A stretch of DNA of 63,539 nt, filler included, from Collodictyon triciliatum (Eukaryota), in NCBI GenBank assembly GCA_043381765.1. It is 6 parts of 6 records of this genome, joined end to end, with 100 filler letters (N's around TTAATTAATTAA, not from the genome) between each part and the next. Parts side by side here need not be neighbours in the genome. Positions count along the whole stretch, not along the records: positions 27,881 to 41,716 come from JBHJMP010001911.1; 5 more parts are not named here. One strand, written 5' to 3'. Below the pieces are notes generated by a model, which was not told where the DNA came from, did not search any database, and saw nothing but the letters and a program-made list of their open reading frames with translations. The position numbers were made by a program, and so were the translations under genes. Positions 1 through 63,539 of this stretch are shown here, one piece after another. The number at the start of each line of letters is the position of its first letter. Within the stretch, counting starts at the first letter, position 1.

Positions 1-3000
1 CTCCAATGCCTTTGCAGATGCAAGCGAGTCATCTAGCTCGCTAGTGAGCTTGGTGATTCGAAGAGTTGCAGAGGTGAACTCGACTGACAGTGTATCGTAT
101 TTTAGAGTCCAAGTTCTGGTAACTTGCTCCAGCTCGTCCTCGACAGCTTTTCGGCCGGAATGGCATGAATCTAAATTAGAAATTAGTTCTGCGTTTTGGG
201 ATTTTAATAAAGTAAACTCATCGGTTAGGATATTGTATTTCTGTGTCCAAGTCGATGTTGTTTCCTGGAGCTCATCCTCCAAGGACTGTATCCTCTCCAA
301 AGCCTCCTTCAGCTTGGCTGAGAGCTCGTCGTTGCTATGCTTAGAGTCGCGGAGCTCATCAGATTGATCATCATATTTTTCCGTCCAACTAGAGATTGTT
401 TGCTGGAGTTGAGCCTCTAGAGAGCGTACTTTGTCCACGGTGTCGTTGAACTTTGCAGTTAGCTCTGCGTGGCGTGCTTTCCATTGCACAAGCTCTGCCG
501 AGACAGTATCGTATTTGTGAGACCAGCCAGAAGTTGCTTGTTGGAATTGCGACTCCAATGTGCGAGAATTTCCATGACTTTCACTAAGTTGTGAATTAAG
601 ATCGTTGTAGCGGGCCTTCCATTGAGTGAGTTCAATTGTCAAACTCTCGTATTTTAGGGACCATTCCTTATTCTCTTCCTCCACTTTCTCTAAAGACTTG
701 CACATCGCTTGCGATTCACTGAGACGAGCAACGAGTTCAAGATTTTGTGCTTTCAGCTGACTCAAATCCAGCACCATAGCCTCGTACCTTTGGGAAGCAT
801 CCGATTTATTTTGGGAATGCAAGATCTCAAGAGACTGTAGGGCATACTGAGACTCATTATACTTTTCGACAAGTTCATTATACCTATTGATGGTCTGCTT
901 TAACTCAAGGCAAACTTCCTCATACTTGCGGGTCCACTCTCCAACGTCTAATCGATACTTTTCGTTTTGTTGGCGTGAAAGCTCCTGATGTTCGTTGAAT
1001 TTGTCCACGAGGTCGTTATATCGCTGCTTCACTTGGTTGGTTTCTGAAATAAGTGTTTCGTATTTTTGAACCAAGTCTTGATTTTGCAACTGCAGTTGTT
1101 GGACTGTAATAGTCAAGGCTTGTGACTCTCCGACCTTGACAGCCTGCTCTCGAGATTGGGACTTATGCTGGTCCAGTTCCGACGACAGAGTGTCATACTT
1201 GAGTTTCCAATCCTGATTTGACTGGATAAGCTGCTGTTCCAAGATTTTAGCGGTCGCCTGCGATTCGCTGAGCTTGGAGGCCAGTTCCAGATTTCTCGAT
1301 TTCCATTGATTCAGCTCACTGGCAAGTACTTCTTGTTGTTGAGAGGCATCCGATCTTTGGCGCACTGATTGCTGAGAACTGTCTTGTAGGGAGCTTTGAG
1401 ATTCGTTGTACTTTTCGACGAGTTCATTGTACCTGGAAACTGTCTGCTTTAACTCATGGCAAACTTCTTCATACTTGCGGGTCCATTCATCAGCATCCAA
1501 TCGATATTTTTCGTTTTGTTGCCTTCCAAGCTCTTGATGCTGGTTGAATTTGTCAACCAGTTCGTTATATCGAAGCTTCACTTGATTGGTCTCAGATACC
1601 AGGGCTTCATATTTTTGAATCAGATCCTGGTTCTGGGATTGCAACTGGTGAATCGTGATTGACAAGGCTTGCGCATCACCATCTCCAGAAGAACCGGGAC
1701 GAGTTTGAGCCTTATACTGGTCCAACTCAATACAGAGAGCATCATACTTGCTCTTCCACTCTCGATTACCTTGGTCAAGCTTCTGTCTAAGATCTTCGAG
1801 GTCTTTGGCATTTTGTGCTTTTTCAGCCTCGAGTTTTGACAGTTGTGCCTTGGATTGCTTTTTCTCCTCCTCTGCACCAGATACTTTAGACTCCAGGCCG
1901 CTGTTTTGTCGTCGTAAAGAATCGATTTCTGATTGTAATTGACCAGCATCAGCTGCAGAAGCATGGGATCCCTGTGAAGCCTTGCGTAGGCCATCGAGCT
2001 CGAGCTCGAGTTTAGAGTATTTCGCTTGATTCTCTCCCAGCTTGTTCTGATAATCGCGCTCTTTGTCAGCCCATTTGCGCTGCAGCTCATCGCTGACAGT
2101 AGATTACATTTTAACATCATGTGATAATCTCAGTATTTTAAATAATCCGTGTAATATTATAATTTTTTTTTTAAAAAAAAAGCAGATGACTCGAGGACTC
2201 ACATTTCAAGTTGCTTCTTGTATGTTGAATCCTTCTGCAACTCCAAGGCTGCGGCGGCATCCACCTTGTAACTATCGTACTCCCGGCGTAATTTTGTCAA
2301 TTCGTTTTCGCAAGTCTCTTCTTTCGAGGGAAATTGTGGGGGTAGAACAAAACTACGGCTCTGGCGCCTATGCAGATAAAATAATGATGAGGCGAGGAGC
2401 AATAAAAATAATTTGATAGAAAATTATAAATGTTCTGCTTGGAATTTTCTTCTATTGTACAGTTGAAAGATATGAAGTTCCAAGTCTTTCATATGTTAGG
2501 GGTTTTACTGAGATGCTATCTCAGGCTCTCGCTCAGGCTCTCGCTCAGGCTCAGGTTCAAGCTTGGTGGCGTGGGAAGCTGCTTGTGGCTATTTGATTCA
2601 CCAAGTATTAATGAACAAGTGGTAGAGGAACAAGAGAAAAAGGATTTTGGGGTATGGGGATTTAGCTTATGTTGCTGTAGTAATCAATGTGCTGTTGATC
2701 GTTAATGTGAAAAAGAAAAAAGGATGTGGAAAAATAACAGAAATTCATGTGTTGCATTTCAATCAACGAGATTGGATATCAGTGATTGTTTGAATCTCCT
2801 TCAGAATTATATGATATGGTTAATTATTTACTCGTGCATTTCGAAAGTAGGAGACGTATGTCATGACACTCTGCTCATCAATATTTCCTTCGGCAATGTC
2901 GGAGGGGAATAGAAGCCTGGGGATAGCATACTGTGTTTCTGCAATTGTAAAAGCCTTTTCCAGGTTATCTGCCACATTCTGTGAATTAGTGAGAATAGTT

Positions 3001-4302
3001 AGTAAACTTCTGTTGTTAGTGATGTCTTGCACCGAAGATTATTATACTCAAAAAAATGTAAAAAAAAAACGAAAGATAGGTTACGCTTCCAAGAGATTCC
3101 ATGGCCATAACTCCAGGGTCAAGGCTGTCGACCAAGGCGCACAGGATATAACCATCTTGGAAACTATTTTTGTATTAGATATAGAGTGTTCAAATCGTGA
3201 TTAAACATGCTCTGGTCTTTTTATCATCGAGAAAGAGAATAACTGCATATAAACTCATAGGATGCTTACCTTGTCGTAAAGTTTGATGCTTGAGCACGTT
3301 TGTACGGAAGGAGTTGTTTCTGTGTCCACTCGAGGAGGTCTTTTTTCAGTCGGGCGGCATTTGTTTCTACGAGGAAAAAAAAGTTTGTTAAATGGTCACT
3401 GCATTTTTTTTATAGTAGTGTCCCGCTATTAAATGCGACACTATAGTTATTCAAACATGAGGTGGCAAAACCTTTCCCATCTCCACTGCCTGCCTGGATT
3501 TGATATCGACGAATAAGGGCCCAGAGGGTAGCCAAGAGCATCTTCTGGTTTCCATCGACGATCGCTGCAGTTTTTTTTTTAAAAATAAATAAATAAATAA
3601 AGAGGCATCCATGGTTTTAAATAGAACTAGTTGATTGTTCATATGACCATTACTCGCAACCGAGGGCCACAACCTAAGACATGTATATTCATTACGTTGT
3701 TTTCATCACTAACCATCTGGATTCACACCGACAAGTCTCACTTGGGCCTTGTCAAGGTATCTGAGGAATGCCTGTGCATTGGAAAGCCTTTCGATGCGGC
3801 GATTGGCAGTCTGCAAAGTTTTTTTTTGTTTGGTTTTTAAGAAAAGATAGGTAGATGGTTGGAGGAAAGAAGCCATCAACAGTAAAGTGGGAAATGAGGA
3901 ATATCATCACAGAGCACATCCCACAACGATTTTCATCTTGTTTGTATGTATGTATTAAATGTATGCTGATATATTGCATCGCTTCGTCCTTTGAAGAAAA
4001 AGGAAAAGACTTCTGAGATGGGAAAATAGAGTGTAGATATGGCGGACCTTTTCATATTTTTCAGAAAACTCTCTTCCGTCAAGAATCTCTATGAGCGCGA
4101 TGAAAAGAAGTCCATCTTTCAGATCTTCTGTCATACTCTTGATGAACTTTTGCTTCTTGGCCAAGTGCGAATTAGCCCATGCAGTGAAGGCCTAAAACGA
4201 ATGAATATGAGACCAAAAAAAAAAAAGAAAAAAAGAGATGTTACTCATAAACACAACTGCGCCTCTGTGTTCAGTAACAGGCGCGTGAATATGTTTTTTC
4301 AT
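1..4302 (-). CDS. Actinin-type tandem calponin-homology (CH1-CH2) actin-binding protein with long coiled-coil tail; multi-exon, 3' end runs off the window
   Basis: Spliced exons read AFTAWANSHL..EDLKDGLLFIALIEIL, IVDGNQKMLLATLWALIRRYQI, LLEWTQ, FQDGYILCALV and NLEKAFTIAETQYAIPRLL..DEQSVMTYVSYF, which are canonical CH1/CH2 motifs. An E/Q/K/L-rich coiled-coil exon of about 2.1 kb follows (1-~2100). The start at 4302 is tentative. Confidence 0.85.
700..1800 (-). repeat. Coding tandem duplication of about 549 bp (183 aa) inside the coiled-coil exon
   Basis: TGCTTTAACTCA occurs at 896 and 1445, and TCGCyTGCGATTC at 706 and 1255. The 549-bp offset holds through long similar blocks. Confidence 0.8.
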
Positions 4303-5653
4303 AGTGATATCTTCGAGAGGTTTCTCCCACCTTTGTTTGCAGGATATCGCGAGGATCTGGTTCGTAGAGCAGGAAAAGTATTGAATGTTAGAATCGTATG
4401 CTTGCAATATGGAAAAATCAACCACGAGGTATTTGTATGTATTTTCATTTTCCGGCCATCTCTTGACGTGCGTGTGGATATGAAACAGCAGGGCGTGGAA
4501 TAAATAACCAGACAAACCGGTCGACTCCGCCATCGGGCTCTGTCAGGCAACAAGGACTCGAACGAAAGCCTGCTTCAGAGGTGGCAGATAAACAAATGGT
4601 TGAATAGGTAGTTAGAGGAATACAAATGTCTGCTCTGTGTCCATTCTGTTCCGTAGTTAATTTCAGCATTCTCTCCGGCGCTCTTCAGGACACATAAATA
4701 ATGAATGGATTGTCCCCTTCATAGCTTCCTCTCGTAATCGACAAGAACTTGACACACCCATATTCTCTAATTCAGGTCCGGCATGACTGGCAGGATGCTT
4801 AGCGTGTCTCTCGCCTAGAAAATCAGGCTCGCTTCGACCCTCATTTATACATCTCGTGGTCGCTTCTTGCGAGGGAAAAAAAGAAAATATTAATGAGCCA
4901 AAATTAAAATAAAACAATCCATCGCACCAACCACACAGCCCACTTTGTCAATTCTTGTTTCTATTTTAATCGTGGTCTTCATTGTACAAATACGCCATTT
5001 GAAATGCATTACGAAGCTCACTTGATTTGCCAGTGCGTCATGGCCTCGCGTGGCTGTCATTGGGTCGCACGAATCCGCTGCTGTGGCCGAACACAAGCGA
5101 TTCCCAACCTGGATATACCCTTTCTTGGAAAATGAATCAGGCCGTTCTTTCTCAGAATTATGGGTTTAGACCTCCCAAAAATGTCCTTTTTGGGGAACAT
5201 GATGTCGACGCCGGGCGCACCAGGGTTCTGGTGCTGTGTCCAGATTTGGGCATCGGAGGGTGGAGTGAGGCTCTGAATCTCGCGCTTTCCGCAACACACG
5301 CGGCAGCGGACGCAGCTGGTGGGGATGTGTTTCGTCAACAGAACAACATAAAACTTAGGCAGATGGTGGAAACGAAGAGATGCTTACTAAAATTACGCTA
5401 TTTTCGATGGAAAAATCAAATATTGTGTGAATGAGACGAATGCGCCGGCGTGTAATGCTGCACACGTCTCGCTTCTTGTTATTCTCTTTTATTTTGTTGT
5501 GTGAGGCGAAACCAAAAAGAAAGGGAAAAAGAACCAGAATTCAAGGATATACAAGAGAACGTGGTGAGATATTGCCAAGGCTATCAACTGCATGACATAT
5601 CTTGTGTGAGTGCATCTCAAGCTTCATGTTTTGGTCAGCACATATTTGCATAA

Positions 5654-8600
5654 TCACCTCGGGAATCTGTCAACAAAATATGGAATGCTGTCGACAATCT
5701 TCTGGATGGGAAACGCGTCTGCTTGCTGGTTGGACCTTGTTGGAGAATGTGCGATTCTAACAGTTGAATTAGGCCGTGCTCTTTGATGGTTGGAGTGTGG
5801 GAAGGTTGTGTTCATCACGGATGATGCAGATGACACGCGGGTGGGTGAGAGTGGTTGTCCTGCTCTCACCAAGGAGCGACCACCAAAATGTGAAGCAGAA
5901 CTCTCATACTCCTGGAAAGGAGGGTCGTCATCCATGTCGATCTTTCTGGTCTCTACTTCCAGTCGAGCTCCTCTTTGTAATGTTGCAAATGAGCCAGAGT
6001 GTGAAGATGTCTGTGAAGTGAAAGGGAAATTCCACGATTGTTGATTCTCTACGCTCGATAAGCCGGCTGCCCGCTGGTTGAACCGGCTTGCTCCTGAATG
6101 TGTGCTGGAGTGTCCACTGAAAGGAACCCCTGAAGAAGCCCTGTCTCTTTCGAAACCACCCTGCGAGTAATCACCCAGTCTCTCATGAGGGAATTTGGAG
6201 GCAGAAGCAGGTCTCCGATTCGACGTTGTAGATGCAGCGGTATGACTCTGTCGACGAGAAAAAATATCAGTGTGTGTATCCATAGTGGACTCTGACATCG
6301 ATGCTAGTGTGGGTGCTGGTATGCCGGATGCTATCGCAGTTGACAAACCGAGGGTAGAACTTAAAGGCAACCTTGCCATATGTTGCAAGTAAGTGGGACT
6401 TGTGGCTCTTTGCTCAAATAGGATACGTTGCTCTCCTCGCATGTTCGTCTCAGATGCGGACGAATGCCACCGCTGTGCTTCTGTCCGAAGCTGGTGCTGC
6501 AAGGCCATGTTCTCTGTTTTCAGGGTATCCACTTCGGCTTGCAGTATCCTTGTCTTCTCCGTTGGTATACTTTGGGGCTGCAGGGTTTGTGCCAACGACT
6601 GGTTGATATCTGTTTGCATATGGCGAACGGAGTCGAGCAGTTCCTGGGTTTGCTTCAATTTGCTTGTCATAGAATCCTTCTCACATTGCTCTAAATCAAG
6701 AAGTTCTTTCATTCGCTGCTTCTCAAGCTCCAACTGGCGAATCTGTATTTCCAGTTGTTGTAGCCTCTTTTGTGAACTCTGTGCAGTGTCTATATTTTCA
6801 TGAATTTTTGATTCGTGTGCAGCCAACTTGTGCTCGAGTGTTTGCCTCTGTTTAGTTAGCATACTAATGACCCCTTTAGCGCTGTCGACTTCCTCTTGAA
6901 GGGATGCAATCTTAATAAGGGCCTCGTGACTCTGGATGTCAGCTGATTGCGACGCTGACTTTCCTGCTTCGACAGCCTGTTCAAGAGAATGCGAATTGTA
7001 CATGAGTTCTGATATATCAAAGCGTGGATAACTCATGCTGCCGATATGGGTTACATGCCTCCTAGAAAAATCTTGATATATAATGTGCAAAAGCTCGTCT
7101 ATATTTATTTGAAAAAGAATGAAAACAAAAAGGAAAAAAAAGAGTGTAAATATAAGTAACAACAGGGTGTTTGTATAAACTTCATAACAATTACATTTTG
7201 GAGTTGACATATGGTCCCTTTTTGTTCATCTGCATGTGTTTTCTAATGCACATTTTTTAAAAGAAAAATTAGCGCAGATAAACATAAAAGGCTTTGGGTG
7301 AGTATTTTGGCCAAATCAAGAGAAAAATCAGTGTGAGAAAACATAAATAATATTTTTATTTCATCCCTCTTACCAAAAGCTTATATTTCGAGGTAATCTC
7401 TTGCATAGATTCCATAATTTCTCGATTAGCTTCTCTAGCTTCCGATATTTGAGTGGAATATTGGTAAATTGTCTTTGATATTTCTTCCAAAAGATCGCTC
7501 AATGGGACATTTCGTAACTCTCGGTCTTGTTCGGCAGTGCCTGGCACTTCGTCAGATAGTAGATATGTCCTAATCTAGTAAGGTAAGAAAATAAATAGAT
7601 TGTGATTTTTGTTTGTAAACAAAATATCGTCTAAAAAAAAAAAAGGAAAAGAAACTATTCGCTGCATACGCTAAAGATGATGAAATTCATAATTGTTCAC
7701 CGTTTCCAACTCAACACTTCCATCCAACGAGGAAATGATTGATTCACGTATACGACAAAGCAGTTTGATATGGCTGATTTGTTCACTGTCACGTTCCAAT
7801 TGAATCCTCTTTGAATCAGACTCTAGTGCAGCTAACCTAGCAGCGAACTGCTCAGCATCACTTTTAAGCTTATCTGTAGATTTGTAGGTTGTATAATTCA
7901 ATAGTGAGACAGATAAAAATCCAAGAGTAATTTAACGCTGCCTATGTTTCAAAAAAAAAATTTTTAAAAAAAACCCCCCTTCAAAAAGAGTAAACATATT
8001 TTGAAGTTCGAACCTGTGTAACCATCGATCTGATGCTTATAATTTTCTATCACGGCTGTTTTTTCTTTCGCGAGGTTTTCCAATTTTTTTAACAGCACAG
8101 CTTTCTCGTCTGCTAACTGCACTACCTCGTCGCGCAGTTGTGTGATTTCGTGGCTGCACCAAAGAAATTTTAATTTCGATAATAATATGATGACTGTATT
8201 ACTTGACTTCGTAATTTCATGACATTATCAAAAATCCCACAAGAGGTAGCAAATATCATCACATTAAAGATAGGCATGATTAATCATTGGGGCCCACAGA
8301 CTGTAATTAATGGTAATGAAGCGAAAAAGGATGGTGTGAATTAAAAGGGGCTGTGAGGGTCTCAATCTTATTTTACCTCTTTATATCATTCGATGATAAA
8401 AGCCCATTAAGCTCGCTCCTTTCGGTGAGATAAGTCTCGCGTATCTCCTCAATAATAGATGTCCATTCATCCATTTGTGACCTCCCTCCATCATCTTTTC
8501 GATGAATAGAAAATTCAGACCTAATCTTTTATTTTTATGATGTAAATGTTATAATTAGAAATTCGGCAGTGGCTTGCTGTTGCATCTCGTGATAACTTCA

Positions 8601-11600
8601 GTGCTACATATTTTTCAGCTATGATTAGATCGCTACTTGTCGAATATTTTGGAGAATATCACGAGTATCCATAGCCATGAAGGCATCTAATATCTCCCAT
8701 AGTTCAGACAGCTATGGATTGCGTTTCAGAAAAAAATCAGTGATGGCAATTCCCACTGAAAAATTTAAATATTTTTTTTTTGTTGATTTTTGAATTTTGA
8801 ATTTTCTTATTTTATTGAAGTAACAAGCTTCGTAAGAATAATCATCGTGATGGTCTATGAATACATCGGTTTCTCTGACCTCTACTTCGAATGCGGAATT
8901 GTTGTCTCTGAGTTTCGCCATGAATGTCTGGAGTTCATCTGTGAAATATTTTTATTGTTACTGTTATTCGTTTATTCACACGCATTATAGAGAAAGAGGC
9001 GATTGTGATTCTGAAAAGATAATCTTGGTCATCACTCTAGAAGAACCTTTTTCGTGTTGTGTCCCTTCCAAAAATAATAACAGCTGCTTGTATTCAGTGA
9101 CAATCATTTCCATTTCCTTGCCCATCTCTACTATCTTTAAGCTGCTGCTGTGCTCCTTTGCAAGAGCCTCTTCATACTTTGTCCTCAGAGTGAAAAGAGC
9201 TTGTTCGTAAGATGCTGATTTTGTTCTCATAATCTCCCTAACGGCGAATCGTCATTAATGATTGAGTAAACAATCCATTACATATCAAGTTGATTCAATT
9301 TTATCATGAAATATTCTCATATAATAACATTATACTATCACAGTTATGGTCTGAAAGATATAAATGTGGTCGATAAACAATATTATTGAGATTACTTTAT
9401 GGCTTCCAGTTCTTTGGCATATTGCTCACATTGGCGGTGGGCTTGATTCAAAGCATCTCGCATGATTTCGGCTTTTTCATCAGCTGCAGGTGCTTCTTGT
9501 TCGACTACAGAAACCCAATGAATTGAAAATACTTTAGCAAAAATAGGCATCAGACGAAATAATAAGTGTATGTTATCAGGTTTCCAAGGAGAGTGAAGAC
9601 ATGCTTCGCCCTAGTATTTTCGGTGTACGGAATGAAATAGTAAGTGTATGAATATTTTATTGAAACCTTCCAACAAAGCCAATGATTTGTGCAATAGTCC
9701 AAGAACAATCTCCACATTAATTTTTTTCTCGGTGACATGAGATATCGCCGGGGGATATAGATTATCTTTTATGGATATAAGCAATCCATAGAGCTTGATG
9801 TAAAAAATAATACTTAATGAGTGTGCTTTGAAATAAATTCACTGGCACTACACGACCACTAAACCACTGGATTGAGCCTCCAAATTTTCTTTTCTCATTT
9901 GAAATATAGAAAATATAATCAGGGAGGAGTGTAGAATTATTGAGAAATTCAGTGTGGTAATATATAGAAAATAGCAAAGGTCGTCCTTTTCCGGGAAAAT
10001 ATTGGAAAAAAATAGCATGTTAAATGGGATACTTGGATAAGATTGAAGAAGAGATGTAGGCATATGTTACCTCTTTCGCAACGCCGGAGCTCAAGTGATT
10101 GGACTCTGACTTTACTTTTGCTAATATTCCAAGAAATGCAACTTCAGAGATTGAAGAAGCTCGAAATGCACATGGTTGAGAGGAAAAAGAAAACAAGTTT
10201 ATGTATGCGGCAAAAAGAGACAAGTGCTTACTTAGACTTCCAAATATGTTTGTCTCCAAGACACTTGACAGGTCATTCATCAAGGTACTCAGTCGTTTTG
10301 ATTGCGTGAGTTGCCCTTGATACTCCTCTAAAAACTGGTAGCAACATACTAATATGTCCATTATCGAATGACTTCCCCTTTCGGGCTGATTGGATGAAGG
10401 GAATAGTAAATCTTCTTTGTGAAGGTTGTCTTTCCCATGAATCAAATCAGTTTCAGAAGCTGCTGCATTTCCACGAGTTGCTTCAAATTCTGGAGCTCTC
10501 TTTATCTCAGAGTGTGTTGGTAACTTTGCAAGGGACCCTAGAGATTGGGAATCGAGTGGATCTAAAAGGCCAACGTGTCTAGGTGACGCTTGGTCATGAT
10601 TAATGTTCGGCTTGAAGTCAACATTAGCCACCAACGCTGGACGAGCAGACACATGGTCTTCATAAAATGTAATCATATCCTTCATAGTTTGCTCCATCTC
10701 CTGAAAAAAGACAGGCAAAGTAATATGGGCCTCAGACAGTTTCGAAAAGAACATTTTTATACTAGAAAATAGTAGGTTGGAGATCTCAATCAACTCTTGG
10801 GTGGGTTCTGGTATTATGTCTGTCTGTGTCGATGCACTCTCCAATAAAGCCATATGACCTGCTTGATGTTTGTTAAAGGCTATGAGATCTAAAATTTTCA
10901 TTGATTTGAAGGAGAATAAATAGGGACGATTTATTTGACCTGCCAATACTAAATCATGAATCAGTATAAATCAATCGACACTTTTTTAGAATAGTATTTA
11001 GAGGGAAAAGATTGTGAAAATTGCAAGTTCAGAAATATTTGACTTGTGTGGAAACCTGGAAGGTTTTCATATGGTATAGTATTTGTTTTTGAAGTGCTTT
11101 CTCCAATTTGCGCCAGTTTGGAAAACTACGTATCAAGGGAGATTGTCTTGAAATTATAAAAAAAAATTATCATGAATGTTGCTATCAATAAAAATCAAAG
11201 CGATCTATATTTGTCGTGCCTCATGACTATCATTCTTAACAACAGGTCTCCGAATTGGATCGGTATATTCTAGGCTGGAATAGAAGTATTATTCGAGAAG
11301 GGAAAAGAATATCTGTCGCAAGAGTTGATTTTTCTTTAAGTCACTGAGGTTTTTTTTTGAAAAACAAAAACAAAAACAAAAACAAAAACAAAAACAAAAA
11401 CAAAAACAAAAACAAAAACAAAAACAAAAACAAAAACAAAAACAAAAACAAAAACAAAAACAAACAAAATTACAGCTACCCATGGTGTGCCAAAGTTGAA
11501 CTACCAGATAAGGTCGAGTTGGTTCTCTATGCGAGTTTGGTGAAGTTTGAAATTGAATAATTCAAGCTCTCTACAATTAAGATTGTATGTAAATGCAAAA

Positions 11601-13680
11601 AATCAAGTTCAATTTGAGATGAATTATATACCTCAACCAATCCCTCTTTTTGTATTTGTTGGAAAATAATAGATATTTTTGAAGATTTAAACATCAGTGT
11701 CTGCAAAAGCTCAATCACATCTGTTATGACCTCAAACGTTTGCGAGAATTCAACCTACATTAATCAATTTTAGCTGTGTTAAATTGGGGAAATAGCTCCT
11801 AACCTGTTGAAAAAAAAATTATAATCGAGAATATGCACCACTTGTTCATTCATTATATGCATATTTAAATATTCATAATACCATCCATCATGAAGTATAT
11901 TTTCTTAAAAGTAATCATACACTGCGTGGAGATTCTATCGATTGGTTCTTTTTTAGATATTCCTTCAGGAAATGAATCTGGTTCCCAACAGATTCTTCGA
12001 TAAATTGAAAGAAAGATGAAGTAAAATGAGAAGCTTCGGGAGATCCCAAAGAGCGAGTCGCTCGGATAAATGAACCGCTATAAAAGGATGTTGTTTTTTT
12101 TAAAAAAAAAATGATGCCAAAATTACACGAGAACATAATAAATGAGCCCAGTGACGAAGGAAACGCCCAGAAATAAAACCATTCTATTGAAGAGTATGAA
12201 AAAAATCTTACGAGTAGTTTACATCCGTAGTTGTCCTTGACTCAAGCAATCTTGTGTAATCCTTTTGCACCTCACAGTAGCGCCATTCTAAATCAGATTG
12301 GTCTCGAATAGATCTATCCAAGACAGCCTTGAGGCGCTCGTTCTCCTTCACCAGATATTGTGCCCCGTGGTCGGCAGTTTCTTTGATAGTGCCCGACACT
12401 AGAACCATATCCTGGGCGAAAAATTGTTCGGGAATGATGAAATACGTATCCGCTTGCCATCCATTAAGGAATTAATATTTGGACACCATTTGGTGTTACT
12501 TTTTTATTTTGTTTGCCATTCTTTGTCATTTTCCTTATTCTTTCAGATAAATAAGCAGAATTCTTTGTAGGAGAAGAAAAAGGAATAGCTACTACTTACA
12601 TTTGACTCTTCTTTAAGCACATCATATTCTATGCGGAGTCTCTCGTGCTCCCTCTTCAAATTAGAATACTCACACTGTAACTTTTCCAGTTCGCTGTGTA
12701 AAGTATCCTCCGGGCTCAACAAGAGGAGAAGCTGATTTTTCTTGTGATTCAAAGCATCAATTTCCTTGACTAGGTCTTCCTTCTCTGATAAGAGCGACAC
12801 TCTCTCCTTGATGAGATGTTTTGTTTCTTCACTCATTTTACTTAAAAGATATGTTTCATCAGCCTCCCCCATGAAAATATGAGAATTAGTCCCTGAAAGT
12901 CCAGACATATTGTCCCGCCTTGCGTCGGCAAATCTAGAATATCTGCTGGATTCAATTCCTTTTTCAAACAGAAAATCATCGTCTTCACTATTTTCCTCCA
13001 ACGTCAATCTTTCTGCTGTCCGAAGACCGGATTTTTGAAGGTCAGGAAATAGGATAGAACTGTACGTGGAAGTAATTGCTGGGTTTTCTGCGTAGGCCTG
13101 ACATTGAGTACAATGAGTTTAAGTCAAAATGCGTGAAGTTCATAATATTAAGGTTGGAAAATGCATTTGCGCAATTCGTAAGTAGAAAAAATTCGATTAT
13201 TGTTTTTTGCTTCTCTATCGTTCCTTACTTTTTGGGGAAAAAAAGGAAAACCTAGCGATGCAAATAAAAAAAACTAGAAGAATAAGAATGTGCAGTTATA
13301 TTTTTTATCTGGATATCAGCCGTACGCATACATGCATTTGGTATTCCGGTAGTCGAGTCGCTGCAGCTTCATAATTTCTGTCCTGGCTGTTTTCATCTGG
13401 CTCGAATCCCAACAACTGATCTAGCGTCAAGGCATCGCGATGATTCTGCTAATATATGCTTATGTAAATATAAATGTGTAACTTCTGCGCTTTGGCGGTA
13501 ACAACGTCTGGATATCAGAAAAATGCAATAGTATGCTTTGACAAGCAAGAAGGAACAAAAGAGCAGAATCGTATAGGGTTTACAGACAGATTAAAAATGA
13601 CAGTATTTTTTCTAAAAAAAAAAGACAAAAACTGAACAATGTGAAGCACGTACACCCGAGACGCGAGTATCTGGTTCCAT
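5654..13680 (-). CDS. Large multi-exon coiled-coil protein of unknown function with an S/R-rich disordered C-terminal part
   Basis: A series of E/K/L/Q-rich minus-strand ORF pieces (13007-12543, 12408-12208, 10946-10020, 9230-8985, 7901-7671, 7547-7356, 7210-5654) is separated by AT-rich GT-AG introns. No catalytic motif was recognised. Both ends are uncertain and this could be two genes. Confidence 0.65.
11360..11465. repeat. (AAAAAC)n microsatellite in an intron
   Basis: Direct reading. Confidence 0.95.
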
Positions 13681-13840
13681 GGCGCTGTGCTTTCTCGATG
13701 GCAAGCTGATTTTTTTAAAAAAAAATATATGTTTTAGTGGTTTTTTATGGTTTTTTTATGGTTTTTTATGGTTTTTTATGGTTTTTTTATGGTTTTTTTA
13801 TGGTTTTTTATGGTTTTTTATGGTTTTTTTTATGGTTTTT

Positions 13841-13940
13841 NNNNNNNNNNNNNNNNNNNNNNNNNNNNNNNNNNNNNNNNNNNNTTAATTAATTAANNNN
13901 NNNNNNNNNNNNNNNNNNNNNNNNNNNNNNNNNNNNNNNN
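13841..13940. other. Artificial contig spacer (44 N + TTAATTAATTAA + 44 N)
   Basis: Identical 100-bp linker with stops in all six frames; it recurs five times in the window. Confidence 0.97.
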
Positions 13941-14256
13941 TCGTGCAATACAGCTTCCTGAACAGTCTGCTGAAACACGCTCGCATTCTTCGCTACTCTG
14001 ACCGCAAGCGAAGAGAGATGTGGGAATGTGTCGTAAGATATCTTCCGCAGCATATCCAACCCCTGCTACCCACGCAGCCAATCAACCAGTTGGGTCGCAC
14101 ACCTGACCAACTCGCTATCACTAATATCTTTCCAGAGTTAGCCTCTCCACCGTAGTGTCTTCTCTTACACGCGCTTGCTCTCTCCCATGCGCTCCCATCC
14201 CGCCCCTTTGTATGGCATAACCTCGCTGTACTTCGAACCGAGTAAAGGGAAAAAAA
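13941..14256 (+). mobile_element. 3' end of an L1/Tx1-like non-LTR retrotransposon (family A): ORF2 C-terminus, 3' UTR and short poly(A)
   Basis: The ORF ending at 14155 (QYSFLNSLLKHARILRYSDRKRREMWE..QLAITNIFP) aligns with the post-zinc-knuckle C-terminus of the element at 26587-27780 (QISFPNSSLRHLHVLYYSDPVRRDMWK..QFLITDYFS). The tail ends GTAAAGGGAAAAAAA. Confidence 0.75.
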
Positions 14257-14759
14257 TCCCTGATTCTTCTCCACCTCCCACATATCTCCACCTACTTTGG
14301 AACTACTTGCCTGATTGTTGAATGGAAGATTGTTAAGACGGGCTCAACAGGTAAGATTTTTAGAATAAAAAAATAAAAAAAAGAGAAAATCAAGACCTCT
14401 ACCCATCTCTTCAAAAATTCATAACATCATACTTGACACACCATCAGAGCCCGAATAAAATCCAACCCACAAAAAATTAATCACCATGCACTCTTTATTA
14501 GGTGCCCATACCAAGGCGTGGATTTATACGACTCGTTCATTATCTAAAACCATAGTAAAACACATCATAAGGAACCACATCAGCTTAATCCCTCATAACT
14601 ATAATATGCTAGAATTTTCTACCGAGATTGAGATGCTTCACAACAAAGCGAAAGGATGCTAGCCATGTGAATGCTCTGAATCTAATCTAACCTTGTCTAA
14701 ACATCCACATATTTTTTATCACTAGTCCTGTGGGGACTTACTTTATTGCTTCTTTTCAA

Positions 14760-16520
14760 CAGTTTATTAAGAGAAAACAAAGCCGAGGAAACCGCCTTTC
14801 GCCTCTAGGACAAAAATAATGTGGACAGACAGTGGAAATCCCTGGATTGTGTGGTTGGAGTTTTTGTGTTTTGGGTAGAAGAAGGAAAAGAAAATAGAAA
14901 GGAGAGAAAGTGTTCTCACGCGCAGACTATTCTTACCCGAGGTGAACCAGCTCCAGCACGATTTCAGGTTGTGTTCGAGACTGACAGAAGAGCGGATAAA
15001 GTTGTCGGGTTGATTAAAGTGGACACATGGCAGTTACTTCTCAAATCGATTCCGACGAGTCCATCCAACCATCTATCTCAGACAAGGTTTACATCTTATT
15101 TCATTCCACAGGATGAGTCTTTTGAGGGGACAACGGGTCACTTTCCTTGCGTTTCTTTCTGGGTGACTCTGACAAAAAGCTATACATCGTTGTTTGTCTG
15201 GTATTCACAGAAGTGATGCTTGACCGTTCCTTGTTTTCGGAACCATGCGTAGCCGGCAGTGGACTTTGCTTAACTGGAGTATGATTACGCGTTTGTGGTT
15301 TTAGAAACATACGCTCCTGCTTGCTCGGACTGTCTTTAGTGTGTGAAGTTCCAAGCTTGGATTTGACTTGTGGTGTTTGCTCTTGCTCATTGGTTCTCGT
15401 TGCGACGGGCTGGGCTGATAAACGGACTATCTTTGGTGGGCGCTGGTTCTTGTGTTGCCTTCGCTTTGGAGTATCCTTTCGGATAAGTAACGAAGACTGC
15501 CTTGAGGGCTCCTATGTTAACCATATTCACGTCAGTCCGAATGGGTAGTTTAAGGGGGATTTCTTTCGGGGTTTGGAGATGCGCTGCTCTTGGGTCTTGC
15601 GATGTACGGGGCTTGTTCGGTGTTGTCGATGAAGAGCTCGAATGCGAGGACTCCGAAGGGGAACCGAGATTTCCTTCCGTGTCATCGCTGCTGTCGCTGT
15701 ATGCGCGTATCTGCTGTGAGTCTTGCGGACTCAGTTGTTGCCTGGCCTTGGCTTCCTTGACCCAGTTGCTGCTTGTCTGCTTGGCAGGTGAATTCTTTTG
15801 TGGGGCTTTTACTTGTCGTTCGTTGTTCGCGGCTGGCGGACGCTCTTTGAGGATGCGCTTTGGAGACTTTTTGCCCATGACCGTAAACTTTGCAGGGAGC
15901 TGGTTCTTATGACAAAGAAGAAGCTTCACCACGGCCGTGTCTGTGAAGAAGCCTTTGTCCTTTTTGATCTCCGCGTGGGTCGGTCTGAACGGTTTCAGCT
16001 CCTCACAAAGGAGTTGTGGCCACACGCCCAGCGGTAGTTGGTAGATCATCACAGGGGTCTCTGTTGGTTTACTTCTGCTGAAGCTGATCGTAATATCGCT
16101 CAAACTTACCTGCTTCAGCTTCAGAAGCTTTCGGGGTTTTCTGCAGTGCGGAAGGCGATCAGGCAAAGGCCTTCGCTGTCTGGTAAGTGCAGTTGGATGG
16201 ACTCTTCCCAAAGTTTGTTCGCTTTCAAGAAGGAGGCGAGCGCATCTGTGAGTCTGTGGGCCTTGTTCTTGTTGTAAACGACTTGCTCGACCCCATGCAA
16301 GAATACTGTCTGCTCAGACAGACTTGCAGGCGGCTTCCTTGTACGGGTTTCCTGACTTTCGTGCAACTCGGGGTTTTTCCGCGCCAGCGTTGGAACCAGA
16401 ACTGATTGCAACATGCAAAGCCTTCGACGGGTCGCGATTCGTGTTTTCCGTGAGGCGCGGGTTTCTCCCCCATCTCTATTTTATCCTGATTGCGCATCTG
16501 CCATCACTTTCCCATATTTC
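14760..16520 (-). mobile_element. Degenerate, frameshifted Tx1/L1-type ORF1 (gag-like, two RRM-like segments) with no recognisable ORF2
   Basis: Pieces in three frames read NPYKEAA, TVFLHGV..LTDALASFL..LIAF and TPVMIYQLPLGVWPQLLCEELKPF..KDKGFFTDTAVVKLLL..LPAKFTVMG. This resembles the RRM region of Tx1/ZCCHC3-type ORF1. An S/P/K-rich tail and a minus-strand AATAAA near 14765 follow. Confidence 0.55.
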
Positions 16521-16847
16521 CTCGAAATATCTGCTTGGTGGTTGGAAAAAGGGTGTTTGCATGGTCGCCAACAGCCAAGCCCGCTGCTAAAAAATATTTT
16601 CCAAAATAGTCAGTGTTGCGAGTAATAATAGAGCCAAACCCAAATAAAAAATTCAACGCCAACAGTTCCACAAATAGAAACAGTTATGCGCGCCAACGAG
16701 CCAGAAGAGAAGAGATCGAAGCAAATCCACTCCGGCACCGCGAACCTTCAAAGATCACAGCAACCCAGCGCGAGCGAGTAGGAGATCGCATCTGAACAGC
16801 CGCGACCAAACGCCGCATAGGTCAAAGTCAGCGTGCATTTGTGGATT

Positions 16848-19530
16848 ATGGACTCGGTCGAAAGAAGCTTCCGAAATGCGCCTGGAAAGTCTGGCAGTCC
16901 GCGCACCCAAAGAATACCTGCGTGAGTTAGAGTCTTCTTTTTCTTTCCTCTTGTTCATTCTATAGTTTTTTTTTTTAAAAAAAAAACAATAAAAAATAAT
17001 ATAACAACAAACTGATTTTTCAATTATGCTTTTGTGACATTTTAAGAAGAGCTGGAAAGGAAATCATCGACGAAGTTCACCAAAAACTCCGCCAACTTGT
17101 GATAATTTATTTCATTACGGGACATAAAATGATTTGATACTTTCTTGTTAACACTTGCTGAGTCAACCACACAGATAATATCGCTCAGTGCACATTGATT
17201 CGCTTTTATTTCGCGGTACCACTGATTTATGATGTTTGAAAAATAGGAACGGGTGGTGAGCTACTTGGATGAGATGAAAGCATCGAAAGACGAAGAAATA
17301 GCATACCTTGAGGCTGAATCGCAAAGACTCTCTGATGCACATGTCCGGGAATTACTTATAAACACTATGGCCGGCGATGATCGAGAGGATAGTCTTCAGT
17401 TTCAAGTATGACCCCATCGTTCCCCTCCAATTATGGCCTCTTTATTTCTTTAGTTGAATTCCATGCAATTACTCCGATATAATTTGATCAAAGGGCACTT
17501 TACGTACGTATATTTTTCATAAAAAGATGGAAACACTTCGAATTGAAACCTCTCAACTTGTGGAAGAACTGAGAAACTGGCAGGCAGGATTCATGGACAA
17601 TTATTTATGATCTTATCTCAGAATAAATCATTATATTGCATTTAATTTTGGTTGCTTACTTTTGTTGTTCTCTGTATAGGGTATAGAACAATTATTTCTC
17701 TCTTTCTTTTTTTTTTGGTCTCCATATTCTTAATTTCACTTGTGTTATTAGCAAGCCATGGACACCAACCAAATGATGCGAGATACCATCGTCCGCCTTC
17801 AGAGGAGAAACATGGAGCTGATGAAATCTCAATTGGAGGGCATCGGAGAAGTACATCGCAGCCAGATTGAATACCAAACAAAACTTACTCGGGTAGGATA
17901 GAAACACATACACACAAAAGAAAATAAGATTGGTTTATATCTCTATTTATCTATCAAATCTATCAAAGATTAGACAACAAATGATATTCAGTCATTATTC
18001 CACAGGTGTAATGTATGATGTAAATTAAGTGTCTAACCGACCCATGCGATGTGCACTATATATATATATAGGTTTTCAGATTGGTTTTATTGAATGCTGA
18101 AGAACGCTATCGTGACGAGGTTTTGCACGAATTGGATGCTCACACACGGCAAGAATTCCTGGAGCGAACACATTTGAAAGAAAAAGTTCAGGAACGTGAG
18201 GTGAAAGTGCAGAGTTTCTGGCAAAGATATGAGTTGTTGGACGAACAAACAAGATTGATGGTATGTCGTTGTCAATTTATTGAGCATATCTTTTATGCAT
18301 TGTTTTGATATTTTTATTTTTCTACGTTTGCATCTCAATTTAAGATATATGTCTGTTTTTATATATGAAAAAGTACCTAGCAGTATTGGAATCCATTTGT
18401 GTTACATAATCCATTTGTATGCCCGTTGCGAGGTTTTGTATTCATAATTGGGTCTTAGAAAAAGGAACGGGAGGAAGCTGATAAAAACCTTCAGCAACAA
18501 ATGTTTGACATGGCAAGGGCCAAAAAAGCTGCTAAACTACGCCTGTCACAAACAAAACCCATTGTCCAAGACAGAAAACATCTCGAGCACCTGTCTGGGG
18601 ATGTGAATGTGAGACAGCCTCTCCATTTAATGAATAACTCGGTCCATCATAAATATTCTGTTTTCACATAAGCAAGCATTGAATAGCCAGGCTATTTCAA
18701 CAATCGTCTACATTCTTTTCTTTTTCTTTTTCTTTTTCTTTTTCTTTTTCTTTTTCTTTTTCTTTTTCTTTTTCTTTTTCTTTTTCTTTTTCTTTTTCTT
18801 TTTCTTTTTCTTTTTCTTTCTCCCTTTCAACCTCTGTCTAACGACCCGCCCGCCCTCCCAAGAGCAGAGGCTCACAAAGAAGCTACACGAGGTCAAACAA
18901 GACACGGAGACGCTGAGCCGGGAGGCGGAGCGGTGGAAAAAGGTTGCCCTGGAGCTGAAGAGCAGAGAGGACCGCAGCCGGCCGTCCAGCACGCTGCACA
19001 GCACACTCAACAAAAGCCACGCCAGCTCGAACGGCACCTCGCGCGAGAGCGGGCGGGGCAGCCCACCTTCGCCGTCTTGGGAGGCGGCCGGCAGCGCGCA
19101 CGGTGGGCGCAGAGGGACGGCCAAGTCGCCGCCGCACACAGCCAAGCCGCCGCACACGGCCCCGTTCCTGACCGAGCCGTTCCTGACCGAGCCGGCATGG
19201 ACCCCGCAGGACCTCGAATCTATATGGCGCAGCACTGCCGGCGAGAACAGCCCCTGCCTGCCTGCCGTCCCTGGCCCGCCGTCCATGCGCCTGCCCATGC
19301 TGCACTCGCCCTTCCAGCCACCGGCGCCATCAGGCCCACTGCGCGCCTCGTCTGCCCCAGCCCGCCCCGCCTCCTCCTTGACGATGTTAATGTCCATGTC
19401 CATGTCCATGTCCCCCGCTGCGCACACTGCTGTCCATGGCGATGCTGTCCCGAGGAAGCGGCGCAACAATCCCTTGGGTGTCGTCCTCCCGCCCCGCGCC
19501 CGGCATACGGCCATGTTCGCCCCTCTGTAA
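16848..19530 (+). CDS. Multi-exon coiled-coil protein with a GC-rich P/S/A-rich disordered last exon
   Basis: In-frame splicing gives MDSVERSF..IPA|RAGKEIIDEVHQKLRQL|ERVVSYLDEMK.., with further heptad-rich exons and a final exon ending TAA at 19530. Confidence 0.75.
18715..18818. repeat. (TTTTTC)n microsatellite in an intron
   Basis: Direct reading. Confidence 0.95.
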
Positions 19531-19599
19531 GAAAGGGCTCTTCGCGCTGCTTGCTGTTGTGCTTGTATTCAACACTTTGCAAGTGGTTTTGTATTCCCC

Positions 19600-19851
19600 T
19601 CTATCTCTGCATCTCTATCTCTATCTATCTCTATCTCTATCTATCTCTATCTATCTCTATCTCTATCTCTATCTCTATCTCTATCTCTATCTCTATCTCT
19701 ATCTCTATCTCTATCTCTATCTCTATCTCTATCTCTATCTATCTCTATCTCTATCTCTATCTCTATCTATCTCTATCTCTATATCTATCTCTATCTCTAT
19801 CTCTATCTCTATCTCTATCTCTATCTCTATCTCTATCTCTATCTCTATCTA
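19600..19851. repeat. (CTATCT)n microsatellite
   Basis: Direct reading. Confidence 0.95.
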
Positions 19852-20199
19852 TGCAACTAATAATTTGCTCTATTGGCATTTGGAGCGGCATTTCATCCTC
19901 TGTTCATTTTTTTAAAATATCATATATTGTCGTGTCATGTTGCATTGCGCTGTTTGTCATACATATTTGTCTCACTTGATGACCGCTCAGCGCGTATCAG
20001 GGTCGTCTGCCTCCGCGCGCTGGGACAGCACCTGACTCATACGCCCCCGAGTCTGATAGTGATGGTACACTGCACAGCACGCTTCGCACCAGCCGCCTGG
20101 GCACACCCAATTCATTCGGAGTTTGTTGAGTCTCCTGTGCTGGGGCGGGTAAATCTGCCGCCCTCATGAGTTCCATCTGGCTATTTCGTGTGTGGCGTA

Positions 20200-21500
20200 A
20201 CGCTACGCTCCTCTTGCTAATTTGACCGCATACGCAGGTCTTCTTCGAGCCTTCCATCCTTCTCTCCCCTCTTCTTCGCACGAACCACACATATCCCGAA
20301 ATATTTCTGCTTTACTCTCGCTTTGTTGAATGACGTGAGGGATGGTCATCTGCAGAGCTTCACTGCGCTAACACTTAGCGTATCGAATCTCTAATGTCCA
20401 TGGAAATATTTGTGTGGCTGCAGGTTCAGAAAGGCCCTCTACTATTTTGCTTCCTTTCAAAGGGGTAGCTTTGGCCGTTCATATAAATGATGAATTGTCT
20501 GTAATACCGGACATCCTATATCCTCCCTCTGCTCAGTTACTTTTTCGGTTCATTCATTTTACCTCTTTGACCTCGTGCAATATCTCCAAATAATAACAGT
20601 AATCATAGTTCTGCAATCGCGCAGGAAAATAATAGGTTGCAACTTTTTCTATTCTGTGTTTTTTGAGCCCCTTGTTGTCCAAGAAGTTGTATTTGAGAAT
20701 TAGGTCTTTGCGGCTGCATCGGCCACTTGTTACGGCGTCTGGTGAAGTGTGGTAGATTTACAGTGCATGCTCCTGCTGTGTGGGGAAGGTTCCTTGGTAT
20801 CTTGCAAGCGGCGCATTTTGTTATCATGTTGAAGAATGCATCGCCATCCTGTACGGCGGAGCATGTAGCTGCATCCTCTGTCGGGGAACTAGCTCTCTTT
20901 GTCAGCCACATATTCGAGTCTTTCTTTTGGATGCTCTCCTCTAGAGATTTGTAGAATAAGGATGGAGTGTTTTCTTACTGTCGCTTTCTTTTGGATGTTG
21001 AGCTTGAGCATTTTGTAGCTCCGCGTTACCAAACTTGTCCAAGTCAAGCCTCAAGTATTTAGCTGCTAGTATCTCTCAGTTGGAGGTGTTGGGCTATTTC
21101 TTTTTTCTCCATCCTGAGGATAGCTGTATTAAATGGTTCGTCGGGATGTTCCTCAGGTACGGGTAGAAGTTTATGAGCAGCCTTTCTGCTTTGTGTTGGA
21201 TGCTGGCAATCCCTTCCATTTTCATTTCTGCGTAGGTAGACTCTGTATGCTTGCCGCTTCAAAGTGGACTTTCTCGCTCCTAAGGAAGTTCATTACTTTA
21301 AAGTCCATATCTCTGAGTTCGTCCATGCTATAATTGGCAAGGGCCTTTTGGTGGTTTCGCACTGATAGGGAAAACTCGTTGATTGCTTGGAAGAGGTGTT
21401 TGGCATTCAGGTTTGTTGCACATAGTTTTTGACTGCATTTTTTCATCTCTTGTGTCGCTGACTTTGTTGTTCCTGCTATTTGGATTCCTTGGCGATATCC
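20200..21500 (-). mobile_element. 5'-truncated, decayed RLE-type (R4/Dong-like) non-LTR retrotransposon
   Basis: Frameshifted pieces read LCATNLNAKHLFQAINEFSLSV..VH..(R)VYLRRNENGR (post-RT region), then SNMWL..PTEDAA..VQD..CAAC..HTAGAC..FTRRRN/VA..LILKY. The second part is the WL..QD, CCHC knuckle and RHN-VA motif series typical of R4-clade elements. Many stops are present and the 3' boundary is approximate. Confidence 0.7.
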
Positions 21501-23072
21501 TCTTTGCTTATAGTTTTAAAAAAATCAAAAAAAAATCGGTGTCGGCAAGAAAATAAAGAACAACAACCAATTTCATGGGTTTGCGAGCATATTCGACCAA
21601 GGCTACCATTTCATTCAGAGAATAGCTTACCAATCGATTTGCAATAAGAAAACGGGGAATTGCGGCATTTATACCCCTTTATCTTGGGATACAGCAAACG
21701 ATGTTGACTGGGAATGCTTGGAGCTTGTGGCAAAGCAAGAATATAGTATGCAGCAGGTAAAACAAACTAAAAATAGCGGGTGGGAGAAAAATAGGGTATC
21801 GACACAGGCAACCACGAGATATTGGGCTCCGCTGGGTCGTAAGTAGCAAGTAAACCAAAAAGCAAGGAAAGAATATTCACTAATGATGCGCTACATAATT
21901 GTTTTTTTGTTGATATGTTGACACGAAGTAGCATGGGGTTGTTATTTTCCGAATAGAAAGAAGGCGCTTTGCTCTTCCCCTACGCAACTTATGTATGTCA
22001 TCATCCATCTAGCTTGGTGACGCCCCGATATTATGTACCACAACTCAAAATGAAATATACTTCAACACGATTCTGGCAACTATTGGGACTTTGCTTAGGA
22101 TTCACGATATTTTCCAAGTCAGGATGAACAAGCCATCAATATCTTTTTATTCAAAGACAGACTTGCAAGAAAGAAAGAGCTTTGTCCTTGGAAGATACGG
22201 AGAGCTAAGAGCAAGACAAGATACTTGTTGAGCAGCAAACAGAGCACACGAAAAGTCTCTGAGACGCCCAGAGCGATACAACAGCCCCAAAGAGAAGCAG
22301 AGCATATGTTTGGTGTAGTGTTGGTTCTTTGTTTTCGGTTGAAAGCATTCCCTACTTGAAAACAAAACAACGCAAGAGAATTAGCAAGGTCTTCATTCCC
22401 TAACAATTTCAATATGACATTTTGTGTCTTCGTCTTCTGCGTTCAAATAAATAACTAGGAATATATCACCTTTCGCTTTAAACACAGCCACGCTCGATGA
22501 AGTGGTAGCTTGTATGAAAGCGCGAGCAGATATGACATGAAACTTTGAAGTTTGATATACACGTGAGTCTCTTCCCTAACTTCGGCTGCTCTATATAATA
22601 CTCAACGCGACTGGTTTTGATTCTGCTAGATAATCGATGATTCAAAATCGGTAATTAATGTGCCCATCGCTTTTTATGCGCTTTTCCTCTCTTTTCTCCT
22701 CGCAATGAGCAGGCTGCGGTGCATCAAAGAGGATACAGCTATTGGACTTTCGCTCGCAACATGTCGAACTATCTAACTCACTAAGTGGAGTCCCCTGAAC
22801 ACACACAAAAAAAAACGCGCGATAGATGCGAAAAGGATAGAGTTCTCAGGGTTGTTAGAAAAAAATGGGAAAAGCACGAGTTCTTTTTTTACTCTCATTT
22901 TGCCCTGAGACTGGTATTAGGTTATATTTCATGATCCGGTTTTATTTTTGTGACTCAACAAAGCCTCCACTTGTCTGCAGTTAAACTAGGATACAAAAAA
23001 TAGATATGAAATGAAATGAAATGAAAAACTATACGCTTCTGAAAGGCAGAGATCTGTCGGGAATACATGTTT

Positions 23073-23163
23073 TTTTTTTATTCTTCCTTTCAACTTTTGT
23101 GCAGGACCGAGGAGGGGTGTTGGCTTTGGTTCGCTAGCCATCGTTTACATGGACGCTACTTGA
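23073..23163 (-). mobile_element. 91-bp 5'-truncated copy of the family B LINE tail with a 21-bp target-site duplication
   Basis: It shares GGCTTTGGTTCGCTrGCCATCGTTTrCATGGACGCTACTTG and TTTTTTATTCTTCCTTTC with 26587-26672. It is flanked by ATCTGTCGGGAATACATGTTT (23052-23072) and ATCTGTCGAGAATACGTGTTT (23164-23184). Confidence 0.85.
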
Positions 23164-23737
23164 ATCTGTCGAGAATACGTGTTTCCCAGCCAAAGTGCAT
23201 AGTATCTGAGTGGCTTAAAACCAGTCTTCGGAGCGTCCGGCATGTTTATGACCGCACCAACTAGGTCGTGCACGAAGTTAAACAAGCAGTATCTTCAAAT
23301 AAACAATTCTTTATCGTCTCGCATGTCAGCTTTTTTGTGTTTTTGTGTCTTTTTGTTTTTGTTTTGGCCGCTGCGAAGAAAGACTCTTAATGAAAAAGAA
23401 AAAATTATTAATGTTAAGCGACATATGAAATCGAAAAAACTTTTGTGGTGTTACATAAGAAAAATATTTTCGACTAATTAAGCATCATACAACAGGGAAC
23501 GTCTCTTTAACAAAGGTGCACATTCTCCGTCTTCAAAAACACAACGAAATGGATTGTTTGGATTTTCGAAGGATTCCTTTCTATTGTAATTTTTTGGGCT
23601 TTGTATTCGTTGCGGGTATAAAACCAGCATCGAATCAAACTATTTTTTCATCACCGAGCATATAGAGAATAGAGACGAACGAGGTTAGACAGGCAGAACC
23701 GACGAAGCAACACAGACTGAACTCTGGGACAGCAAGG

Positions 23738-26460
23738 ATGTCAGGTACCGAGACGCAGTGTCCAACACCTTTCTCTGCAGGTTGTGTCTGCGACATGTTT
23801 TATTGTCAGATTTAATCTCAATAGCATTTTTTTTTTTTTATAAAACCCACAGCAACAAGCCGTCTTGCTCGTGGCAAATATGCAGACATTCTCACCACGG
23901 ACTTTGAGAAGCGGGAGAACATCCTGGGCAGGGGCGGCTTCGGGCTGGTCTTCAAGGCGCAACTGAGAGCTGGCCTCTTTGCCGTGAAGAAGATCAGCGA
24001 CCCGTCTCTCACCGCTACCGACGATTCAGACCCCGAGAAGGAGGGCAACATTATGCTCGATCTGCAACACCCGAACATTTTAAGACTCTACGACTTCGGC
24101 TACCGCGGCAAAGACATGCTCCTTGTCATGGAGTTTGCAGATGGCGGGGAGTTGTGCTCACTCATCAAGAAGCAAGGGGCACTCGGAACCGATCCGACTC
24201 TCAAGTACGGGCAGCACATCATCCGCGGCCTCGTCTACCTGCACACGCTGCCAAGGCCCATACAGCACCGCGACATCAAGACCGAGAACGTCTTGCTTGT
24301 GAACGGCATCGCCAAGCTGACCGATTTTGGCTTATCAAAGAGCGGCGTCTCGGTCAACTCGGTAAGCAAGTTCCAAGGCGCAATTAAATGGTCGCCTCCC
24401 GAGGCCTTCGAGATAGGCCATAGCATGGGGCTGCCCAGCGACGTCTACTCGTACGGCGTGGTCCTCTGGTCCATGGTGAGCGGCGAGTATCCGTACGAGG
24501 GTATGACAAATAACCAGATCGGAGCCATAGTCTTGAGCGGTAAATTACTTCCTCTCCCAGCAATATGCCCTCCTAACCTTGCTGCTATAATCCACAAGTG
24601 CTGGGAGAGGAATTATAAGACTCGCATCACTTCTCAACAAGTGGAGGCCGAGCTCAAGGGCATCATCAGCAACCCCGTTGCTGTCCCAGTTGCCAGGGCT
24701 AATCCAGTCGAGCTCATGAGTAATGCAGAGCTCGTACATTATTTACAGAGCAAGAATGTCAACCCAAGGTTTATCGATGCCGTACGAGAGGTAGGGTTGG
24801 TTGGAGAGGAATTTGTCCAGCTGACCGAGGAAGACTTGATCTCTAGCCCCTTCGATTTACCCAGAATTCAAGTGAAAATCATCCTAGGGCTTCAACGATA
24901 TAGCCGGCATGGAGGTATCCGTCTACTCTATGAACCTTATGGATTTGCAAGACAAGTTATCCTTTTACTATCTTTAATATTCCCTTTTGTTTCTTTTTTC
25001 TCTAAACAGAACATGAAGAGGTTGCTACAGGAAAAACAGTTGTCAGTCAGGACCCTATAGCAAGACTTAACCTTTCAAGTCCTCCAAATGTCAGTACTAA
25101 ACTCCTCGGCAGAGGTAGCCAAGGGATGGTCTTTGAGGGCACCTACGCGGGAAAACCAGTTGCCGTCAAGAAAGTTGTAATGTCCAAAAAGAAGGAGGCC
25201 ACTCAGGAAGTTCTACTGACCACAAAAGTCGCTCATAAGAACATCATCAACATAACTGGGGTCTATACAAGTGCAGACAATTTCTTTTGCATTGTCATGC
25301 CCCTAGCAACAGATTCCCTGAAAGGTTACATCGAGAAAAACATAAGAATCGACGTCAAACAAGCATTCAGCTTTGCCCAGCAGATATGCGACGCCTTATT
25401 GTTCTGCATTACAGCTGTTCCGAAAGAGCCGCTCCACCACTGCGACCTCAAGACAGAAAACATATTGATTGTGGACGGAGTTGCCAAGGTGGCTGACTTT
25501 GGGATGGCGATAACACGTATTAAGACCGGTATGTCCTCGCTACCCGGACGCACGAAGGTTGTGCCAGAAGACCAAGACGTTGGAGGGACCATACATTGGC
25601 AAGGACCGGAGAACTTTGATGAGGTATGCAAAAGCGAGTACAAAATGCTGGAAGGAACTGATAACATCGGATTCCGAGGTGAACGCAGCGATGTGTATGC
25701 GTATGGTCTGATTGTTTGGTCTATGGTGATGTGCCAGTATCCATTTTCTGCTTACACACCAAAAGAGATTTCACCTAAAGTTATAAAAGGCCAAAGACCC
25801 GAGATGTCTGTGGATGTTCCTTACGCCTTTCGACAGCTAATACGAGCATGCTGGGGCCAAAACTACAAGTACAGACCCACTTTTTCCAAGATTATGAAAT
25901 ATCTGAATCACTTGAGCTTGGAGCCCCAAGCAAGCGTAAGCGTCATCGAAAGTCTCTTACCGCTCACATATTCACCAATAAAGGATATGTATCATGGAGA
26001 ACTGTATGAGTACTTGACAGACAGAGGGGTTTCTAAAGAAGAGGCTTGGAAGTTGACGGATAGTCGGGTGAATGGAGACCATTTTCTGAGCAAGAGCGCT
26101 GAATCGTTAATGAAGGATTATAAAATAGCCAGACATACGGCAGATTTTATTATTTCACTTCGAGGAGGTGAGTCCCAAAGCAAACCTCCGCCGATTGATA
26201 GAAAGAGCACAATCCCTTCCAGGGACTCAGTCACAATAGGTTCATCACGTATTTGTGACATGAACACCACAAATCTTATTGCTCACATGAGAAAACTAAA
26301 AGTAATGGAAAGTTTTGTCAGAGCACTGGAAGAACACGACATTAATGGGGAGGACTTTTTAAAACTTACACTTGAGGAACTGACTAGTTTTCCTTATTCT
26401 CTTGAAGAGAGGCAGGCCAGGCCAATTTTAAGGCTTATTGAAAAGTCTTCTTCGGCATGA
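23738..26460 (+). CDS. Tandem TKL-type protein kinase with SAM domains (kinase-SAM-kinase-SAM-SAM), 3 exons
   Basis: Exons 23738-23780, 23853-24914 and 25010-26460 splice in frame. Kinase 1 has LGRGGFG, AVKK, HRDIKTEN and DFG. Kinase 2 has LGRGSQG, VAVKK, HCDLKTEN and DFG. SAM-like segments are VGEEFVQLTEEDL, VNGDHFL and INGEDFLKLTLEEL. Confidence 0.9.
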
Positions 26461-26586
26461 GCCAGCCAGTGTCCACCACACTCTAGAGCAAGCTGCTGCA
26501 AAACACTTCACAAAATATAAAGATTCTATTCAGAATTGTACAAAAAGGGTTGGATGAAAAGGGACAATCAGTAAAGGTAATAGAGT

Positions 26587-27780
26587 GTTTTTTATTCTTC
26601 CTTTCTATTTTGTGCATGATTTTGAGTTTCTGGCTTTGGTTCGCTGGCCATCGTTTGCATGGACGCTACTTGGTGGTCGGGTGGAGAGAAGTAGTCGGTA
26701 ATCAGGAATTGCATCCTGCGGTTTGGCCTGTAGCCTGGGTCTTGTGCTTGCATGAGAGATACAAGGCGAGGTTTTATATCCTTCTCAGCCTCTTTCCACA
26801 TGTCTCTTCTCACAGGGTCGGAGTAGTAGAGAACGTGCAGGTGGCGAAGAGAGCTGTTGGGGAAAGAGATTTGTATGATGTCATCCAGCCTGTTATCAGG
26901 AATGGGTGGCTGGTTGTTGAGTCTTGCTTTGCGTGAATAAATGCGTGCTATCCACAAAGTCCATAGCAAATGGCCTCGCGTCACTGCCCAGAATGTTTTT
27001 GCATCTGGACGCAGCTGTTGCAGAGGGCCAAATATCGCCTGTATTGGGACAACAGCCGCAGCTGTCTTGAGTGTCAGTCGAAGAATCTCACCGGTTGTTT
27101 TGTGCAGGTTTTGAGCGAAGGGACACGGCATAAACGTGTGCTCAATGGATTCATCACTGTTGCTGCAAAGTGTGCATTGTTGGGAGACTTTGCCAGCTTT
27201 TGCCGCGCGTGTGCCTATCCATAGCTACCTATTGGTGATATTAAGCATTAGAGAGCGGTGATTTGGAAGGACTTGCGGGGTTCGTGCTTGTCTCCAGCCC
27301 GCGGTGAGCGGGGTGTGGGCGATGCCTAGTGTTTCTCCCCATCGTTGATGTTTTGACTTTTTTTAGGGTGTTGGCGGCGATATTTTGTATCGAAATAATT
27401 TAGAGTAGGCCATAGCCATCGAGAACTGAGTAGACTGCGCACCGTTAGACGAGCGTTCGTTCTTGAGGCGGAAAAAAAATGGCGACGGGATGTCGTATGA
27501 GATTGGTCTGCGTGAGCGCCATTTTCCTTTGTTATTCAGGACGGCTGTGGTTGGCTGTGCATCTTGTGTGCGGAATGCGGTGGAACCTGGGATTGTGATG
27601 TATGAGCCGTCTTCTTTGAATGAGATTTCTCTGATGGTGGCCGCGTTGCCTTCGTGAACCTGTTTGATGATGCAGAAGCCTTTCTGGTTGTCCCAGCATA
27701 TTTGTCCTGCTGCCAATGGCTCGTTCAGGGGTATTGTCATTTCGCAGTGAGTATACAGAATCTGCCAACGCGAGAGCAAA
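26587..27780 (-). mobile_element. 3' part of an L1/Tx1-like LINE ORF2 (family B) with zf-RVT-type CCHC knuckle, two in-frame stops and a poly(A) end; cut by the contig end
   Basis: A single frame reads ..QCTLCSNSDESIEHTFMPCPFA..LLWTLWIARI.., with internal TAA near 27363 and TAG near 27225. The terminus is GAAAGGAAGAATAAAAAA. Confidence 0.85.
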
Positions 27781-27880
27781 NNNNNNNNNNNNNNNNNNNN
27801 NNNNNNNNNNNNNNNNNNNNNNNNTTAATTAATTAANNNNNNNNNNNNNNNNNNNNNNNNNNNNNNNNNNNNNNNNNNNN
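27781..27880. other. Artificial contig spacer
   Basis: 44 N + TTAATTAATTAA + 44 N. Confidence 0.97.
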
Positions 27881-27981
27881 TCTTCTTCTTCTTCTTCTTC
27901 TTCTTCTTCTTCTTCTTCTTCTTCTTCTTCTTCTTCTTCTTCTTCTTCTTCTTCTTCTTCTTCTTCTTCTTCTTCTTCTTC
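27881..27981. repeat. (TCT)n microsatellite at contig edge
   Basis: Direct reading. Confidence 0.95.
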
Positions 27982-28105
27982 ATTAGCTTTATCTATTGTA
28001 ATACTCTTTTTTATTTTTTATTTTATTTTATTTTATTTTATTTTATTTTATTTTATTTTATTTTATTTTATTTATCATTAATTCCAACATTAACTTTAAT
28101 TCAGA

Positions 28106-31100
28106 AATCAGGCGTGGACCCAATGACAGCCTCCCAGAGTAGAACTTTTGAGGCCTTCAAAAAGATTATTGACTCACAATCTCATGTTAAACTTGTTCAG
28201 TTGACTCTCTCACATTTCTTGTTATCCTTGACCAAGGAGCATGCTCCATATGACGTGATAGTTATGGACACGAGATTTTCTTATATCCCAGAAAAGGTTT
28301 CCCCTCCTTTATTTGATTATTCGATTTTTTTCAAACCGATTTTTTTTAGAGGCATATACGATATGGTAAGAATAATCACGAATTATGTGATATATTTGAT
28401 ATTTAAAATACAATAGATTTCTTCATATTCTGCAGAATTGGAGATACCTGTAGTATTGGATTCGACAGGATACCATATCCTGCGGAACAGATCTGAGGCC
28501 ATTCGAATCCTACGAGCTTTTGATGTTTGATTTGATCCCCTTTTTTTTTTTTTATCAAAATAAAAAAGACATCTTGGACTGTTTTAATATAATAATGATG
28601 GTATCTTTGTGAAAAATCTATGCTTTTTTTCTCCTCTCATTAAATCCAAAATTTATAATTTACTAGGTACCTATGCTATCCCAACTCATGATTGAACGAA
28701 AAGAAGGCTTAGAGGAGCCTATCTTACAAGAATATGATGACCATCTCGAGGTTTTCTTTGTCGTGACAATCAATTCTACATAATATTTGAAGTCTAATAT
28801 ATCTAAATAATGGCGATAAGTAAATGTGCTTGACCTTTTTTTTTTTTTAGTTTTTAGTTTTTAGTTTTTAGTTTTTAATTAGGATAGCCCATTTTATTTT
28901 ATCTAAGGTCGCAGCTGGTACTTTTATAAGACCTTTCATTGAAAAACTGCTTAGCTTTGATGATTCTGAAAGCGATACATGGCGCATCTATTTCCCATCT
29001 AGCATAGGTGGAGGGGATATGGAAAGCGATAAAAACGTAAAAATATCCAAAAAAATACTTTTTATCATTTAAGTTTGCCACAAGCTAAATGTCAACTGGA
29101 TTCTAATCTTTATGGTTTTTATATAAAGTAAATGTGAGACCGACCATGTATTATTCTATGTAGGAACCGACCAAAAGTAAAGGATTTCAAAACAGGGTTC
29201 GAAGAGAGACATCTTACATATATCAAGAGTTACCTCCTTGTAGCACCTATATAATAGTTCGTATTAATCACCACTTTTCTCAATATAATTTCACTAATGC
29301 CATTCTTACTAAATAAATATGCATACAATAAGAAAAAAAAGTAGCAGTAATATAAATTTAAGTTTGGCGCTCCGTGCACCTTAGGTGGATATATTGGAGC
29401 CTGCTTTTTACACTGCATATGAGTATCCAATATTGGCGGACCGAAACAGTCTAGATATACCACCCAGATATGATATCAAGAAAAAAGTATGTCTAACCAG
29501 CAAAGAAGTCGCCCTGATTTCTCAGGTTTATTTTATTTTATTTTATTTTTACTTTTTCTTTGTTCTTTTATGAAAACGAAATCTAGTCTCATGTATTTAA
29601 TGGAAACGTAGCTTGAGGTTAGAGTGATACTAATTAGCCGTTGTTAGATTTACCCCTACATTCAAACCCCGTTTGAGATGCATATTTGTCGAACCATGGA
29701 TGTCTCATATGTTACAGATTTGGTTGAGAGCAGAAGTGATTCGGCAGCCAGCAAACTTTCCCATAAACTTATGAAAGTCGCATATAATATTTTATATGAT
29801 CTATATGAAATCTCCAATTTAAATTTATCATTTCCCAAATCAGACCAAGAAAAGCGTATAATTCCATAGAAAGCAATTTTATATTATTAATGTTTCCTTC
29901 TTTCTTTCCCCATCTATTATTCAGGAAATTGGAGACATCATACCCATAAGGAGAACTGAAAAAAAGAGTGGCGGATCGGTCAGTTATTTGTATCAAACTT
30001 TAAGTACTTCTTCAGGTGGCACAAGTTTGTCCGTCAAGGGGGCCTCTATACCCTCGAATAAGAAAAAAGGGCGAATTATAGTGATGAGACATGGCAATCG
30101 AACTCCGAAGAGGAAAGTCAAGTTTAGCACCACAGACAGCCTTTTCATAGATTACTACGCCCTTGTACAACCGAACTTTGGGGAGGAATATAGGACCACC
30201 GAATGGTCAAACCTGATTTCGCTTTACAATTTCCTTTGCGATGTTATCAAAATCGCAGAAAATCTAGATTCAGCACCCGAGGGACACTCTCCTGATTATC
30301 CCGTCGAAAGTGTGCATGTTGTTTGTCGCGTACTGTCCCACGCCCTTCAACAAAAATCTCCCTGGATGGGGGAAACTCTCCGCACTTTAAAGTTTCAGCT
30401 TCGTCCTGATATAATGAATGATAGTGCGGATATGTATGGCCCAGATGTTGAGCAAATTACATTCATCTTCAAATGGGGTGGCGATCTGTCCCATATTGGT
30501 TGCAAACAATCACAATACCTCGGGTCATCGTTCAGAGCGGGACATGAAGAAGGTAGGGATTTTAAAGTAGTTGTCTTATGAAAAATTCGCTTACTTTTTT
30601 TTTTTTTGTGTGTTCAATTATGGCATAAATCTACTAAGAATCGTTAAGAATGTGATATGATTGCCAGATTTTTATAATCCAAAAAAAAAAAGTTTTAGAA
30701 TCATGATAATATTATATAATGTAATTGTGCTTCATGTTTTGAATTGAGTGGAGGAAAAAATATTATGCTTTATATATAAACATTTAACGAAAATATATAC
30801 TGCATAATTCCCACCATTTAGTCCGAAATGCGCAATTTATCACCGCATCAGAGCCTAGAATAAAATTGAGCGCTGCGGCTTTCGCAAAAGGTTTCTCGGA
30901 GCCCTATATGACTATACCACATATAGTTATGTTTAAGGTATGAAAGTAACCATCTTTGGTATTACTTAGTACAACTCTCTTAGATATTTACAACAAACGT
31001 TGCACTATAAGTTTATTCCATATTTTTTTATTTTCTCAATTTATTTATATTTACGAAAAATTGTAGATTCAATCCGACCAAGCTAGTGACGGGCTTTTAG

Positions 31101-32567
31101 ATGACTCCTCCCGGGCAAACGACATTATTCGTAGCTCAAAAAACCAACTTGGGTCGTTCTTAAATATCAAACAGGAACTTGACTCTCCCCTTATTAGACT
31201 GGGGGCTCCTACGAGAAGCAAATCTCTACTAAAGATATTGGAGGAGATTAAAAATCCATATGAGTTAGTTAATACATTTATGTATTTGTTTGAATTGAAT
31301 GCAGCCATATTATGTTTGCTTGCCTTTCTATTTATTTATCGATTTATATATCGATTTAACGATATATTCTAAAACAATAAGCTTTTTCTAACGAATATGT
31401 TTTCATGATAGCTATGTGTCACAGCTCCACAAACACGTGGAAGCCTTTGTCCAAGAACTTTATGTATTTAAAGAAAAATGCACGGGCTCCTCCTCAGTAC
31501 AGTTGAGTGATGGAGAGGTCATTTCAGACTTGGTTGACCGTTGGGTGATACAAGAGAAATCATTGAAAAAAAATGCCCGGGTTTATTCTTGCTTTGATTT
31601 ATATAGATATCTCTGTTGCATCATAATTCACCTCGCTATAACACTTATGTGCATCATATGCCTTTTTGTATGCACATCCTCAATTATATTTGATTCACCG
31701 AGTCATTAAACTTTATACCCAGGACTCATTCGATATATCGACGATTCCAGACATATTTAATTATGCAAAGTACGATTGCCTGCACAACCCCATGTTGCCT
31801 ATGGGCGAACTGAAACAAATCTACAAATTATCAAAAACATTGCATGACTTTGTTATCCCACAAGAGTACGGCGTTTTGAAGACCGAAAAACTAGGAATTG
31901 CTCAATTGATTGCTTCGCCTTTGGCTTGGGAGATTGCGCGGCTGCTAGAATACCATCACACATCCTTAACAAACACCGATCTGCCGTACCCATCACAGTG
32001 GTACAACTCTGACCATTTCTTTTTTACAGCAGAATCTCATATTCACGCTCTTTTAAATCTAATGCGATATGGAGATAGTCAAGAGGTTAGCATATTACCT
32101 GCCCTTTTTTTTCTTTTCTTCCTTCATTTAGTAGAATATGTCTCGATAATCCCCTTTATTAACTTTACATTTGCTTCTTTTTTTTACTTGCCTTATGTTG
32201 TATTGGCATAGAAACCAATCACCGTGTATCTGGTTTCCACTATACTTAGTCTCAAGAAAACTACTTTTAGGGTTCCGTTATCGACCCTGGAGCGCTGGCG
32301 GTACTTGAGGAGATTGAAGATTTAGACTACAACTCTTACATCGCTTTTGAAGTATATAACAGCCCGATGTCTAACGAAGATGATACATATCAGACCTTGG
32401 TTAATATCTCCATCGGCACGCGGTGCGATTTAATGGGAGTCCCCAACACTCAGGACATCATTTGTGAATCTGGCGAGCCCCAAGTCCGAACCTTGTGCAA
32501 AGGACGGAATGTCTCTGAGGTTATTCAACAATTACGCGCTCTATCTGCTCAATTCAAGGACGCTTGA
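28106..32567 (+). CDS. VIP1: VIP1/PPIP5K-like inositol pyrophosphate kinase/phosphatase, divergent, multi-exon, probably 5'-partial
   Basis: The histidine-phosphatase domain has VMRHGNRTPKRKVK, FKWGGDLSH, SAAAFAKG, DISTIPDIFNYAKYDCLHN, VIPQEYG, FFTAESHIHALLN and LDYNSYIAFEVY. The N-terminal ATP-grasp-like part has PFIEK, IYFPSSIGGG and SYIYQE. Confidence 0.85.
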
Positions 32568-32936
32568 CTCTTTCAAACAGAACAAAGAACAGAATAAATG
32601 AAACAAAACAAAAAAAAAACCTAGAGACAAAAACAACATATGATATTTAGCTTACACTTATATCAAGATACCAGACAATTTTCTTTGTATGCCAGATAAT
32701 TATGTGGCAAATAAATCATGTGTCTGTATAAAGGAATAGACGAAAGAGTGAAAGAAAATGTTAGGGGCGTTCGTTTCTTACTGTTATTGCCCACGGTCGA
32801 GTGTGGGAATAAAAGAGTAAAATAAGGCCTTTTGGCCAGAGAAGGGATATAGCCTCTCATTTGGTGGTGTGGTTTATAGTCGGTGTAATAGGAATGGGTC
32901 GGGAAGAAGTATATCTTTTTGGGAATGAGGAATGTC

Positions 32937-35900
32937 TCACTGCGGAGAGTCGCTTTGAGCTAATTCAGGTGGTTGGTTAGATGATGATTGAGGAACGACT
33001 GCTGCTGCACTCAAGGAGGCAGGCACCAAGCTTGGACTCTGTGTCTGGTTTGATTCATAGCATGGGTCACAGACACGAGAAAGAGCCCCGGTCACGTAAA
33101 GCTTCTTTGTTGAACAAGCCCCACAAACTACGTCTCCACATTTTCTGCAATGATGCTGCAGGATAGGGTTTCGGTTAATTAGTATTCCTTGGTCCATAGT
33201 TTGAATCGGATAAAGGAGGGAGGTATTTCCTGTCTGTGTTATCAAGAACGCAAGAGATGATGGGTTTTGGCGAGTGAATAGATAGAGTATGAGAAGAAGA
33301 AAAAGAAAAACATACACGTCTGTTGGTCAGAGTAAACTTCACGTCGCAAACTGAACACGAAGTCGTCGTTGAATCCTGTTTCCACACAGGGGCATGTGTT
33401 GTATCTTCATCTCCTTTTAGAAGGAAAGGCAAATGGATATTCTGCGTGTGTTTATATCGTAACACAAATCATCAAATGAAGCTAATCTCAACGAACCCTT
33501 TTTTGAGCCAAGGCTTTTCTTGAATTCCCTCAAAGTGTCATCTATTGATAACATCCACGCGTCCTTCTCCTCTTGAGTGTCTGTTTTTACCACAAATGAT
33601 TTTTTCAAGCTACGAACAGTAAATCCATAGTACTCTAGAAAAATTCAAATCATTAACAAACTATATAAAAATTATCAAATAAGTGTGTGGAACATCATAG
33701 CGGGAAACTGCAGATAATCAGAGCTACTGAATTCGATGCAATAAAATGCTTGAACGGAATCAACTATCACCCTGGCTGCTGTCATTTGCTATAGATAAGT
33801 CGTTCATGCTAATTTGCTGTGATAATTTCACGCTTCCATCGGCAGCTCTTTGCCCATAAATCATGAGGTCGTTGAATAAATAAAACATTCTCCGTTTGTC
33901 TTCTTTTCGACAAACTTTAATAAGATTCCCTTCCTTGACGAATCTACGATGAGAATCCACTAACTATAGGTGACAATAAATAATAGATTAGCTCATTAAC
34001 CATACGTATCAAATTAAGTGGTTTGATAAACCTGAATTTCTCCGTTGAGTTTTTGTTGAATTTGTAAAATCTTATTTCGGCTTTCTTGCTCCTTAATAGC
34101 CTCGTTGATTTTGGAAGCGACGACTCTCACTTGTTCAAGGGCCTTCACAAATAAGTGCACATAAAATTATGATATCACCGATATAATATATACAAAGGAG
34201 GCATACTTGGCAAAGTCCGTTATAGTCGGCATGACCGTCATTTGTGTGTTTGACAATATCCTAATAGAAATGACCAATATCAGTGAGGTTTGTTCAAAAA
34301 AAAAAACATTGGATTAGCAAGAGGAAGAAAAAAAAAAGAAGGAAAATAGAAAAACATACTCCTAGTAGCAATGTGTATCGGGGAATTCTTTGAACTGGCA
34401 TAATCAAAAATGACCGAATGTCAAGACCGTTACCGCCTTCTTTTTGCTTCATTTCCTGTTCGCGATTAATAGTATTCATAAGTGATATATAATCAATTAA
34501 AATGTAATATAAACTGTGCGAAAAGTGCGACTCCATAGAAATTACAGAAAAAAATGAAGAATAAGTAGCTTTCAAAATATTTTATGGTCTGAATTATACT
34601 GGAAGCAAGGAGATATGTGGCCATACCATTATAAATTGTAGGAAGCGCGGATTTTGCTTTTCTAATTCTTGAATCTTCTTCACAGCATCATCAAAACCGA
34701 CGCAATATTGGGTATACATTTTCAGGAAGGGGATCTAATAGAGAGATAAAGTGTTTGGCCCAAGAAGGAGGAATAGAAGAAAAGATATTGTTTTTAATTT
34801 TTCAACCGTGTTGATAGCTCAACTCTAGCACTTTTAATCGAATATAGAAGGGAAATTTGAAAGGAAGAATGATATTAAAAAAAAAAAAAAGAAAGGAAAA
34901 ACATGTTCAGGGTTCATGAGTTAACATTTTAAAAAGGTAGTTATCATCTACGTTTCTTTTGATTATGAGAAAGAAAGAAAAAAAAAGAGTCACCAGTGAT
35001 TGCATAGCATCGGCAAGAGTGGCCTCACTGGACCAGTTTTTAATCTTGTCGTACAGTTTCTTCAAAAGTTCTTCATTCACCTTCAAGATATGCGTAATGG
35101 AAGAGAAAATGACAAAAATGTCCTTTGATCCAATTATTTCATCCAAAGGCTTGATATATTCCTATTTCATGTCCATTTTTTTTTTAATTAGCTAGGAAAT
35201 ATTGTGGAGGGGTTTCGGCGATTTCAAATTAAAAAAAAATACCAATAGAGTAAAATATGAATGTTTGGCGTTGCCATCTTTTACAACAGGTTGAAGAGGT
35301 GCACATTGGCTTCTACCTTCTCCAAAAATCGCAAGCTTCTGACGTAGGACTGCTCTGTGGTGAATAGCTCTCTGGCTACTTTGTCTCTGTGTTGAGGAAA
35401 GTTTTCTGACACTGGCGCATATTCGAGCATCGATTCGATTGACACAGGGCTCTGAATGTCAGATACTGGTTTCTAAAATATCACAAATAAATCATTAAAA
35501 GGGAGGTTACTTTTTCTTTTCCTATGTAATATTTGGTTTGTAAGTCAAGCGGTATTTTTTGTTTCTTCTTTTTGACCCGCGAATGAATACAATTAAATTA
35601 TATGGAGCGTATATTCAACGTTGCATACTGAGACAAATTAAAAATGTGAAAGTAGAGACCATCACAGCGCATACTTATCATACAATCGAAAAATACACCG
35701 AGAAAAAAGAAAAAGAAGCAAGATATCGCTTCATTCATAAGCATTTCCATTTTATTGCTCTTTTCTTCTTTTCTGGGACACACATTAGCATAAAACTTAC
35801 AAATTCTGAGGAACGTGACGATATGGAGCTGAACGAACTGCTGCGCGACAAGACAGTTCCCTCCGAGGCAAATCTCAAGACTGCAGGCTTCAAAGCATCC

Positions 35901-36647
35901 TTCAGCTGCTGAATCTTCTCACCTGACGGCTTTGGCGGCACCACAGGAACAGACTTTGGCGATGGGCGCGCATCTGACTGAACCCCCGTAGTGGCTGCAA
36001 CAAAGCGGGACGCGATTTCCTCTGCGGTCTGCTCTGCTTCGCCCTCCGGGTTGGTCACCTCCACAATCAGTTGGGTTGGCTCTACTGAGACGCGCGCCAA
36101 AGAGTTTGACCGGATGCGAAGCAGTGTGGATTGCAGTTCCGTGTTGCTCACTGCAAAAGTCCCAGTTTGCCGCGGAGTCGAGGGCGATTCAGTCTGAGTC
36201 GGCAATGTCGGGGCCGCAGCCTCGGAAGCAGGCGGTGGCTTCACAGAAAGCATCTTCGAGCCGGCCCGATGGATGCGTGGAGGAGGTGGAGGCGGCTGCG
36301 GTTTGGGTGAGCTGTATAATGTGTGAATTTTTTTGTTTTTATTTTTCTCCTTTTTATTTTTATTTTCATGTTTATTTTGTTTATTTTTTCCTCAAAGAAA
36401 TAATGTGATAGAAAATATATTAATATAATATAAAATAAGACAAGAGGACACGAGAAAAGAAGTAATTAATGTAAAATGAAAGGAACAAAAAAAAAAAAGA
36501 CAAAAAAAAGACAACACAAGAGAATATAAACTCCTCGTTTTCTCTGCCGTTTGGAAAGTCAAGACAATCCAATAGTAGCTCATAATTAACATTAGCATAT
36601 GTAAGGTGAGGGGCTACATACACAGGAACCGCATCTTGTGTTTCCAT
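32937..36647 (-). CDS. FGD-like RhoGEF (DH)-PH-FYVE protein, multi-exon
   Basis: The DH domain has IPFLKMYTQYC and SFLIMPVQRIPRYTLLL. The PH domain has RRFVKEGNL..RMFYLFNDLMIY. The FYVE domain has WKQD..CSVC..RR|HHCRKCG..VC..RVCDPC. The N-terminus is Pro-rich and splices in frame from METQDAVPV. Confidence 0.9.
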
Positions 36648-37298
36648 GACGAAGTTAGGGTGAGGCTGCGCTGGCTGGAACCGAGTTTTAACTGGGCCTG
36701 AAAGGTAAACAGGAAGAAGAGAATCAATCTTTGCACTAAACCAAACATATGATCAAGAAAAAAGAAGAGGAAATAAATAAAAATAAATAAATAAAAAAAG
36801 GAATATAAGGAATGTCCTATGCGTATTCGGCACTCATGCTGGTGGTTGATGTTCTCCAAGAGCAACTGCTTGTTTATCAGCGCCGATCGGCCAGAGTCCT
36901 GTCCGTATTGACGTTTGAAGCGGTTTGCAAATCCAAAGACCCGAATCCAGACAACTAAAAAACACAAATAAAGTAATGATGCCATATTTATATTCCAGCT
37001 TTAACATCCTAACATGGAAACTATATCTGCGCTTTGAACGCAGCACATTATCGCATTCTGCCATTGAATCGAATAAAAATAAAAAATAAATAGCATTCTA
37101 CTCATTCGCTGTGTGGTGTTGGCAGCTTTCTTGGTTGTGTTGATTGTAAGATTATTTGATTATTATTTTTTTACAACGATAATGCTATGGAGGGGATGTT
37201 CAATCCAACAGAAGACTGGTTAGCTAGAGTCCATCTTGGTCGAATGTATTGTCTTTTATTTTTCTGTAATGGGCTCCGGTTGGGTGGGTGTGTTTTAC

Positions 37299-39254
37299 TC
37301 AAAAGAATTCATCAGCATCGTCGTACGCATCGTGGACATAATCGTCCTTTTCGACCAGTGCAGTTGGCTTCTTGGCCGGGGCTAAATGTTCATTTCTCTT
37401 AGACTTTGGTATCCTTTATGCGTAGGGATAATAACATGCTCAGCTAATACTTGAATGTGTAGTAACCATTAGTTACCTTTCGTTGGTTTGCCCTTCGATG
37501 CTTTCTCCTTCTTTTGGATTTCGTTGAAGACGGCCGAGACCACAGTATTGATTTCACTGACCTCCAGAGATTTCAGTTGGGCGGTCGACAAGCGAATCAG
37601 CTGTTTGAGGAAAGGCAGATAATTGGGGTCTTTCTGCGACGGGTAATTTGATATTTTGTTAAGATTTGATGCGTCTCTCACTTTTAATCGAATAAAGGGG
37701 GAAAAAATTGTTGCATCTCTAATATGTCTTATTTGTCAAAAAAAAAAAAAGTTGTCAAATATAGTACTAGTGTGGAAACGGAACTAAGGAACTAGAAGAG
37801 ATTTAGAACTTGTATGTAATATGTATGTTCTTTTTTTTTTTAAAAAAAAAATCGTTCGTGCTGATGGAATTTGAGTTTACCTCAAAAGTCTTGAATTTGT
37901 TGGATAACATGTCAGCATATGCATTAAAGTCTGCCGCAGTTTTTGGTTTGTAAGAGTCTAACGTCACCGCGCCACTGGCCTCTTTTGTGTGATTGATGGT
38001 TGGTGAGTATGTTGATTATTTGGCAATATATATAATTCAAGGAAGTAAAGGGATTATATACACGTAATGTTGGCAGTTTCTCAAATATGATATTCAAGTC
38101 AACGCATGAATTCGCCCATACGCTGTCCATGATAATCATATGTTGTTTGGTTCTATTTCATAAAGGGGAAAAAAACTCAAAATCACTCCCACCTGAACGC
38201 ACCCCAGAGAATAAGTCGACTGCATTTTCATAATCCGCACCCTCTACTTGTCTACACAGGATTTTTCAAAGACAGATAAAAAAAATAAATGTGACATTTG
38301 AAAGTGATTATTTCCCTCTTTTTGTCGACTACATAAACTTTGACTGGCGGTGGTAAATTGCAACCGCACTAACCTTTTCTCGCGCTCACGAACAGTCATC
38401 ATGTCCTCCAAATCGTCCATTTTGCTTCGTACAGGCTCGTTTGTTTTCGCCGCAGCTTTTCCTAGACGGAATACATACTTATGTAACAGTTATCTGGTGT
38501 ATTCCCCAAACAAGATTTTTATCATGAGCTGAATCCCGTTGTCTCGATTAATCACATGTCATTTTAACATCTCATATCATAATCCAGTGTATGCATATGT
38601 AGAATTGTAATTTTCACCACTTTAGTGGGTCAGTGCGAATCATATTGGAATGAATAATATAGAATGAAAGAGATAGAAACCTTTTGCAGCAGTAGCAGGG
38701 GCTGCTTTTGCCGGGGCTGCTTTAACAGGAGCTGCTTTGACAGGAGCTGCTTTGGGTGGTTCTGCTTGCTTCACTTCGGGTTCTTCCGCATCCCAAGAGT
38801 CCGGAATGTCATCTGCTTTTTCGTCGTCCCAGTTGTCAGGTGCACTAACGTCAACTTTTGCGTCTTCCTCTGCAAGAAATGAATTCTTTGTTATTTCTAC
38901 AGTTATTTGTCAGTTTTATGGCATAACCTCGCTACACTTTGAATCGAATAAAGGAAAAAAAAATTTGTCAGTTTTATAGAGTCACTGCGACCTTCTACCA
39001 GGAAGTTAGTTTCGGGGTTAAGAGTATCAATAGAATACAGGTAGAGTATTTTAAAGATCAAGTCACTCCAATACATACAACACGTTTCGTCATATGTCTA
39101 CTCCAAGAAAAGGAGAAGAAAAGGAGAAGATAAGAAGGACTAGAAAAATGGAAAAATGGAAAAATGGAAAAATAGACAAATAGAAATAATAGAACCGATT
39201 GTTAGACATTTAGACAAAATCAAGGTTTCTGTGTGCTTTACCCCAGTCAGCCAT
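37299..39254 (-). CDS. EIF3J: Translation initiation factor 3 subunit J, multi-exon
   Basis: MADW start, acidic DNWDD/DSWD N-terminus, YLPFLKQLIR..EIQKKEKASKGK and C-terminal DDYVHDAYDDADEFF*. Confidence 0.8.
37679..37707 (+). mobile_element. 29-bp family A LINE-tail insertion with degenerate TSD, in an eIF3j intron
   Basis: CACTTTTAATCGAATAAAGGGGGAAAAAA flanked by TTGATGCGTCTCT (37666-37678) and TTGTTGCATCTCT (37708-37720). Confidence 0.7.
38920..38962 (+). mobile_element. 43-bp family A LINE-tail insertion with a perfect 15-bp TSD, in eIF3j intron 1
   Basis: GGCATAACCTCGCTACACTTTGAATCGAATAAAGGAAAAAAAA matches the LINE end at 14214-14256. ATTTGTCAGTTTTAT lies on both sides (38905-38919 and 38963-38977). 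Confidence 0.9.
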
Positions 39255-40025
39255 TTAATGCAGATCTTTCACAACGAGTCTCAAGATTAGGTGCGATCTT
39301 GTAATAGGATTAAAGTTAATGCACAGAAGAATAGACTTTCGAGAGGTAAAGACAAACAAACATAAAAATTTAGAATAATAATACAAATATAAAAAAAAAT
39401 GATAAAAAGTCAGACGAAGTAGCCCAATAATCAAAACAACGGAAGCTGTTGAGAACCCGACCCCCAAAGGTCACACAGGGTATATTGCAAAAGCTGTAAG
39501 AATGGGCGATGTCGCTTTGAGGACCATCTCAAATATACTTGAGCCTGCGACTCTGAGACTGTTTGCTCAGTCGGTCTTTGTGTGGCCATCAAAGCTTTAT
39601 GTGTCGGGCTTCCATAAAGACTAAGCGGGCCGATTCTTTCTGCATCCACTCGACATCGTAGCAGATTTGTCGATGTTTCGATTTGAGGCAAACCAGACCG
39701 AAAATTCAATCAGAATGAGAAAATCTGGAATAATAACCTTATTATAAAAGATATATGTGGAAAAAATGAAATACAATATATTATTACTTTATATTGCTAT
39801 TTATAATCTTGATCTGACATTAAAAAATATCTGAAGTAAAATGATAATCATTATATATTGATTGAGGAGGATTTTCCTCTTTTGGTGCTTCTTTTGCTTG
39901 TCTTGCCATTGCAATCAGGTGTGCTTTTCAGGAGTTTTGATTGCCAAAGATTCGCAAAGACCAGACAAAGGCGCAGGCGGAAAAGCATCTGAAGACCCTC
40001 AAAGATACTAAAGGGATAGATCGGA

Positions 40026-41716
40026 ATGGAGGCACGTAAAAGTCGAGCCAGCGGGAGCTTTACCTCACAGTCAGGACTTATAAATAAAGGTACTCAGTCG
40101 TGAAAAGAAACACTTTGCAGTATTATATCATCTGCTCCCATCCCATCCTTCCGCTAAAAAATAATAATAATAAAAATTCTATGATGTCAGGGCCATATCC
40201 TTTTCATCATTCATTCATTTATTCGCTCACCCACTCGCTCGATCAACTCGTTCATATCATTCCAAACTAGATGGCAAATGATGGTTGTATAAAGGAATGT
40301 TGTTTTCTGATTATTCTTTGCTTTGTTCCAGTAGGTATGGGGCAACACGGCGCTATCTTTGGAGTCTCCATATCTACTGCAAAGAGTCGAAACAAAAATA
40401 AGTGTGATGTCCCCACTGTTGTGGATGAATGTGTAAAGTACCTGGAGACAAAGGGTACTCTCTTTTTTTCTTTTTTTCTTTTTTTTTATTACTTTTTTAC
40501 TTTTTTACTTTTTTACTTTTTTATTTTCCTTTTTCTCTCGGTTCAAACAGCAACACAAATAGTAAACAAACATGCAGAAATCACTATAGTGTTTTTTTTT
40601 TTCAAATCAAATACATTATCTGAAATGCCACTAAGCTCATTTCCCATATTTCATTAACCAATATATTTAGAATTGCGCTAAATACACACGTCAAATACCC
40701 CTTCGCTAGGCTTGCATACCGAAAAGATTTTCATGCAAAGCGTCAGTATCCTACAAGTTGATAAACTTCGGAAGTTGTATGATACTGGTTTGTAAAGATT
40801 ATCAAACCTTGTCATACATTAAGTTTTTCTTTTTCATGCGAAACTGTCCTTTGTTATTCAGATATCTAAGATATTTTGAATAAGGCGCCAACATTGAGTA
40901 TGAAAAAATGAAAAGAATCATACAAATGACACCATTTAAACTTAAATTACTCACGTTTTATTTCAGATAAGTGTGCGTTCTTATCCAAAATCACTGACCC
41001 TCATGTCGTAAGCTCCTTACTGAAGTTGTATCTCAGTCTTCTTCCAGAGCCTCTTTTGCCATGGTGCTACTTTGGTGATGAGGCCATACCAAGTAATCAT
41101 ACTGGAGTGATAGCGTTATTTGAAATATGTCATATTGCAGTAGACTCGAAAACCTATGAGGATTAGACGATTATGCAGACCATAGTCTGAGTTTTCAAAT
41201 CCTCAAATTTAGAATATCATCTAATTATATTTGATTTCAATAGGATACGACGACGATGAGCAATATCACATATTTATCCTGTCCAAAATAGAAAAAATGA
41301 ACACAGATCACAAAGCGGTTTTAAAAGCTATTAGCCTCCTGTTAAGGTATTTGGAATTTTTTTACCTTTCCTCCAAGACAAGAAAAGAACAAAAACTTGA
41401 AACATATTATGTCCGTTTCTGTTTACAAGTATGTAATTAACATAAATCGCATAGGAAGCTTTCGCTACAAAGCCATGTAAATCACATGACCTCTGCAAAG
41501 CTAGCAGAGGTTTTTGCACCACTCATCTTTAGTGTAAGCCCTGTGACCCAGAGTGGAATCAGTATCGCTGAGTACATCATAAGTCACAGCCACGCCATCT
41601 TCAACGTAATCTACAATCGACTCTCCTCTTATATATTTGAGGTAGTTAGCGTAGAAAACACTTTTTTCTCCCTAATAGCACCACCAGAAAGCACATATGT
41701 TCAACGCCAAGGCATC
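40026..41716 (+). CDS. RhoGAP-domain protein, multi-exon, 3'-truncated by the contig end
   Basis: IFGVSI, VPTVVDECVKYLETKGLHTEKIFM, DPHVVSSLLKLYLSLLPEPLL and NHMTSAKLAEVFAPLI. Confidence 0.85.
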
Positions 41717-41816
41717 NNNNNNNNNNNNNNNNNNNNNNNNNNNNNNNNNNNNNNNNNNNNTTAATTAATTAANNNNNNNNNNNNNNNNNNNNNNNNNNNN
41801 NNNNNNNNNNNNNNNN
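41717..41816. other. Artificial contig spacer, followed by a long poly(A)/(AAAAC)n run
   Basis: 44 N + TTAATTAATTAA + 44 N. Confidence 0.97.
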
Positions 41817-41912
<96 letters not shown>

Positions 41913-42037
41913 AAAAAAAAACAAAAAAAAAACAAACAAAACAAAACAAAACAAAACAAAAAACAAAACAAAAAACAAAACAAAAAACAAAACAAAAAAC
42001 AAAAACAAAAGAATACTTCGTCCACAGGAGGGAAGCA

Positions 42038-44500
42038 TGATCGACGTCAGCCTTCTACTTACGGTCGCAGTAGCTTCTTTCGTGGTAACATTTGCGAATC
42101 CATGACTTTCGAGGCCTCCTCACCCCAACATATCCTCGCAAGAATCACGAGTATCCATTCTTTTCTTTCTTCACCTTCCCTGTCATAATTCCCGAGCTAC
42201 CACAAATACTCATCATTCAGCCCTTCTTTTACTTTTTTTTTATTTATTTTAAAAAACAATAACAAAAAACAATAGCAAAAAACAATAACAAAAACAAAAA
42301 CAACACAAAAACGCTTTCTCCCCTGTCTTGCTTCACACACATCGCCTGCGTGGCACGATAATCCACTCAACGCAACAAACAAGAAACCACCGAACCATCG
42401 CATTCTCTTCCATATCACAATACCTGTGCGGGACTTTCTGCTTGGCTCGCTGATGCAGAAAGTTGTAAAAGACATGCATACATACGTATATCTCCAACTT
42501 ATCGTAGATCGTCCTGTCCATTCTCTACATATTTGTCAGAGTTGCAATAACCTTCCCGGATGTTATCCCCGGAATCCGCCGCTCCGACCTGTCGTATCTC
42601 GACCCAACGAGGTTGTTTCTTGTTCTCAATTCGACTGATTACCTGATGAATCATGCTCGCTGTATCCACATGATTAGTAATTGGTTGTGGCCGTATAGTT
42701 TATTCTTATCCATCATTTAAATATGGATGCGTGCTAATGCAAGTCAATGAACGATTTCCACTCACTTAGAAACGTCAGTATTGATTTCCCGTCGTTGGAC
42801 TCGGCTGCGTCGGTGGACATCACAGTTGTTGTGCCTGCGTATAATGAGGAATCAAGAATCTCCGATATGCTGCAAGTAAACGGGATTGTTATCTACCTTT
42901 TTCGTTATTACAATTATTGTTATTCACCAAAAAAATGAGAAAGAAAAGAAATTAATCTTTTGATGTTCAGCTATTCTATCCTTTTTCTTTTTGATAATGA
43001 ACTCTTTTCTCTTCCATGTATTCAATTAGAGACCGTCTTTCATTATTTTTTCGTTTTTCTTTCATTCTTTCTTTCTTTCCAATCCTGCGCAGAATGACAT
43101 AACGAATCGCCCGTATATTCAATAATCTAATCTTACAGGAGGCCATCAATCATCTAGAATCAAAAAAGAAAGAAAAGGAAAGCTTCAAATACGAAATCAT
43201 CGTCGTTGATGACGGCAGTGCGGTATATTCATTTCCTTTCGATTTGCCATGATTTATTCTACCATACCTCGACAACCTATGAAGGAAGAAGGGACTAAAG
43301 AATTTACAAAGCAGAGTGTAAAACACAACCAAATGTGTATCATTTTTTTTTAATTCACAGCATCCATTTTTCTGTTTTTCTCTCTCTCTCTTTCTCTTCC
43401 ATTATTTAATCTGCTCTTGTATTGTATTTGATAGGCACTAAACATAATCTCATACATTCTTTTGTACCAAAGGACAAGACATCGCTCGTGGCGACAAAGT
43501 TTTCCCACAAACACGGAGTCGACATTGTCCGTGTCCTCAAACTGAAAAAGAACTGCGGCAAAGGCGGAGCCGTGCAACGCGTAAGTGAAAAATGAATTAA
43601 AAAAGAAGATAAAAATTAAAAAAAAAAAGGAAAAGAAAAATCATCTCTGTCAGTATTTTCCGACAGCCGCTTCACGCAAACATGAACAAAAACACGAACA
43701 CGAACAAAAACAAAAACACAGGGATTCCTCTGCGCCCGCGGCCAACGCATCCTCTTTGCCGACGCAGACGGCGCAACGCGCTTCAGCGACATCGACACAC
43801 TCACAAAAAAGCTCGACGAAATCGAGCAAAGCGGACTCGGCGTGGTGGTCGGCTCTCGCGCGCATCTCGTGCCCACAGTAGTCGCCAAGGTACTAATAAT
43901 AACAATATTAAAAAAGAAAAAGAAAAAGAAAAAGAAAGAGAAAGAAAGAAAGAAAGAGAAAGAAAGAAAGAGAAAGAAAAAGAAAGAAAGTGAAAAAGAA
44001 TAAGCAACACAGAACACGAATAAATGGCCAGAATGAGAATATAAATTACCAAAGACAAAGACAGAACGATGAGGATATTAGCGAATCCATATAGAAGGAA
44101 AAATGAAGTGATTCGAAATCAATCAATCAATCAATCAATCAACTCACGCATCCAGCGCAAGTGGCACCGCAACCTGCTGATGCACGGCTGGCACGTCCTC
44201 GTCCACGTGCTCGGGGTGCGGGGCATCCAGGACACACAGTGCGGCTTCAAGCTCTTCACGCGGGCGACGGCCCAGCACATCATCCCGACGCAGCATCTGC
44301 AGCGCTGGTGCTTCGACATCGAGCTGCTGATGCTTGCGCGCTGGGTGGGCAGCCCCGTGGGCGAAGTCCCCGTGCACTGGCACGAGGTGGAGGGAAGCAA
44401 GCTGCGGCTCTCGGGCGTGGTGCTGATGGCCAAGGACCTGCTGCTTGTGCGCTTTGCGTACCTCTTTGGCCTCTGGCGCCTCACCCGCTTGGTCCGCTGA
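42038..44500 (+). CDS. ALG5: Dolichyl-phosphate beta-glucosyltransferase (GT2 family), multi-exon
   Basis: N-terminal TM segment, then VVVPAYNEESRI, YEIIVVDDGS, NCGKGGAV, LFADADGATRF, GSRAHL, DTQCGFKLF, RWCFDIELL and EVPVHWHEVEGSK. Confidence 0.93.
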
Positions 44501-44911
44501 CGGCCCGGCCCTCTTCTTGGCTTGCTCCTGCGTAAAACCCACTCCGATGGACTCTTTCTTTGTCTCTGTGCCTAGTGCGGATGGTGAGTGTGCAAGGGAA
44601 GAAAAAAGACAAAAAAAAAAAAAGACATAAAAAAAAACAAGCCTAATTGGATGTAAAAAAAAATACGGTTTATAGGACATACGCGGTGTGGGGTGAATGA
44701 TTAAAAGCCATACAAGAGAGGAGGGAAATTGATTATTCTTTGTTTTAGTTTTTTTGTGTGATATTGTTGTTGCATAGTCGTTGGGGAATTACATGCACAA
44801 TAATGAAACAGAGATGAGGAAAGAAAGGGGAATTCTATTGGCGAAGTCGAGCGATGATTGTAGCTTGACTGCAGAAACAATAGGCAGGGACGGTGTTGTG
44901 TTCGTTGCTGG

Positions 44912-47789
44912 CTACGAAATCAGAACAGATTCTTCCGACGGGTCAATGACTCTACCCTACACAAGAAAGAAACACACAAGAGAATATAATAATAAAAAAA
45001 CAAAACAAATTAAGCACGACTCGTTCCTATAGAGATAAAAAAAATAATAAAAACCTTGCTTCTAAATCATATGAAAGCGAAACTAATAAAAATAAATAAT
45101 CTTAATAAGGATAACAATGAGAAGAGGAATCTTCAGCTGGAAATACACCTGTGGCATGGACGACACTTGGACCATCTCCACCCACGCTGCAATCCTTCTT
45201 TGCAGCGCAAGATTTGGCTGCAGCACAGCAGACTTTCGCGCCATCATATCGGATGCAGAAAGCGGAGTTATCCCGTACTTTGCCGCACTCGCAGCAGGCA
45301 GAGCCGGGGAACTCTGAAACGGACTCGGAAGACCCTGAGCAGCATATGCAGAGGTAGAAGTCGAGGAAATGGCAGCGCCGGTGAGATTCATGCCGTTTGA
45401 TGCAGAAGTCAGAATCGCAGCAGATACCGCGTCAAGGCTGAGACGGTCGTATGTCCTGCCGTCCGTCCCAACAACGGGGTCTGTCATCAGTCTGTTGCTG
45501 AGAGGACATAGAAACTCGACGGGCGGGATGCGCTGCAGGAAGGCGGCAAGCTCTTTGAGTGCTCGATAGAGACCCGCGGCTGCATCCTGCGGGATGCAAA
45601 GTTCGCTCACAAGATGATGCAGGCTCAGATACGGCAGGCACTCGGCTGTCACACGGTGGGTCCAGAAGTCCGGCACATAGGAACCCAGCCCGTTCTGCTG
45701 CAGAAGCCGCGCTATGGTGTTTGTGCTGTTGCGCTCGTCCCGGCGAATCATTTGGATTGGATCTGTTGGTGGGAGAAGCTCTTCGCCTTGGCCCTTGCAC
45801 AGAAGGTCGATGGCCCGCACCATTCGTAGCCTGTCGCCAAGGATGGTCATGCAGAGATCGGAGCGGAGTGACTCGTCTGTCTGCCGAAGAAGCCTTTCGC
45901 CGTTCATTTCCAGCGCTTTCCATCGCGCTTGGTCGATCGGGGCATTGATGATGGCGGCGAGAGATTCCAGCTGGGACAGCTCCAAAGTCTCGGCCTTCTT
46001 CTTTGTTTGGATGTGCTCTTGTATGGCCAGGTGTTGCTTGTCCACTTTTTGTGCGAGTTGGACTGACTTGCTGGGCAGGTCTAGGCAGAGGAGCCCAAAG
46101 AAATCCCGCTGCAGTCTGTCCAGTTGTGTTTGGGCCTGTTTTCGGATTGTGTCGTATTCACGTGCAAGCTGCTGCAACTGGCGAAGTTGTATCTCAAGAC
46201 TGTGGATTTGCAGCATATACCGCTCATAGACTCGTGTTGCCTCAGAAACCTGTGCTTTGATGCGCTCATACGTCACCGATGTCTCCCGATACGCTGTTCC
46301 GATGCAGTCACGCATGACACGGCTCAACTTCAGCTGTGTTGGGACGTCTAGTTTGCCAACAGATTCGAAGGAAGGCAGGCAGATGAGACGAGAGGATATG
46401 GCTGCTATTTCAGTCCAGTTGCCTGACTCTGCGCTTAGAACCACGTATGGTTTGTTAAGGCGCAATGTTTTAAGGTAGAATGAGTTTGCGTAGCATGGGA
46501 GCGTTGTTATTCCTTCAGGGATGGAGTATACCTAGTGTTGCGTAAATCGCATGGTTATGAATTCCTGACTGTGAACACGTTTAATGCAACTCATGGGAAA
46601 AAGAGAGGGATGACCTATTTTCATAAAGTGTTTCATTATCGTTCAGTGATAAGGATTACCGGGTTGTTTTTTATGTTGAAATTCTCGAGGTTCGTCAGTA
46701 AGGTAACGGACTCTGGGATGCTGCTAATCTACATGCCAATAGAATTTCAGATCATGAAGATGTTAATGCGTGATGGATCAACATAAGAAACTCAATTCTT
46801 GCCACTTCACAACATGTGATGTTTGTTTGTACTTGATTCCCGTTGAAATCATATCCGAGATATAGATATTTGAGACTGCTCATCTTGCCAATCAAATCAG
46901 GAAGCCGGCTAAGCTATAAGCGATTGCAGAGATATTAAATTTTCGTGAAATGCCAGAGAAAAGATAAGAAAGTCGAACTTGGATGACTGAATTATTGGAA
47001 GATGGATGGAGTTTCTTGTTTGAATTACTTGGTTTGAACTTGCGCTGATTTCCTCCAAGCACGTTAGATCGACGATAGAGTCCGGTAGTCTTGATAACTA
47101 TTAAAAGTTTCCCCCATAAAATCAGCAAAAACAGCTTCCAGATTTTTTTTTTTTAAAGGTTGAAGAAGGTCATAAGGTCAAATAGTGTCCAGTGTATTTT
47201 GTCTGATTATAGGTCAATTAGTCCCCCAAGTCAGACCTGATTCTTTTCCACGTACAAAATCTTCAAGTTTTTCAACAGTCCGATGGTATCTGGCAGCGAA
47301 GTGAGCTTCGCATTGGTTCAGCAATACCCAAGGATTAGATCATGAAAAACTGACCATATTTCAAGTAGATCGCGTCAGTATCTAAAGCAAACCTGATTCT
47401 TTTCTAGCCAAAGCTTTGTCAGCCCCGTCAGCAGCCCGATAGAAGCCGGCAGCACAGAAACCTGCGTGAAGAAACAATCCAAGTCATTCACCCGTGGATT
47501 AGCTACAAAGATGTTGAAGCAAACCCGCAAGTAACAGCAAATAGGTATGAAACACATTCCATACCAAAGTATTGTCGCAGTAGAATTCTTTTAGATTGGT
47601 CAAAGTGGACGGGAAATCAGGCAGCGACTGAATGTCCGCGCGGCTTATGCGCAGCGCAGTTGCAGATAGGAACTGAGCTTCCGTCGTGATTGTCTCGCTT
47701 GTCCAGCCACTCGTCACACGCAGACTTTGCCACAGAGCCAAAAGCGACGGTGCTGCAGAAGCGGCAAGCGCAGCGCTCTCTGGATTCAT
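44912..47789 (-). CDS. LRR - coiled-coil - SAM - U-box protein (putative E3 ubiquitin ligase)
   Basis: The LRRs follow LP.SIG.L..L..L.L..NQ. A coiled coil follows, then SAM-like LLQQNGLGSYVPDF..VTAECLPYL..L..ELCI, and U-box PVEFLCPLSNRLMTDPVVGTDGRTYDR..LQPNLALQRRIAAW. Confidence 0.85.
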
Positions 47790-48715
47790 CTTCTGCTCCG
47801 CTTTCCGCTTGCTTTCAAAGAATGCGATGCAAGGTGCTCTGAAAAAAAAAATAAAGAGGAAAAGGAACAGAAAGAAATAAGAGAGTTTGCTTTTCTTTCT
47901 TTTTTTTTTTTTTTTAAGGAACGCTCATCCTTCAATGCAGGCCACGGTTCCTGTAAACTTGGACGGTTGTCTGAGAACCGCGGCGATCGCCCGCAGAAAT
48001 GGCCTTCGTGCTTTTCTGACTTTGATCGATGGGCTCCTGAAAGAGCGACTATCTTTGACGCAAAGGCGTGATCTGATTCGCCCTTTGCCCAAATCAAGCA
48101 TTTTCTTTTCGGTGCTCGGTGATCATTGATCGATCAAGCACCGTCCAAAAAAGGAAAATAAAATCAAGACACACAAACGAAAATTGGAAATTCGTCCGAA
48201 ATGTGGTGCATGCGTCGTCCTTTTATGGAAAGGTATCCTTTCGGCGAAGTGCTTCGAGGGCGGAGTGAGATTCAGCGCGCGTTTGTCTGGTTGGCTTTGC
48301 TACCGCGCGGCTGGGGTGAAGGCGCTCAGTTTCTTTGCTTCGTTCATTCTTGACGTTCTTCTTTTTCTTTGCCATGAGTTAGATATTCTAGTGCTATGTG
48401 AGTGTCGTAAAAACGAATCATCGAGACGGAGTGCATCGACCTTAACGATTTCCACAGAATTTCTGAGAGTGAAGGCGCGGATGTGGTTTGGCGCAGGCGT
48501 TTTCGTTGTTTGCTGTCACACCATCGTCACCAGCGTATCACTATGGAGGCTTTCTTATCATTTTCCAGCCTTGGCAAGTTGGATTTATCTGCTCACTGTA
48601 TCAAAGAATACTCTGATGCGAATGATTCCACTCGCACGATATAGCAAGCAATGAGGGTGATGTGATTTTTGCATGCCACACTAGGAAAACATGTCGGTGG
48701 GATGGAAAAACATAT

Positions 48716-50688
48716 TTATGAAGAGTGTTTAAGAATTGCTCGCCGCATCGATGTTATCGAGTCTGGGCCGACTCTACAGCAGCCTCCAATCAGAAGTGGT
48801 CGAAGAGTTTTTGATTCGGCTATATTCCCCATACGAAGAGCTATTTGGGTGGCTGGTGAGCTTGATTCGTGGAGCTTTTTCCACTCGTGCAAGGCGGAGT
48901 CCCAATCCTCTCCACTATTGGGGTATGCAATCAATCCAATCTTGTTTTCTGCTGGTATTATGTCATTGAGAGTGCGGATGGACTCTTCCACAATGTCCGG
49001 GTGGCTACAGTTGCACCCAATTCCAATCATCTGGCATAAAATTCGTGATTAGATATTTCTATCACTATAATTACAACTACAGCTACCACCATAATCATCA
49101 CTATTACTGGTTACTCACTTGTTTGGAATTCTTCAAAGATTCAAAAGCATCAGACAGAGATTCTCCGCTGGATAAAATGTTTTTTTCCTTGCATGTAAAA
49201 CTTATCCAGAATTGCTTGGTGGGGTGTTTCTCGGAGAACAGCCTTTCGATAATCTTTTGCGACCAAAAGCGACGTTTTCAATCAATCATATTTTATATAC
49301 ATACACTTCACCGTGTAAATGCTCGACTCGTAATTTTTTCCATCACCAGCTATGATATTAGGCATATGGTGTTGAGTAGTTACAAACCCTAGCTTCCCGG
49401 ATGGAGGGAATCGTTTCGCATGCATAGATGTCCACCGCTTCCTTGCTCATGGCTTCTCTACAAATGAATTTGGTTTGGAAAAAAGAAATAACAGTCATAT
49501 GGCTTTACTTTCGGCACTCTTGCAAATAATATTTCTGCTAAATAAAGCTGAAAAGTACTGTTCTTTAACACAGATGAAAATAGTCCTATTTCAGAAGTTG
49601 TAAATTCCCAAAGTAAAATAAATATTTTCTGTATTGTTTAACAAACATTTTTTCATCGTGGTATGTGTAAATCATATCGTCTGTGGCGCTTCCAAAGTCA
49701 CCCGTGTATTCCGCACCATTAGCAAGAAATGCACCTTTATATTATAAAATGATGAATAAATGAGCATATATTTGCTGCAAAATATGCCCCACACACCATA
49801 ACTTCCAATCGATGCCGCAACCATCGGACGAAGGCGGCCTGAGGGATTTCCTTCTTCGCATATCTTTTTCCACACACTGACAAGGATCGAAGCAGAAATA
49901 TCAGATGCTAATCAGCAATGTTAATTGTGTTATCGCCTACAGATATGTGCTACATGATATTTCCTAAACACTTCTATCAAACCCTTGGCTAAACGTGTCT
50001 ATGTGTATTGCGTTACATGTCTCGTGCCTCCGCCGCAAGTCGGACACTTTGCTGAAGATACGCAGAAGCCTCATCTCTGCTGTAACCCTTTTTCATGAAA
50101 CCCTCGATCGAACCCTGAGATTTTGTACAGAAACTAAGATAATCGATGTTTGAATGAAATCAATGAAACAAATGAGACAAATGAAACAAATGAGACAAAT
50201 GAAACAAATGAGACAAATGAGACAAATGAAACAAATGAAACAAATGAAACAAATGAAACAAATGAAACAAATGAAACAAATGAAACAAATGAAACAAATG
50301 AAACAAATGAAACACACGAAACACACGAAACACACGAAACACACGAAACAAACGAAACTGTTACACTGATAACAAAAAAATCCCTGAAAGAAAAAAAAAC
50401 TACAGACTTATCCACGCATGATGATGAATAACTCTGAAGATAGCATAATTAACACTTGGGAGAACAAACTTGGTAGCTTGCTGTTGTCGCAACATCCGCC
50501 CCAGCCTCGTAAAAATCGACATGGGTATCTCGGATTACAGCAGGATTCTCGCATAGTAGTCGCGCAGACCAGAGCGAATCGCGAAGGGTTTGGCCGTATT
50601 TGCTCTCCAAATGAGTTGCCAGTCCGCCGTCCAGAACAACAAAGCGCTGTCTCTGAACAAAGCTGTCAAACACAGACAAAGAACTCAT
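48716..50688 (-). CDS. Homocysteine S-methyltransferase (MmuM/HMT/SAM4 family), multi-exon
   Basis: VLDGGLATHLE, LWSARLL, HVDFYEAGADVATTASYQ, VAASIGSYG, ACETIP, GIGCNC, YPNSGEDWD and IGGCCRVGP. Confidence 0.93.
50153..50357. repeat. 9-bp minisatellite (ACAAATGAA)n with variants, in an intron
   Basis: Direct reading. Confidence 0.92.
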
Positions 50689-51224
50689 TGTTTTTCCAGG
50701 GCTGCCTGACTCCAATACTACAAATAGAAAGCTTGTGAGACTCATACTTTTACCCTCGCGCCGTCTAAAAAAGTGAAGCATGCAATGACATTCCTCCTCC
50801 TTTTTTCTTCTTTTTTCTTCTTTTTTCTTCTTTTTTCTTCTTTTTTCTTCTTTTTTCTTCTTTTTTCTTCTTTTTTCTTCTTTTTTCTTCTTTTTTCTTC
50901 TTTTTCCTTTCTTTTTATTTGTGTGGGAACAAAATGCTTGGGTGTCAATTTGTGACAGACTAAAAAAACAAATAAAATAAAATACAAAAAAATACAGAAT
51001 ACAGACGCAATCTATGCGCTGCGAATTGTGTGACTCTTGCATACAACCTCTCTGTGTTTCCCATCCTTCTTCCTTTGCAAAGCCTGTCCGCTTCTCTTGT
51101 GCTTGTTTGTCCCTTTCTTCGTTTTCAACCGGCCGTTTCGTGTCGAAGACAAAACTCTACAGTGTTTTGCGGCACAGTGTCCCGCTACTTCATCGACGCC
51201 CGAGAGCAACAAAGACCCAGTCGA

Positions 51225-55000
<3,776 letters not shown>

Positions 55001-55445
55001 GAGCGACAGTTTCGCTCGGAGGTCCACCCGCAGAAAAGAAGAAGAAAAAAAGCACAATAATACAAACAATAGAGCAATTATGGGCTGAAAAGAATGGAAA
55101 AGATATTATTATAAAAAATGAATAAATAAATAAAAAAAAAAAAAGAAAAGGGAAGAAAGAATCTTATCAACTGTCGGAGCTGTGATGCCGGGATGCTCGC
55201 ATGAACACAACAAAGACAAAGACACAACACAGCACAAACGCTCGTGGGATGTGCTTCGAACTACTTTCACTTATCGCTTTCGTTCGATTCATATTCGATC
55301 CGAATTATTACAGTTTTTTTTTAAAAAAAAGAAAGAAAAACAAGAATATAAGCGACCTTCCTCGAACAATCGACTCAGTGGTGTTGCTGCGGCATACACA
55401 AAAAGAAAGAAGGAGCCGTATTCCAGATGGATATGCCTTCTGTCT

Positions 55446-55560
55446 TGTTTTGTTTTGTTTTGTTTTGTTTTGTTTTGTTTTGTTTTGTTTTGTTTTGTTT
55501 TGTTTTGTTTTGTTTTGTTTTGTTTTGTTTTGTTTTGTTTTGTTTTGTTTTGTTTTGTTT
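55446..55560. repeat. (GTTTT)n microsatellite
   Basis: Direct reading. Confidence 0.95.
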
Positions 55561-55601
55561 ATCGCTGGCTTTGAACACTCGAACACAGGAGACAACATCG
55601 A

Positions 55602-55647
55602 ATGGGCCGCCGCAAGAAATCGGGTGCCGCAAAGGCCGCTTCAGACT
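55602..55647 (+). CDS. Possible start of a gene with a basic N-terminus, cut by the contig end
   Basis: ATG GGC CGC CGC AAG AAA.. reads MGRRKKSGAAKAASD just after an ACAG acceptor-like site. It is too short to identify. Confidence 0.3.
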
Positions 55648-55747
55648 NNNNNNNNNNNNNNNNNNNNNNNNNNNNNNNNNNNNNNNNNNNNTTAATTAAT
55701 TAANNNNNNNNNNNNNNNNNNNNNNNNNNNNNNNNNNNNNNNNNNNN
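55648..55747. other. Artificial contig spacer
   Basis: 44 N + TTAATTAATTAA + 44 N. Confidence 0.97.
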
Positions 55748-55904
55748 AAAAGAGAGATAAAAAAAGAGAGATAAAAAAAGAGAGATAAAAAAAGAGAGAT
55801 AAAAAAAGAGAGATAAAAAAGAGAGATAAAAAAAGAGAGATAAAAAGAAAGGTAATAAAGGAAAGATAAAAAAGATGATATGGGTAGAGAAAAGAAACCA
55901 TACA

Positions 55905-57095
55905 CCCAGCTAGGAACACATATAAAATGACACCACATGACCAAATATCGCTTGTGAAGCCGTCATACCCATCGTCACTTAAAACCTATCAGATAGAATA
56001 CATATCTTAATTGAATCATATCATCTTCAACGAAAATGATAGCCTTTTTAAGAGAATTAGATATAAACCTCTGGCGCGACATAGTTTGGAGTTCCACACG
56101 TGGTTTTCAATAACTTGTCTCCTTGGTTAAATATTGCACTAAGACCAAAGTCTGAGACTTTCAGAATGTCATCATCATGCAAAAGAAGATTTTCTGGCTT
56201 TAAGTCTCTGTGGCAAACTCCTTGTAGATGACAGTATTCAATTCCTGCCAGGTCGATTCGTATATAATTGTTTAGAAGAAATAGGCAATACAAGGAGTTT
56301 CAGATGACGGATGAGCAACATGTTGAATATGTATATCTGAAAGGCGTTTAACAGACCAACAATTAATTGCTGGAAGTATCTCCGTGCTAATGCTTCGGGG
56401 AATCTCCCGTCGTTTGCTATTTGGAAAATCGCATAAATCAAAACGAGCATGGTAGGCCAACTGTCATCCGAGCTATTTCATCATGAATTATATATAAAGT
56501 ATTCACTGGAATCAAACCCAACATAAGCAAAGCTAACCAAGTTTGTAAAATAGCTCTCCTCCGTTGATGAGCTCTAAAACCAAATAAATCTTGGTCCGAC
56601 TAATCAATACATCAATCAAGTTGACAACATTCTTGTGCTTGATAAGCTTCATAATTGAAATCTGGAAACGAAGGTTAGGTTTCATAATGGAGAATTAAAA
56701 AAAAGTCATGACGAAAGAAAATTCAGGAGGAGGCATTATTTACGAGTCTATGGCTTGGGCTCTCAGTACCTCTTTTTTGATCTGTTCTGTCATGTTCTGT
56801 TCATGAAGGTGTCTTTTATCGAGAACTTTGATGGCAACTTTGGCACCAGATTCTACATTCACACCTAACTTTACCCTGTATATTTGTATATATTTTTTGA
56901 AAAATGAAACATAAAATAAAGAGCTGTACCCAATATGTACAGCAGTCTACAAGGCCAAATTAATCACCGCATTATTATTATTATTTTATTGCAAAAAAAA
57001 CTAAGAGAGGAAGTAGTTTTCCACCACTTGTCCATTGCACATACTTTCCAAATGTTCCTTCACCGAGCGTCTTTCCCAATTGATACTTTCCGACT
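55905..57095 (-). CDS. CAMKL Ser/Thr kinase, CIPK/SnRK3-like; start exon not located and C-terminus lost at the contig end
   Basis: [104 protein letters not shown] and [15 protein letters not shown]. Confidence 0.88.
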
Positions 57096-58068
57096 CTGCA
57101 AGGGATTGTTTATTAAATTCAATTCTCAGTATTGCCATTAATATTCTCGCTGCATGGTGAATATATGCTGATTTCAGAGAGACAAAATGAAATTACTCTA
57201 CATAATCACATCACATCGTTCTTACTCATTCATATTAATAGAATTCATATGTCTCAAGACCTTATTAACGGAATAATAGTCAAACCTTTTCACCATTGTT
57301 TTACTGAGAATGATCTAATCAAGAAAAGAAACCGTGGTTGGCTCAATTACAAACGGAGAGTCCAAAATATCAGACAGGGTTAGCCATAATAAAATAATCA
57401 AATGGGTTGCAGGACAAACTCTGACTTTATAAATGTTTGGTTCACTTCGTGAGTTGTTTACACAGATAAACACTCTTAAACCCAGCAAATTGGCAACAGT
57501 TTATATCACGTTCAAAGAAAGAAGTTATAAAAAATGAAAGAGGGTATGTCTTTATCATTATAGTTATTATGCCCAAAGGCATTTATATTCAATTAATGGG
57601 TTATCCCACACCCCATTCTCGTTCTTCTCAATTACTTCTGTAATGTATAAAACAACAAAGAAAAAGAAAAAGAAAAAGAAAAAGAAAAAGAAAAGAGACA
57701 TGACTGGAAGAAAAAGTTCGGCCCTCGTCATTTATTACCACAGTTTTTATGAGCCAGTCGCACAACTGCTTCTGGCGGATGTGGGTCGTGAAGGTTGCTT
57801 TGATCCTGTCTAAAAAAGTCATGTGACTTTTGTATGTGCAAAAATTCCATTTTTGATTCAACGTCAAGCAAATCTGGAAAATATTATCCATATTTACTCT
57901 TCCAAGGTTGTCACCGACCCTGATTGTTAGACTTTTCCATTCCGCACGATATATTTATTTTTAATCTTCCATTTCATATGGGCAAGAGGAGAAGTTTTTT
58001 TCATTTTGCCCACGCCCGGATTTCGATTGGGACTCTCCTGCGGGAATAGTTTACATGTGTCATGTGTG

Positions 58069-60477
58069 CTAGATGTCAGGTATGGGAAGAGTTGGATACG
58101 ACTCAGAGCCACTCCATTTGAGAAGAAACTGAACTGCGTTTTGCTGTACCACTAGCGGGACAACAGATTGGCAATAGACCATAGCGATTGCAGATGTCAT
58201 GAGACAGTGATATTGAAGACAGCCCCGAAATCCAAGTGGGATGAGGTCATATTGATACAAAGAGCAGAGGACTGGTCGGGTGAGCGTCAGTTGAAGCAAA
58301 CAAGAGAACGCACATACAGCAGATATGATATATGCCGTTTGGAGGGAACGGTCGCTCACATCATATGTAGGAAACGATGAAAGGTTGTATCCATACGGAA
58401 TAAATGCACCAGCCATTAAGTATGCCAAAGGGGATAATAACCTCACCATAAATCCCACAAAACACACTCTGAGAGACCTTCTGCGTTGGTGCTCCGATTG
58501 AAGTTGCAATCCTTGAATTATGACATGCTTAAGGCGACCCAGTCTCCCATCCTCTTTGATATGCTCGTCAACTCCGTTCTTCATGGAATCTCTAACATAT
58601 TTCGTATCCAGTATGGGTCCAGTTAAGAGAGCTATACTTTGCCCAAGGACAAGTCCTACTGCAGCCAATATCTGAACAGAGCCTGCTCCAGATTTATTCG
58701 AATCATTTTTCGTTCCAACATCCTCTCCATGCCGCCATATCTGAGGCGATACCATTAAAACAAAAAACTGACCGACAAGGTCAAACAAAGCACAAGATGA
58801 TAATACTAGTCCTTCTGCTAACCCTTTGTCCATGTTTCCAATAACAGAACCAACGACCAGACGTTGTCCCACTTTGCTGATTGCTACGAGAACTTGAAAA
58901 GCCCAAACAATCCCAACCTGACTCACGGAATCGGTTGCTGTGTATAACCCAATCAAAAACCCTTGTTCTGCGATAAAGATGAAGAAGGGAAGCGCGAGCA
59001 ACTTCACAGATTTTACTATTGCATCCCAAACCATGGGGCCACGTCCAAACATATAGTATATTCCTGGACACAACGTGGTGTAATACAGACATACGCCAAC
59101 GATAGCAGCAGAAAACGGGAAAGGATAGAGCCCAACAACAACAAGACCATCAATCAAAATTATGCAAGATAGCGAGTACGAAAGAATGATTGTTGCACCT
59201 TTAGCTACTTTGATGAATTTGGTCATTTGCATGCTATTGGATAAGATTGAAATGGCTATGATAACAAAGAATGCAGAAACCCCAGTTGTGTGTGCCATAA
59301 TCATGAAATTATATTCCACGAGACCGACATTTAGAAAACGATATGACGCAGGGTTGGATTGGGGTATACCTATGAAAATGAAAAGCACAAAATTCAGAAA
59401 TATGAAAAGAGCAAAAACTTTCAATACCTCTTTTCGATTCAAGGGATTGTCATTTGCCTCATCGTAACCATATTCAATATTTAGTGCCAGACTCGATTGT
59501 GATTGGCGAGAGCTATTGTATCCTTTCCAAATAATAGAAAACATGCTAATGCAACTTATTGTGGGCGCTGGATAAGCTTTTCCTTCAATGGTATTGCTTG
59601 TGCTTTTGTCATCAAGGGCTGAGGGTATCTCCGGTGCATCTACCTGAATTTTTGCACAATTTTGTGAGGTTGGACAGTTATTCATCATAACATCAGTGAC
59701 TGGAACATAACCGATGATTTTTATGAGATCGGGTTGAGTGATGTGATGGCCTTCTATATCATCCGTCTTGTTTTGTTTGTTGTCGCCTGATTTGGGCAAG
59801 ACATTCCCTGCTTTCGAGTCACCTGCAAAGGGCAACCCTGAAGAAGAATCACTGCGATATAGAGAATCCCTTCCACCGCTATTGTGAATGGAAAAGACAT
59901 GATCACTCCAAGAGCTCCAAACGGACGAGCTTGGTGGAAGGTGATGCGAAGATGCTCTTTCGCATGCCAAATCCCTTGCCAAACTTGGTGTATCGGGTGC
60001 GCTTGATACTTTTGTTGCTTCTGGTGGGTGCTCTGATTGCAAAACAGCAAGGGCGGCCACAATTTCCTGGGTAGAGTCGCACTCTGAAGCTGGGCGACTG
60101 ATCACTCTCTGGGATTGTCCTTGGGGTGGGTCGTCCTCCTCAATAAGATTTGGAAGTCGAAATGAAGAGACAGAGTCCATCACCACCGATTCACACCCAA
60201 ATGGAATGTACAATTGCGACTGACTGACTTCCCCATGCGATTGTTTCATAGCGTGTAGATGAGTGGACCGATTGTCTCCAGATGAATCTGCAGGTTCATT
60301 AGAGGATGGTGTTTGCTTGGTATTCGAGACTGCGTTGAGTTCGACACTTGGGGAGCTCCAAGTAAGAGTATGTATCGGAGGTGAAGGCGATGGCGCTTTA
60401 GGAGGGGTTGGGGCGTGACCGGGTTGTCGTTCGGCATATTTTACTTCTCCGCGAAAGAGCCTCGGCAGACGCGGCAT
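58069..60477 (-). CDS. Intronless 802-aa protein with a disordered S/P-rich N-terminus and roughly 10 transmembrane helices; function unknown
   Basis: 2.4-kb uninterrupted ORF with repeated 20-aa hydrophobic stretches from about residue 350 onward. Confidence 0.8.
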   Translation of the reverse strand: MPRLPRLFRGEVKYAERQPGHAPTPPKAPSPSPPIHTLTWSSPSVELNAVSNTKQTPSSNEPADSSGDNRSTHLHAMKQSHGEVSQSQLYIPFGCESVVMDSVSSFRLPNLIEEDDPPQGQSQRVISRPASECDSTQEIVAALAVLQSEHPPEATKVSSAPDTPSLARDLACERASSHHLPPSSSVWSSWSDHVFSIHNSGGRDSLYRSDSSSGLPFAGDSKAGNVLPKSGDNKQNKTDDIEGHHITQPDLIKIIGYVPVTDVMMNNCPTSQNCAKIQVDAPEIPSALDDKSTSNTIEGKAYPAPTISCISMFSIIWKGYNSSRQSQSSLALNIEYGYDEANDNPLNRKEVLKVFALFIFLNFVLFIFIGIPQSNPASYRFLNVGLVEYNFMIMAHTTGVSAFFVIIAISILSNSMQMTKFIKVAKGATIILSYSLSCIILIDGLVVVGLYPFPFSAAIVGVCLYYTTLCPGIYYMFGRGPMVWDAIVKSVKLLALPFFIFIAEQGFLIGLYTATDSVSQVGIVWAFQVLVAISKVGQRLVVGSVIGNMDKGLAEGLVLSSCALFDLVGQFFVLMVSPQIWRHGEDVGTKNDSNKSGAGSVQILAAVGLVLGQSIALLTGPILDTKYVRDSMKNGVDEHIKEDGRLGRLKHVIIQGLQLQSEHQRRRSLRVCFVGFMVRLLSPLAYLMAGAFIPYGYNLSSFPTYDVSDRSLQTAYIISAVCAFSCLLQLTLTRPVLCSLYQYDLIPLGFRGCLQYHCLMTSAIAMVYCQSVVPLVVQQNAVQFLLKWSGSESYPTLPIPDI

Positions 60478-60527
60478 TGCCCAACTGGTTGAAAAGTTTG
60501 TAAAAGTTAGGGGGTTGTTGTTGTATG

Positions 60528-60634
60528 TTTTGGTTTGGTTTGGTTTGGTTTGGTTTGGTTTGGTTTGGTTTGGTTTGGTTTGGTTTGGTTTGGTTTGGTT
60601 TGGTTTGGTTTGGTTTGGTTTGGTTTGGTTTGGT
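60528..60634. repeat. (GGTTT)n microsatellite
   Basis: Direct reading. Confidence 0.95.
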
Positions 60635-61542
60635 GACAGTGATTTATATTCGATCGGTCAAGGATTCCCTTGAATGGAAACTAGAGCTGGGAGCTTAACT
60701 CACTCTGCCAAGGCAAAGAGATACGATTTGTTTTACTGTTCTGTTTGCTTCGTTGCATGCTCGAGTAAAATAGAATCCATATACCAACCCAGTTTCTACG
60801 GAAGCACAACATATTCTAGGAGGGACTCAACCCATCCATCTTTCACTTCTCTTCGGGAGCAGTTTCGGTCGTGATAGAAAAGAATATAAAAAAAGCAAGA
60901 AAACAGGCAGAAGCCGCACAGTAAAACACAGGAAATCACACAGAAATAATTCGCTAAGAAATTCACTCCTTTTTCCTGTTGGCATTAACAAAGTATAAAT
61001 TGTATTCGTCGAATAAAAGTTGGTTTTGTCCCAAGAGAAGTTTCCATAAAAGCCCATTATCCATATTTGGAAGAGTAGTTCGTTGGGCTGGTTTGTTCCA
61101 CAAGTAGATGAAATATTTTTTAAAGGATATATATTCCACATGAGTAAACAACACTGTTCGATTCCTCGCCGGAAGTAGCAAGTTTATTTTTAAAGGAAAT
61201 ATGGAAATCTGGTTCGATTTTGCTGCAATAAAATTATGCATAAGTGGATATTATAAATATTTGCTTATTACATCCAAAATAATAGATTTCTTCATAAATA
61301 AAACCATTTTTTTGCGTGAATATACATTATGAGTAGATATATCGAGTACTTGTATTTAATGGCGATGTTGTAATATTGTATGGGGAGTAAATCCGGTCGC
61401 GATCCAAGCTTCACAGACTTATTACAGCCTCTAACTGTAATAAAACAAAAAACAAAAAACAAAAAACAAAAAACAAAAAACAAAAAACAAAAAACAAAAA
61501 ACAAAAAACAAAAAACAAAAAAAAAAAAAAAAAAAACAAAAA

Positions 61543-61642
61543 NNNNNNNNNNNNNNNNNNNNNNNNNNNNNNNNNNNNNNNNNNNNTTAATTAATTAANN
61601 NNNNNNNNNNNNNNNNNNNNNNNNNNNNNNNNNNNNNNNNNN
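61543..61642. other. Artificial contig spacer
   Basis: 44 N + TTAATTAATTAA + 44 N. Confidence 0.97.
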
Positions 61643-61756
61643 GGGGGGGGGGTAAACAAAGTAAGGCTGAAAGTATGAATACCATATATACGAAAGAAAA
61701 ATTGATAGAGATAAGGAATGATACATAAGAATGTTCGGCAGATATTTGGTATAGGT

Positions 61757-63063
61757 ACCGATTTCAGTCATATCACCGTCGACAAATAAGCTTATATCTG
61801 TATTGAGCTGGCATACGTCTAGGACGGCATTGTAACGTTCACTGGCATAGATAATGAAATATTTGAGAATTCACTAGTAAAAAAATCAGACCATTAATCA
61901 CATTATATAATTACACTTCACTGCGGAATATGTATATGCTCATGTTTGAAAGATTAATAAAAAATAAAAAAAAAAAGTAACTTAAATGGAATAAAACAAA
62001 ATATTACCTGTTCATTGGTTTTCCAAATAAGATATTCTCTCTAAGATTTCCCGTCATTATCCATGGAACTTGCGATGAATAAGAAAACGATCCCTTAATG
62101 ATGCGAGTCCTAGTATAATAAAGTGGAAATACTTTCAGTCGCTGAAGGATCGAATTTGAGTTGTCGAAGCTGCGTTCAAATTTCCAGGAGCTCGATATTC
62201 AATTCATCACAAACGAATCGAATGATACCAATAAGAAAAGAAAATAAATCCAGGATACTTGACGGTCTTAAAAAAAGAAATCAATTACCCCTTCATTTTG
62301 AGAGATTCGCCCAATATGGAAGACAATAGAGACGACTTTCCACATCCAACAGGCCCTATAATAGCGACCAAAGAGGGCTTATTCACTTGGAGCTCGATAT
62401 CCTAATCCATAAAAATTATTTTATCACCTTATATACAAGGCAAAGAACCAGACGGAAATAGGTGTAATAGATTTAATAGTATAATTCTGACTTTTTAAGC
62501 AAAGTGGCAGAAGATATAGGATTTTAAAAAATACTCAAATGAAAGATAGTGGAAGGCAGGCTTGATGGTTGTGAATGTTTTTAAACGCTAACCTGAATTA
62601 CTGGTGGCGAATTACGGTCCCATGAATAACTTGCTGACTGTATATTAATATTTGGAGATGATGAATCATTTTGATCACCAGAAACTGACGTGCATGATAT
62701 TTCTTCCATCAAGAGAAACTCTTGAATTCGCTGCGTCGAGACTCTATGAGCGTAGATTTATTCATGAACCATATTGCAAAGGGGTTGTAGATTAGACTAC
62801 AATTTTGAACAAAATGCGATATTCTTGAAGTTCAAGAGTGCTGATTAAAATCATAAGTAATATCATAAAATACAATATTATACTTCACATCGGCGAATCC
62901 TTCCAGACCGCGAGGGAAGAAACTACCCATGGAGAGCCGAATGTAATGAAAAAGAGATATGGTAGAGAAAATTCTTGAACCTTAGGAGGATAGAAATCAG
63001 AATAGAAAAAAAATGTAGCAATGCAAAAAAAAAAAAAAAAAGTTAAAATTTAAAGAAAAAGTA

Positions 63064-63124
<61 letters not shown>

Positions 63125-63328
63125 TTAGATTTGAAGAGCAAGTTCATAAAAAAATGTAAACATAATTTTCGTTGACATGCTTTAGTTTTATTGCAAGTCG
63201 TACTTGTCAAAATATTCCCAGAAAGCGAGTACACGAGAAAAGTAGTTGCTGACGTTACGATAGGAATTGTATAGTAAAGCCCACTGTTGAACGCTTTAAA
63301 ATTCAATGCCTTTTTCATGCTTTCTGTC
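61757..63328 (-). CDS. Internal fragment of an ABCC/MRP-type ABC transporter (end of TMD1 and NBD1)
   Basis: IFSTISLFHYIR, VSTQRIQEFLL, Walker A LVAIIGPVGCGKSSLL, SYSSQVPWIMTGNLRENILFG and DGDMTEIG. Confidence 0.9.
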
Positions 63329-63379
63329 TCTAAAGTATCATGCATGCTCATATAAAGACTCAATCAAATCTCATTTCAA

Positions 63380-63408
63380 ACTTTGAATCGAATAAAGGGG
63401 AAAAAAAA
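63380..63408 (+). mobile_element. About 29-bp family A LINE-tail insertion in an ABCC intron
   Basis: ACTTTGAATCGAATAAAGGGGAAAAAAAA flanked by TCATTTCAA (63371-63379 and 63413-63421). Confidence 0.75.
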
Positions 63409-63457
63409 TAATTCATTTCAACATTATGATTAAAACGAAAACTGGGTTCAAGCAAAG

Positions 63458-63496
<39 letters not shown>

Positions 63497-63539
63497 ATAT
63501 AATTAATAAAAAAAAATTTTTTTTTTCTATTTATTATTT

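Follow-up and report, generated by a model that had tools for sequence, protein, structure and literature searches.

The closest described systems are two retrotransposons, Ylli (the L1-family LINE of Yarrowia lipolytica) and human L1. For Ylli, 17 of 19 tail-bearing repeats are reportedly no longer than 134 bp, a count that is attributed to Casaregola et al. 2002. The truncation lengths of human L1 copies are broad, about 1 kb on average, and tiny copies constitute a minority. In the available sections of its description, Ylli is represented by 17 full-length copies, 7 fragments of more than 1 kb and 104 fragments of 30 bp to 1 kb, and these sections state that no target-site duplications (TSDs) were identified (PMC5014426). 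According to the available part of a study on human L1, an insertion that is severely truncated can consist of nothing but poly(A) and go undetected (PMC3812793).

In this work we focused on six very short inserts in a window of 63.5 kb, the whole stretch of Collodictyon triciliatum DNA that was analysed. It is very probable that they are extremely 5'-truncated tails of one poly(A)-tailed, L1-like LINE family, integrated by target-primed reverse transcription (TPRT). The first-pass annotation had already proposed an L1-type TPRT of 5'-truncated LINE tails, and this proposal is supported by matches confined to the 3' end of the element, by A-rich tails and by TSDs of 9-15 bp. By description, and as far as the available sections on Ylli go, the inserts resemble Ylli in belonging to a poly(A)-tailed LINE, probably of the APE type, in which very short 3' ends, truncated at the 5' side, make up the overwhelming majority of copies. 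They differ from Ylli, within the same sections, by their clear TSDs of 9-15 bp, by being shorter still (mostly 17-35 nt) and by their intron-rich host. The likeness to human L1, again by description, lies in the truncated 5' ends, the TSDs, the poly(A) tail and the probable TPRT at a putatively T-rich nick; in contrast to L1, all six copies inside the contigs measure at most 45 nt, and none is of intermediate length. The mechanism is a known one, and extreme truncation has already been documented for both Ylli and human L1. The present inserts stand out by how far they are truncated, by the clarity of their TSDs, by lying strictly antisense and by clustering locally. On present evidence, they are a small, clean instance of biology that is already known.

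Inserts of 20-45 nt lie below the working size of repeat annotation, so that many LINE scars could go uncounted. Should the bias towards tiny copies extend to the whole genome, it would provide a natural system for finding out what ends reverse transcription early, as well as a gauge of the filter that the introns of a compact genome impose on the length and orientation of inserts. The share of A-rich microsatellite seeding that is due to LINE activity would then also become addressable.

The window is made up of six contigs joined end to end, with five filler linkers of the form N44-TTAATTAATTAA-N44 between the parts:

1-13840: contig A
13941-27780: contig B
27881-41716: contig C
41817-55647: contig D
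55748-61542: contig E
61643-63539: contig F

Its G+C content is approximately 40% (40.3%), and its genes are intron-bearing and eukaryotic. Two LINE 3' ends lie at the opposite ends of contig B, and the first of them, a remnant, can be divided into its parts:

13941-14256, + strand: LINE 3' end, at the start of contig B
13943-14152, + strand: C-terminus of ORF2 of the LINE remnant
14153-14155, + strand: stop codon of the LINE remnant
14156-14249, + strand: 94-nt 3' UTR of the LINE remnant, ending in AAAGGG
14250-14256, + strand: A7 tail of the LINE remnant
26592-27780, - strand: 3' part of a second, related LINE, with a zf-RVT match

The same element as at 13941-14256 is carried by a metagenome contig of 1157 bp (L003), with 92.4% identity over 316 bp. 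The terminus of L003 consists of GGCATAACCTCGCTACACTTTGAATCGAATAAAGG followed by A10, and 35 nt of it are the same as positions 38920-38954 of the window, within the longest of the short inserts. The short copies are closer to this family terminus than is the decayed remnant at 14211-14256. Whether the recurring motif is the conserved terminus of full-length LINE copies had been set as a test of the original proposal, and the same terminus was found in both LINE 3' ends available, i.e. the window remnant and L003. This metagenome contig was one of 14 loci obtained by scanning metagenome contigs with a 19-nt tail pattern, and it is the only LINE among them; the other 13 loci are unrelated, being devoid of poly(A) or LINE context, and several of them lie in one conserved gene. 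A scan of genome contigs gave seven matches, all of them in Bacteroidota MAGs and none relevant, and a scan of viral contigs gave no match.

The parent element is seen only over its last 330 codons or so, corresponding to the C-terminal zf-RVT region. The ORF of L003 is frameshifted, and the zf-RVT region was recognised in a near-identical database fragment (P0003). An exhaustive HMMER search retrieved only 14 relatives, four of which are full-length proteins of 1226-1275 aa (P0011-P0014); a word-index search for longer relatives of the LINE ORF scored none. All four full-length relatives contain the Exo_endo_phos and RVT_1 domains, and three of the four also contain zf-RVT, with identities of 25-31%. 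The alignment of the L003 ORF with P0011 covers residues 975-1123 of the latter (E = 3e-17). From these relatives, at 25-31% identity, we infer that the parent LINE probably encodes an AP-endonuclease and a reverse transcriptase in an L1-like architecture. The LINE at 26592-27780 matches the L003 ORF in a tblastn search with 55.6% identity over 180 aa (E = 1e-66) and shows 69% identity at the nucleotide level; it belongs to the same superfamily, and to a different, older family. Its zf-RVT-bearing ORF (P0001) is matched by the ORF at 13941-14256 with 54% identity over 28 aa (E = 4e-08).

The motif TTTKAATCGRATAAAGG, searched in the window at up to two mismatches, gave five matches, all on the + strand, at positions 33200, 34832, 37682, 38938 and 63382. 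In shuffled sequences a mean of 0.16 matches was expected, and none of 100 shuffles reached five. A sixth copy, at 37065, was retrieved with the 15-mer TGAATCGAATAAAGG at two mismatches, and the recurrence of the motif noted earlier is thereby confirmed. At up to three mismatches the 15-mer gave 13 matches versus 3.5 expected, and the LINE remnant itself was recovered at three mismatches. The copies, their flanking repeats and two further candidates are as follows:

38920-38962, + strand: longest of the short copies, with 35 nt of LINE tail followed by poly(A), same as the L003 tail
38905-38919, + strand: left TSD of the 38920 copy, ATTTGTCAGTTTTAT
38963-38977, + strand: right TSD of the 38920 copy, ATTTGTCAGTTTTAT
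63371-63421, + strand: 63380 copy with its repeats; insert 63380-63412, a 19-nt tail, GG and an A-rich run
63371-63379 and 63413-63421: repeats of the 63380 copy, TCATTTCAA
37666-37720, + strand: 37679 copy with its repeats; insert 37679-37707, a 20-nt tail with one G-to-T change, GGG and A6
37666-37678 and 37708-37720: repeats of the 37679 copy, TTGATGCGTCTCT and TTGTTGCATCTCT, respectively
37050-37101, + strand: 37062 copy with its repeats; insert 37062-37089, a tail of about 16-18 nt and a degenerate A-rich run
37050-37061 and 37090-37101: repeats of the 37062 copy, ATCGCATTCTGC and ATAGCATTCTAC, respectively
33182-33234, + strand: 33195 copy, old, with its repeats; insert 33195-33222, a 17-nt tail with one mismatch
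33182-33194 and 33223-33234: eroded repeats of the 33195 copy, GTATTCCTTGGTC and GTATTTCCTGTC, respectively
34829-34890, + strand: 34829 copy, the oldest; a 20-nt tail with three mismatches, possibly about 41 nt with indels
38160-38175, + strand: candidate minimal copy, ATAAAGG, GG and A7, possibly a 7-nt copy; no TSD seen
28296-28320, - strand: weak candidate reverse copy, ATAATCAAATAAAGG followed by AGGGGAAA

The longest copy is 98% identical to L003 over 50 nt, the microhomology at the junction being counted in, and the 19-nt tail of the 63380 copy is identical to L003 at all 19 positions. Alignment of 38917-38962 with 14211-14256 gave 86.96% identity, i.e. the 40 of 46 positions that had been claimed for the longest copy and the last 46 nt of the LINE remnant. 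The insert placed near 33200 had been given coordinates that were one base off, and it corresponds to 33195-33222. A-rich 3' tails are present in five of the six copies, in the form of A9, A8 followed by TAA, A6, an A-rich 15-mer, and A14 after degenerate sequence; the 33195 copy shows the purine run GGAGGGAG where poly(A) would be expected. In the 34829 copy, which is without a recognisable TSD, the tail is followed by a degenerate A/G-rich stretch and then by the A run. ATAAAGG occurs 16 times in the window; four of these sites are followed by a run of zero to three G and then at least six A, and three of the four are known copies. A weak reverse copy had also been reported near 28300. A site does exist there, with the motif at 28306-28320 on the - strand, and it remains a candidate only, because its three mismatches and its local score of 11 (95th percentile of the null, 12) are within the range of chance.

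To describe the part of the element from which the inserts derive, the 1.05-kb LINE part of L003 was used as a query against the window. Every short match fell within the last 18-50 nt of the element: the six matches lie at query positions 1006-1068 of 1157, with the end of the LINE at 1055 and poly(A) thereafter. This query produced no short match to internal LINE sequence in the window and no copy of 50-300 bp inside any of the six contigs, all six copies being 45 nt or shorter. Relative to the poly(A), the 5' ends are located at about -35, -20, -20 (possibly -41 with indels), -19, -17 and -17. The search needs approximately 15 matching nt, and the accumulation of copies at 17-20 nt is partly due to this detection limit. 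The 34829 and 37679 copies have a G-to-T variant in common and both start at -20, a pattern that could equally come from a discrete short template. Speaking against truncation as the origin of the inserts are the 34829 copy, which has no TSD, and the 33195 copy, which has a marginal TSD and no A run. RNA structure in the tail was considered as a stop for the reverse transcriptase and rejected: the tail folded no better than shuffled sequences (z = 0.79, -0.38 and -0.71), and a structural stop is therefore unsupported.

The TSDs were evaluated using arms of 12 nt with a slack of 2 nt at each boundary, the boundaries of the inserts having been fixed by eye ahead of the test, and 30000 random sites outside tandem repeats served as background. 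The 38920 copy scored 12/12 (P = 0.00007), and the perfect 15-bp duplication claimed for it was found again at 38905-38919 and 38963-38977. Eroded or shorter TSDs had been assigned to four other copies. Three of these assignments stood at P < 0.02, namely 37679 (10/12, P = 0.0017), 37062 (10/12, P = 0.0019) and 63380 (9/12, P = 0.012), and the fourth, 33195, was marginal (8/12, P = 0.067). The 34829 copy scored 5/12, i.e. none (P = 0.87). TSDs at P < 0.02 are thus present in four of the six copies, with a Fisher combined P of 3e-8 on the masked background and with boundaries set by eye; on an unmasked background, in which microsatellites are included, the individual P values are weaker (0.01-0.10). 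The TSDs are 9-15 bp long and abut the inserts. A broad, unanchored TSD search across the window was too weak for detection, because microsatellites inflate the background. De novo searching of the window for A-tailed inserts with 11-mer repeats returned the 38905 case only, and displaced controls gave 0-2. Pure poly(A) tracts with flanking repeats of at least 9/10 were found three times versus 0.64 expected, two of them in simple repeats. One tract, at 37738-37750 and with a flanking repeat of 9/10, resembles what a zero-length copy is expected to look like, a hint that comes with weak statistics.

The junctions were read by eye from the sequence. In three of the five TSD-bearing copies TT lies directly ahead of a repeat that starts with A, which would agree with a nick of the L1 type at TT|AAAA; the 63380 copy does not fit such a TT|A site, and the 37679 copy is ambiguous. 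In the 38920 copy, the sequences compared at the 5' junction are TTTTAT (target) and TTGTAT (LINE), with exact microhomology over 3 nt and agreement at 5/6 positions overall, as expected if the end of the cDNA annealed to the target. The 38920 and 63380 copies combine perfect repeats with a tail identical to L003, and the other four carry mismatches in both tail and repeats. With two intact and four eroded copies, the insertions therefore occurred at different times.

All six copies are on the + strand and the recognisable host genes on the minus strand, the copies being situated in introns or in the flanks of genes. Under random orientation, six of six antisense copies would be obtained with a probability of 1/64 (0.016). 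Two copies lie in a minus-strand FYVE/PH/RhoGEF gene (about 32.9-35.5 kb), the 33195 copy inside the intron that splits its FYVE domain and the 34829 copy between RhoGEF exons. An eIF3j-like gene, also on the minus strand (37.47-38.9 kb), has the 37679 copy in an intron, the 38920 copy upstream of its first recognisable exon and the 37062 copy downstream. The 63380 copy lies in a minus-strand, ABCC-like gene of contig F, and one exon of this gene was identified by a PDB sequence search; Pfam searches with single pieces of ABCC-like exons found nothing. Since the LINE tail contains AATAAA, a copy in sense orientation could cause transcripts to be polyadenylated prematurely. It is therefore plausible that orientation, and by extension length, is under selection, and the finding that copies in genes are strictly antisense speaks for at least some contribution of selection.

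Five of the six copies are located within 5724 bp of contig C (P = 0.0017 under uniform placement), in a region that is slightly more AT-rich than the window (38.5% versus 40.3% G+C). Such a cluster of five copies in 5.7 kb is not predicted by simple random insertion. The density of about one copy per 10 kb consists of this cluster and one further copy across six contigs, and it is a figure for the window, not one to be extended genome-wide.

The inserts might instead represent a separate, tiny, non-autonomous element, consisting of an RNA of about 20 nt plus poly(A) with the LINE tail in common, and mobilised in trans like a SINE or a tailless retropseudogene. A discrete template of this kind would account for the G-to-T change and -20 start common to 34829 and 37679, for the three other copies that start within 3 nt, and for the lack of any 50-300 bp copy inside the contigs. 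We nevertheless consider it improbable: the 5' ends are not uniform but range from -35 to -17, with a possible -7, and the need for about 15 nt for detection piles the copies up just above this limit in any case. Furthermore, the -35 copy continues directly into LINE sequence, and inserts of 17-35 nt are too small for an internal promoter or the head of a small RNA. Neither a tRNA gene, by tRNA scan, nor an Rfam family was found in the window. A tiny SINE-like RNA, listed by the first-pass annotation among the possible sources, is accordingly disfavoured, as the 5' ends differ and no tRNA or Rfam RNA is present.

Very short inserts and microhomology at junctions are also typical of filler DNA, and one copy is without a TSD, so that an endonuclease-independent capture of LINE cDNA or RNA fragments during double-strand-break repair has to be weighed as well. 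Direct repeats of 9-15 bp abut the insert in four of the six copies, however, and the exact 3' end with its A-rich tail is kept by all copies, as poly(A)-primed synthesis predicts; together with the TT|A site in three of five, this makes repair filler highly improbable. It is more improbable still, to the point of being nearly negligible, that the motif has no connection with retrotransposition and either serves the host as a cis-element, for example in polyadenylation or in regulation from within introns, or recurs by chance. Such a signal would suit the AATAAA inside the motif and the location in non-coding parts of genes, but the motif lies in antisense orientation relative to the host genes, which places AATAAA off the transcribed strand. 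Moreover, the enrichment was matched by none of the 100 shuffles, the motif is identical to the LINE terminus over 19-35 nt, and TSDs are present.

In the sequence of events that we favour, target-primed reverse transcription of a LINE tail, the endonuclease of the element would nick a T-rich site, and the freed 3' end would prime on the poly(A) of the LINE RNA. Copying would be limited to the last 17-35 nt of the tail, perhaps to as few as 7, after which the cDNA would be joined to the upstream end of the target, using microhomology in at least one case. Staggered cleavage of the second strand would then generate the TSD of 9-15 bp. That only short copies occur inside the contigs would most likely be due to two causes in combination, reverse transcription that aborts early and purifying selection on inserts, the genome being gene-dense and its introns short. 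The survivors of this selection would be tiny copies in antisense orientation only, given the AATAAA in the tail.

A more far-reaching and rather doubtful possibility is that abortive TPRT is the usual outcome of LINE activity in this genome. Most events would then copy 7-45 nt of the tail, or poly(A) alone, and would leave thousands of inserts below the size handled by repeat maskers, in local hot spots and kept only in antisense orientation in introns and gene flanks. If this were true, short copies would outnumber longer ones and would record LINE endonuclease activity at single-site resolution.

Elsewhere in the window, an ORF of 862 aa was without any match in the sequence search. The window also contains one kinase, the best match of which is transcriptome-derived and shows 42% identity.

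Five of the short LINE-tail copies, that is, 5'-truncated LINE 3' ends mostly followed by an A-rich tail, lie within 5724 bp (33195-38962), all of them on the plus strand, a concentration that has a probability of 0.0017 under uniform placement. The AT content of this region is just slightly above that of the remainder of the window. The window itself is assembled from six contigs, four of which are each 13831-13840 bp long, resembling a size-sorted list, and spacing and density figures are meaningless where the span crosses one of the linkers between them. These are identical in 5 of 5 cases (N44 + TTAATTAATTAA + N44):

13841-13940, linker
27781-27880, linker
41717-41816, linker
55648-55747, linker
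61543-61642, linker

The number of G residues between AAAGG and the poly(A) differs among the LINE-tail copies, ranging from 2 to 5. Distinct source elements or slippage at initiation could be the cause of this variation.

38953-38954, 2 G, copy at 38920
112-113 of L003 (a metagenome contig carrying the same LINE), 2 G
14247-14249, 3 G, LINE remnant at the start of contig B
63397-63400, 4 G, copy at 63380
37697-37701, 5 G, copy at 37679

Still shorter insertions were considered as candidates:

38160-38175, plus strand, ATAAAGGGGAAAAAAA, within an intron of the eIF3j-like gene
37738-37750, A13 tract with near-identical 8-10 nt repeats on both sides (9/10)
30681-30691, A11 tract with near-identical 8-10 nt repeats on both sides (8/10)

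The first is possibly a copy of 7 nt from the LINE tail; no target-site duplication was seen. The two A tracts could represent poly(A)-only insertions; repeat-flanked A tracts show just a weak surplus over the permutation control. The 19-nt tail pattern is also present, coincidentally, in L002, L005, L007 and L015-L021, where a conserved gene in Bacteroidota MAGs contains it; these occurrences have no relation to the LINE.

Contig B terminates within LINE sequence at both ends, a second remnant being located at the far end from the first:

26592-27780, minus strand, second LINE remnant, matching zf-RVT, the C-terminal zinc-knuckle domain of the LINE

This remnant, in which no poly(A) was recognisable, shares 55.6% protein identity and 69% DNA identity with the L003 element. 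The same contig carries two adjacent ORFs, whose top outside match is just 42% identical:

23825-26460, plus strand, two tandem protein-kinase ORFs of 411 aa and 484 aa
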